Below, one piece after another: positions 1 to 64,000 of a stretch of DNA of 64,000 nt. Each line of letters opens with the position of its first letter. The stretch's first letter is position 1. The notes beneath the pieces are model-generated. The model ran no database searches. It was not told where the DNA came from and saw only the letters and a program-made list of their open reading frames with translations. The stretch comes from Hyaloraphidium curvatum SAG 235-1 (lineage: Eukaryota; Fungi; Monoblepharomycota). The translations under genes were made by a program, and so were the position numbers. The stretch covers positions 434,001-498,000 of the forward strand of contig JAIVFI010000009.1 in the NCBI GenBank assembly GCA_025558095.1. The letters run 5' to 3'.

Positions 1-3000
1 CGGAGCTCACCGCGCTCTTGGGCGAAAGCTTCAATCGCGCGTACAAGTGGGTTGCTTCTTTTCCTTCTGAGGAGACGTCATGTTGTAATGATCTTCCCGT
101 TTGCAGCGTGGTGGTCCGCATTCAAATGCTCGCCGAGTTGGAAGAAATCATACTGTACAAGCAGATCTATGACCAGCCGGAAAGACAAGCAGTCATCCGC
201 CGCATGTGGACAACAAGGTGGAAGCTCTCGATCTGAACTGCTAGGAATACTCTGACGTCGGGTTGCAGGCTTAGCGGTTGCCAACGGAATGTGGACGTCT
301 GGCAGCGCATCCTTCGGGTCCGTTCCCTCGTTATGTCGCCCAAAGACGACATGGACCCCTGGATCAAGTTCGCCAACCTCTGCCGCAAGAGCGGCAGGCT
401 TAACCTGTGCCAGAAGACGTTGATCGGACTCATGCCTTCGGGTCTTTTGCGTGGTGAAGCTCAGGTACGTTTAAGCCGCTGCCGCTCGTACAGCCCCCAT
501 GTGAACCGGTGCCTCCTAGGCCCTTGCCACGTGCCCCCCACGTGTTGCGTATGCGTACATCAAGTACATGTGGGCCAGCCGTGCCCGAGAGCAAGCTGTG
601 GTCCGCATGGACGGTCTCTTGGTGCAGCTCATGGAGGCCACTGGTGCTTCGAGCACCGCCGATTCTTCTGCTTTGGACAAGACGGACCCGCCGCCGAGGC
701 AGGACCTATTCCGCTTGCTGGCCAGATGCAATCTCAAGCTTGGCCAATGGCAAGCGACGTTGCTGGAGGAGCAGGATCCCGTAAGACCGAGCCCCCGCCT
801 TAGGGTCGAACTGTTCCGATCGCGTGCCAACGGCAGGATAATGTCCCGGACGTACTAAGGTATTATCTAGCGGCAACGCACTTCGACAAAACGTGGTACA
901 AGGCGTGGCATGCTTGGGCCCTTGCCAATTTCGAAGCGACGACTCACTATGAGCGGACCAATGAGAGTGTGCCGTCTCGCACCCTACTTGGCCACGTTGT
1001 GCCCGCTGTTCAAGGCGAGTGATCTTGAGATGGCACCTCTCATTTTCGCTCAGTGTCTCTCGCAGGCTTTTTCCGCTCCATCGCTCTCTCAAAAGGCAAC
1101 TCGTTGCAGGATGCGCTCAGGCTACTCACGCTGTGGTTCAAGTACGGGTTCCAACAGGAGGTCAACAACGCGGTCGCCGAAGGTTTTGAGGGCGTAACGA
1201 TCGATACTTGGCTTCAAGTCATTCCCCAGGTGAGCGACTCGTTACACTTTCTGAATCACGGCGTGTTCTCACACACCCGTCATTCAGCTCATTGCTCGAA
1301 TCCACACCCAAAGTCCGCACGTGCGGCGGTTGATTCACCAGTTGCTGAGCGACATCGGGAGGGAACATCCACAAGCCCTGATCTATCCTCTGACGGTTGC
1401 TTCGAAGTCAGTAAACCTGGCCAGAAAGAAAGCCGCTCTGTCCATAATGGACAAGATGCGAACGCACAGCGCCACGCTCGTCGATCAGGTGGGCTCGCCA
1501 CTTGTGCACCTCCGTATGCGAGCTAATCGCGCGACCAGGCTCTTCTTGTAAGCCAGGAGCTCATTCGCGTCGCCATATTGTGGCACGAGATGTGGCACGA
1601 GGGTCTCGAAGAAGCATCACGGCTCTACTTTGGCGACCACAATGTGGAGGGCATGTTTGCAACTCTTGAGCCTCTGCATCAGATGCTCGACAGGGGCCCG
1701 GAGACTTTACGGGAGGTGTCTTTCAACCAGGCGTTTGGCAGGGACCTGGCAGAGGCGTTGGACTGGTGCAAGAAGTACAAGCGCACCCAGAATGTCACGG
1801 ACTTGAATCAGGCTTGGGATCTCTACTACCACGTGCGGCACGTGTGCCGCATAGGCGTCGTACAAGCGTGGCTGACGTCATCCTTCTTACTGCCACAGGT
1901 CTTCCGACGTATAAACAAGCAGCTCCCTCAGCTCACAACGCTGGAGCTCCAATACGTGTCCCCGAAGTTGCTGGCTGCCAACGAGCTCGAGCTCGCAGTG
2001 CCAGGTTTGTTCAAACCGTGCGCGAAAGGCTGGGGCACCCGCTTAAGCCGCCTTATAGGAACGTACAAGAGCAATGAACCGATCGTGCGCATTGCCTCCT
2101 TTGCGCCGACACTGACCGTCATCACGTCGAAACAACGACCCAGGAAGCTGACCATCAAGGGCAGCGATGGCAAGGATTACCAGTTCCTCCTCAAAGGTTG
2201 GTCACGAACGAAGTTGCCGTCGCTTTAAATACTGATGCGTTGTCGTTAGGGCACGAGGATATACGTCAGGACGAGCGGGTCATGCAGCTTTTTGGGCTCG
2301 TCAACACGCTTCTCATGGCCGATTCCGAGACATTCAAGAGACATCTCAACATTCAGCGTTACTCCGTGATACCCTTGTCGCCTAACTCCGGTCTGATCGG
2401 ATGGGTGCCGCACTCCGACACTCTGCACGCTCTTATCCGAGACTACCGTGAATCTCGCAAGATTCTGCTGAACATAGAGCATCGGCTCATGCTTCACGTT
2501 GGTGCCGCAGCTCAAATGCGGATGATGCAATCGTAACTCGCGCTGATGTTGCAGATGGCCCCCGACTACGACAACTTGGTCTTGCTTCAGAAGGTGGAGG
2601 TGTTCCAGCATGCACTGGAGAACACAACAGGCCAGGATTTGTACAAAGTCCTCTGGCTCAAGAGCAGAAACTCTGAGGTTCGTTTCCGCGCTTCGATGTG
2701 CTGGACATTATGCTGACTACTTCAAAAGGCGTGGCTCGATCGCCGCACGAACTACACAAGATCCCTCGCGGTCATGTCTATGGTCGGCTACGTGCTGGGG
2801 CTCGGAGATCGCCATCCATCGAATCTCATGCTCCACCGGTACTCGGGCAAAGTTATTCATATTGATTTTGGAGACTGCTTCGAGGTGCGCGAGCATCAAG
2901 TGCGGTTTGCTGCATGCTCTAATTCGCCCATGCAGGTTGCCATGCACAGGGAAAAGTTCCCCGAAAAGATCCCTTTCCGGTTGACCCGGATGTTGATCAA

Positions 3001-3774
3001 CGCCATGGAGGTTGGTTGCTCGTTGGAGTGATGCCTTTTGTGCTCAGTAGCACTGATTGTCCCCCAGGTCAGCGGTATTGAAGGCAACTTCCGCATCACG
3101 TGTGAACATGTGATGAGGGTGCTACGCGACAACAAGGACAGCGTAATGGCTGTCTTGGAGGCCTTTGTCTACGATCCGTTGATCAACTGGCGGCTCATGG
3201 CCAACCTGAGTCCAAAGCATGGTAAGTCGGGTTCTGTTCGTTGCGTGATGCGTCACCACTAACTCCGTCCTGATGTTGATGTTGACAGCAGAGAAGCCTA
3301 TTCGAAAGCAGTCGACTATCGAACCAGGGGTACAGCAAATGGAGGATGTTGCATCAGCCAAACCGTATTCCACAAGCCGCCGCGTCATGAAAGGGGAGAC
3401 TGAAGTACCATCAGGTACGTGCCTTCAGGGTAAGGCACACACAGGTGCTAACCATGGAACCTACGCAAGACGACCCATCAAAAGTTGACGGCCTGAACAC
3501 CAGGGCACTGGCTGTCATAAATCGCGTTTCAAACAAGCTGACCGGTGGGTCATTTGCCTTTTCTCACGTGCATGTGGCTTACTTGGGAACAAAAGGGCGT
3601 GACTTCAAGCCAAACGTTCTGCTTGATGTGCCTGCTCAAGTCGAAAAGCTCATTCTCCAGGCTACCTCAATCGAGAATCTCTGTCAATGTTACATTGGAT
3701 GGTGTGTTCCCACGCATTTGGCCCTACGTGGTCTTGTTATTGACATTGTGAACTTTAGGTGTGCATTTTGGTGA
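1..3774 (+). CDS. TOR: TOR serine/threonine kinase, 3' part (FAT end, FRB, PI3K-like kinase, FATC), many short introns; 5' end outside window
   Basis: Exon translations [19 protein letters not shown] (FRB), [48 protein letters not shown] and LCQCYIGW|CAFW* (FATC); frames are joined by GT-AG introns. Confidence 0.97.
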
Positions 3775-3984
3775 TCCATGGTGGTCAACCAGATTCTGTC
3801 TGTGGCAAGGTGATGCGTTCCATGATGTGCTGATTTGAATTGATGATGGCTGTGTTGTTCTATGAGCTTTGCAGTAGATTAGACATGATAAACGGCTTGC
3901 CCACCAGATCATGCCCCCAAATGTGGAGATAGACTTGGGGGCATTAGTGTTTTCTGTGGTGCTGGGAAGGCGGCAAAGACGCCA

Positions 3985-4095
3985 GTGCAGGGCAAGATCA
4001 GGGAAATCAATGCCCAAAAGTTCAAGGATCCGGCGAACGTGACAAACTGCACTTCTGGAGGATGTGTGACATGGACCTTTGGCCACATTTGCACC
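3985..4095 (+). mobile_element. Degenerate fragment of the LINE ORF2 C-terminal region
   Basis: gcaagatcagggaaatcaatgcccaaaag...aactgcacttctggagga matches 7950-8040 (REINAQK..DKLHFWR). Confidence 0.75.
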
Positions 4096-4116
4096 ACATG
4101 GCTCTGATGAGCATGA

Positions 4117-6345
4117 GTCGCAACTTTCTGGTGATCGTGCGGCTAGGGAAGCCACAGACCAACGTGGGGAGCCTGGAGGAGCATCTTCATCAAGCAGCGG
4201 AGCTCAGGGAGGCGCTGGGGCGGCTGGAACAGGCTCTAAGATACCTTTACCTACAAGGTCATCCAGCAGAGCTCCAAGACCTCCTGGGGAGTGGTGGAAA
4301 GCCCCCAACACGAGCAACGAGAAGGAGATCAACGTGATCACGCTGGAATCGATCAATTTCCTGATGGAGGAGGTCCAGGACCACCTGGACTGGCAGGGAC
4401 ACCTACCAACTTGGGAGGACATGGCACACATGGATGGAATCTTTGCTGCAAGCACTGGAGCACGTGTACCACGGAACTATGCAGAGGCAATGCGTTCAGA
4501 GGATCGTGAGATGTGGGCCAAGGCAATGGAACGTGAGATTGGCAACTTCAAGAGCAGAGATGCGTACAACATCATGGGCTTGCCTGAGGGCAAGGAAAAA
4601 TTCGCGGTTGGAAGCCAATTTGTATTTGACCTCAAACCTGGAGCTGATGGCAGCATTGTGGGGGAGGAAAACTACAAGGCTCGATGGGTGGCAAGGGGTG
4701 ATTGGCAGGATCCATCTTCTTTTGGTCAATCCTTTGCACCTGTACCTTCTGCTGCTGCTGTACGGCTTTTCTTTTGGATATCTGCTCAGAACAACATGAT
4801 TGTACATCAGGCTGATGCAAATGCTGCATTTCTACAGGCTAAGCTCCAGGAGAACGAGGAAGTTTACTTGTATCCAGCTCAAGGGATGGATTTACCTGAG
4901 TTTACTGATGGAAGACCTACTGTAATTCGACCTGGAGTCGCGGTTTATGGACTTGTGCAAGCTGCACGTGCTTGGCACAGACACCTGCACGAGATACTCA
5001 CGGAGATGGGGCTTATACGTTGCTCAAAGGAGTACTGCATCTACTTTCTGCGGCAAGATGATTGGTTTCTTTTGATGATTATTCATGTGGACGACTTTGG
5101 ATGTAGCTCAACGGACGAAAACCGGACGATTGCATTTCTTGAGGAGCTGGGAAAGCGGATTAAGATACGTTACATGGGTCGCATGAAAAAGTTCCTGGCT
5201 TTGGAAATCAAGCAAGACGAGAAGGCTGGAACAATCACAATCAAGCAGTCCAACTACATCAATAAGGCTTTGGAGGATTTCGGAATGGACACTTGCAATG
5301 CAGTTTCTGTACCTATGGACGTTGGGGTGAAGCTCAGGAAACGGAAGACGGAGTTGTCTGCTGCTGAGGAGCAGGAAATCGGACGTTTTCCGTTCAGATC
5401 AATGGTGGGAAGCTGGATGTATGCCATGAACTTCACCAGGCCGGACATTGCCTTACCTATTATCACGGAGAGCCGTCATGGGATGGCACCTACTCGTGAA
5501 GCAGTGGAGCAAGTCAAGAAGACAACCAGATACTTGAAGGGAACAGCTGACTTTGGCTTGGTTTACAAGAGGGATCCGAATCTGGACATGACCAAAGCAT
5601 TGCATGGATATGCAGACGCCAGTTTTGCTGGGGATCTTGACACTGGGAAGTCAACAACTGGGGTTGTAGTGATGATGGGGAACGGTCTTATCATCTACAA
5701 GTCGCAACTGCAACCAGTGGTGGCTCTTTCAACAACAGAGGCCGAGTACATGGCTCTATCTTATGCTGGACGTCAAGTTGCGTGGCTAAGGAGTTTATTG
5801 GAGGAATTGGGATTTCCTCAGCAAGGGCCAACAGTCATCAAGGAGGACAATGAGGGGGCTATCAAGCTGGCGCAGAATCCTGTCTTTCATGAACGTACAA
5901 AGCACATCGGAGTGCAGTACCATTTTGTGAGGGAGAAAATTGATAGTGGAGAGATACAGCTGGAGTACATCAACACAGAGGACCAGCTTGCGGATCTGCT
6001 CACCAAACAGCTACCAAGGGAGAAGTTTCAACGTTTCAGGGCACTTATGGGAATTGTAGAGATTCGTGACTAACTTTGGGGATTTCTGGACACTTCTTGG
6101 GAATCTTGCAACGAGGGGGAATGTTGGAATGGATCGTTGCTACGATTCTGTATCAATAGGGAGTCTATTGGCGTGTGGGGATACTTGGGTACAACCGGAG
6201 GGGTCATCTAGGGACTTGTCATCGCAAGGGAATGGACAACGGGTCAACGTGAAACTGTCCCTCTCCCCATCCCGTCCATCTGAGTTCTGACCCGGTTCAG
6301 ACCACTGGGGCTACGTCTTCCCCACGCCCCATAGCCACTCCAACA
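4117..6345 (+). mobile_element. 5'-truncated Ty1/copia LTR retrotransposon (open RT + RNase H, PPT, 3' LTR); gag, protease and integrase absent
   Basis: ORF 4079-6073 contains YKARWVARG, QADANAAFL, YGLVQAAR, HVDD, GYADASFA, STTEAEY, EDNEGAI, RTKHI and QLADLLTK; purine tract gaggggga directly precedes TGTTGG at 6122. Confidence 0.95.
6122..6345 (+). repeat. Copia 3' LTR (224 bp)
   Basis: Starts TGTTGGA and ends TCCAACA (inverted termini); homologous to the copies at 9520 and 11256. Confidence 0.93.
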
Positions 6346-6362
6346 CCTTTGGCCACATTTGC

Positions 6363-8350
6363 ACCACATGGCTCTGATGAGCATGACCATCAAAGCCAGC
6401 CTCAAGCGACCGCCGCGAAAGAGAACAAGTTGCGTGGCAAACACGTGCCCTGTTTCCTCCACTTCCTCGCACTCATGCAAAATCTCTGGGACGAGGCGTG
6501 GGTGAAGGAGTCCATGCAGGAGTACGTGCAGATGGAGGCTGGCTTGGACAAGTGCAATCAGCTGATTCACATCATGGTGGCGGTGAACAAGGTGGCATTC
6601 ATGGAGAAGGAGGAGTGGAAGAGGGAGTGCCAAGGGAAGGCACGAGAGCTGGAGAAGGAGAGGAATGAAGAAGCTGGAGAAGAAGATGCGGAAGGTCGTG
6701 GAGCACAAGAACTCTGAGCTGCTGGAACGACTCTTCAGGCGAGAGCCCAAGGGATACTACCAACTGCTTGGGAAGACTTACGGGAGGCGGAAGGGCAACC
6801 CTGTGCAAATTGCGGAGCTGGTACGCCACATGGAGATGGTGGCCAGCGCCGAATACGTGACCAAGATCGAGGAAGACCCCAGGCTCACGTTCCCACCGCT
6901 CCCCAAGGCCACGATCACGCCTCCTGGGAACCTGCTGCGCCCCATCACCCTCAAGGAGCTCGAGAAGGTCCTGAAGAAGGCTCCTAACGGCAGGGCAGCG
7001 GATGAGGATGGGATCAGGCTCGAGTTCGTCAAGTACGGGAGCACTGTGCTGAAGCAAGCTGTTGTCGATCTGCTCAACGACGTACTCAATCGGGTCGACG
7101 TGCAAGACTGGGGCCAGACACTGCTGGTGATGCTGCACAAGAAGGGGCCCAAGAACGTGGCTGGCAACTATCGGGGCATCATCAGCATAGAGAGGACACT
7201 GGAGAAGGTCTTCTCCCTGGTCTGGAACGCTCGGCTAGCTCCCTGGGCTGAGTGCAACAAGCTGCTGGAAGGCTCGCAGTTTGCATTCCGGGCACGGAGG
7301 TCGAGCGTAGCCTTCATGCAGTATTCCTCCCTAAGGCGCTCTTCTCCTTGGCCAAGGCACGTACGTAAGGAGAAGCTGATCATGGTGTTTGTAGATTTCA
7401 TAAAGGCTTTTGACACGGTGGAGCACCCGAGGCTGTGGAGGAAGCTGGAGGAGATGGTTGTACCCAAACAGGTTGTTGATATGTTCGAGATGGCGTTTGG
7501 GCGGGTGTGAGGAAGGCTCCGGGATGAGGATGGCACCAAGTCGGACTTCATCAAGTTCCTAACTGGAGTGAAGCAGGGGGAACCCCCTCTCCGCGCTCTT
7601 CTTCACCTTGTTCATCAACGACATCACTGCTTTCATGGAGGCCAATGGTGCAAAAGGGATGGATCTGGGCATGGTGTTCGAGGACTGGCTTGTCTATATG
7701 CGATCCTCGCGAGAACCCTCTTGCAGTTCATGACCATGAGTCGGCTCTCAAGTTCCTTATGCGCATCAAACAGCTGCCCTGCATTGTACCTGCTCTACAA
7801 GGAGCTCAAGATCGAGGCACTGAAGGGGTGCTGGAACTGGGCCGCCTTCCTGAGGGAACTACTTGTAAACTATGGTGGAGAGGGGGGGAGGGAGATGTGG
7901 GAGAAAGACACTTTTTCATGGGCCAAGGAGACTGTGGAGAATCTTGTGAAGAGCAAGTTCAGGGAGATCAATGCCCAGAAGCTCAAGGACAACGACAAGC
8001 TGCACTTCTGGAGGACATGACCTTGGTCACATTGCACCGTCGCTGATCCGGGTGGAGAAGCACCGGAGGGACGTCCAGAAGCTGCTCTGCTCTACCCACG
8101 ACCTGGAGGTGGAAACAGGCAGGCACCAAGGACTTGAGGTGCAGCAGAGGATGTGCAAACACCACCTTGAGCACATTGGAGATGAACAGCATTTTCTGTT
8201 CCACTGTTCAGCAGATGCAGAGCGACGCCAGAAACTGCAGACCAGACTGGAAGCACTGGGCCGCGAGTGGAACATGGGGACCTGGCTCTGGGCTCTTAGC
8301 ATCAAGGAGTTCGAGCCCATGATCAAGGTGAGGCAGCAGAAGGAGAAGGC
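6363..8350 (+). mobile_element. Degenerate non-LTR retrotransposon (LINE) ORF2: RT with deletions, frameshifts and stops, plus Cys/His C-terminal motif
   Basis: KKGPKNVAGNYRGI, FVDFIKAFDTV, GVKQGEP, LEVETGRH...RMCKH...GDEQHFLFHC; close in sequence to 12250-13530; the YADD region is not seen. Confidence 0.9.
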
Positions 8351-9519
8351 CGCGCCCTCAACTCCATTGCCAGCTTCATCTCAAAGTCCAATGCATGAAG
8401 GACAGAAAACGGGGAAAATGAAAAAGATGCACGACGACCAACTTCAAATTAGCAGCAAACTGATGGCGTAACAGCGGCCAAGCCAGGGGCAGGTCCGGGT
8501 CACCAATACTATTCTATGTGTTGTAATCCCCAAATATCTCAACTTGCAAATCGGGCCTCTCGTGGGGTGGGGCCGGGCCGTCAGCAAAGAACCCGCTGAA
8601 GGTACTGTTTACCGCATAGGCTGCCGTGAGCTTCTGCAGGCACGCCGTGTGCAGCCCCGGGCCGAGACAGGAGAGGTCCAAGCGCCCTGCTCCCGGCTGC
8701 ATGAGCACAGCAACCTCCTTGGCGTCGACCTTGATAGAGTAATAGTCCTCGGGTGACTCGATTTCGGCGGCCAGGGACTCACCCTGGAAGCGGGATTCAA
8801 GTTAGACCCCCCGCATGCAAAGGCGAGGCCGCCCCAAGGTCTCCACGGTCCACCCTCCCACGTATGTGGGGAGCATCTCGGCCTGAGCAGACGCAGCCAG
8901 GGCCGCCATCGACAGCGCAGGGCCACCATCGACAGCGCCAGGCTGATCAACGAATGCATCCGTCGTAGTGACAACGTTTTGTAAATCTTGGGACGGAGCA
9001 GGGACGCGCGAGAGTCATCAGGTCGGGCCGCCAACCCCTACTGTTGACCCCCATTGAATCACCCTTGCAGCGCGGTCTATGGAAACTGAACCCACAGTTG
9101 GAACACTGGCCGTCAAAGTATGGCGAGACGCGTCTTTCACTTTGCTGTTGTGACGGACGGCTCGTCTGGTCTCTAGTTGGACTGGACGTGAGGATGCCGT
9201 GGCCCTGGTGTGGGAAATTCCGTCACGTTGTGATTGGTGTCGGGACCGCTTCCCTACGAGCTGCTGGCTAAAGCAGCCCCGTCACAACAGAAACTCATCA
9301 AAGCGGTTCATCAGTGACAGCATCATCGTGAGCTCGAGGAGCGCCGCAGCTCTGTGTTTCGAAAACTAGAATCCGCTCCTCCAGGTATGGTGGAGGCGGC
9401 GTTGCGTCCCATCCGTGACTGAGCGGCCGGCCCAATAATTGCATCAGCTGCTCCCTCAACCCCACTAATCCCAGTCCAGGCAGCTCAGAGAACGTCCACC
9501 ATTGTTGCCGCCGGCTGCC

Positions 9520-9790
9520 TGTTGGAATGGATTGTTGCTACGATTCTATCTCAATAGGGAGTCTATTGGCGTGTGGGGATACTTGGGTACGACCGGAGGG
9601 GTCATCTAGGGACTTGTCATCACAAGGAAATGGACAACGGGTCAACGTGAAACTGTCCCTCTCCCCATCCCGTCCATCTGATCTTCGAGTTTCCACGGTC
9701 GATTGTGCTCCCTGGCACTCCTCATTGGCGTTCCGTCCGGCCGTGCCGTCAGACATATCCCAACAACGTAGCAATGCATAGGTTCCAACA
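9520..9790 (+). mobile_element. Solo copia LTR with 5-bp target-site duplication CTGCC
   Basis: TGTTGGAA...TTCCAACA flanked by ctgcc at 9515-9519 and 9791-9795; first ~160 bp match the LTR at 6122. Confidence 0.93.
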
Positions 9791-11255
9791 CTGCCACCAT
9801 GTTTAGTTGGCCCGTGTGTGCGGATCGACAGTATCAGTTGCACGGGTGCACACACGGCCGCCCTTGAGAGCCCCATGCTGGTGAATGAGGTATTCAGTGA
9901 CAAAACTAACACTCGTGAATCGGTTGGGTAGCAACGCAGTGAATGCATAGATACGGGTCGGCCAGGTGCCGGATCGTTGGCTGGCCCAACATCCCTTTTG
10001 ACAACATAACGAGTGTAACGGAGTTATGGTCAAAAGGTTAGTGGAAATTATACCGGGGCCAAAATCTCTCAGAATGAGGACACTTTGAGGAAAACCGCCG
10101 TTTCTCGTCGAGCTTTGCCAAACGGCGCCCGGCCCCCGTTCCAACTGCCATTTTATTGTCACGGCATGGCTCTCTGGGGTCGCTTTTGGGGGCGCGGGCC
10201 CGTAGGGGGGCGAAGGACTATGGGGCCTCGGTCCGCCAGCGTCGCCGACCCTCGAATTCCGTCGAATCGCGGCCGGAGTCCCTTCGAATCGCTTTTTTGA
10301 TGTGCAATCGTGGTTGTTGTGGGTTGCTTTGGGCTCCGCGATGGCATGGTGTGGTTGGTGGACGGGCGAGGGAGCCACGCGTTCGCGCGGCGCCGCGGTT
10401 GCACTTGCCGCCTTCCTAGACACCTGGTCACGGGCAGTTCGCTGCTTCTGCTATAGAACCACGTCTTGGAGAAGCGGGAATCGTGCCCCGAAGGAATTGA
10501 GGGCGGGAGAACGCGCCGGAGATGCGCGGGGACCCCGGTCCCGAAGACATCGCCGCGTTCCCCGCGCACCACAGAGATGGCCTTCTATTCGCGCGGGCTG
10601 GCGCATGCAAATGAGAGAAGTGCATTCACCTTGTGGTCGTGGCGCTCACAAGGCCGGGAGGCCGTTCTTCCGGTCCCCGTTTGCGGCCGGACCATGCATG
10701 CCAAGGGGCCCATACCCTTGCTGGCCGGTCCGCCGGCCACTCTCCTGCCACCGCGATGCTTCCATGGCTCAATTACCTATTGAATAAAGCGCGGCCAGTG
10801 CGCAAACAGCAAGCTCGAATGGCAAAATGGAAACCCTGGCACAATTTGGCCGGTCAACTCTGCCCGCCCCCACCTTCCCCGCTTTGCACTGGGACAAACG
10901 CCGCCTCGCGATAAAAGCTTGCCCTGACTGCCTGCAATGATTGATGTGGGCCGTGATTCGAGACGTGTTGGAGAGGGGCAGTTTCCGGCAGCAGGGACAG
11001 TATGAGCCGGGCCTAGGGCTTTAAATCGCCGCACAAGTGGTTCAATCTCACAGGACTCGGAAGGCCCGAAGTAGAGTTAGTTGTAGCCGGGGTTTGACTT
11101 GGAGATTCGCTTGAGGAAGACTTGTCTCCCGAGGGGGACATCTCAGAAGGATCAGACTTGATGGATTCGGACCGTGCCGAAGATAAAAACCGCACGGCGA
11201 GGACGAATGTAAACACTGACGAACTGTGGTGAAACCACTTGGCAGTACATTTGGT

Positions 11256-11469
11256 TGTTGGAATGGATTGTTGCTACGATTCTGTATCAATAGGGAGTCT
11301 ATTGGCGTGTGGGGATACTTGGGTACGACCGGAGGGGTCATCTAGGGACTTGTCATCACAAGGGAATGGACAACGGGTCAACGTGAAACTGTCCCTCTCC
11401 CCATCCCGTCCATCTGAGTTCAGACCCGGTTCAGACCACTGGGGCTACGTCTTCCCCACGCCCCATAGC
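11256..11469 (+). repeat. Copia LTR lacking its last ~10 bp (interrupted by LINE sequence)
   Basis: Matches 6122-6338 through ccccatagc, then switches to LINE sequence. Confidence 0.9.
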
Positions 11470-13545
11470 GCGGCTAGGAAAGCGAGACTCGGACATGCCT
11501 CAAGATACTGTACCAAAACGTCGAGCGGAAGCTCGAGAAGAGCCTCTTTATACGTGAGCTGCTGCTACACATTGTAGAGTACGATATCGTCGTTTTCGCT
11601 GAAGCAAGGTGGACGGGCAAAGGCGAGAAGCGGACTTGGGAGGAGCATATGAGCAACAACGACATCCGCGCAGAGGTTGCCGCGGTACTGGAAACGTTCG
11701 AGGTTTATGAGAAGAGCTGCTCGGAGCATGGTGGAGGAGGGTTGACGGTCTTTGTGCGAAAGGAGCTACCGCACACCGTACGGACAGACTTGGACCCGAT
11801 CCTGGACGTCGTACAGATCCAAATCGGCGGAGTGAACGTGCTGGGGGCGTACATACCGCCGACGCCAACGCAGGACATAGTCACGCAGGACGAGATGTGG
11901 TCGAGGTTCTCAGGGATTGTGGCTGGGTGCGACATGCCGATCGTGATCGGGGACCTGAACGCACAATTGGGGATAAGCGAGGCAAACAGCGACGTGCGTG
12001 GCACGAGCTTCGGAAAGCGTGTAATCCGGTCGGAGCAGCGCACGGATCAGAGGGGGAAACAGCTACTTGCACTGTGCCACGAGGAGGAGCTGGTGATCCT
12101 GAATGGGCGCCTCGAGCCGGGGGCAACAACTCGCGCAGGAAAGGATGGCGAGCGGGACAGCACCTTGGACTACGCAATCGTGCCGCAGAGCTGCTACGGG
12201 ACGGTCACCCAGCTTACATTTGTGAAGGAAGGCTGGGTCGTCACCTCAGACCACATGGCCCTGAGCCTGACCATCAAGGCCAACCTCGTGCGACCAGCTG
12301 CGAAGGAGAACAAGCCGCACTGCAAGCCCGTGCCGTGCGACTTCCACTTCCTCGCAATAATGCGAAACCTCTACGACGAGCCCTGGGTCAAGGAGGCAAT
12401 GCAAGAGTACGAGCAACTTCAAGCTGGATCCGACAAGTGCAACCGGCTCATCCAGATCATGGCAGCGGTGAACAAGGTCGCGAAGAAGAAGTACGACAAG
12501 GTCAGCGTACACGAAGAGGCGGACAAGTTCCTCAACGGCTTTGCGGACTCGGCAGAGAGGGCCGAGATCGATCGGAAGCTGTCACGCACGCCTTCTTGAG
12601 CTGCGATCCCTCATGGAGAAGGACGAGTGGAAGAAGGAGTACCAGGGGAAGACGCGGGAGCTGGAGAAGGAGCGGAAGAAGTTGGAGAAGAGGATGCGGA
12701 GGGTTGCTGAGCGAGAGAACTCCAAGCTGCTAGAGCGACTCTTCAGGCGAGAGCCTAAGGGGTACTACCAGCTGCTTGGAAAGGCTCACGCAAGGCGCAA
12801 GGGCAACCCCGTGCCCTTTGCAGAGCTGGTGCGCCACATGGAGATGGTCGCCAGCGCCGAGTACGTGACCAAGATCGAGGAGGATCCAAGGCTCACGTTT
12901 CCACCACTTCCCAAGGCTACGATCACGCCTTCTGGAGACCTGCTGCGCCCCATCACCCTCAAGGAGCTGGAGAGGGTCTTGAAGAAGGCCCCCAACGGCA
13001 AGGCAAAGGACGAGGATGGGATCCGGCTCGAGTTCGTCAAGTACGGGACTGCAGTACTGAAGCAAGCTGTTGTCAACCTCCTCAACGACGTGCTCAATGG
13101 CGTCAAGATGGATGACTGGGGCCAGACACTGCTGGTGATGCTGCACAAGAAGGGGCCCAAGAACGTGGCTGGCAACTACCGAGGCATCAGCATAGAGAGG
13201 ATGCTGGAGAAGGTCTTCTCCCTGGTCTGGAACGCTCCGCTAGCTCCCTGGGCTGAGTGCAACAAGCTGTTGGAAGGCTCGCAGTTTGGATTCCGTGCAC
13301 GGAGATCGAACCTTCATGCAGTGTTCCTTGCCGAGGCACTCTTCTCCCTGGCCAAGGCACGCAAGGAGAAGCTGATCATGGTCTTTGTAGATTTCACAAA
13401 GGCTTTTGACACGGTGGAGCGCCCCAGGTTATGGCAGAAGCTGGAGGAGATGGGTGTACCCAAACAGGTTGTTGACATGTTCGAGATGGCGTTCGGGCGC
13501 GTGTGGGGACGGCTCCGGGATGAAGACGGGCTAGCAATTACCTAG
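11470..13545 (+). mobile_element. LINE ORF2: APE endonuclease plus RT N-terminal half, frameshift near 12590, 3'-truncated
   Basis: LKILYQNV...DIVVFAE (in frame upstream of the called ORF), GGGLTVFVRK, GAYIPP, IGDLNA, STLDY, SDH; then NYRGIS, QFGFR, VDFTKAFDTV. Confidence 0.93.
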
Positions 13546-14554
13546 GGAAGCGGGTCTTAGAAGGGGGGAATAACACAACAAACACCAGGAACGCCACTGC
13601 CTCATCCGCACCTGTCTCTGGGCGCCTGTGACCAGGGGTCTTTCATTTCTTCCTCTGTGAAACATGTGGAAATAGATGGTGGACCCGGGACCCGCATCTC
13701 ATCTCAAAAGTGTCAGAGTGCAGGGATTGACTGTGGACTGCATAGGCGCCTCTTCGTTCGGTTGCGGCCACCCGGGCCGCCGATCCTTGCCGCCCAGCAC
13801 TGCGCGAAAATTCGCATGACCGTGGCCAATGGGATACGCTGCATGACTTCCACATGAGTGCATGACTATCGAGCTGTCACACGCGGCAAAGCAGGCAGGG
13901 CGCCCGAGGGCGGCAATCAGCAGCCAAACCGGTGCTGCCCGCCGGCGTTTCGGGTTGCGCGTCGGGAAGCTTGTCAGCTGTCGCGCTGTGCAGGCGCAGA
14001 CACGATCAAAGCTTGTGCTGGTCCTCCCATCTCCTCACGGCTATGCAATGCATGAAGAATGAGCCCGTTCTCGGCAACCTGAGCATAGCTCTTCAGATAT
14101 CCCTTGAGCACTCGGGCAGGACGTTGGCTATGGGTGACACTGGCTCTTGCGACCACCCCCGTAGCATTGCCATCTGGCCTTGCGGGAAAGCCGGTTGAGG
14201 GCAATGATCGTTGTGGGCCTGATTTGCTCCGAGAACCGTCGACGTAATGGACTTTTGGACACCGGCCATCTCAGACGTTCTGGTGTGACGTCAGAAACCT
14301 AGCAGACATCCTGCACTCGGGGGCTTGGAAGGGGATCAGAACCCACGTCGGCGAACAGAAAAGTGCATAAAGCGGTCCGCTGGGGTGTTGTGCACCGGGA
14401 CAGGATGAGATCCAGGCTGACCGTGAACACCGTGGGATCCGGAGCTTGGCCGTCCCCATACTGTGTAAGGCCATGCTCGTGGAGCAAGACGGAGATCAGA
14501 CAAGGGAGTATCGGTGGACTTCAAATCCTCCGCCGGACTGTCCGAGACCCTTGA

Positions 14555-14979
14555 ATCATCGCGTCGTGCCGGAGGAGCGCCGATCTGGGCGGCGGTGCGG
14601 GGAGCGGGGGCCGGGCGCCCGGAGGGCGGCCGCAGGGGCCACATGGTGCGCAGACCGGCGTCTAAGGAATCTCTGAATGCCCTTTGGCGAAGTGGATCAT
14701 CGCGTCGTGCCGGAGGAGCGCCGATCTGGGCGGCGGTGCGGGGAGCGGGGGCCGGGCGCCCGGAGGGCGGCCGCAGGGGCCACATGGTGCGCAGACCGGC
14801 GTCTAAGGAATCTCTGAATGCCCTTTGGCGAAGTGGATCATCGCGTCGTGCCGGAGGAGCGCCGATCTGGGCGGCGGTGCGGGGAGCGGGGGCCGGGCGC
14901 CCGGAGGGCGGCCGCAGGGGCGACATGGTGCACAGACCGGCGTCTAAGGAATCTTACTGAAAGCCCTTTGGCGAAGTGG
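14555..14979 (+). repeat. Tandem repeat, 3 x 141 bp, containing a tRNA 5'-end (A-box/D-arm) segment
   Basis: ATCATCGCGTCGTGCC starts at 14555, 14696 and 14837; each unit ends with GCCCTTTGGCGAAGTGG. Confidence 0.93.
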
Positions 14980-15034
14980 ATATCGCGTCTGCCTCCGGAG
15001 CAGAAGGTCCCAGGTTCGACCCCTGGATGGGTCG
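14962..15034 (+). tRNA. tRNA-Arg(CCG), possibly a pseudogene (acceptor-stem mismatches)
   Basis: 73 nt; D-stem GCGA/TCGC, anticodon arm TCTGC-CT-CCG-GA-GCAGA, T-arm CCAGG-TTCGACC-CCTGG; acceptor AGCCCTT/ATGGGTC is imperfect; TTTT follows within ~10 nt. Confidence 0.85.
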
Positions 15035-15036
15035 GC

Positions 15037-17130
15037 GGACATTTTGCTGCGGTGGGTGACTGGCAGATCGCGGCGGGGCGGCTCGACGCCGCCCGCCGCC
15101 CCACCCCTCCCCAGCCCGCCGCCGCGCGCCAGACGTGCGCGCTTCGGTGCCGGAGCATCCAGGCCTGGTTTACTTCGTGGCGAAGAGTTTGTGCTTGCGG
15201 GGAAACCAATCAACCAGTCCTCGGCTCTTCCTGTCTCCCGAGCCGGCTTGCCATCCCCTGTCTAGCCGCCTCAGAGACATCTGTCAGATAGTTCCTTCCT
15301 TTCGCATTACACGCAAATAAGCTGGAGCTCCACCTAGCACCGTTCCTGCTCGGGGTGTGATCGAGATCGAAACCGTCGGGTACGCTAGCTCGCGACGCAA
15401 CTCCGGACGTTGCATTGCGAGCGCGTCTCCCGGGCCGTCACAAAATCCAATCTCTGCACCGGTGCTGCGCCCCCCACGGACCAATGAAATGTCCAGAAGC
15501 GCGTTGGAGTGGTCACTTGCACCTCCGGAGCAGGATTTGCTATCCCAGCCCCCCAGGGGGCGGGGCACCGCGGAACCGCCCGACGCAACCCGCAAGGGGC
15601 AGAGCGTCGAATGCCGACGAAACCACGACTCAACTATGTCTTAATCCTCGCTGATGAGACCGAAATTGTGATGGAACTTCCCGATTCATTCATGTTGCGT
15701 CTTTGGAGGGAGCTTTGGCGGAACCGAACCGCAGTGCCAAGTCGGGTCCGGGGAGCCCGTGGAGCCTCGGCCAACGACACCACAGCACTCATGCAATGTG
15801 TCTTGACCAAAAAATGGGCCTTCCAGAGGTGCATCGGATGCCCGGCACCCGTCCAACGGTTTCCGGATTCCCGTTGTCGAAGGACGCCATTCGCGCCCAT
15901 GCGCGTCGGGAAAGCTCCTCCATCGCCAGCAGTATCTTCATAAGCACCGAATCAAACAGTCTCGCGCAACGGGAGCCACCTCCTGGCGGCGGGAATGCCA
16001 TCCACCTCGGGCCCGCGATGACTGTGCGGGTGGCGCCGGAGCAACTCGGCCAGCGACGCGGTCGGACGCAAACGGAGCACTCGGCGACGGCGACGGCACA
16101 TGATGCTGTCGTTTCCGCGCCCCGCCCGGGCCCCGTCGCTCTCCGTGGGCGGCGCAGCAGGGCCGCGAATTGGGTCGCCCCGAAGGCCCCGGGGCCCGGC
16201 CCCCGGCGGCGAACTCGGCGCCTCCCGCCGGCCAGGGGCGTTTTGAGCACCCAGAATCACCATTGCGGCAGGGAGGCACGGCGGCACCGCCCTCGCGTGT
16301 GTGGAGTATGACTTGTGCTACGATCGCGATCGTCGCACGCATACACTTCGAAGACTGGCGCTACACCGGTCCCGGGGCGACCTGCTGGCCGCCGCTCTGC
16401 GGCTCTGAAAATCCCCGCGGACGCGCATCTCGAGGCGGCGGCCCTTTTCCCGGCCCTCGCTCGGCCCCGCTCGAGCTTTTCGGCGCCCCAGCGGCGACCT
16501 GGACCTGGGTCTCGCAGCGCGCTGGCCGCGGCCTCCTGCGCGCGTTGGGCGGTGCCAAAAGCACTTTAGAAGTCGGGAAGACGATGCGGGCGTCGGGAGG
16601 TGGCGCCGGCCCACCCGGCGGAGGCGTTCCCCCGCGGAAGGCCCCCATGTTCAGTGGGTGCCCTTGCTCCCTCGTCCTGCCGAATCCCTGACGCAGTGCG
16701 GCCCATTCAAGCCATTGATTTGACTCTGGACAGCGACGAGGACGGAGAGGCCGTCTCCGCGCCGGGATCTGCTCAAGTCGGTCCGTCGTTCAACGACGCC
16801 GTCGATCCTCGTCCCACGGTTCGTCTTCGTGCCCTCGCCGGTAGGATTGCGTCGCTGACAACTCGTTTCCAAAGGCCCGGCCTGTGCAGGAGGTCGTCTC
16901 GGCCCCAGCAAAGCGCATGCACGAGAATGCGTCATCAGGTTGGGCGGCCGGACCGCCGTGATCTTTCCCCGCTGACCATTCCACGCAGAAGCGATCAACC
17001 ACAAGATCTCGAAGTCCGTGCCGGATGTCCAGCTGGGAGCCACCTCTCCCAAGTCGAAAAAGGTTGGTCGAGGAACGCCTCCACTTTGCCTCCCCACCCG
17101 AGCTCATCGCTGTCCCTCTCCAGCCGCGGA
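15037..17130 (+). repeat. Long direct repeat, copy 1 (5' part of the ~5-kb tandem unit)
   Basis: 15860-16690 is near-identical to 20770-21600 (offset 4911); weaker colinear matches extend back to ggacattttgctgc at 15037/20094 and forward to cagccgcgga. Confidence 0.85.
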
Positions 17131-19963
17131 CTGATACCGCGCGTCTTCCTTCTTACGGCTCGACTTCTTTGTCCAAGGATCTCTTTGGATCCGGCAACAA
17201 GTCCGGCTCAAGTGCGTGTTTGCCGCGATCGGCGCTCTCGGACGCATCTGACGCCTCCATGTATTGCAGCCGATCTTCCGATCAACATCTACCAGTATTT
17301 CCTCGCGACGATGGAGCAGTACGCCAAGGAGGCAGCGATCCCCTACGAACGGCTGCAGGCCGGCATCTGCGTCCTCGCACAGCTCGGCGCGATCAAGCAC
17401 ATCGACCTCACCCCCGGCAAGGAGCACCTCGTCCTGGACCGGGCCAAGGTCCACGAGGCGGGCGCGCATTGCCTCGATTGCCTCTACGCAAAAGATTTCT
17501 TTGAGCACGGGGTCAAGTTTGCGCTGGTGAAACCGTCCGGGGACGACCTCAAGTTCCCATCCGACGTCCGCCTTCACCCGTACATGGGGACCGCCGAGGA
17601 TCTGGTGCAACGGAACAAGGACGCCCTCCACGGAAAGCTCAAGCTGTACGGCGAGATGGCGGAGTGCCATTGCCTCGGGCACGGCATCGGCTCGCCCGCG
17701 CTGAACAACCCCGCGGAAGAGGCGCTCATCTTCATCGTCAAACTCGCTGTGGGATCCCACGCCGGGAACTCCAGCCCGTACTCCAAGATTCCGTTTTTTC
17801 CGCGCCCGGCGAAGAATGCCGAACTGGACATTCTGCGGACGATGCGTGCCAAGCTCTTTGTATCCGCATACAACTCCCCGCCTTTTCTCGCGCTCAACAG
17901 CGGCGCCGACTGCTCGGCCGTGCGAAACCCCGGACAGCCTCACGAGGGCTACCTGAGTCGTTCCTTCGCCACGAACAATGAGCTCATGGGGCACCAGCCT
18001 CCGCTCGCTCTGAACGAGTACCCTAAGATTCCCTGCCCCCAGCTCCCAACGGCGCATATCTCCATTGCCGACCAGAAAGCCGCGAAGCGCGACTTTTTCG
18101 CCAAGCTCGAGCCGTACCCGGACGTTCTGGGCCTCCTCTTCTTCGGCGACCGCCCGACCGAGATCGTTTCAATCGTCTCGGCTCCAGGGTGGGGCAACGA
18201 GACCTGGATGGGCAAGCCCCGGTTCGCCACCGTGACGCTGGATGAGCTGCGGAGTCGCTCCTTCTTTGCCGCCGCTTTTCTCGACACAGCGATCGTCGGC
18301 TACGCCCAAGGCGCGGCTCGCGTCCTTGCGCTTGGTTACTTCTTCGAGTTGGACAGGTGCACGATCGAGCTCACGGACTACATCCTGCGCATGCGGAAGC
18401 TCTTCGGCGTCCAAGAGGTGCTCAATAAGGCCCGCACGATGTGGGACGAGTCGCTCGGGCCCCGGATGCTCCAGCGCGCCGAGGCCCTCAGGCCTGTGTG
18501 GAACGTTCCCAAGGGAGGCGGTGCCGGTGAGCACATCGCGATCGATGCCTCGAGGGTCTCGGCTGATCGCCGCGCCATTCGCAGAGCTCCACCAAGGCTT
18601 GTCGGCAGACGAGTCCGTCGCTCCCAACGGCCTGCCGGACTACAAGGTCGACCTCTCCTCGCTGCGCCCGGACTTCGAAGCTACCTTCGCGGACTGGAAG
18701 CAGTATCACGGCTGCGATGCGAACGTGGCAGTCGACCAAAGCTCGCTCCGGATCGACGACGAGGCGGACGAAGATCTGAGCAACGCTGAGCGTCTCGATC
18801 GGGAGGCGTCGCTGAGAGCTGCGGAACTCCTCACGGACTTGACTTTCTCGGATGCCGAGGTCGTCAGGAAGGCTGTGCTGGTGCAGAGCACGGGGATCGC
18901 CCGTGCCGCGAAGGAGAAGGCTGCCGATCGTGCGGAGCGGTCTTCCCGCACGGAGCTGCGCCACATGGCGTTCCAGACAGTCGAGGACTACGACAACCTT
19001 CCCGAGGCGGAACAGGAGGCCGTCTTGGGGCGGATGAAGGCAACGAGAGGCATGGAGCGGCTGCGGAGGCTCGAGGTTGGCATAGTCAAGTTTGCTGCGG
19101 AGCTCGGCCTATTGCCCGAGAAGCTGCCCGATCTGGCCAAGCTCGACGAGCCCACTCTCCGGAAGCTGATCGACATTGCGACCATGAAGCTTAATCGGTA
19201 CCGCCAGCTGAAGCCGTACTCGGACTTTGCGATCCTTGCGCACTGTCTCGTCTGCCGCAAAGACTACTGCAAAGAGTTTCGCCGCAACGTCGAGGACTCC
19301 GAGGAGAACGAGAAAACGCCGCATCCGAAAGCAGGCGGCTGCACTGCGAAGAAGCTCACGATGGGATGGACTGCTCTTCCTTCCTACCCCGGCATCGAAA
19401 GCCTCGAACCCCTCATCAACGTCTTCATCGCGTTCATGGATGCCGAGGCCCTGAAGCGCCCCGATCGGATCCTTGTGATCAACCTCGCGCAGGTCGCCAC
19501 CAGCTTCGCTATGCTGGTACGCGACTACGAGGCTCAGGGCCATGCTCAGGCCGTCTACCTCGCCGACAAGTACAAGCTCATCATGGAGTTCTATGTCAAG
19601 CAGCAGTCGCTTGTCGACTGGCTCGGGGACTCGGACGAGGCCGTGGCGCAGAAGAAGGCGCTCAAGAACGGCTTCATCGAGGGGCTGAAGGAAGGCCTCG
19701 ACCGTGCGGGCCGCTGCGCCGTTGCGAGCCGCGTGCCGCAGCCTCTTGAGAGCGACTCCAAGTCGCTTTCTATTTATGCGTTCGGCTCCCTGAAGACGCA
19801 GCGTTCGGCGGCGCAGTACGAGGAGCTCGAGGACCGCACCTACTTGAACTATGCCGCAGTGGTCAACGCGCGCAAGATGACGGATAACGCCGTGAGCAAG
19901 AAGCGGGGCGAGCGGCGCAAGGCGGGCAACCAGGCCATCGACCGCTTCCTGGTCAAGAAGTAG
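16584..19963 (+). CDS. Spliced orphan protein (~1000 aa) with SIM-like IDLT, GIY-YIG-like motifs, CxxC motifs and a C-terminal PIP-box-like tail
   Basis: Phase-compatible GT-AG introns (e.g. 17212-17269, 18527-18584) join small 5' exons to exons 17270-18526 and 18585-19963; the splice sites are conserved in the paralog at 61-64 kb. The start could be 16308. Confidence 0.8.
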
Positions 19964-20093
19964 AATCGGTGCGGAGACTTAGAGTTCTATGCAACGGGAT
20001 GTTTGATGTATCGATCTGTATCTGTGTTGGTATACGGTCATTTGCATGCGCGTTGGCGACGATTTTTGCTGCAGCCGTGGTGGGGGTCGATCT

Positions 20094-22048
20094 GGACATT
20101 TTGCTGCAGCCGTGGTGGGGGTCGATCTGGGCACAGCCGGCCGGAGGCGGCGCTACCGCCGCTCGCGCGCACGTCCGCAGGGCAAAGTTGAAAATCCAGG
20201 ATTTCAAATCTGCGGAATACCATCCCGTTGCTAGTCCCTGCGTGCGATTGTGCGGACGGGATCTGGAACTGCTTTTACGCTCGTGAGGCAACCTACGACA
20301 GTGCCTCTCGAGCGTCTCTCCGCCCCCCCCCCCCGTTCGCAAACTCCATCTCTGCACCGCAGCTCCGCCGAGGACACTTCCCACGGACCAATGAAATGCC
20401 CAGAAGCACGTTGGAAGCTCCACTCGCACATCCGGGGCAGGATGCGGTCTGCCCGCCGCCTCGTTGGAAAGGAGCGCGGAACCGCCCAACGTGGACGAGG
20501 CCGGGACCCGCTGAGCGGTCGATCGACGAACGCCGACCTGAATCGCGATCAATCGCCTCTTCTTCGCTCGCTGACGCCCTCGGAGACGCGCTGGAGGGAC
20601 CCGATTCGTTCTGTTCCGCCTTTGAGGGAGCGTGTGCTGGACCCCGATGGTAACTCGTCCGGCGAGCCATCAGAGCCTCAATGAGCGACCTTCCAGCGCT
20701 CATGAAATGTGCCTCGAAACCAGAAATGAGCTCCCAGAGATGCTTCGCGCTTCATGAGCCCGGCCATAGGTTTCCGGATTCCCCTTGTCGAAGGACGCCC
20801 TTCGCGCCCATGCGCGTCGGGAAAGCTCCTCCATCGCCAGCAGCATATTCATAAGCACCGAATCAAACGGTCTCGCGCGACGGGAGCCACCTCCTGGCGG
20901 CGGGAATGCCATCCACCTCGGGCCCGCGATGACTGTGCGGGTGGCGCCGGAGCAACTCGGCCAGCGACGCGGTCGGACGCAAACGGAGCACTCGGCGACG
21001 GCGACGGCACATGATGCTGTCGTTTCCGCGCCCCGCCCGGGCCCCGTCGCTCTCCGTGGGCGGCGCAGCAGGGCCGCGAATTGGGTCGCCCCGAAGGCCC
21101 CGGGGCCCGGCCCCCGGCGGCGAACTCGGCGCCTCCCGCCGGCCAGGGGCGTTTTGAGCACCCAGAATCACCATTGCGGCAGGGAGGCACGGCGGCACCG
21201 CCCTCGCGTGTGTGGACTATGACTTGTGCTACGATCGCGATCGTCGCACGCAGACACTTCGAAGACTGGCGCTACACCGGTCCCGGGGCGACCTGCTGGC
21301 CGCCGCTCTGCGGCTCTGAAAATCCCCGTGGACGCGCATCTCGAGGCGGCGGCCCTTTTCCCGGCCCTCGCTCGGCCCCGCTCAGGCTTTTCGGCGCCCC
21401 AGCGGCGACCTGGACCTGGGTCTCGCAGCGCGCTGGCCGCGGCCTCCTGCGCGCGTTGGGCGGTGCCAAAAGCACTTTAGAAGTCGGGAAGACTATGCGG
21501 GCGTCGGGAGATGGCGCCGGGCCGCCCGGCGGAGGCGTCCCACCGCGGAAGGTCCCCATGTTCAGTAGGTGCCCTTGCTCCCTCTTCCCGGACGAATCCC
21601 TGACGCGATGCGGCTCTCTTCAAGCCATCGATCTCAGCCTGGACAGCGACGACGACGGGGAGGCCGTCACCGCGCCGGGATCTGGTCAAGTCGGTCGGTC
21701 CTCCAACGACCCCGTCGATCCTCGCCCTGCGGTTCGTTTTCCTGCCCGCGCCGGTCGAGCTGCGTTGCTGACAGCTTCTTTCTTCATGTTCAGGCTGCCC
21801 AGAATGACGTCTCGGCCCCCGCAAAGCGGAAGAGCGAAAACGCCTTGGCTGGTGGGTGGCCCGCCGTCGCGCTCTTAACACGCTGATCACCCAACGCAGA
21901 AACGAGCAACGGCAGGATTTCGAAGTCATCGCCGGATGTCCAGCTGGGAGGCAGCTCTCCCAACTCGAAAAAGGTTGGTCGAGGAACGCCTCCACTTTAT
22001 TTGCCTCCGCAGCCCGAGCTGATCGCTGTCTCTCTCCAGCCGCGGACG
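20094..22048 (+). pseudogene. Long direct repeat, copy 2: upstream region and first exons of the orphan gene, truncated
   Basis: Same exons (PMF|TIDLSLDSDDDGE; ISKSSPDVQLG...SKK) with conserved splice sites; homology stops at about 22045. Confidence 0.8.
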
Positions 22049-22243
22049 GACCGGCCCTTTTTTTGGCTCGGCGGAGCTGATGCGGGGTGAAGGCCTCGGA
22101 GGCGGCGACTCGCGGCTGGCGCCGTCCGAACGCCAAGCGCCAGAGTTTGTGGCCCGGATCCCGGAGGGCGAGGATCAGCCTTGCGGGAAGATTTGCGGGC
22201 TGCCGAACTGGGTATAGTAACGCAACGGTAAACATGACCACTA

Positions 22244-23653
22244 TCAGAGAAAGTACTCTATCGGCGGCTTCTTGGCCGGCAGACCCCGCGCCTCCTGCCG
22301 GTGGAAAGCAGTAGTGCATTAGGGGGCGCACGAAGGTCCACATGGACACACGACCGACCTGTGGGGCTGCGTCAAAGGTTATGTAGTTCGTCTTGAGGTT
22401 CTCGTCAAGCTGGAGGATGGCCGCGACGTTACCGCACCTGATCGCGCCGGCCAACGTCAGCAATCGAAGACGATACCACCGACGAAGATCGTCCACCTGT
22501 AGCAATAGTTTGGTGCCGACCAGACCGTCACGATCGTGTCGTTGAACATGGTCTTGTAGCCCTCCATCACCAGCTGGTGAGCGCGAGCGATCAAGTCCAG
22601 GTTGTTCTGCTGCGTGAACTGCAGCGGCCGCGACAGGCAGGTGAGATGGTCAAGTCTCACCACTCGGGCGTCAAGTCGACCCACTGCAGCTACCACGTCG
22701 CCGCCAAACAGGTACCCCGCACCGCGCGGGCTCAGGCCCCACCCTTCAATCTCTGCGGATATCGTCCCGATGAGATTCCGCGGGCAATACAGAATGGCAA
22801 ACCAGCCTGCCCACCGTCGGGGTCCGACCAAAGCAAGTCGCACATGGCGCCGTCGTGCGGCACCTCCTGCTTTCTGTCGATGGTGCGGATCTGGTTGCGA
22901 CCGATGCCTTTGCGTCAGCCCGCTCCGCGGGACGCAACGTGCAAGACGCGATGCCTGCCTGATCCAGGGTGTTGATGGAAGGCGACAGCCCGCCGTGGAC
23001 ACAGAACACGCGGTCGTCCACGATGGCCGACAAGCTCAGGTAGTCGAAGATCTCGCAGCAGTACCGCCACACATTGACCGAGCCGTACTTCCTCAAGCAC
23101 TCGTCGTAGAAACCGTAGACCTGGGTGATTTGCCTGCTCTCGTGGTTCCCTCGGACCAAGGTGATGCGGTCCGGATACCGGACCTGGGCAATGAGGAGCC
23201 GTCAGACCGAGGTCTGGACGGCCAAAAGTGAGGCGCCCACTTTCAATGCCAGCAGGAGCAGAAAGGTCTCGACGCTGTAGAAGCCGCGATCCACAAAGTC
23301 GCCTACCCCGGAAGCGGGACGGTCAGGTCTGTGGACCAAAGGCCCCGTGCCACGCCATGACAATCACCCATGAACAGGTAGTTGGTGTCGGGGCACTGAC
23401 CGCCGACCTTGAACAGTTCCTTCAGGTCGTAGAACTGTCCATGAATGTCCCCGCAGATCTGCAAGGCCCCAGCTTAGCCTAGTCCGCCTCCCAGCTCCTT
23501 GGGCCGTACGGTGACGGGAGCATCGACTCGCTGGACGTTGCTCTCCTCCAGAAGGATCTCTCGGGCCTTATGGCAAAGCTCCTTGACCTCGGCCTCCTTT
23601 ATGATTTCGCAGCGGAAGAGCTGCTCGATGATCTGGTCCAGGTCGCCCCCCAT
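22244..23653 (-). CDS. PPH3: Protein phosphatase 4 catalytic subunit (PP2A family)
   Basis: [60 protein letters not shown]|CGNVAAIL; ends PIEYFL*. Confidence 0.95.
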
Positions 23654-23838
23654 GGCCGCGGCACGATGCGGCCGCTCCCGGGAGCAGCGATGCCGCTCGG
23701 TAGCTGGGCGATGCGCCTCGCGCGGTGTGAGGGCGCAGGTCCAGTGGGTCGAGAGTGAAAGTCGTCGTCTGTCCGCAGTCGTCACGACAGCCGCCCGCGC
23801 GCGGCAAACCCGATCCAGCTCATGTTGGGGGCCGAACA

Positions 23839-25085
23839 ATGTTGGCTCCGCCGCCAAAAGTGCTCTCTTCCACCGATGCCTTTGCCGGCTGCCTCGCCCT
23901 GGGGCTGAGCTTCGTCGGTTCCCTCTACGTGGGACGCCCGTCGGTTGGGCGGGCTCCGCTCCCCCGGAGCCACCCCAGCGTGATCAGACACCGCATCAAG
24001 GCGGTCATCTGCGTCTCTTTTGTTGCGCCTGCTGTACCGCTCGGCCTGCTGTATGTGCGGGGCGCGTTCGCCAATGCGAGGGTGGGAACGACAGCGCCGT
24101 CTCCGCGACGAGGGCTAAGGGCTGCTTGAGGACAGACCGCCGAGGAAGCGCTGAGGATGGCATTGCCGTGGTTTGGGTTGGCAAGAAGTAACGCGTCTAT
24201 CTGGATTGTTGCGGCCCCGGTGGCGAAAGCCGCATCGCTGTACTTGGGACCCCTGGTCGAGGCGTTACTGGACTCCTCCAGAGGGGTGTTGAGCGTGCTG
24301 CCGCGCGAGCTGCTGCCGAGCAAGGCCCCAGACCTGTTGTTCGTGAGGAACTGCGTCGTGGTCAGTGATGTGTCTTGGCAGACCGTCGGAGCCCGGCCAA
24401 TACGGTACCTCCGTGCCCGTTCCCGCCACCTTCAAGGCTCCGATTGCCGAGGAATGGGTGTTCCGCGCAAACATTATTCCGCTGTTCCTGGCCGCGGGCT
24501 TCTCGCGAGCCGCCATCGTGGCGATTGTGCCGCTGTTCTTTGGCATCGGTGAGCGAGGAAAGAACACTCCCACAAGTGATCGATCGAGCTAGTACTTGTA
24601 CAGCACATCTACATCACCTCTTGGAAGCTTTTCGAGCCCAATCCGTCACTGGGGAACGAACCAGCGTCATTCTCGCGCAGACAGGTAACTGCGTACGAGT
24701 TGGCGCGATCGATACCTTACTCATCGGCGCATCGACGCACCGTACTCATACTTGCGCGATCCAGGATTCCAGTTTGGGTACACCACCGTTTTCGGGTGCT
24801 GGTCGACGTATTGGCTGCTTCGCACCGGTACGCGGTTCGCCGTAGGCTCGGCAGCGCTTTCGACCGAGCAGTTCGCTTCCTAGGGAACATAGGCGCCATC
24901 ATCTGCTGCCACGCGATCTGCAACTACATGGGATTCCCGCAGGTCGCGATTTCCGGAACGGAAACACCCTTGTGGAAGAAGGGTACGCATGCGTCGCTGG
25001 GCTTGGCTGATGAGTCTCACCGTGATCTGCAGCCCTCTTGGCAGCTTCGTACCTCGTTGGTATGGTGTCGTTCTTCAGCGCCTGA
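23839..25085 (+). CDS. RCE1: CAAX prenyl protease 2
   Basis: [31 protein letters not shown]|[24 protein letters not shown]. Confidence 0.92.
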
Positions 25086-25146
25086 GTCCCAAGGGATGGT
25101 CGGGACTCGCGGTGACACTGCCGCTCTCTGCCGCCGCCGGCGAAAC

Positions 25147-26656
25147 ATGTCCTCGTTCAAGCGCCGCGTCCAGCCCGGTTCCGGGGGCGATGTACCCCGT
25201 GCACCGCCGGGATCGCGCGTTCTGCCGCATACGGGCCAGGTAGTGGTGTCGAGCGGAGTCGATGCGCTCGACGACGTCGCCGGCGGCGGGTTCCCGCTAG
25301 GGTCGCTCGTCCTCCTGAAGCAAGACCGCGGAACTGGCTATGCCAACCTCGTTCTGCGGTACTTTGCAGCGCAAGGCCTTGTAGACCGTCATGCTATTGT
25401 GGCGGCAGCTCCGGAAGCCGTTCCTGGCGCGTTTTGTCGGTCCTTGCCGAAGCCCGTCGACGGGCAACGGGGGACTGGAACTGGCGATGAAGATGGAGGC
25501 TCGTACAATTCGCCCGGCCACGGACCGGCTGGAGCATCGGACGCGAATGGCGAGGACGCGGACAACCTCAGGATCGCGTGGCGTTACAAACCCGTGGCAC
25601 GGTTCTCGACCGAGGCAGTGGCCGACGGTTCCGGAAAGGTCGCATCCCGCGCCAAGACAGGTACATGCGCGTTCCCAGTTGCCCATTCCCCCGCATGACG
25701 CCTGCTGCGCAGTGTCCTTTGGAGCGACTGCCTCGGAACCATCACCCGCGCGATCGGCTGCCGTCTTCGACGTTACAAAGACGTGGAGCGATGCCGTGGA
25801 ATCCTACCCGGACGATCTCATCCACAGCATCGGGCTCCATTGCAGCACCCTGGATGAGGATTCAAAGGAGTTTCCCGGTCCGTGGGCCGCCGCTCTGCGC
25901 GACATCGCGAGTACACTGGAACGCCTCCGGTGAGAGCGCGAAGGGGCATTCTCTTCCAACGGCACCGACACGCCGCCGGACCAGAGAAACACATCCGCAC
26001 AGAGTTATCCGAGTTTGTCTGCCGGACTTGGGCGCGCCGTCTTCTCGTCTGCGGCTGAGAAGCCCTACAGACGTGGGGGTTATCGGAGCCATCCGCTGCT
26101 CGCATCTCAATTCCCTGTGCAGTTCACCATGGCGGTCCGTTTTCTGGTATCCTTGAAGCATAATATTCGCCGCAGCTCGGCAGTTTGTGTCGTCACCATG
26201 GACACGCACGCGTTTGGCGGCGTGCACGGCAGGGGAGACAATAGTTCCGTCCAGCGGCTTGCGAGGTGTTGTGACGCGGTTTTCGAGCTCGAGTCTTTCG
26301 CGGGTGAGGTGGAACAGCTGTACCGGCGAGCAGCATGTCTAATGCGTCGTTCATTGCCAGGATCGGTCATGGGAAGCAAATCTCCGTATGCCGAGGAGTT
26401 TCACGGACTTTTCCTTGTCGAGCGCATGTTCCGAAACGAGCTCCTGGCACACACGTCCCGAATATCCGAGGCGGGCCTCGCAAGCCTCGGGTTCAAGGCC
26501 AGGCGCAAGGCTTTCTCCATTCTCTCGGTCCACCTCCCTCCGGAGTCCGCCGGGACTGGTGCGGGTGAGGGCGGGGAGCCGCCTAGAGCATCGCGGGTGC
26601 CAAAGCATGAGAACCAGCCCTTGAGCACAGCAAAGATACATGACATCGACTTCTGA
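25147..26656 (+). CDS. ELP4: Elongator complex subunit 4
   Basis: MSSFKRR, SSGVDALDDVAGGGFPLG, RYFAAQG, LRIAWRY, LGFKARRKAFSI..HLPPE; ends IDF*. Confidence 0.92.
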
Positions 26657-26704
26657 GCGAGAGCGTTGGTATCGTAAGGGTATAAGGCCTAGTTCGGCCG
26701 CCGG

Positions 26705-27549
26705 CTATTCGTCCAGCACGAACTGTGAAGCCCATTGCCCGATGTACGGTATCTCGTACTGGTGTAGATCTGGCGTGTTTGCCCCAAGAAAGGCCTGGTA
26801 GCTGCGGCAGGGAACGTGTCGACTCGCGTCCCGAGGGGGCTCACAACATGGCACCCACGATAGGAAGGCGATGCAGATGAGATCAAAAGCAAACAGCATC
26901 CACGACAAGACGCTGGAGATGAATTGCAGGACTGTGGGAACGTCTTGTCAGGCGAGACGCCGAGGTACCGGGCATCACGAACCAAAGTGCAGGAGAACAA
27001 GCCCCAGGAAGAAGATTGAAGATTGGTAGGCATGAAACCTCACGTAGTTTGATCGTGTCTCGCTTTTGCCAGAGTTCCGGTTCCAATGAGCGAGCAGGCG
27101 ATTGCGCGATTCGAAGCAGGGTTCCGTCCCGGGCACAATCCGTCAGCATCGTGCGGACGGGAGCTGGCCGAAAAGGCACGCACAACATCAGGAAGAAGAC
27201 GCCAGAGACGCAACCGAGGACATAGCAGAGAGCTGTAGGCCGTGAGGTCGCGTGAGCCTCCAACAGGCGGTCCAACGCATGCTGCGCCGCACCTGCTTCG
27301 ATGTCAAGGCGAATGGGCAGGGACGTCTCGAATCTTCGTCGTCCAAGGAAGAGTGAGAAGGTTGCTTCTCAATTGGGCCCGGTCTTCCCACCGGGCCGGG
27401 TCCAGGGCGGCCCCCGGTATGGGCACCGAGACGATTCTGTCCTCCTCGAAGGAGCTTTGCGAGGCTGACGGCCCGGGCCGCAGCAAAGAAGGCTCATCGT
27501 CCTGATACGGCGCGAATGCCCCGGCGTACGCCGAACTGGAAGATGCCAT
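26705..27549 (-). CDS. Small membrane protein, UPF0132/DUF4870-like
   Basis: ALCYVLGCVSGVFFLML|ETRSNYVRFHAYQSSIFF; C-terminal YEIPYIGQWA. Confidence 0.75.
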
Positions 27550-27621
27550 CGCGTCGCCGGGTCGTGATGTCTTGCTTCAGTCGACCACACCCGCCGTTGC
27601 AAAAACCGCTACTCGAGGGAA

Positions 27622-28993
<1,372 letters not shown>

Positions 28994-29049
28994 ATGTCTT
29001 TGCATACCACCGGGCACTTGTATCACAAGAATACACGTCAACGGCACGA

Positions 29050-30324
29050 CTAGACCGCCATGGGGCGGCGATGGTGCGCCTCGACCATCCGCCGCAGCCT
29101 CCACGCCGCCTCGTCCAAGTTTCGCCCGTATTTTGACGACACGGGAATCACCTCGCAACCTGCCACCCGGAACAGCTCCTCGAAGTTCGCCTTTGCAATG
29201 GGCACCACGTCCGCCTTGTTGGCAATCACCAGGCTCGGCCGCGAGACCATGTCGCGGTCGTAGGACCGGAGCTCGTCCCGGAGGAGGGCGAGGTCATCCC
29301 AGGGCCTGGCACCCGAGACGTCGACGACAAAGGCGAGGATGCTGGCCCGCTCGAGGTGCTTGAGGAACGTTCGCCCCAGCCCCACCCCGCGGTGCGCGCC
29401 CCGGATCAGGCCCGGGATGTCCACGATCTTGACCTGCGCGCTGTCCGGGTAGTCGATCGCGGCAATGTAGGGCGTGAGCGTGGTGAACGGGTAGGCAGCG
29501 ACCTTTGATTTCGCGTTGGTAACGGCGCAGATGAAGCTCGACTTGCCGGCGTTGGGCAGGCCGACGAGGCCGACGTCCGAGATGGTCTTGAAGTCCATCT
29601 CGAGCACGAACGCGTCCCCCGGATAGCCCCGTTCGCAGAACCGCGGACCGGGTATGTCCTTGGACGCGAAAAAGGTGTTGCCCCGGCCTCCGGCGCCCCC
29701 GCGCGCCGCCAGGACCGGCTCGCCTGGACGGAGGATGTCGACCGCCGTCCACTCGGTCTCGAGCCTCGCGTTTTCCTCTCGTATACGGCCCCTGACCTTG
29801 TCCCACAGCATTTTCTTCCTGTCCTCGCGCGGGAAGTAGCCTCCCGAGAGCCGCAGCCGCTCCGCCAGCCGCTCGTCGAGCTCGTCCTCGGACAGCTCGC
29901 GGAACGCGGGGGCGTCCATGGCGGGAAAGTCGGGGTCCGGCCGCCGGCGCACGGACGTGCCCAGGGGCACGGGGACGTAGACCGGACGCGGCACGGTGCC
30001 GTGCTTGTGCTGGCCCTGGCCGGCGCTGCCGGGTGCGCCGCGGTAGACGGGGCTCAGGTGGCGGAGGCACGACTCCTCGGCGGTGCCCACGAGGTACACG
30101 TGGCCGCCCACGCCGCCGCTGCCGCCGTCCGGCGGGCCCATCGGCACGCCGCGGTCCCTGTGGAAGCTCGCGCAGCCGTCGCCGCCGCGGCCGCCGAAGA
30201 CGTGCACGCGCAGCGCGTCGACGAAGCCGCGGGTCTGCTGCCGGCCCCGGCACGACAGCACCCGAGGGCGCACGATCGCGGCCCCGAGGTTTGGCAGTGC
30301 TCCGGGCGCGCCCAGCCGCAGCAT
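29050..30324 (-). CDS. MTG2: Mitochondrial Obg-family GTPase (intronless)
   Basis: [52 protein letters not shown]. Confidence 0.93.
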
Positions 30325-30421
30325 TTGAACGGAGTTGATGACTCGGTCTGCCAGCTGCCCAAGTCAACCCCTTGGCATTTGTTTACCCCTGCCTCGACGC
30401 CTGCTTTTGTCGTCTGCCACC

Positions 30422-31867
30422 ATGTCGTCGACCCGCGCCGCCCGCATCGTCCGCGTGCTCAATGCCGCCGCGCCCGCGCGCACGGCGCCCGCGCAGGCCG
30501 CGCGCATGTCGACCGCCGCGGTGATGCCGCGCCCGGCCCGCGCCACCCGCGCTGCACCCGCGCCGGCCCTCAGCGTGCGTGGCCGCTGAGCCCGCCCGTA
30601 CAACGCCTCACCCCCCCGCAGCTCGTGCAGGCGCGCGGCGTCAAGTACCTCGACTTCGGCGGCACCAAGGAGGTCGTGTACGAGCGCGCAGACTTCCCCA
30701 AGGCCAAGCTGCAGGAGATGTTCGGCAAGGACACCTTCGGCGTGATCGGCTACGGCACCCAGGGCCGCGCACAGGCCCTCAACCTCCGCGACAACGGCAT
30801 GAAGATCATCGTCGGCCTGCGCGAGGGCGGCTCGTCGTGGGAAAAGGCCATCAGCGACGGCTTCGTGCCCGGCGAGACGCTCTTCTCCATCCCCTCGGCC
30901 GCCGAGAAGGCCAGCATCGTCATGTACCTGCTGTCGGACGCCGGCCAGAAGGAGAACTGGAACACCATCAAGCCGTTCGTGACCAAGGGCAAGACCCTGT
31001 ACTTCTCGCACGGCTTCTCGATCGTCTTCTCGGACCAGACCGGCATCGTGCCCCCCAAGTGCGTTCCCGTTTCGTGCGGCCGCGTTTCCTGGCGCTGACG
31101 ATGCCCCGCAGGGACGTGGACGTCGTTCTTGCCGCCCCCAAGGGCTCCGGCACCACCGTCCGCCGTCTGTTCCTCGAGGGCCGCGGCATCAACTCGTCGG
31201 TGGCCGTCTGGCAGGACTTTTCGGGCAACGCCAAGGAGAGGGCGTTCGGCATCGGTGTCGCCATCGGCTCCGGCTACCTGTACGAGGTGGGATCGGCCGC
31301 ATCCTAGGCCCGCGGAAGCCGGCTCACGCCTGATCCCCCCCCCCCGCAGACCACCTTCCAGAAGGAGGTCTACTCCGACCTGACGGGCGAGCGCGGCATC
31401 CTCATGGGCGCCATCCAGGGCTTCTTCCGCGCGCAGTACGACGTGCTCCGCGCCAAGGGCCACTCGCCCTCGGAGGCCTTCAACGAGACCGTGGAGGAGG
31501 CCACCCAGTCCCTGTACCCGCTCATCGGCGAGAACGGCATGGACTGGATGTACGCCAACTGCTCGACCACCGCGCAGAGGGGTGCCCTCGACTGGTGGAA
31601 GAAGTTCTACGACTGCAGCAAGCCCGTGTTCCAGGAGCTGTACAACGAGGTCGAGAACGGGAACGAGACCCGCAGGACCCTGACCGTCAACTCCAAGCCC
31701 GACTACAAGCAGTCGCTCGAGAACGAGCTGCGCCAGATTCGCGAGAGCGAGATGTGGCGGTGGGTTTCGCGCGCCGGCGTCGCGCCTCGGTCGGCTTCTG
31801 ACTACATCCTCCCACCAGTGCGGGCGTCACCGTGCGGAGCCTGCGTCCCGAGCGTGCCGGGAAGTAA
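30422..31867 (+). CDS. ILV5: Ketol-acid reductoisomerase, mitochondrial
   Basis: IGYGTQGRAQALNLRDNG, FSHGFS, APKGSG, SDLTGERGILMG, ANCSTTAQRGALDW. Confidence 0.97.
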
Positions 31868-32040
31868 GGGACCCTCTTTCCGAAATTCGCCTCTTAGATT
31901 GCTGGGTGGAGCAAACAGCTTGGACGGCATCTGTACCGCATGAACACGATGGCTGGTGTATGTAAAGAGCTTTGTGGTATCGTCACGATCCGCGCTCAGC
32001 TGTAGCGTTTAAATCCGTCTCGTCCGTCCGCACCCTCGCC

Positions 32041-34245
32041 TCAGGAAGATTTTCCGTGGAAAGTATCGACCACCGCCAGACTCTGCTCGCCCGACTGCAC
32101 CGCACCCAGCACGCCGACCAGCATGGCAAACAGAAGCAGCCCAGTCGCCCCACTGCTGACTATCTTCTCCACCCTGCGCTTCTTCGCCTCCACCGCTGCG
32201 TTCGTCCCCAGCGGGGACGTCGAGGGCCAAATAAGGTCCATGAAGCACGAAAAGGCGTGCGCACCGTCCAGCCGGTACGCGGGTATCATGTTGAGGAAGG
32301 TAAGCGCGGCAGATAGCGAGATGAGGTGGCTGAGGGAGCGGTTCGTCGGTCAGCGACGAGCTCAACAAGAGAGCAGCACCCTGGCCGAAACTCACTGGAG
32401 GAACATCTCGATCGCCGCCGGCAAGGTGACCGGGAGGACGGCGTACTTGGGAAACAGCGTGCCGACGGACACCGCCTCCCAAACCTCCCGCGGGTCCCCC
32501 AGGAACATCACCTCGCGCAGCGGCGGCTCGTGCTCCGAGTGCCGCACCTTGGCGGCGGGCTTCGCGTTCACCCCGACCAGCTTATCCTTGACCCACAGGC
32601 TGATCAGCCTCACGTGTGGGTTGGGGATGAAGGGGGTCATGCACTGGCCCCCGCCAAACGCCGTGCAGTTGGTCTTGCCGTCCGTGCACGTCACGGCGAG
32701 GGACCGCAGGTTGTGCAGCGACGAGCAGGCGGCCTGGCCGGCGGGCAGCCGCACCAGCTCCGCGTTGTCGGTCCTGTCGACCGAGCCCATCGCGTTGACG
32801 AGCATCGATGTCCGTTCGAACCACGAAGCGGTCCGGTTGCCCAGCCCCTTGTGGCTGAGCTCAGAGTGCACCGCCGTGTAGGGATGGTCGGCCTCCCACT
32901 TCAGGAGCAGTTCCCGGTTCCAGAAGCACTGGAACTGGGTATCGGAGAGCGGGTGTTCGTACGAGATGTTGCAGCAGTCGAGCGGGTTCCCTGCCGACAC
33001 GTCAGCGCGGGGACCTAAAACCCAGTATCAATTGGTTTACCTTCGATCTCGCTCCTGGGCACGCAGTAGGACGTTTCTATCGACGTCCTGTTCTTCAAGC
33101 TTTGCCTCAGCGCGTTCTCCCAAGTCTCCTCGTCGTAGACCTTCGTGTCCCCTATGCGCGCCACCACGCTTCCGGGAAGGACGTGCCCATGAAGCGGGGA
33201 GCCTTCCTCGACCTGCATGACCACCAGGCCGTCCGCCACCTCTCCGACGGTTGTGTAGCCCCACTTCATGGTGACTGGCAGCGAGTTGAGCAGGAGGAAT
33301 CCAAAGGCAAAGAGCACGATGTTGTGCCACGCGCCGGCGCAGATGACGCGCAGTTGCCGGAAGGGGTGAAGGAGGTGGAGGGTGTGGGAATCGAGGTTGA
33401 CGTAGGCTCCCGGGTACATGAGAAAGACAAAGAATCCAAAGGAGTGGAGAGGAATCCGTTCGATGGCCGCGGCGACCGCGTGTCCCGCCTCATGGACGAG
33501 CGCTGCAATGAAAACGGCGATGAGGTAGTACCAAATCTGCGAGAGAGGGAGGTTGACGCCCGGAATCTGCGAGCAGCGAACGTTGAGACTCCCAAATCTC
33601 CCCGGGGCAGCGGCGCGCGGGATAGCCCACCACCGTGACCAGAAACTGCCCCTTTCTCCCGGCCCATTCGGCAAAGTCCATATCGTACTCGTCCGCCGCG
33701 TGCCCGGCCTTGGCGCTTTCTGCGGCGGCGTCCCCGAGGAACATGCTTTGGACGATCCGTATGCTGCCGAGCAGTAGCAGCGGGCCCGAGAGCAGCATCG
33801 TGAGGATTCCAAAGAGCACGCCCACGGAGAACCATATCTGGCGACGTTTTCAGGGTGAGCGGTTGGTGGGACGGTCCCAACGGGTGTCGCACGGACCTGC
33901 AGGAACCGGGTGTACTTGCTCCCGAGCGAGAGAAACGTCTCGTTGAGCGACGTCGTCGTGTAGCGCAGGTGGCCGAACGACAGCTCGGTGTAGTGCGTGG
34001 TCCCTGGCACCGTCGCTCCGGGGGCAATGACGCCGACGGGCGACGCCGTCGCCTTCCCGAAGAGGTACTCGTACTGTGCGGGCTGCCACCGACCGTTAGC
34101 TCCGCAGGCCCAACCTCGGGCGGGCAAACGCGATCCGTACCGCCAGGTGCCTGTAGAGCCACGAGACGGCGTACACGAAGCCCCAAGTTATCGCGACTCC
34201 CACAGCCAGGCGGCCGACCGGCGCGAGAACGTGCCACGGGAACAT
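32041..34245 (-). CDS. MBTPS2: Site-2 protease (M50 membrane metalloprotease); 3' end approximate
   Basis: IPGVNLP, VHEAGHAVAA (HExxH), AGAWHNIVL, PDZ-like and Cys-rich region, LNMIPAYRLDG. Confidence 0.93.
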
Positions 34246-34506
34246 GGCTCCGCTCCTTTAGCCCAGTCCTCCAGGGACCGCAGACACAGAGTCCTCAGGC
34301 GGCCGAACGAACCGAAATGACCCGCAGCTGTTGATCCGCGCCCCGCAGGGCCGGACTGGTCCTCGCTCTTCAGCGAACACTCGGGACTCAAGCTAGTTTT
34401 GCTCGCGTGTCCTCGTCCCCGATCAGCGGTCGCGCGCGGGCTCGGGGCCCCACCGATCACGCACATCCCACCGATCTGCAGACCCCTGCTCGCCGATTCC
34501 CCGGAG

Positions 34507-35925
34507 ATGGCGGCCAACGGTGCTGTTGCGGCACCCGGCGTGCTTTCCGCCGCCAGGAACGCGGTCGTGTCGACGGCGGCCTTCTACCGGCTGCTGGCAT
34601 TCTACCTCGCCGGGGGCGCATACGGATCGGCATCGCGCGCCGCCGGCCTCCTCCTGCCGGCTCGGATCGCCTCCGACAAGCGCGCCCGCGTGCAGATATT
34701 CTCGCTGGCCCTCATCTTCCGGCTGTGGTCCAAGCCGCACTACCGGAACCCTTCCTTCCAGGTGGACCTGCTCCGCAACCTGCGCAACGTCGCCGTGCCC
34801 GGCACCGGCGTCCCGCTGTCGCTGTTCTGCCACACCAAGGCAACGGCGCTGCTGTACGTGCTCTTTGCGCTCCCGACCGTGTGCTTCTTTGGCGCCTGGA
34901 ACACCGCCGTCGCCGAACGCCGGCGGAGGAAGTCGTCCCTGCTGTCCCCTGGCCTCGTGGCCGAGGCGCTGGCCACCTACGTCGAGTACCTGCTGCACCC
35001 ACCGGACTGGTTCTCGTTCTGGCAGCTCAACTGCCGCCTGGCCACCTTCCACTCGTACAAGACCCGCTCGCCGGGCTACGCGCTCGAGGATAAGTGGACT
35101 TTCCTGAAGCGCGGGGACGAATTGGGGGTCCCGGTGTCGCCGTTCCTCAAGATGCCATCGCTGGTGATCAAGGACACGAACGAGGAGGGCGGAATGGGCA
35201 TTTATTTCTACAGAAACGCCGTCCACGGCGGGAACTGGATCATCCAGGAGCGTTTGGAAAACTCGGACGAGCTCAAGGCTCTGCTCCCGCCCAATCCCCC
35301 GTTGTCCACGGTGCGGGTCATCACCACGTCGACCTGGTCGCGCGATCATCCTTGGGATCTGCCGAGGTTGGTCTCCGCCTTCCCCAATTCGATACCATCC
35401 CTGATCCCGGTGCAATGCAGCGAGTTCCACGCGGAAGATGCCCACAAGTACATCAAGGCGGTCTCGTGCGTGTTCCGCGCGGGCCGCAAGGGCGCTTCGA
35501 CGGACCACTCGTCCGTGCTCTTCGACGTCGACAAGGCAACGGGAACCATCCTGCGGGGCACGACCAACGCGCACTGGTACCACCTGGGCCCCAAGGGCCT
35601 GACGACGCCGTGGCGCTCGACGCACGACCTCACGGACCACCCCGACGTGCCCGGGCTGCGGCTCACGGGCAAGTCCCTGCCGGACGTACCGGGGATGCTG
35701 GACCTCGTGGTCCGGTCCCACTTCAAGATGCTCCCGGACGTGACCATTGTCGGCTGGGACGTTGCCTACACCACGCGCGGCATCTTCTTCCTCGAGGTGA
35801 ACCTGTCGTGCAACTTTTTCCGCGGCACCTTCGACGTCCCGGCCTATTTTGACTGGGTGGACAGCCAGTTTGCGGCGCTCGACAAACTGGGAGATCCGCC
35901 GGCGAACCGCGTGAAGAGCTTGTGA
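34507..35925 (+). CDS. Intronless membrane-anchored ATP-grasp-like protein (resembles sugar-transfer-associated ATP-grasp)
   Basis: N-terminal hydrophobic helices; DK..F, VIKD..EEGGMG, IIQERLEN, LSTVRVIT, VGWDVA..G.FFLEVN. Confidence 0.7.
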   Translation: MAANGAVAAPGVLSAARNAVVSTAAFYRLLAFYLAGGAYGSASRAAGLLLPARIASDKRARVQIFSLALIFRLWSKPHYRNPSFQVDLLRNLRNVAVPGTGVPLSLFCHTKATALLYVLFALPTVCFFGAWNTAVAERRRRKSSLLSPGLVAEALATYVEYLLHPPDWFSFWQLNCRLATFHSYKTRSPGYALEDKWTFLKRGDELGVPVSPFLKMPSLVIKDTNEEGGMGIYFYRNAVHGGNWIIQERLENSDELKALLPPNPPLSTVRVITTSTWSRDHPWDLPRLVSAFPNSIPSLIPVQCSEFHAEDAHKYIKAVSCVFRAGRKGASTDHSSVLFDVDKATGTILRGTTNAHWYHLGPKGLTTPWRSTHDLTDHPDVPGLRLTGKSLPDVPGMLDLVVRSHFKMLPDVTIVGWDVAYTTRGIFFLEVNLSCNFFRGTFDVPAYFDWVDSQFAALDKLGDPPANRVKSL

Positions 35926-35997
35926 GCTGGGCCAGGAGGAGGCAATGAGGCTCAACGGCAGAGAAGGGGCTTCGATTCCTGGTATAGATGAGTCACG

Positions 35998-36501
35998 TCA
36001 CACCTTTGCCATCACGCAAAGTGCGACCCCTGGACGGAGGTGTTGGCTTTGCGAAGCGCCCCGAGTCGCGTCTCACCCACCGGCGAGCACGAGCGCGAAG
36101 CCTGCCCAGGTCTGCGGGTCCCCGACGTCCTCGCCCAGCAGGTAGCCCGCGAGGAAGGTGAATGCAAACGTCAGGGTGTTTGCGATCGGGACGGCCAAGG
36201 TGAGGTCGGCTTCGGCGTGTCAAGATCGGACGCTTCGGCGGGCCCAGGGGAGCCCACCTGCGTCCGCGAGGGTCCGGTAGAAGGAAATAGTGCCCAACAG
36301 GTTGACCAGGCTCGGCACCACAAACTGCCAGCGCGTCACGAGCCACCAGGCCTCGAGGAGCGCGCGCACCGGCCACGGCCTGCCCGCGATGGAGGCCTGG
36401 TACGCATCGAGGCCGCGCGTCCCGCGTTTCACGAAAGGGTTGGTTCCGCCCCACAGTGCTGCGGTCAGGAGGAAGCCGAGCGCCTGCGAGGAGGCACCCA
36501 T
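35998..36501 (-). CDS. TMEM234: Transmembrane protein 234 homolog
   Basis: LWGGTNPFVKRG, PSLVNLLG, DLTLAVPIANTLTFAFT, LLGE. Confidence 0.9.
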
Positions 36502-36609
36502 CGGCGTCCACGATGGTTCCGTCTGTGATCATCGGAAGGGTGCGAGAACGATCAACTCCACCTGCGCAGACACCGCCCAACCCCGCCTCGGGCCCCGCGG
36601 CAGCCAAAG

Positions 36610-38082
36610 ATGCCGTCGGGAGAGGGGCAGCGAGAGGGCGAGGGGCCACGAGGGAGGCAGCGAGGGGGCGCCGGCCGGCAGGCGCTCGACGAGGACCTCT
36701 ACGCCGACGCGGTGGCCGACATCATCCGCCGCGACTTCTTCCCCGACCTCGACGCGCTGCGCTTCAAGAACGCGTACCTCGACGCCGCGGCCGCGGGCGA
36801 CGTGGCGAAGCTGCGCGACGCGACGTTCGGCCTCGCGCAGCTGACCGCGCAGGGCGCCCGCACGCCGCTGGCCCCCGAGATGCTGCGCGGAATGGCCGCG
36901 CCGTCGCCGCACTCGAACCCCGAGCCGCCGGACGACGACGCCTCACTGGCAGGTGCCGAGGTCATTGACACGGACCTGCGGTTGGACGGCTTCCTGGGCC
37001 GCTACACCTCGGAGGACAACGCCTCATTCGGCGCGGTGCTGGACCGCCAGAATGAGAAGCGCCGCGAAAAGTACAGCTGGGCGTTTGACCCGGAGAAAAA
37101 AACGCTGCTGCTCCAGGACGATGGCGACCGGCCGAAGCTCATCACGGGCCCGCCGAGGCCGCAGGACGCCAACGCGGGGGCTCTGGTGTTGGCCTCGGCT
37201 GCCACGGAGGACCCGAAAGCACGGGAGTACTGGAGCTACAAAGCCAAGAACGAGCTCTTTTACTACCCGCCCGGCATTGAGGGCCAGTCGCTGCTGTCGG
37301 ACCGCGGGCCCGAGAAAGAGATCTCGCTGGCCAACACGCGGTTTCCGAAGAACGTCGAGACCCTCGAGGCCGAGGCACTGGAGCGCGAAAAGACGCAGGA
37401 GGTGTGGCGGGCAATGGCAGCCGCCACACCGGGGCTGTTTGCGGGCGGAGGTTTGTCTCTCTTGCTCTTCTGGCACAAACGGTGGAACTCTGCTGATCCC
37501 AGACCCCCAGCCACTCCTTCCTCCGGCGCAACGCCCAGCATCAACGGCCACTCCTTCGTGCCTTCGACCCCGACCCTGGCTCCCGGCGTAGACGTGGACC
37601 CCATCATGACGTGGGGCATGGTCGAGTCGACGCCGCTCCTCATCAGCGGCGCCGGCGATGACCCGGAAAAGGGACCCTCGTTCAAGCTCCCTCCGACCCC
37701 CAGGCGCGACGTGCTGGCGCACGAGATGGGCCGCTCTGCAGCCAAGTCCCTGCGTCAGCGCGCGGCGGCGCACAGCCCTGCCAACGTGATCCGGAAAACG
37801 ACCCCGGCGGGAACCACGCCTTCGGACCGGGCGCGGCTGCTCAGTCCCGCGGCGAGGCAATTCCTGCAAAAGAACAGGCTGGCCACGCCGCTGCAGTCGC
37901 CGTTGCAGACTCCGCTGCGGTCCCCTGCGGTGCGGACGCCGAGCGCCGCGAGGCAGCACACGCCGCAGATCCGGCGGCCCGGGGACCGGGACCGGCCCGC
38001 AGCACCGCCGGTCAAGGCGGCCGGGGAAGCAGAACACTCGGACATTACGGAGAATCTCCTGGATCTTGGCGGTAGCCGCTGA
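36610..38082 (+). CDS. ESS2: Splicing factor ESS-2/DGCR14 homolog
   Basis: LDEDLY..IIRRDFFPDL, LDGFLGRYTSEDNASF, AKNELFYYP, NTRF, PIMTWG. Confidence 0.92.
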   Translation: MPSGEGQREGEGPRGRQRGGAGRQALDEDLYADAVADIIRRDFFPDLDALRFKNAYLDAAAAGDVAKLRDATFGLAQLTAQGARTPLAPEMLRGMAAPSPHSNPEPPDDDASLAGAEVIDTDLRLDGFLGRYTSEDNASFGAVLDRQNEKRREKYSWAFDPEKKTLLLQDDGDRPKLITGPPRPQDANAGALVLASAATEDPKAREYWSYKAKNELFYYPPGIEGQSLLSDRGPEKEISLANTRFPKNVETLEAEALEREKTQEVWRAMAAATPGLFAGGGLSLLLFWHKRWNSADPRPPATPSSGATPSINGHSFVPSTPTLAPGVDVDPIMTWGMVESTPLLISGAGDDPEKGPSFKLPPTPRRDVLAHEMGRSAAKSLRQRAAAHSPANVIRKTTPAGTTPSDRARLLSPAARQFLQKNRLATPLQSPLQTPLRSPAVRTPSAARQHTPQIRRPGDRDRPAAPPVKAAGEAEHSDITENLLDLGGSR

Positions 38083-38186
38083 TTTGTTGACTCTGTCTGA
38101 CAACTGAAGCTGATCATTGAAATACAACTTAATGTTTCTCCTTCCCCAGCAATCCACCTGCAGCGTCGGCCGGCTCGACGCTTTCG

Positions 38187-39359
38187 TCAGAGCTTCGAAC
38201 CAGCCGCGTCTTTTTCCCAGAACTCGGCCTGTCCGTCCCGCACGACCACCGACTCCTTGCCCTTGCCCACGATCGCCGCCTCGAACACGACGATCCGCAC
38301 GCTCTCGCCGGTCTTCGGGATAGTGCGCCGGAACTGCTTCGCGCCTGGCTTGTACGACGACACCCCGCCGGCGCCCTTTGCGCCCCCCGCGGCGCCGAGC
38401 GGATCCCAGATCCGGACCTCCAGCTCGTCCCCCGGGATAACGGGGCCCGTGAACCGCACGTTGAGCGACCTCAACCGCGCGCCGTCGCCGTCGGCGCACG
38501 CGTCCGTGACGATCTTGCCCACGATCCCGAAGGTCGCGAGGCCGTGCAGGATCGGGCCTGGGAAGCCCGCCGCGATCGCGCCCTCGGGGCTGATGTGGAT
38601 CGGGTTGTCGTCGTGCGCGACCATCCGGTGGAGGGCGGCCTGCATCCGGTGGGTCTTGAACCAGACCGTGGTGGTGGGCGCCTCCCCGGCCGGGATGCCC
38701 AGGAGCACGTAGCCTTCGAGATCCGGGTCCGCCAGGCGGGAGAGCGGGTCCGCCGCACCCGCGGCGGGGGGGAGGCGCCGGCCGATCCCGCCCAGGCCGG
38801 GGGCGCCGATCAGCCCGGTGGTGTAGTTGGTGCAGAGCGGGCCCCCGATCTCGGTGCCGTCGGACCGGGCCTCGAACGTGTCGGATTTGGTGACCGTGAG
38901 CAGGCCCTTGTCGCCGTCGCGCTCGACCACGTCCGCCAGCGTGGCCACCGTCTTGAACGAGTTGAGCGCGGGGAAGGGGTGGGCGCCGCCGTCGTTGGGC
39001 CGCTTGGCGGACATGGTGGGAGACGGCAGCTTGCGGTGGATCACGAGCCTGTGCGAGAGGTGCACCAGGACCGGCGTGCCCGTGGGGGCCCGGGGCAGCT
39101 TGAAGGTGGACTTGCGCCAGGTCGTCCTGAACGACGGCGTCGTGAAGAAGGTCGGCAAGATCGCGAATCCCGTTCCCTGGGAGGCCGGCATCTCCTCCCA
39201 CACGAACTTGAGGTCCTTGGCGTCCTTCCGGATCACGTCCTCAGCTCCGACCGAGAGCGCGTACAGCACGATATCCATCGGCGAGAAGGCGATCGTTTCC
39301 GAAATCACGATGCCGCCGAGCTTGGCCGAGATGGCGGCCGCCGTGACGAGCTCGGCCAT
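38187..39359 (-). CDS. Peroxisomal 2-enoyl-CoA hydratase 2 / MaoC-like dehydratase
   Basis: LYALSVG, LPTF, DDNPIHISP, GFPGPILHGLATFG, RFTGPVIPGD; C-terminal SKL (PTS1). Confidence 0.88.
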   Translation of the reverse strand: MAELVTAAAISAKLGGIVISETIAFSPMDIVLYALSVGAEDVIRKDAKDLKFVWEEMPASQGTGFAILPTFFTTPSFRTTWRKSTFKLPRAPTGTPVLVHLSHRLVIHRKLPSPTMSAKRPNDGGAHPFPALNSFKTVATLADVVERDGDKGLLTVTKSDTFEARSDGTEIGGPLCTNYTTGLIGAPGLGGIGRRLPPAAGAADPLSRLADPDLEGYVLLGIPAGEAPTTTVWFKTHRMQAALHRMVAHDDNPIHISPEGAIAAGFPGPILHGLATFGIVGKIVTDACADGDGARLRSLNVRFTGPVIPGDELEVRIWDPLGAAGGAKGAGGVSSYKPGAKQFRRTIPKTGESVRIVVFEAAIVGKGKESVVVRDGQAEFWEKDAAGSKL

Positions 39360-39804
39360 TGCTGCTGCTGCCGTGAGCGAACCGCGCGTGGGAGACTCCG
39401 GTGGGGGACGACCGGAACCGCGTGATCGAGCACTCCATGCGACAACTAGTCTCGCCAGAAGTCGACCTACAATGCTCAAAAGCTTCCCCTGCTCTGGATG
39501 CGATAAGAGGCGCTTCGGTTTCTCCGCCAGGCCGTGCTCGTCGCGATCTGCAACCGCTCCAAGAGAAGACGCACGGAAAACACCGGGTAGAGAGTCATTG
39601 GAGGCCAAATAAGAGTTTTGCAAGTCAATAGGGAGCACATCCAGGCCTAAAAGTGGTGGGGAGAGAGAAAAAGGAAAAAACGGTTGCTCACGGCCGGCTT
39701 CGGGTGGGACCGGATGATCAGCCGGCCGTGCGCCGTTTTGTAGGCCGCTCCGCGAAAAGATACACGCAACAGCACGCAACCTCCTCCCTCGGTCTGCTTT
39801 GACG

Positions 39805-40589
39805 ATGCGAGTCTACTCCTCTCGCGAGCACTTCTATTCGCCCTGGTATCAAGTGAGCTGCCGCCCTCGGAACGCCGGGGATCTTCGCCCGCTCACCGTT
39901 CCTCCTCCTTCCTCTTCCAGGTCACTGCGGCGACTTTTCGCAAATATCCAAATCCGTTCTCGCCTCATGTAAGCTCTGTAGTTTGCCTCGCGGAACCTCT
40001 CGAACTCGCCTGCGCTCAGGTCATCGCTGTGGACACCCTCGACCGCCATGTCACGCCAGAGGGGATCCTCGTCACCGAGCGGCTCCTCACCTGCAAACAG
40101 AGCGTGCCTGCGCTCCTCCGACGGTGGTTTGGCTCGAAGCAGGACGACTCGGACGTCGCCTATGCTCTTGAGATCTCGGAGCTCGACTTGAACAAGCGGA
40201 CCTACACGGCGAGGTCCGTCAACCTCAACTTCCGCCATCTGATGGTGGGATCCGTCGCTGCGGCTTTCTGTGTCCGACATCTGACACCCTATTCTTCTTC
40301 TCAGAAAGTGGACGAGGAGATTGTCTTTGAGGAGGATCCGACGGACGTCTACCACACGAAAATGAGCCAGCGCGTGGAGGTGACGGCCCTTGGATCGATG
40401 GCCAAGGTCGGAAAGCTTGTGGAGGATTCGCTTGGTGAGCGTGCTCGCTGCATTGACCGTGATCGATCTAAGCGACTTTTCTTGGCAGTTGGCCGATACC
40501 AGAGCAACGCTTCGAACGGGAAGCGAGGCTTGGAGCACGTGCTGGACATTCTGTTCAAGGAATCGCGAGCTCCGGCAGAGGCAGCTTGA
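39805..40589 (+). CDS. PRELI/MSF1-domain mitochondrial lipid-transfer protein (Ups2-like)
   Basis: PWYQ|VTAATFRKYPNPFSPH|VIAVDTLDRHVTPEGILVTERLL, SNASNGKRGLE. Confidence 0.9.
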
Positions 40590-40810
40590 TTCTTCTTCTT
40601 GGTGGACTCTACTCTTCTTACGTCGCGGCGGACGCTACCGATAATGTTGTGCTCGATCATGGAGACTGGAGACGTGGATTTCTGCGGCACGGTCACGGAT
40701 GGATACCCAGAGTTTTGATTTACACATGATTTAGACCAGATCCGCATGTAGCGGGAACGAGAGCTGCTAGATCTCTTCGACATCCTCATTCGTGCGATGA
40801 CCAGGCCACT

Positions 40811-41359
40811 TCAGTGCCGGATGCCCAATCGCTTCTCCATTGCCTCGCGATCGGCTATCCGCACGGTCAACGGCCTGTCGAAAGCAATCGATCGCTTGCC
40901 CTCGGTCCGGATGACCGTTCCAATACTGCCGTCCGTGTGTCAACTACTGTCGCGACTGTAGACGAGGAACCAGACCCACCCCATGAAGAAACCGAATGAC
41001 GCGGCCGACGAGAACATGTACTTGCCGATGCTGCGAATGTAGCCATTCGGCCCCGGGCCGTAGCTGCGGTCCAGGCGGGGCGCCTTAGCCTTCGATGCCC
41101 ATCGACCGCCGACACCCGGAAACCGACCGCAGAACCGCGTAGCTGCCAAAGAGGAAACCGATGCACATCCCAACAGTGCCGCCCATGAGTGCCCCCATCT
41201 TCCATTTGTCGAACCTATGAAATAGGGAGCGATGGTGTGAGGGAAGGTCGGGAACGATGAATCGCTCCACGGGGTCCAACCACGTAGGCTACGTGCGGAG
41301 CGTCAGGATGAGAGTCAGAGAGCCGCAGTCAAAGAACTCACTTCTCGGTACGGGTTCAT
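40811..41359 (-). CDS. MGR2: ROMO1/Mgr2 mitochondrial inner-membrane protein
   Basis: FDKWKMGALMGGTVG..GFLFG, GPGPNGYIRSIGKYM, FGFFMG|IGTVIR. Confidence 0.92.
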
Positions 41360-41457
41360 CTTGGGACTCGGGCGAGATGGTGAGAAGAGATGGGCGGAGG
41401 CCCGATCACTCACACCTCCGCGCTCGTACCGAACTTCGGCTGTCCCCCGCCGGCGAC

Positions 41458-41784
41458 ATGACTTTCGCGTTGAGAGCTCCGCATTCTTCATGGCGTAGGC
41501 TGGACGCTATTGCCGACCATCTGAGTTCTGCTGGGACGGACAGGCCGCGGCAGGAGGGGACCGGGCACGATCCGGTTTCGCTGGACCGACGCGACCCGGC
41601 GAGCTCCCTGGCGTCCTCTGCGGACGATGCCCGGCCCATTAGCCTGCTAGGATCGAAGAAATTTCCAGCGGAGCCCGCGACGAACGTGGACCTGGACTTT
41701 ACCGTCATGGTGGAGATCAATGACCCAGACTCGAAGCCCTTCGGAAGCACTGGAAAGCGGCCACGTCTCCGCGGCCGTCTTTGA
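41458..41784 (+). CDS. Possible short hypothetical protein
   Basis: ATG-initiated ORF 98 bp from the MGR2 start, fitting the divergent-pair pattern; no recognisable family. Confidence 0.3.
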   Translation: MTFALRAPHSSWRRLDAIADHLSSAGTDRPRQEGTGHDPVSLDRRDPASSLASSADDARPISLLGSKKFPAEPATNVDLDFTVMVEINDPDSKPFGSTGKRPRLRGRL

Positions 41785-41892
41785 CCTTGAATGGTGGTTG
41801 ATGCTTCATGTGCGGCCGAGGACCTCGGGTTGCAATGAGTTGGACGGCGCGTGAAAGGACACCGGGCTTGCAGCGCGTTGCAGCGCGATCAG

Positions 41893-43577
41893 TTACCACA
41901 GCGATACAGTGTAGACGCCCGAAGGGCCCGCAGCCACGTCGGAAAGCTGAACGGGAGATACTACATCGGCAGCCGATTCTCTCGGTGGCGAAGACGACAG
42001 CGTCTCATCTCCCGCCCAAGTGCCTCCTCTCGCTGACGCCTCGTCCAAAAGCTCCACTAGCTCAGCTGGCGTTTGGCCGGGAAGAAGGCCCAGGGGGGTC
42101 GGCGTGGCGTACATGTCGGCAGGCAGGAGCCTCCAACCAGTTGGAGCAAGGCCCTCTTCTCCACAGTTCCCTTCGGCAAGCTCGGGCTGGGATGGGTCCT
42201 TTGCGTCCAATATGCGCTGATTCAGCAATCGTTGGAGCTCCGCTAGGTCGCCCAATTGCTTCGATCCGCTGATGTTCGAGCCATGGTCCCTAGTTTGGTC
42301 CACGGAAGAAAGGTGCGGCCGCAAGCTCTCAAGAACCGCGTTGTGCTCGGGAAAACGAGCGCCCAAAGCCGACAAGCATGGAACGCACTCGTGCGCCGGG
42401 GTCTCCAGAAGCCCACGAATCAACACACGAGCTGAATCTGCCCTTAATGGTAGAACATCAATCATCAGAGATACGTGAGCAGGTGCTGTCCGAACGGAGT
42501 ATGTCTGAGATTGCTGCATCGATCCTCAACGAGCTTTACCTAGAACCGGCTGACCGGTTGCGACCCGCTTCCCCCAAACAATGTCCGCAGCATCAGCTAT
42601 CAAGTTTGCCGAGAAGTGAGGCCACACCTCGTTGAGCCTTTTGACGAGAGTAGCCCACAAAGAAAGCCGCGCATGAACCGCCTCCCGTGGCGCCCTTCTG
42701 GCAGCGAGCAGTAAGCGGGCAAGGAATCGATGCGCTTGACGACCTACGCTACCTTTTTGGAGGCAAGAGGCGCCCGGGCCGCAATGTTCCCGACACGATG
42801 TGCCGGCGCCAGCCACCTAGAGAAAGCAGTTTCGAGGCCACAGCTTTCGTCGAACCGGGCTCCCCGGCCACTTTGCCTTCATCCAGCATGGCGTTCACCG
42901 CTGCACTAAACTCCTCCAGCAGGTCCTCCACCTCGGCCATGGCCCGGGACTCCTCGTCGGCCCGCACTCTCCAGTAAAACGAATTGAGCCAGTCTAACGC
43001 TTGCCGACAACCACTTCTCAACAGGGGGAGGCTGGGCAGCTTGTCGTGCGTGCCAGCATGGCGTAAATCCACGAACCACGCGGGAAGATTCAGCTGCTCC
43101 GCGATGCTTGCAACGGAACGAGCGTACTGGGACTTTTGCTCGGGATCGACGAGCCCGTTGACGAATCTGAGGCATGCGCTCAGCCTCCCGACATCGCAGG
43201 TTGACGATTAAAGTCCCGACAGTACCGGATAAAGACCATCGTGTACATGAGACGCAGCTCATGGTCCGTGACGGCGCTGCGTTCGCCCACAGAGCCCTTG
43301 AGGTCCTCATTCCGCTCATCCCGGAGCTGGACCTCGACAAATGATGCCGTCACATCAGCGGCATGTGGTACTTTTCCACGGCTCCTCCAGGTCTTGACCT
43401 GGCAATGCCATTGCGAAATGTCAAACTGACGCTTCGTTGTCAAAGTTCTCTGAATCCAACCCTCTGGACGCCCCGCTGTCGCCTAATCGTGCCATCGGCA
43501 GGGGCATAGAGATCCGCATACACGTTTCGCCACTCTTTCTCGTCCGCCCAGGGAACGGGACGGAGAGAAGACGGCAT
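41893..43577 (-). CDS. LAS1: Las1 HEPN pre-rRNA endonuclease; 3' end approximate
   Basis: VPWADEKEW, WRSRGKVPHA, RFVNGLVD, LPAWFVDLRHAGTH (RxxxxH), ALDWLNSFYW. Confidence 0.9.
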
Positions 43578-43692
43578 CACGTGCGGTAAGGGATCGGGGC
43601 GTTCCCCGGCTTGTTCCCCGCCCGTGAACCCAAACAACGCCAGTTGCGACGGTTGCTCTGACCCTGGTGGAGAACCACGCCTTGCCGCAACG

Positions 43693-44660
43693 ATGGGGCA
43701 GCCTGCTGAGCGTGCTACGGCCGCCGACCACCCAGCATCGACAGGGTACGAAGCGCCCTGGCCTGCTCGGCCCGCATCTCATCGCTCGTCGCTCACGCTT
43801 TGCATTCGTCCCCTAAAGCGCGGCGGCTGGGTCGTCAGCATCGAACGATGCTACGGCAAGCACTCCTAGCCGGCAGTTTGGCAAGGAGACGCTTGTTATC
43901 TTCGTTCTCGGAGGTGCGCTCTGCCAATTAGCCTTTCTCGGAACACCGTTGACCAGGCCGCGACGACGCCCATATGCCCTGCCCTTTCGTTCCACCGTGA
44001 TGCAGGCCCCGGAGCAGGCAAGGGGACTCAGTGCGAGCGTCTGGTCCGGGACTACGACTTTAGCCATCTCTCTGGTACGTGGCGCGCCCGACACCTAGAG
44101 CCGGGAACCAACGGACGCTGGCATCGACAGCCGGGGATCTCTTGCGGGAGGAGCGGAATCGGGAAGGGAGCGAGTACGGGGATCTGATCAACGACTACAT
44201 CAAGAACGGGCTCATCGTGCCCATGGAGATCACTATTGCCCTGCTCTCGAACGCCATGGCGAAGGCGAAAACGAAACGCTTCCTCATCGACGGCTTCCCG
44301 CGCAAAATCGACCAGGCCGAGAAGTTCGAGGAGACGGTGGCCGAGGCATCGCTCGTGCTGTACTTTGAATGCTCCGAGGACGAGATGCTGCGGCGACTGA
44401 CGGTCCGCGGCGAAACCTCGGGACGGGTGGACGACAACATCGACAGCATCAAGAAGCGCTTTGTCACTTTCCGGGAGACTTCGTTCCCGGTCATTGAAGG
44501 TAAGAGTCTCTCCCTTGAAGCCCTCACTGTACTGACGCCTTTCCGCGCAGCCTACGAGGCACAAGGCAAGGTCCGCACCGTCTCTGCGATGGACACGATA
44601 GACAACGTCTACGCCGCCACGCGCGGGATCATAGATGAGCTGGTGGCTAAGTCCGAGTAG
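43693..44660 (+). CDS. URA6: UMP-CMP kinase; start uncertain
   Basis: IFVLG|GPGAGKGTQC, AGDLLREE, FLIDGFPR, GRVDDN.DSIKKRF. Confidence 0.92.
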
Positions 44661-44737
44661 CTAACATGGGTATAGACTGAGATATTCGATCGACGATTAC
44701 ATGCTTCCGTTCACTCGACGTGGGTATCGAACCAGCA

Positions 44738-46453
44738 TCATCCTTGCGCCGAGAGGGCGCCGATATCCAGATCCAGAACGGCGCGCTCCTCCAGTGGGGA
44801 ATTGGATGCGACGATGGCGGCAGAGTGGCCGGGCCCACCGACCGAGACCTCGAAGCAGCCGAAACCCTGCGCCCGTATTTCCGCCATGACCTTGTCAACA
44901 AGGTCTTGCGGCGTGCCTGTGAATGGAGGAGCACTGACTGAGCACGAACGGTGCCCGATCTGCGCAAGTGCGACCACGCACCATCGGGTACCAATGTAAG
45001 TGCACATCCTCCGCCGCCGCCTCCGGTCAGCTTGGAAGCTAATCCGTGCCTTGCGGTGATGGAGCGCACGGATTCGAGCGTCGGATGGCTCGTCCCTAGC
45101 GCGGACAGAAGCGAGTGGTTCATGTCGACGAGCAGCTGATGTGTTGGGAGAGTGAACTCGATGCGCTAGGCGTAGTCCATCGGAAGCCCTCCTACCTGAA
45201 GCCGCCCCTGAATTTCCTCTCTGGAAGCTGCGTGCCAAGAGGCGACAGGAATTACTCAACCGCCGTGCGGGCCTTCACGTAGCCATACATGTCAACACCA
45301 ACCTCCCGACACAAACAGGGATTTGCACGTCGTGCTCACGGCACCAATGGCCTCGATGATGGGGTCGACAAGATCCGGCAGCTGATCCAACGGGTCACTC
45401 GTTGGCCCATTGCTTGAAAACCGACTGTACCTCGTCCCGCCGTTTCCGCACGTTCGCCACCTGCAGCATGGTGTTTTTCGGCACGTTGGTGTTTGTTATC
45501 AAGAAGGTTGAGGCCTCGAACCCGGGGACGTCGTCCACTTGCGCCTTGCCCCGCGTGAACATTTTGGCTCCACCTTGCAGAGGAGGTTAGACGATCGGCG
45601 AGGGCAAGACTGACGTGCGTGACCCAAACCGTAGGTGCAAAGAGTGTTGTCGATGCCGGAAGGGTTGCCGTGGATGACCTTTTCCGCCATGAAAGCCCAA
45701 CCGTTGATAGTGGCAGGGTCTGGCTGGGCAATGTCGGGGCCTTGCGCTGAGCCCAAAGCACCAAAGAGACAAAGGAGTCCCGCCGAGATCACGACACTGT
45801 ACGAGGCAGAAGAACCCAGCCCTGCGCCCACAGGCAGAGCGGACCTGACTACCACCGACACGCTCGTGTTGTCGCTGGGGTGCGAAAGAAGCGATTGGCC
45901 GACAATCAGGATCCAGATGAGGGTACAAGAAGGGAAAGTAGGCGCACCGATGTGTAGACAGCGAGCAGTAGAGGTAGAGGAAGGCGACTGCGGCGGGGAG
46001 CTGGTTCGCGCCCCGGAGTGGTTCCGGCACGAGGGCCTGCAACTGGGCTGCCATCTCATCCGAGACGGGTTGCGGGTCGGAAGATGAGGTCTCTGTGTCA
46101 AAGGCATCGCAGCAATGAGCTGGAGACCCAATTTGAGGTTGACAAGTGGCCCGCACCTCCCGACCGAGGTGCGGCCGAAGCCAACGACGCGGTGTCCCAC
46201 GTGGCATCGAATCCAATATCCGGCAGCTGCAGCCGCACTACGGGCGTCGTCGTGCTTTCGGAACTCTCAAAGAGGCCGTACGTTCGGAGGTCAATGCTGA
46301 CCGCGATGGCGGGCTAGAGAGGGGTGGGAGAGGGGAAAAGGTCCACCGCTGCTACGAAGGTAATCGCGCCCGCGAGAAGCCGACCTTGCCGTAGACGACC
46401 CCATGCTCGCCAAAGAGAATGACTTTGCCCGGCGCGGAGGCCAGGACCTTCAT
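44738..46453 (-). CDS. ERG12: Mevalonate kinase
   Basis: SAPGKVILFGEHGVVYGK, LPVGAGLGSSAS, EKVIHGNPSGIDN, SKLTGGGGGGC. Confidence 0.95.
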
Positions 46454-47879
46454 TCTTTCTAGGGTTGCGCGTATTGGCGGCGACGGCGGGGATTTCGGTC
46501 CCCACACACAACAACACGACACCATGGGGGCATCCACGTCTTCAGTAGTCCAGCGGACCTGCCACACGTTTCTCTGTACGTTTCTTCACCAATACGTCCA
46601 GTGGACGTTCACTGATGCGATTTGGGTTTGGACGTCAGGTGATGCCTTCCCAACTCGCTGTGACTCCCCGGAATCGTCCCTACCCGTCCAAAACGCTCCA
46701 TTGGCTGCCAAACTCCTGCCGTACCCTTGAGCAAGGTTACATGCATCTGTTTCGGAGTCATTAGGAAAGATATTGATTGCACATTTTGGTTTCTCCGCTG
46801 AGGAGGGAAACTGCTAGAGGCGCCCATTGCAACTGCCACACGGTGGTCTCCAAACACTCCAGGTGTCTCTAGGCACGGGACATGGCAATCAGGTAGCGGA
46901 GAAAGAGCGTCCTTGCTCTTAGACATGCTAAGCCCTAGACGTTCGTCGCCCTCCCCCGACCTCCCTCGGCCAATCTCGCCTTGGTGCCATTCAAAACCCT
47001 GGGCGCTCCATTATCCAGTCCGCGGAGAGCTGCTGTCCCGGGGTTTGGTGACAATCAAGCGCCAGTCCTCGCCGCGCTCGTTTGCAGGCGCTTTCGCCCC
47101 GTTCTCGTCGACCAATCGACGGTCAAGATTCGGACCAGCGCAACCCTGGGAGGGAACATTGATATTCATGTGCTTCTCAAGTCTCCCCCTTGATGCAGGT
47201 TGTTGCCGACCACGATGACACCGGTGCCAGTGACCAGTTTCCGTGCCCGGCGAACCGCCTCGAAGCTCCCCCGGGCACCAATGCTGGGTCGTGGCACACG
47301 CGGGATTCAACCAGACAACTTTGGTTCATCGTTGGCTGGCCTTGGCGACGGGGATTCGCTACGGTTGAAGGTGGCCCCCCCCCTCGGCCCAGCCAGGTGG
47401 TGACGGTGCGCTTGGTTTCGGCCTCCCGGCGATCCACAATCGCTGAGGAAGGCATCGACGAGGCCGTATCCATCGGGGAACGGGATATTGCCCTTGGAGA
47501 TGGTTTCCGGGTGCCGAGCCACGGGCGAAGCCGTCATCTGGCACGGGACGTCGCGTCGCACGAAGGCATCCGGGCCAGGCGCGACGGCGTCGAATCCCGC
47601 GGCCAGGCGCCGCTGGGAAACGCGCTGAGCGGGCTCCGGCGGATATTTTTGGCCAAGCACGAGTGGAGCTGCGGGGACCACGGATTCGCTGATGGGGAGT
47701 GATTGGACGAAATGGAGATTGGCATGACGAACACGGACCTTGAAACCGTCGACTCTCGTCGCGGCACCCACACCGCGCGCGTGGTGCCGGCTCCTGCACC
47801 CCCTCGCGCACGCGCATTCCGCGCCGCACCGCGTTTTGCCAGCGTCGGCGCGGCCGGACTTGGCTCGCGGACGCCCGGC
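46080..47879. repeat. Segmental duplication, copy 1 (~1.8 kb)
   Basis: Near-identical to 48757-50552 (offset about 2677). Confidence 0.92.
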
Positions 47880-48249
47880 GGGGCTTGGGGCCGCAAGAAG
47901 GCCGCGACCGGTGCGGCGATTGCGGGCGAGGAACGGGGCACGGCCGAGGCGGATGGTGACGACGACGAGATGGAGGAGGAGGGCGAGGAATAGAAGGGTC
48001 CCATTGGGGGTGGGGAACCCTGGGACAGCTGAAGGTGAAAGAGACCACACCCGCGTTCGTGCACGCCTGGGGCCTCTGTGCCGACGGCTTTTAAGGGTGG
48101 GGACGCAGTGGATTTCGACCTCCCTGTTCCTGCCTACGTGGCGCGCCTCGCAGACGACGGCGGCCGGACTGGGAGTACTTGGAGGGACGGACCGCAGTCA
48201 GGTTTAGAAGTACGAATATATATGTCACGATTTCCCGACTCTGTCGCTC

Positions 48250-48752
48250 CGAACGCTCCATTGGCTGCCAAACTCCTGCCGTATCCTTGAGCAAGATTAC
48301 ATGCATGTTTCGGAGTCATTAGGGAAGATATTGATTGCACAATTCAGTTCTCCGCTGAGGAGGGTAATGCTAGAGGCGCCAATGGACTTTGCAACTGCCT
48401 CGGTGGTCTCCAAACACTCCAGGTGTCTCTAGGCACGGGACATGGCAATTAGGTAGCGGACAAAGAGCGTCCTGCTCTTAGACAGGCTAAGCCCTAGACG
48501 TTCGTCGCCCTCCCCCGACTTCCCTCGGCCAATCTCGCCTTGGTGCCCTCCAAAACCCTGGGCGCTCCTTTATCCAGTCCGCGGAGAGCTGCTGTCCCGG
48601 GGCACGGTGACAATTGATCGCCAGTCCTCGCCGCGCTGGTTTCCAGGCGCTTGCGCTCCTTTCCCGTCGACCAATCGACGGTCAAGATTCGGATCAGCGC
48701 ATCTTTGGGAGGCAACATTGATCACGTGCTTCTCAAAGTCCGCTTGATGCAG
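48250..48752. repeat. Diverged third copy of a ~500-bp repeat (other copies at ~46690-47200 and ~49368-49875)
   Basis: aacgctccattggctgccaaactcctgccgta...cttgatgcag occurs three times. Confidence 0.85.
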
Positions 48753-48756
48753 ATCA

Positions 48757-50552
48757 GAAGATGAGGTCTCTGTGTCAAAGGCATCGCAGCAATGAGCTGG
48801 AGACCCAATTTGAGGTTGACAAGTGGCCCGCACCTCCCGACCGAGGTGCGGCCGAAGCCAACGACGCGGTGTCCCACGTGGCATCGAATCCAATATCCGG
48901 CAGCTGCAGCCGCACTACGGGCGTCGTCGTGCTTTCGGAACTCTCGAAGAGGCCGTACGTTCGGAGGTCAATGCTGACCGCGATGGCGGGCTAGAGAGGG
49001 GTGGGAGAGGGGAAAAGGTCCACCGCTGCTACGAAGGTAATCGCCCCCGCGAGAAGCCGACCTTGCCGTAGACGACCCCATGCTCGCCAAAGAGAATGAC
49101 TTTGCCCGGCGCGGAGGCCAGGACCTTCATTCTTTCTAGGGTTGCGCGGTATTGGCGGCGACGGCGGGGATTTCGGTCCCCACACACAACAACACGACAC
49201 CTTGGGGGCATCCACGTCTTCAGTAGTCCAGCGGACCTGCCACACGTTTCTCTGTACGTTTCTTCACCAATACGTCCAGTGGACGTTCACTGATGCGATT
49301 TGGGTTTGGACGTCAGGTGATGCCTTCCCAACTCGCTGTGACTCCCCGGAATCGTCCGTACCCGTCCAAAACGCTCCATTGGCTGCCAAACTCCTGCCGT
49401 ACCCTTGAGCAAGGTTACATGCATCTGTTTCGGAGTCATTAGGAAAGATATTGATTGCACATTTTGGTTTCTCCGCTGAGGAGGGAAACTGCTAGAGGCG
49501 CCCATTGCAACTGCCACACGGTGGTCTCCAAACACTCCAGGTGTCTCTAGGCACGGGACATGGCAATCAGGTAGCGGAGAAAGAGCGTCCTTGCTCTTAG
49601 ACATGCTAAGCCCTAGACGTTCGTCGCCCTCCCCCGACCTCCCTCGGCCAATCTCGCCTTGGTGCCATTCAAAACCCTGGGCGCTCCATTATCCAGTCCG
49701 CGGAGAGCTGCTGTCCCGGGGTTTGGTGACAATCAAGCGCCAGTCCTCGCCGCGCTCGTTTGCAGGCGCTTTCGCCCCGTTCTCGTCGACCAATCGACGG
49801 TCAAGATTCGGACCAGCGCAACCCTAGGAGGGAACATTGATATTCATGTGCTTCTCAAGTCTCCCCCTTGATGCAGGTTGTTGCCGACCACGATGACACC
49901 GGTGCCAGTGACCAGTTTCCGTGCCCGGCGAACCGCCTCGAAGCTCCCCCGGGCACCAATGCTGGGTCGTGGCACACGCGGGATTCAACCAGACAACTTT
50001 GGTTCATCGTTGGCTGGCCTTGGCGACGGGGATTCGCTACGGTTGAAGGTGGCCCCCCCCCTCGGCCCAGCCAGGTGGTGACGGTGCGCTTGGTTTCGGC
50101 CTCCCGGCGATCCACAATCGCTGAGGAAGGCATCGACGAGGCCGTATCCATCGGGGAACGGGATATTGCCCTTGGAGATGGTTTCCGGGTGCCGAGCCAC
50201 GGGCGAAGCCGTCATCTGGCACGGGACGTCGCGTCGCACGAAGGCATCCGGGCCAGGCGCGACGGCGTCGAATCCCGCGGCCAGGCGCCGCTGGGAAACG
50301 CGCTGAGCGGGCTCCGGCGGATATTTTTGGCCAAGCACGAGTGGAGCTGCGGGGACCACGGATTCGCTGATGGGGAGTGATTGGACGAAATGGAGTTTGG
50401 CATCACCGACGTTGAAACCGTCGACTCTCGTCGCGGCACCCACACCGCGAGCGTGCTGCCGGCTCCGTGCAACCCCTCGCGCACGCGCATTCCGCGCCGT
50501 ACCGCGTTTTGCCAGCGTCGGCGCGGCCGGACTTGGCTCGCGGACGCCCGGC
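48757..50552 (-). pseudogene. Segmental duplication, copy 2, carrying the 5' exons and upstream region of mevalonate kinase (truncated copy)
   Basis: MKVLASAPGKVILFGEHGVVYGK starting near 49133; homology ends at 48757. Confidence 0.9.
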
Positions 50553-50827
50553 AGCGGCCGCCGGACCGCGGGACCTTGGTACCAAGAGGACCACTCCGGC
50601 CGGCTCCCGGCTCTTCAACACGAAATGACGTACTACGGGGCCTTTCCTCCCACCCCCTCGTCTCGGATCTCCCCCCAGGAGGAGGCGCACGGCCCGACCT
50701 CCATCGCACAAGACTCGCAGGCGCTCGAAGTGGGGAGTGCGCCGGCCGTTCATGCAGATCACGGTCTGTGTCGTTGCTCGCCCTTTGCTGTTGTTGTGCT
50801 TGATCCGACTCTATCGTTGCAGTGCTC

Positions 50828-53744
50828 ATGATGGACACTTCGCACAGCACGAAGCCGGTGGTGCCGCCCAACAAGACCAGTTCAGCTCCTGCGTCAAGCG
50901 CACTCGAAAGAGTTCGTTTTCGCCGCAGTGGACAACGTGCTCGTGTTTATCATTGCGCTGTTTCAGCTTATGCAGAAAGCGAGGGCCGAGAGCGAAGCCG
51001 ATCTCGCCAACAGGCGAGCCAAACGTGAGTTTACCGACTTGATCGGAGCATGAACCTGATATTTGCTTTGCGCGTTTGCATCCAGGGCTCAAGAGTTCTG
51101 AATCGAGCTCAAGTGGAGCGTCACCGGGACCAGAACCCAAGCAGGTAGATGTTGTACATCGCTTTCGTTGTCGTTCATCGCCGACAAGGTCTTCCTCAAC
51201 AGAACCCGACTCAAGGTCTCAACTTCTTCCAATCGAAGAACCAGGAAACGCATGGAGACGGCCTACCGTGTTGGTTTTGTCGGCTGCCTGCATTTGTGTC
51301 CCGCGCTCACCTTCTTCCCAGCGGATGCTGCTTTTGCTACGTTCAAGCTCCTCGGCGGCAACAAGATCAAGGTCCTGACAATCGTTGACGGCGAGGAAGA
51401 AGCTCAGCTCAGGCAGGCTTTTGATCGGGCCAGGCTTCGGTGCAAGCAGCGGCTCGACCCCGAATCGGCAGAGGGTCGCTCTCGGAAGGACCTCGTTGCT
51501 GCCTACGAGGTGGAGTCCCTCCGCTACTCTCATTTGCAACGTGGTGTGCTGATTGCGCAGGGCAGCTCGAGGTTGACAACAAGATGAACCTTCCCGAGAC
51601 GGCAAATATCCGCAGGGGCAAGGTCGTCCGTGCGGCTCCGACCGGCGGTGACATATTCTCGAACACCACCATTGTCGGCGTTTACCCCCGGACCGGCCAC
51701 CTGGACGACATCGAAAAGCTGAACCTCGAGGTTGGTCAATCCAGATGTCGGACTTCACCACTCCTAACCCTGGGTTCCCAAGCGGGGGTGCCTGCAGACA
51801 CCGTGCACCACCAAGGGCTTCATGGAAGCCGCCCTCGCCTCCATGGGCCTCGGTTCGGCGAAGGACGTGCTCTGTGCGGACAAAGTGCCCACGTGCCCCG
51901 AGCCCAACAAGCTGCTGGACGGCGTCGCTCGGACGGCCTTCAAGGGCCGGGAGCACCTCTTCGACCTCTTCTCGCCCGGGACCCATGACTTTGTCGCAAA
52001 GACCAGCTCGTCACTCAAGGTCATGTTCCAGCCCGAGATCGTCGCGGAACACATCACGGTGGGTTCTCTCGCCGTGCAGGGTTTGGAGCTCAGTCTTGAT
52101 GTTCTTTATGGCAGCGCTTCTCCCCCTACAAGGACTACTTTGTGGTCTTTGACAAGTCGCGGCCGCTCACCGGCGCTGTGCACCTCGGGGATGCTACCGT
52201 TCTCGAGGTCCTGCGGGGGACGGGAGCAGGAGCCAACAAGTTCGGCACCGAGCCGTCGCTCATGCTGCCTTTCAAGGAGCATCCATCGTCGGCGGGGGCT
52301 CGGAATGTCCCGATTGAATACCGGATCCAGATGCTGAATCGCAACGATCGAGTTTTCACGTGAGTGTGCTGGGCTTCCGATGTTGGCGCTACTGACACCC
52401 CGTTTCTCGGCAGCCAAATCGGGGACGTGCTGCAGACCGGCACGTTCCGGACGGTACAGCCAGGTTCCTTCTTTCAGCTCGCCTTCCGCACCGACGGCTG
52501 GGAGAACATGGCCAAGATCGGGGAGCTCTCCGCCAAAACCGGCGGACTGGAACGGCTCATGAGTTTGCTCGACCGCACCTACCTGTTCCCCTCGAAGGAA
52601 CAGCTACCGGACATGCTGGTGGCCTTGCAAGAGCTTGGATTTGAAGATTCTGCGCGGATCGTCGAGAAATCATGGGACCTCCACTACGTTGGCAAGCCGA
52701 CCTTTCAGATTTTGGCCATGCTTCGCGTCCTCCAGTTCAACAAGGAGACCAACCAGGCCGGTCCGAGCGCGGGGGGGAAGAAGTCGGGGCCGAAGCTGTT
52801 TGCTGAGAAAGAAGGCATTTACAATCCAGTGAGCTATACTCGCTGTTGCGCGTTCATAGTGTCTCACTCTTTACGTGGCTACAGAAGTTTCTGGGCAAGA
52901 AGATCGAGTGGGTCACCGCCGGAGCCGAGAACCAAGGTATGCGGTGATCGAGAGCCTGGGCCGCCGCTGACGGGATCCTGGCCAGTCTTCGAGACGACGG
53001 AACTGATGCAGAATTTACTTGATTACGAGAGGTTGGATGAGGTGACCACCTGGGCATGTGGCAATTGCCCGGAGATGGGTGTCGTGCGATCGCACGCTGC
53101 ACCAAGGTCTGGGAGCAAATCCGAACAGCGGGTCACCGTTACACTGCTGATCACTTGCTTCACTCAGGTCTGCGAACGATCAAAAAGTCGGCAAGCTGTT
53201 GCACCGATGCCCATCCGTCTGCACACGTTTGGAGGAGATCTTCGAGGACAAGGGAGAAGCTTTTCCGGCCAAGCCGCTCATCTTCTGCATCCCGCGGAAG
53301 GAGATTTCGGGCAAGACCGGGGGCAAGCCTCCCAAACCTGCGGACGTTCCGATCTTCAAGTCCGCCGACGGAGGCGTCGAAATCTTCCGGCTCAAGGTTG
53401 GTTCTCACATGGACTCTGACGGTGGCGCTCTTGATGCCCTTCTTCTTCAGATGATGGTCAACAACCACAAGATGCTCAAGAAGGATGGCAAGGAGGTCAA
53501 GAACAAGATGTTCGACCCCACTGTCCTCACCAAGGCCGGTGATCCCGTCGCGTGGCGCGAGCTGTCCTGCGACTGCAGCTCCGGCTGCATCCTCTTCTTC
53601 ACGCCGACGCCAACCGGCCGTGACCAGTTTCTCGACCTCCTCGACCTCACGTACAAGGGTGGCGTCGCCGCAATAAGGCGGAAGGTAGCTGCCAGCCAGC
53701 AGCTGAAGCAAAAGCGCCCCGCCGAGGACGAGGAAGAAGAGTGA
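50828..53744 (+). CDS. Multi-exon orphan protein with UDG-superfamily-like motifs; 5' end uncertain
   Basis: Spliceable exons give TIVGVYPR, VLCADKVP, SRPLTGAVHLG and EHPSS in UDG order; the last exon ends KRPAEDEEEE*. Confidence 0.55.
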
Positions 53745-53977
53745 CGTTCGTAGGACCGCGGCCAATGCTTTCCGCTTTTGCTAACATGTTGCTGGCAGGG
53801 CTATCACACATATGCACGCCTAATCTCGTTCTATGTTCGCTGCAAACGATCACCTTTGTATAACCAGATCGATTCCCTATGTCACCATCGCTAGTCATAA
53901 TGTTGAGTTCGATTCATTTGCTTTGCAATTTGATCAACAACCTGGTCCATCAACGATCTGGTCCGACACTATTGAAC

Positions 53978-54119
53978 GGGCACATCTGCAGCTCGGTCGC
54001 CTGACCTTGGGGCAGGCCTGGAAAGGACTAAGGATCTGGCTGGCATCCCCGGCGGGGGCAGTGCTCAAGGTACCAGCCCGACATGGACCGAGCGCAGGAG
54101 GTTGTTGTAGCGGTAGGCG
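53978..54119 (-). pseudogene. Internally deleted PRP8 fragment
   Basis: YRYNNLLRSVHVG-WYLEHCP-A(intron remnant)GLP-KVR-TEL-QMC matches pieces of Prp8 LYNNLP..VH..WY / WY.EHCPAGQPVKVR / T.LDWVE.GLQVC. Confidence 0.75.
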
Positions 54120-54193
54120 TGGTGACGACCCTTACTAGCGGACATCAGGGTCCGTAGCGATTTAAGAAAGCAGCACGATGCACCGCGACGCAC

Positions 54194-54232
54194 CAAAGTG
54201 GTTCGTGGGCTCGTCAAGGAGCAGGATGTCGG
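54194..54232 (-). pseudogene. Isolated 39-nt exon of an ABC-F/eEF3-type ATPase (Walker B)
   Basis: ttag|CC GAC ATC CTG CTC CTT GAC GAG CCC ACG AAC CAC TTT G|gtgcgt = (A)DILLLDEPTNH. Confidence 0.75.
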
Positions 54233-54284
54233 CTAAGGAGCACGGCCCTGGCAAGGGCGAGAGCGACGTGATGGCCGTCTTGAG

Positions 54285-54442
54285 TTCAACACGGCCGAAG
54301 GGGCACCAGTGCCGATACCGCCGATCTGGTACACATCCCGCATGGGCGGGCGGAGGGGCTTGTTGTCCGAGGGCTCGATCACGTTGTAGCCGTGCCAGCC
54401 CGAGATGGGGACGTAGGGGACGGCCTTGGGGCTGTAGTTGGC
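54285..54442 (-). pseudogene. Internally deleted EF-1alpha fragment
   Basis: YSPKAVPYVPISGWHGYNVIEPSDN fused to KPLRPPMRDVYQIGGIGT-VP-GRVE. Confidence 0.88.
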
Positions 54443-54917
54443 GGTCTGGAGCATGCCCCGGACCGGCGGCCGACGAAGCTCGGCGGCCGAGAACCGCGGC
54501 AGAGGTGCAGCGGAGCCATATCGGAGTTTTTGACACCCCGCGGAGGGGGCCCGAGGGGAACACGAGGAGGTGTGAGCGCAGGAACAGCGCGCTCGTAGTG
54601 AGTGCAGGCCACGGCGCTCGCGGCGTACACAAGCGACGCTTCGCCGCGAGTGCTTTCAAGCAGACCAATTAGTCTGACCGCAGAAAATCCTTCACACAGC
54701 GCCCGCCTCGATTGCTTGCCCCCCGGTCCGCCTTCGAAAATCCCGCTGGGCCTCTTCTCTACTACCTAGGCCGCCTCGCAGCCGCGTTGCTCGCTTCCGC
54801 TGCCCAGATCGGGGCGCCGGAGATCGGACCGATCGCTCGGGGGCGGCCACGCGGCACCTTCGCGGCGGGTGCATCATCGGCTGTGGATCGAGATACGGAT
54901 GGCTCGAGTCTCCCAAA

Positions 54918-55857
54918 GTGTTCCAGGGCGATCATAAGCTGGCGGATTACCATGGATCCATGAATGCGAGGCAATTTGAAGAGTGGGCTCGGGGTGCATT
55001 TCGGAAGATGCGCGAAAAGGACCCGGAGGGCGAGATCCACGTACACATGGACAATGCTGCGTACCACATTGCACCTGTGGAGGGTCAGAAACGGATCTCG
55101 CAGCTGACCAAGAAGGCAGATCTCGCCAAGGCCATCGTGGACATGGGCACGACTCCGTACACAATGGAGCAGCTCACGGCGCGCAAAACGAAGACTGGAG
55201 GCGGCTTTACCGTCAAGGACCTTCGCAAGCTGCTGCAGGAGCTCGGATACCAGCCGGAACGCTTCATTGACAAGCTGGCACTCGAGTTCGACATCTACCT
55301 CCACTTCCTTCCCCCCGTACCACCCCAAACTGAACCCCATCGAGCTTGCGTGGGCCCGCGCAACGAACCATGTTGCTGAGAACAACGAGTCGCGCAAGTT
55401 TGCCGACGTCAAGGTCCTTCTGGAGGAGGGGTTTGCGCTGGTGGATGCTGCCGCATGGGAGAGGCTCGTCATTCATGCTGAGAAGGAAGGGGACGAGTAC
55501 CGCCGCCAGGATGCAATTATGGTCATCCACATTGACGATGACGATGAGGAGGAGGCAGCTCTGGTGCCGCCGGAGCCTCGCAGTCGCTCTTTTCGGACCG
55601 CAGAGATGGTCGTCGACAACGAGCTCGAGAGCGATGCGGACGATTCTGGGGACGCCGTCCAGCCCATTCCCGACGAGGACGATGAAGATGAAAGCGACGA
55701 ATTGGCTGTGACGGTCCAGGAAGCGCTGGACGAGGAGTTTGACGCGGAGGTCGCTCTAGCGTTGGCAATGAACGCCGACGCCTGGGCCGAAATCCAAGCC
55801 GGGCGAAACCCCAGCCCCACTGCCGTGCAGGCGGCTCTATTGGACGCGTCTCTGTAG
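54918..55857 (+). mobile_element. 5'-truncated, frameshifted IS630/Tc1-mariner DDE transposase
   Basis: DYHGSMN..FEEW, MDNAAYH, LPPYHPKLNPIELAWA; frameshift in the C-run near 55311-55316; acidic tail. Confidence 0.88.
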
Positions 55858-56099
55858 ATTTTCTAGGCGAAAACGATGTAATTGGTGTGTGGGGAACGAG
55901 TCGAAGTTGTGTTTGGAAGTTTGCCGCTCAAGTACCCGGCACCGGACTGTATCGGTTCCCATTTTTCTTCCATTGCACTCGCAGTGCTCCATTGGCTCAG
56001 TCTGGTTAGAGCGTGTGGCTGTTAGCAGTCTCTTTAAAATCGAGATTCCTGGCTACCACAAGGTCAGTAGTTCGATCCTACTATGGAGCGAGCTTTTTT

Positions 56100-57722
56100 T
56101 CGGCGTGAGGTATGTGAGGCCGCCGTGCCCTGGGACCCGCTTCCGACCCCGCAACAGCGCCGCCTCGCTGCTGCGAATGGCGGGGAGCGGACCGCGATCC
56201 GCTCTGCTCGAGTGGCGTCGTCGAGCGGCTCGATCCTACGAGATTGACCACATCATCCTCGCGCTGACGGTGCTTCTCCTCTTTCTGCCCTCCCATTCCG
56301 CGCAATCGCGCCAGAACGCGCTGCTCCTGGTGCCGCTTGTGGTCGGCTACTGCCACCACCTCGCCGAAAACTCGCACGTGATACAAAGCCGCGTGAACAT
56401 TCTCGCCAACCCTCAAATCGTCTTCTCGATCCTCCTTCTCTTCCCGGCCGTCGTCCTCCAGGCGATGGTGGACCTCGACTTTTCGCAGCTCAACTTCCAA
56501 AATCGCTCCGATCTCCGCGCGTCACGCACAGCGCCACGGGGCGATCCACTCGGCCACGCGGGCGTGTACATCCTCCGGCCTTCGAACTCGGCGGTCTCGT
56601 GGCTTCCGGCGGCCTGGTGCGACGCCGTCAACGCTGTCATCGCCGTCACGCGCCGCCGGCTCGCATGTTGGCGGACAACTTCGGTTCTACATCGGCTCAA
56701 CGATGCGCAACATGGCCGTGCGGCTTCTAGAGCACGACGGGTTAAGCGGCGCCTCGCTGCGATGGCTTTATCGAATTGTTCCATGGACTCCCACCGTTTT
56801 TGCACTGCTTTCGATCGACGTGGCGAAGTTCAAGCGGGACTTTGAGTCCATCTTTCCAGGTATGGGGCGCTGTTTGCTCGCGCGGCACTTTGCCTGATCA
56901 ACTTCGCCTGTAGGGGTGATTGACGCGTTCTACGCGCATCGGCCCGACCAGCAACACCAGCTCCTGCTCGGACGTATTTTGCTCTACGCGGAGACCGTGG
57001 CGATCATCTGCTTCGTCATGGTTTCCTCTCGTGTGCTCGGCCTTGCCGCCTGGGAGGTCGGACTTGATCGTCACCACCGTGCAGCCATGCACGAGCCACA
57101 CGGGCTCAACATGACTGACAACGTGACGCAGCGAGGGCGACCAACCGCGGCCCACCAGCAGGAGCCATCGTTGGACCAGGAGCTAGATGCTCTGGAGGTC
57201 GACGTATCGCAACGTGCCCAACCCGGGCCATCTGGAACTACCGGCTGCGCCCCGCAGTCGAAATGCAAGGGGTTATGCTGCCGGTGCCTGGGAGTTGTGG
57301 GACGCGTTCTGCGATTCGATCTTGGGGTCATGGACCTCTGCCGGTCGTGCCATGCTCACGTTGTAGGGCAGTGCCACTGGCGAGAACGGGATGCACAGCG
57401 TCGCCTCAACGTCGAGGAGGTCGTGCTTTTCGAGGAGCGCCGGAGGATGCGTGCCCGCTTCCTTGCTGCGGCTGCTGCTGACCCTTCGAGGCCGGTGGGC
57501 AGCACACTGACCTTCTTCCATTGGAACGGCCATGGTGTGGAGCTTTACCCCTGTAGGGATGGGCCGGGGCGGTGCTGCCGGTGCCGTCGCAACCCGTCTG
57601 CAGGTTGGTGCTGGTACTGTCGAGAGGGAAAGAACGGTGAATGTAGTGGCCAGGGGCTGAAACGGCGGAGCGTGGACCTGGACTACGACTATGAGGAATC
57701 GGATCCGGATGGTCAGGAATAG
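56100..57722 (+). CDS. Possible orphan gene or pseudogene (hydrophobic N-terminal part, Cys-rich C-terminal part)
   Basis: Consecutive + ORFs with hydrophobic stretches and CCRC...CRSC / CCRC...CWYC motifs; no family recognised. Confidence 0.3.
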
Positions 57723-57929
57723 ATCTTCTCTAGATGCGATAGCTGATGCCCCGATCCCCCTCGCCTCGAGCCACCGCCTCCGAATCGCCCTCCTGCACCG
57801 CCCCAACGTCGACCTCCTCGTCCGTCGAGCAAGTAGTCCGCGTCGACGGCCTCCCCAGCGTCAGGCGCCTCCATCAAATTTCCGGGGGGTCGGGGGCTTC
57901 TTCATTTCCAGCTATGTTCGAGCGTTGAC

Positions 57930-58106
57930 CCCAGTGCAGACGCAGCGCGTGCAAAAAGGCCGACAAGCCCTCCATCACAAGCAGGATGCCGACCGTGAGG
58001 GTGAACCACACAATCAGACCGACAAAGATACCAATCGTCCGCAGGGTCGGGCTTTCGATCGAAAAAACGGTGACCAGCGTCATCGAGTAAAGCACTTCGG
58101 ACAATT
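57930..58106 (-). pseudogene. Isolated exon of V-ATPase subunit a (Vph1/Stv1 family)
   Basis: ctgac...ccacag|(Q)LSEVLYSMT...GILLVMEGLSAFLHALRLHW. Confidence 0.9.
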
Positions 58107-58123
58107 CTGTGGAACGTGGGATG

Positions 58124-59414
58124 TCAGAGAAGACGACGCCAACTCCCGAGATGACGGACAAAGTCGACCACCCGGTCCGCGGCGGCGATGTCGGGAAAGT
58201 GCACGTCGACGACCGCTTGGGTCAGAAGACGCTGTGCATGTTGTGTTTGGGGCAGCCTGCATCTGCACCATGAGGTTCGATAGTTCGATCCTATCATGGA
58301 GCGGAGGTTTTGTTTTGGTCGGGGATGGCAGGGGACGAGGTGTCGACGGGCGGCACCTGACCTGGTCCAACACTTTCGCGTTCTTTTGACTCCATCTGCG
58401 ATTGACGTGGGCAGCTTGAAGTCGGGCTTCAGGAAGCCGAGCTTCCTTGATGAGCGCATCGAGCACCCTACGCCAGCCAGGAACGCAGCGATCCGGCGAC
58501 TCGAACGCCGTGCGGATGTTGTGCTGCTGCTTCAGCAGCCACTCTTTCGTCATGTCGGGAAAGCGCACGTGGACGACGACTCTGGGTCAGAAGACGCTGT
58601 GCATGTTCGGGCCAGAGCTGGGCCTCGTGAACGACATCGGCCGCCTGCATGTGCAGGTTCCTGGGCCAGGCGGATTCCGAGAACATCAGGGGCAGGAAGG
58701 CCTTGATGCAGAAGTCGTTGTAGGCCTCCAGCATTCTGAAGAAGAACGCAAGTGCCTCGTCGCGAGACATTGCGGCAGCCAAAGTGACGGCGGCAGAGGC
58801 CCGAAGGAGGCTTTCGATTTGCCATCCTCGTCCTGGGGACCCACATCCGAGTCCAAGAAGCACGCAGCAGCTAAACAGCCATCCGCGCTTGCCGCTGGGC
58901 CAGCGGCACAGCGCGAGCATGTCCAGGGCGGTTCCCTCGGGCATGATCTCCATCATCCCCTCGAAAATGCGGATCGCATCGTCCCTGCCATCGTTTTCCG
59001 GCTCCTCGCAATCCGCAAAGAATGCCGCCGAGTCGGCCGCCGTGATTTCCCGAAGTCCCGCTATGCACTTCCAACGGTACTCGTACCAGACATTCCGCGC
59101 GTTTTGGAGGGCCTCCTCCAGGTCTGCCGCGTCCAGTCCTGTACACCGGAGCATTTGCAAGCACCGGTCGTACTTGTCCAAATGGTTCCACAGCTCCAAG
59201 TGGTCCAAGAAGGCCGTAGAGAGCGGACCGACACCCCCAGCGCGCGGAGCGCGAGCCCGGCGTCCGCTCCGGTCTCGTACAGCTCGGCGAGGATCTTCTG
59301 GGCGGCGAAGGAGTTGCACGGAACGCCCGCGCGGCGGAGGAGGCTGCCGACGCCCTGCGGGCCGAGAGCCTGGTCCCCTCCGCGTGCGCGTCGCGATTCA
59401 TCCATGGCTGTCAT
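58124..59414 (-). pseudogene. Frameshifted orphan helical protein with an internal repeat
   Basis: Overlapping - ORFs; HAQRLLTQ..V.V.FPD occurs twice (~58190-58255 and ~58550-58610). Confidence 0.4.
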
Positions 59415-61102
59415 GACATTGTGTGAAGCACCTGCAAGCTGCCAGGCTGCCCCGCGGTCGCCGCCGAGCCGAGCACATGCGATGGATTACATGTCTCTCC
59501 TTTTTCTTCTTCGGTCAAGTTCCACTCTCCTGCCGAGCCGAGTCGGACTGGCCAAATCGAGCGAATTGGTGGGCTGTGCTCCTGGCGGGCTGGGGGGGTC
59601 GACGTCCCCATTCCGCTCTTTTTCGCACAACGCCTTTGCGTCTCTCCGTCCGGCCCCGGCATCACGATGGGCGGCAGCGTGCGCGGCGTGCGGGTTGCGG
59701 CGGTTGCGGCGGCGCTGCTTTCGGGGCTCGCGGCGGCGGCCGGCCAGCGCGCCGACTGCCCCGTGGCGCCGGGCACGTTCAGCGCGGACGCCGACTACTC
59801 TTCCGTGTTCAACACGTCTTTGTGGGATTGAAAACGGATGCCGGGGCGCGGTGGGCTCCAGAGCTGGGAGGTCTCGGTGGGGGACGTTTCAAGCCGGGCC
59901 ACCGGGAGACGACGCCGAACGCGGAGGATAAGCGGCCGTTGGAGCCAATTGTTGACCGGTTACGGAAAGCTCTGATTGAATTCGGCGAGGAATGGACCCC
60001 TGTTGCCCCCGATGACCGCGCTGTTCAGCTTGGGAACCAGTCCTGCTGCCGTCGCCGGAGCAGCTGTCTGCAACCTCTTCTTCGGGACCTGGGTGTAACG
60101 GTGCACTGGAGCCGGTGGCAGTGACGTATATCTTCCCTCCAGAGAGGTGTATTGCGTCATGCTGGCCACCGTTGGAACATTATGGCATTCGACATGTGTC
60201 GGCACTTTCGGACTTCTCATTGACGCTGCTGACTAGCTGGAAGACCGTTTGGACATTGTGAACTTCATTTGCCGAGTCAGACGGATGGATCGAGGCCTTG
60301 CATCGTCAACTTTCGCGGCCATCAATGTTGTAGGGCCGGAGGATCAAATCGTGGGCTCACTTCCTGGTGGCTGTTGGCCAGAAGCACTGCCTCGGCGTTC
60401 TTACGGTGATCTTGAGAACATGTACAGTCTCATGATCAACGTCTTCGCTTCGTTGCGGGCGAGTTCAATGCTAAGAAGCCCCGACGAAGCTTCCATGACG
60501 TTTCCTTGCTGGTTCGATCTGTTCCGACCCAGCGGAGGCACTGCTTGGTCCTTCACATCGCAGACATGAGCCACGCGTTTGGTCTTCTTCAGCTCCAAGA
60601 ACCGGGCCTCGAGATCGATCGTACAATCTGCTGATCTCGTTCTCGCATGGCAACCACAGCGATCCGACTCTCGTTGACGCTTAGAAGACAAAAGTAATTG
60701 CATGTAGCGGAAACCGATCGGCTCAGGGAGTTGCATTATAGATTTGTGCCTGTGCCAACTTTCGGGCGGCGGTGCCCGGTCGAATGGATCCCCTGCTCAT
60801 CCGACCCTCTTCAGCTCTTCTTCCATCATTTCTCTACTCTATTCCTTTCATTTCGGAAGCTTTGCGGCCTGGCGGCCGCCAGAGTTTTGAAAAACGCCGC
60901 TTCAGTTTTGAATACGGACATGGCATTAGTGCCCTCGCGAGGGCACGACCGTCGTCACAACCCCCGAATCTCGACCCCGCACGGTCCCCGCGAAAGGATC
61001 CGGGTATCTTTCGATCTGATTAACACGAACGCGGGTATCGTTTACAGTAGCCCGATGGGCATCCCATAGCATTCCGGCCATATTCTCTCCCCGATCCCCA
61101 CC

Positions 61103-64000
61103 TCACGGCTTCTTCTGGAAGAAGTCGCTGACCGAGAGCTGCGAGGGGTCCTTCTTGCCTGCCGCTTTTTTCGCCTTGCCCTCGGCTTGCCTCTTGCGCG
61201 AGCGCTGCATGCTGATGGTTCCGTCCGCGACGGTGCGGGCGTCGACGATGGTCTGGTAGCCGAGGTAGTCGAGGTTCTCCAGCTCGAGGTACGTCTCCTC
61301 CCCGAGGTTGCGCGCGATCGACCCGAAGGCAAAGATGGTCAGAAAGTCTTTGTCCGCCTCGAAGCGTCGGGGCTTCCGCTTCGCGACGAAGCGCCCAGCC
61401 CGCGCGAGGCCTTCGACCATGCCCTTGCCGAAACCCGACTTGAGCGCGTGCTTGACCTCGACGACCTCGTCCGTGTCACCAATCTCGTCGGCGAGGCACT
61501 TGATTTTGATGAAGAAATCTATGACCGGCTCGTAGATGTCGACGAGGTAGAGGGCCTGGAGGTGGCCGGCGGCCTGCAGTTCGCGCAGAAGGGAGCCGAA
61601 AGTGCTCGCGACCTGCGCAAAGTTGATGACCAGGATGCCGTCGTGGTTCGCCTCGGCCTCGTCGTCCAGCGCGGCGGCGAGGAGGTCGGTGACTGGCACG
61701 AAGTCAAAGCGCACGCCGGGGATGGAAGGCAGGCACGTCCACCCCTTGGTGAACTTCTTGATCGCGCAATTGGACCCGCCGCCCTGCGGATGCGGCGAAT
61801 GGCCGTTCTCGAGCGAGCCCGGCTTGTCCTTGCGCATGGTCCGGCAGAAGTCCTTGTTGCACGTGAGGCACTGAACCAGCTCCGCCGTGGGCGAGTACGG
61901 CCGGAGCTGGTTGTGCCGATCGAGCTTCATGACGGCCGTCGAGACGATGCGCTGCGCCTCTGCTTCGTCGAGCGCGGTAAAGTCAGGCTCCGGCCCCGAC
62001 ATGAGACCGAGTCGGTACGCGGACGTCGCGGCGCCGATCTTGATCCGCCGCGCGAGGGTCGCGGAGAGCGCGGCCTTCATCTCCCGCAGGCGCGCCTCCT
62101 GAGCAGCTTCCGGCAGAGCGTCGTAGTCCGGGAAGGCCTCGAATGCCATGTACCGGAGACGTGTCCGCGACGCGCGCTCGGCCCGATCGGCGGCCTTTTC
62201 CACCGCCTCGCGCACCTCCTTTGCCTCGGCTTTCTTTTCTCCGACGAACGTCATCTTCTTGACCGCTTCTTTGTCGCCGAAACGAAGCTGGGTCAGGATC
62301 TCGGCGGCCTCGATCGCCGCCTCGATCTGTGCAGGCGAGGCGTCACCGAGATCGTCCTCCTCGCTCTCCGCCGTCCGGCTCGCGCTCTCGGCCTCGGCCG
62401 TGATCGCATCGCAGCGGTGGTACTGCTTCCAGTCCGCAAATGTCGACTCGAATTCCGGCCGCAGAGAGGAGAGGTTGACCTTGTAGTCGGGCAGGCCGTG
62501 GGGAGCGACGGACTCGTCGGCCGACAAGCCTTGGTGGAGCTCTGCGAATGGCGCGGCGATCAGCCGAGCTCCTCGAGGCATCGATCGCGATGTGCTCACC
62601 GGCACCGCCTCCCTTGGGAACGTTCCACCAGGGCCTGAGCTCCTCGGCGCGCTCGAGCATCCGGGGCCCAAGCGACTCGTCCCACATCGTGCGGGCCTTC
62701 TTGAGCACCTCTTCGATGCCGAGGAGCTTCCGCATGCGCAGGATGTAGTCCGTGAGCTCGATCGTGCACCTGTCCAACTCGAAGAAGTAATCAAGCGCAA
62801 GGACGCGAGCCGCGCCTTGGGCGTAGCCGACGATCGCCGTGTCGAGGAAAGCGGCGGCAAAGAACGAGCGATTCTGCAGCTCGTCCAGCGTCACGGTGGC
62901 GAACCGGGGCTTGCCCATCCAGCTCTCGTTGCCCCACCCCGGAGCCGAGACGATTGAAAAGATCTCGGTCGGGCGGTCGCCGTAGAAGAGGAGGCCCAAG
63001 ACGTCTGGGTACGGCTCGAGCTTGGCGAAAAAGTCGCGCTTCGCGGCTTTCTGGTCGGCAATGGAGATATGCGCCGTTGGGAGCTGGGGGCAGGGAATCT
63101 TAGGGTACTCGTCCAGCGCGAGCGGAGGCTGGTGCCCCATGAGCTCATTGTTCGTGGCGAAGGAACGGCTCAGGTAGCTCTCGTGAGGCTGTCCGGGGTT
63201 TCGCACGGCCGAGCAGTCGGCGCCGCTGTTGAGCGCGAGGAAAGGCGGGGAGTTGTACGCGGATACAAAGAGCTTGGCACGCATCGTCCGCAGAATGTCC
63301 AGTTCGGCATTCTTCGCCGGGCGCGGAAAAAACGGAATCTTGGAGTAGGGGCTGGAGTTGCCGGCGTGAGAACCGCCCATCAGCTTGACGATGAAGATGA
63401 GCGCCTCCTCGGCCGGGTTGCTGAGCGCGGGCGAGGCGATGCCGTGCCCGAGGCAGCGGCACTCGGCCATCTCGCCGTACATCTTGAGCTTGCCGTGAGG
63501 GGGGTACGCGTTGCGCCGCACAAGGTCGTCCGTGACCCCCATGTAGGGGTGCAGGCGGTCGTCCGAGGGGAAGCGGAGGTCGTCCCCGGACGGCTTCAGC
63601 ACCGCGAACTGCACGCCTTGATCGAAGAAGCTCTTGCCGTAGAGGCACATAACGCATTGGACACCGGCTTCGTGGACCTTGGCCCGGTCCAGGACGAGGT
63701 GCTCGTTCCCGGGCGTCAGGTCGACGTACTTGATGGCCCTGAGCTCGGCGAGAACGCAGATGCCGGCCTGCAGCCGCGCAAGAGGGATTGCTGCCTCCTT
63801 GGCGTACTGCTCCAGCTTCGCGAGGAAGTACTGGTAGATGTTGATCTCAAGACCGGCTGCAGTACGTGGTAGCGTCAGTTGCGGCCGAGAGCGCCGATCG
63901 CGGCAAACACGAACTGGGAGAGGAATCGTCGCCAGATCCAAAGAGATTCTTGGGCAAAGAACTCGAGCCGTAAGTAGGAAGACGCGCGGTATCAGTCCGC
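61103..64000 (-). CDS. Paralog of the 16.6-20 kb GIY-YIG-like/PIP-box orphan; 5' end outside window
   Basis: Same exon structure and intron positions; GVQF..YMGVTDDLVRR..H..E..N; ends QLSVSDFFQKKP*. Confidence 0.85.

Follow-up and report, generated by a model that had tools for sequence, protein, structure and literature searches.

The pairing of a lesion or mismatch recognition module with a GIY-YIG nuclease in one chain has precedents. In Methanococcales the GIY-YIG domain (COG1833) is fused to endonuclease III in proteins of the MJ0613 type, and a MutS-GIY-YIG lineage also exists (PMC1564403). The modules of such GIY-YIG fusions have been suggested to act together in excision repair (PMC1564403; abstracts on MSH1). 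Human UNG2 is tethered to PCNA via a terminal PIP box (PMC8053108), and TDG is SUMO-linked to judge from the title of PDB entry 1wyw. The motif-E asparagine of GIY-YIG domains is missing in SLX1 (PMC1564403). For the pairing of a nuclease with a glycosylase, the only described analogue that we found is archaeal and has a different glycosylase fold.

The window analyzed here is a stretch of 64,000 nucleotides from the genome of the freshwater fungus Hyaloraphidium curvatum. It contains, at 16647-19963, a real, expressed nuclear gene (copy 1), which is placed together with its copies as follows.

16647..19963, plus strand: coding sequence of copy 1, 7 exons, 991 aa (GT..AG joints in contigs of run X1, sequence reading)
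16647-16653, 16712-16818, 16875-16938, 16989-17062, 17124-17211, 17270-18526 and 18585-19963, plus strand: exons of copy 1
18527..18584, plus strand: intron of copy 1, GT..AG, 58 nt, phase 1, skipped in a contig of an RNA-like run
15388..16646, plus strand: upstream region of copy 1, conserved and transcribed, with homologous sequence at copies 2 and 2' and at the truncated copy
20246..22050, plus strand: truncated third copy, with the upstream region, exons 1-4 and part of exon 5
61103..64000, minus strand: copy 2, running past the window edge (NCBI KAI9026923/KAI9026926, 1009 aa)

The exons of copy 1 sum to 2976 nt, giving 991 aa and a stop, and the ATG at 16647 opens an N-terminus reading M-F-T-I-D-L-T-L-D-S-D-E-D. 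Several RNA-derived contigs of run X1 correspond to copy 1 with zero differences and contain six GT..AG joints. A first-pass annotation of this DNA had proposed that removal of the intron at 18527-18584 joins two reading frames into a protein of about 1000 aa; the RNA-like contigs and the NCBI models agree, and the same run supports five more introns in the 5' part (16654-16711, 16819-16874, 16939-16988, 17063-17123, and 17212-17269). The junctions of the NCBI models P0002 and P0003 are identical to those of copy 1 wherever they overlap, and the junction at 18527-18584 reads ...KGGGA-ELHQGL... in the models of both copies. The C14 paralog has no intron across the equivalent junction. The two halves are one protein and not two, as the intronless paralog L007 (992 aa) encodes both without a break in its reading frame.

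The RNA-like contigs cover the region upstream of copy 1 from 15426 onward. This region matches the genome at these four gene-adjacent places and no others, and what is repeated is the gene together with this region, at 4 places only. Between the copies, 15388-15837 is indel-rich and 15838-16587 is 93-98% identical; the whole is a promoter and/or a long 5' leader private to this gene. The paralog announced at 61.1-64 kb was confirmed: with 80% identity, 15388-19721 aligns to 65750-61384 (minus strand). The 5' exons of this paralog and the region upstream of them extend to about 65783 in window numbering, and a twin copy lies 7614 bp further along as a tandem duplicate. The truncated third copy was equally real; it shares 95% identity with 65783-63992, in the 5' part of copy 2, and 84% with 15438-17134. 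Genome-wide there are about 7 loci of this gene in 32 Mb, and the older paralogs, at 22-26% identity, each keep an open frame. Two of the H. curvatum copies carry gene-conversion tracts, and the copy-number changes are clustered on contig 9 (the tandem 7614-bp duplication, the truncated copy, and the conversion tracts). Copy 1 has ordinary genes on its border as well as a zone that contains remnants of copia and other reverse transcriptases, and one Umbelopsis member lies among housekeeping genes, so that the earlier description of the gene as found only in repeat-rich zones does not hold generally.

By sequence comparison, the copy 1 protein is a member of a rare, unnamed family of fungal proteins. 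Searching 1.84 billion representatives gave 15 proteins, from Hyaloraphidium, Gonapodya, Umbelopsis, and a few further assemblies, all annotated as "hypothetical protein" or without a name and all without a Pfam domain. Neither Pfam, PHROG, nor PDB gave a sequence match to the copy 1 protein, and no published description of the family was found in the literature searched; the first-pass reader, who recognized no known transposable element or repair protein in it, was right in that no housekeeping or transposon family matches. The AlphaFold model of the N-terminal half (pLDDT 81) matches two folds, GIY-YIG and the UDG superfamily, in models built on alignments of 9-15 sequences only. Comparison of the models recovered 2 independent GIY-YIG structures and more than 7 UDG-superfamily structures, each mostly covered. 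Foldseek on the models returned no significant match; the GIY-YIG fold expected from the first reading is predicted in the AlphaFold model of the N-terminal half, with no significant match by Foldseek or by hhalign (see below). The parts of the protein, several of them predicted, are the following.

16714..16743, plus strand: SIM-like motif I-D-L-T-L-D-S-D-E-D at the extreme N-terminus (sequence motif)
17290..17460, plus strand: small helical or winged-helix-like subdomain before the nuclease (model)
17461..17784, plus strand: predicted GIY-YIG-type nuclease domain (fold match and conserved residues)
17842..18399, plus strand: predicted UDG-superfamily fold domain (model match)
18587..18913, plus strand: acidic linker, poorly conserved (alignments; dN/dS 0.5)
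18914..19230, plus strand: long helices with conserved RxxAF and DxLPxxEQ (model helices 2-22, 31-63, and 79-99, pLDDT 81-92)
19232..19381, plus strand: putative zinc ribbon, CxxC at 19244-19246 and 19253-19255, short strands at model 107-156
19415..19798, plus strand: alpha/beta region with weak winged-helix-like matches
19928..19951, plus strand: degenerate PIP-like motif NQAIDRFL after a basic stretch (sequence motif)

The subdomain preceding the nuclease is modelled as helices 2-15 and 19-32 plus a hairpin (pLDDT 84-90), and its language-model features cluster weakly with replication-initiator-type HTH (score 0.92). In the nuclease domain, numbered on the translation of window 17290-18525, the catalytic-type residues are Y66 (17485-17487), Y98 (17581-17583), G100, R108 (17611-17613), E143 (17716-17718), and N160 (17767-17769). 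All six are invariant or nearly so among 15 relatives that are just 17-28% identical; E143 and N160 are invariant in alignment A4, and Y66, which belongs to a conserved (L/V)YxK and corresponds to Y184 of P0002, does not vary in the full-length alignment. The first-pass annotation had listed residues in GIY-YIG order, and its Y, YxG, R, E, and N are indeed kept in further, distant paralogs and in other fungi. Its "GV(K/Q)F" was rejected as the GIY strand, being neither conserved in the family nor in the right place by the fold match; (L/V)YxK is placed there instead.

The predicted core is a three-stranded sheet flanked by helices, in the order strand-strand-helix-strand-helix shared with GIY-YIG nucleases of the I-TevI and T4 EndoII type (PF01541 superfamily), and in the model the conserved residues sit on the secondary-structure elements expected of that fold. 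Like I-TevI, the domain would have a Tyr on strand 1, Tyr-x-Gly on strand 2, and an Arg 10 residues after the second Tyr (YVGSAKDFEKR in I-TevI, YMGTAEDLVQR here), and, as in GIY-YIG nucleases, a Glu in the last helix with an Asn 17 residues later. The I-TevI match begins by pairing model residue 62 with residue 2 of the chain, and these ranges would set Y66 opposite I-TevI Y6. The distance between the GIY and YIG tyrosines is about 32 residues, whereas it is about 11 in I-TevI (Y6, Y17). The family has an insertion of about 20 residues between the two strands, and C61, C128, and H131 are additionally conserved. Unlike the small phage and intron ORFs, the nuclease is embedded in a 1000-aa multidomain, intron-containing eukaryotic protein. 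It also differs from PF01541 GIY-YIGs in going unrecognized by the Pfam model (PF01541 matched no family member, and scanning the genome in six frames at E up to 10 gave no match at this locus) and by profile-profile comparison (hhalign against T4 Seg/I-Tev GIY-YIG domains, E 0.52 across just 9 columns, not significant). The sole Pfam GIY-YIG match in the genome is on contig 28, away from this locus, and is taken to be an SLX1-type gene.

The middle domain is modelled as an alpha/beta/alpha fold with a four-stranded parallel sheet, for which UDG structures stand clear of the next-best fold. With family-4 UDG and UdgX (PF03167) it shares a motif A position after strand 1 and a motif B position after strand 4. 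Motif A is SAYNSPP in the window (YNSPP in the window copies) and VGTAPP in the family consensus, which resembles motif A of the GEAPG and GLAPA types. The catalytic or water-activating residue of UDG motif A (GQDPY, GEAPG, or GINPG) is missing there in most members, and no acidic or Asn residue is conserved family-wide. Motif B is FLDTA in the window and [D/H/E]-x-[S/G/A] in the family (LDTA, SDSA, PDPS, PHPG) instead of HPS(P), its histidine being mostly D or E. A GxRPT is conserved after strand 3. The iron-sulfur cysteines of family 4 have no counterpart, with no cysteine of the UDG-like region invariant across the 15 aligned sequences, and PF03167 matched nothing in the family, including in a genome-wide six-frame scan. 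The degenerate UDG-like fold suspected in the first-pass annotation is thus supported as a predicted fold, but the Pfam match, the HPS motif, and the Fe-S cysteines are absent; these absences, with YNSPP at motif A, make glycosylase activity doubtful.

In the C-terminal half, the helices at 18914..19230 gave generic helical structure matches only. Both copies have the CxxCxxxxC..H..C cluster described earlier, but only the two CxxC cysteines (C220, C223) are invariant family-wide and the later C/H ligands vary; the ribbon may bind zinc. The alpha/beta part is probably DNA-binding. A SIM was taken to be a hydrophobic core [VI]-x-[VI]-[VIL] or [VI]DLT with an acidic/Ser run after it, and the match here is at the level of the sequence motif only. 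It is present as first described (TIDLTLDSDED) in copy 1; copy 2 has MFTIDLSLDSDDDGD. IDLSLDSDDD is common to copy 2 and the truncated copy, whose SIM exon is visible in an ORF. One further relative, P0015, has EVVDLTE at the opposite end of the protein, the C-terminus, and the motif is otherwise absent outside the C9 copies. A PIP box was defined as Q-x-x-[ILMV]-x-x-[FY]-[FY], usually terminal and adjoining basic residues. Both ends named in the first-pass annotation exist: copy 2 ends, after a Lys-rich run, in QLSVSDFF, a canonical PIP box, while in NQAIDRFL of copy 1 N replaces Q and L replaces the last aromatic. The motif is not conserved family-wide. The C14 paralog ends in QKTLSFGSEK and Gonapodya in NQKLDR, neither a canonical PIP and both without the two aromatic positions, and the Umbelopsis member has none. 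Because PIP and SIM are restricted to few members, candidate PCNA/SUMO targeting is a lineage-specific add-on and does not define the family.

The best explanation, which we consider to have an even chance of being correct, is a host nuclear, non-transposon enzyme that fuses GIY-YIG and UDG folds and would incise DNA at a recognized base. Its N-terminal half would join a GIY-YIG-type nuclease with a full set of catalytic residues to a UDG (family 4/UdgX-like) fold, and the C-terminal half would contribute long helices, a CxxC zinc ribbon, and an alpha/beta part that probably binds DNA. The UDG-fold domain would bind DNA and inspect or flip one base, be it damaged, mispaired, or modified. It may be a reader that does not remove the base, because its pocket motifs, though kept in place, are unlike those of the known glycosylase families. 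The neighboring GIY-YIG domain would then nick the strand beside the recognized site, while the C-terminal half would help to hold the DNA and might bring two molecules together. In the H. curvatum chromosome-9 copies, the added N-terminal SIM and C-terminal PCNA-box-like tail could recruit the enzyme to replication or repair sites. More tentatively, we suggest that base recognition by the UDG fold steers the fused nuclease to nick beside a damaged or modified base, a one-protein "recognize and nick" that would be linked with PCNA and SUMO at H. curvatum replication forks and might serve defense against foreign DNA or DNA with uracil or modified bases.

A DNA-binding or scaffold protein in which neither domain is catalytic, for example, a base or structure reader recruiting factors via SUMO and PCNA, would fit the UDG-fold motifs, which are unlike those of every catalytic family, the docking motifs at both ends of the C9 copies, and the large, helical, fast-evolving C-terminal half (dN/dS 0.4-0.66). 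We consider it unlikely, since both Tyr and the Arg, Glu, and Asn of the GIY-YIG domain persist in very divergent members, a conservation hard to account for without catalysis.

The gene could also be selfish, either free-standing and homing-endonuclease-like or mobile, spreading by cutting and repair copying, which would explain the copies and the patchiness. GIY-YIG domains are characteristic of homing endonucleases and of Penelope elements (PMC1564403); the duplication, truncated copy, and conversion tracts of contig 9 lie near one another, the distribution is sparse, and copy 1 adjoins the zone of reverse-transcriptase remnants. However, no inverted or direct terminal repeats bound the gene unit, the protein has no reverse transcriptase, transposase, or recombinase domain, and there is no second ORF. 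Six spliceosomal introns interrupt the gene and the 1.26-kb upstream region is private to it, its old paralogs remain open, its loci are few, and the neighbors of the Umbelopsis copy are housekeeping genes. Between copies with dS up to about 1, the nuclease and UDG parts show a dN/dS of about 0.2. No tRNA lies beside the other copies. The selfish element entertained in the first-pass annotation thus found no positive support; the gene is best read as an ordinary nuclear gene and not a transposon, and we rate a selfish origin as slightly the less probable of these two alternatives. Coincidental resemblance, for example, in an RNA- or protein-directed enzyme that mimics the GIY-YIG/UDG order, could arise from models built on so few sequences, but it is quite improbable given the independent structures recovered for both folds, the lead of the UDG structures over the next fold, and the exact coincidence of the conserved residues with the matched fold's catalytic positions.

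Should the domain predictions hold, the family would be the first UDG-fold/GIY-YIG fusion and a candidate base-directed incision enzyme for fungal DNA repair or genome defense, and it could yield a nicking enzyme specific to a modified or damaged base. The H. curvatum copies, with their conversion tracts and fast C-terminal half, offer a small natural experiment on the gain of docking motifs (PIP, SIM). The C9 copies have the same kinds of terminal motif as human UNG2 (PIP box) and TDG (SUMO-linked), but as lineage-specific candidates at opposite protein ends, and there is no orthology between the catalytic domains. SLX1 (GIY-YIG plus RING, partner SLX4) is likewise a eukaryotic nuclear GIY-YIG protein with a C-terminal cysteine-rich element, whereas the present family keeps the motif-E Asn, has no RING pattern, and carries an extra UDG-fold domain. 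The proposed logic would be akin to that of EndoV, EndoQ, or MSH1. With the MJ0613-type fusion and plant MSH1 (MutS plus GIY-YIG), of both of which it would be a eukaryotic counterpart, the family shares a recognition module and a GIY-YIG domain in one chain; here the module is predicted to have a UDG fold instead of helix-hairpin-helix or MutS, the nuclease comes first, and the protein is fungal, with a large additional C-terminal half.

Hyaloraphidium curvatum is a monoblepharid freshwater fungus, and its assembly comprises 32 Mb in 55 contigs; the window, taken from contig 9 (434001-498000), is GC-rich (62-65%). Both long ORFs of copy 1 reported in the first-pass annotation were present in the sequence (16600-18789 and 18242-19963). 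The intron proposed to separate them, 18527-18584, was borne out, since it begins with GT, ends with AG, lies in phase 1 (joining KGGGA to ELHQGL) and is skipped in RNA-derived contigs. Over 15200-20400, the contigs of the single public run holding this stretch gave six GT..AG joints:

16654-16711, + strand, intron 1, GT..AG joint in run contigs
16819-16874, + strand, intron 2, GT..AG joint in run contigs
16939-16988, + strand, intron 3, GT..AG joint in run contigs
17063-17123, + strand, intron 4, GT..AG joint in run contigs
17212-17269, + strand, intron 5, GT..AG joint in run contigs
18527-18584, + strand, intron 6, GT..AG joint in run contigs

Several of these contigs correspond to copy 1 without any difference, and a 1.5-kb contig covering the C-terminal exon is identical to it where copy 2, the minus-strand paralog running from 61103 past the window edge, is about 30% different. 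The six spliced joints and the contigs identical to copy 1 indicate that the run is RNA-derived and that transcription and splicing take place at copy 1 itself. From the ATG at 16647 the exons total 2976 nt, giving 991 codons and a stop, with the N-terminus MFTIDLTLDSDED. The same junctions are found in the NCBI models of copy 2 (P0002, 1009 aa, two identical accessions) and copy 1 (P0003, partial). The contig-14 paralog provides an independent line of evidence that the two ORFs make one protein, since it carries one 992-codon frame across both halves. Copy 1 was searched exon by exon, and full-length comparisons used P0002 and this intronless paralog (L007).

The unit at 15388-19721 aligns with 65750-61384 (minus strand) at 80% identity, and the copy 2 unit is present again 7614 bp further on. 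The fourth contig-9 copy is truncated:

20246-22050, + strand, truncated copy with the upstream region and exons up to 5, 95% identical to copy 2

Copies 1 and 2 match in a mosaic pattern, at 93-98% identity over 15838-16587, 95-99% over 17788-18537 and 67-85% in the remainder, and dS drops to 0.09 in the UDG-like block from 0.7-1.2 elsewhere. This pattern suggests old duplicates with recent gene-conversion tracts, which are probably the two high-identity segments, the first of them in the non-coding upstream region. For the same pair dN/dS was 0.2 across the nuclease and UDG-like parts, against 0.4-0.66 in the C-half (helices, CxxC and an alpha/beta part). Contigs 14, 21 and 2 carry three distant paralogs (25-32% identity). 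The 1.26 kb upstream stretch, 15388-16646, is conserved beside all four contig-9 copies and nowhere else in the genome. RNA-like contigs cover it from 15426 on, and Rfam gave no match to it, returning just the tRNA; the stretch may be either a long 5' leader or an independent non-coding RNA.

A four-paralog profile searched against 1.84 billion representative proteins found 15 proteins at E <= 0.001: the H. curvatum genes, one from Gonapodya sp., several from Umbelopsis ramanniana and U. isabellina and a few from further assemblies, every one labelled 'hypothetical'. In a tree built without two short fragments, a clade of Hyaloraphidium and further-assembly proteins stood apart from a Gonapodya and Umbelopsis clade. 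Pfam found no domain in either copy 1 exon or in the 15 members, returning two sub-threshold rows at chance level. Neither PHROGs nor the PDB, the latter queried by sequence with single members as well as profiles, gave a match, and a word-indexed protein search returned the H. curvatum genome's own proteins alone. By features, the ESM Atlas gave nothing for the C-half and weak HTH/replication-initiator rows for the N-half. A UDG-like orphan at 51.3-53.7 kb showed no link to the family HMM at E <= 1. We class these proteins as a so far unnamed family of fungi whose members would combine two known DNA-enzyme folds in a new way.

The N-half (a helical subdomain followed by the two putative enzyme domains) was modelled with AlphaFold2 from the 15-sequence alignment (412 residues, mean pLDDT 81, pTM 0.75). 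In that alignment Y98, G100, R108, C128, H131, E143, I147 and N160 are invariant or nearly so (numbering of translated window positions 17290-18525), and the full-length set shows Y66 to be invariant as well. The model places Y66 on the first strand within a conserved (L/V)YxK, the Tyr-x-Gly on the second strand, the Glu in a long helix and the Asn after that helix, so that the conserved residues sit where a GIY-YIG fold needs them. As in I-TevI, the Arg follows the YxG Tyr by ten residues, at the start of a helix. The GV(K/Q)F previously read as the GIY strand falls in an insertion of about 20 residues that separates the two strands, and the family does not conserve it. Foldseek searches of PDB and BFVD with the N-half and C-half models gave nothing at E <= 0.001. 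When the nuclease region was compared by hhalign with six T4 GIY-YIG domains, the YxG box alone aligned (E 0.52), and PF01541 matched other H. curvatum genes genome-wide but none of the family. On the predicted structure, this region likely adopts a GIY-YIG fold.

The UDG-like middle, offered earlier as a weak suggestion, turned out stronger than proposed. An exhaustive structural aligner placed TDG, MUG and further UDGs among the matches of the N-half model, lower in the list; an Atlas search by shape gave nothing beyond one UDG row (TM 0.48 by target). A motif-A-like VGTAPP follows strand 1 (YNSPP in the window copies), GxRPT is conserved after strand 3, and D/H/E-x-S/G follows strand 4. These are the positions of the UDG pocket loops, although the residues are unlike those of any catalytic UDG family, and the 15-sequence alignment has no family-4 iron-sulfur cysteines. 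PF03167, too, matched other H. curvatum genes genome-wide and none of the family. The model thus gives us good confidence in a UDG fold for the second domain; since sequence methods confirm neither fold, we rate the GIY-YIG and UDG assignments alike, as likely rather than established.

Copies 1 and 2 and the truncated copy all carry a SIM-like IDL(T/S)LDSD(E/D)D at their N-termini; beyond the contig-9 copies, the only SIM-like motif is EVVDLTE at the C-terminus of the relative P0015. Judged against the published PIP-box consensus (PMC8053108), copy 2 ends in a canonical box, QLSVSDFF, after a Lys-rich run. The tails of copy 1 (NQAIDRFL), of the contig-14 paralog in another frame (KKQKTLSFGSEK) and of the Gonapodya protein (NQKLDR) are not canonical, and the Umbelopsis models have no PIP box. 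What recurs in the monoblepharid members is thus a basic tail carrying a Q/N-x-x-aliphatic remnant, while a functional-looking PIP box is, from these sequences, confined to one lineage. PCNA recruitment as a family property was therefore overstated, the canonical box being in copy 2 alone. The H. curvatum PCNA gene, on contig 13 at about 231.8-232.7 kb, comprises at least three exons.

The gene had also been proposed as a possible selfish element. Copy 1 does lie between a zone of copia and other RT remnants and the ordinary genes Elp4/PAXNEB, Obg GTPase, Es2 and M50 peptidase, and its left flank is TE-rich:

4079-6073, copia-type RT ORF, RVT_2 at E 6e-40
12541-13545, RT fragment, RVT_1 at E 2e-12, repeated at 6599-7533 with 87% identity

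No inverted repeats bounding the unit were found, nor did the gene show a domain of a transposase, RT or recombinase. An Umbelopsis member sits among arginine-biosynthesis and other housekeeping genes, and one member of a further assembly is beside SOD and SURF4. The features are not transposon-like: together with the private upstream region and the dN/dS of 0.2, they point to a family of host genes that has duplicated locally rather than to selfishness.

Among the H. curvatum copies checked, a tRNA adjoins the gene in copy 1 alone. This tRNA-Arg(CCG) is intact, occupies 14962-15034 and precedes the unit start by about 350 bp; a 141-bp tandem array overlaps its 5' part, the two together taking up 14552-15034. 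The Gonapodya member has a tRNA-Glu 1.7 kb upstream (L013, 2383-2454), probably a coincidence. The contig-14 paralog is preceded, at a distance of 1.9 kb, by a tandem array of about 21 units of 148 bp each (L007 664-3843; contig 14, 468663-471842). The unit contains a tRNA T-arm-like GCAGGTTCGAATCCTGC and has no sequence similarity to the 141-bp array; ARAGORN identified no tRNA among these repeats. The ORF adjoining the contig-2 family fragment at 545160-545558 (L006, 369-974) is a tentative tyrosine-recombinase candidate: its C-terminus resembles the recombinase box (HSPRRGGATY...GDWNSDAYRLY), but Pfam gave no match. The window also holds a 1.8-kb direct repeat (46071-47879 and 48748-50552, 98.7% identity) with 0.5-kb partial copies, including 48252-48752.

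Taken together, the evidence best supports a nuclear enzyme that processes DNA, whose activity and substrate we infer. The UDG-fold module would recognise a base, the fused GIY-YIG nuclease, with its complete catalytic set, would incise near it, and the C-half could add to the DNA contacts and perhaps mediate self-association. The contig-9 copies would additionally have gained SUMO- and PCNA-docking motifs, with presumed partner binding. The earlier interpretation was thus largely right on the domains, and overstated in making PCNA a family property and in its emphasis on selfishness. The PCNA-docking motif of the contig-9 copies recalls the PIP box of UNG2 (PMC8053108), and their SUMO-docking motif recalls SUMO-linked TDG (PDB 1wyw). 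We found no UDG-GIY-YIG fusion in the literature; the nearest precedents are the MutS-GIY-YIG proteins, such as plant MSH1, and MJ0613, an endonuclease III-GIY-YIG fusion of Methanococcales (PMC1564403). For the MJ0613-type fusion, a cooperative role in excision repair was put forward by Dunin-Horkawicz et al. (PMC1564403).
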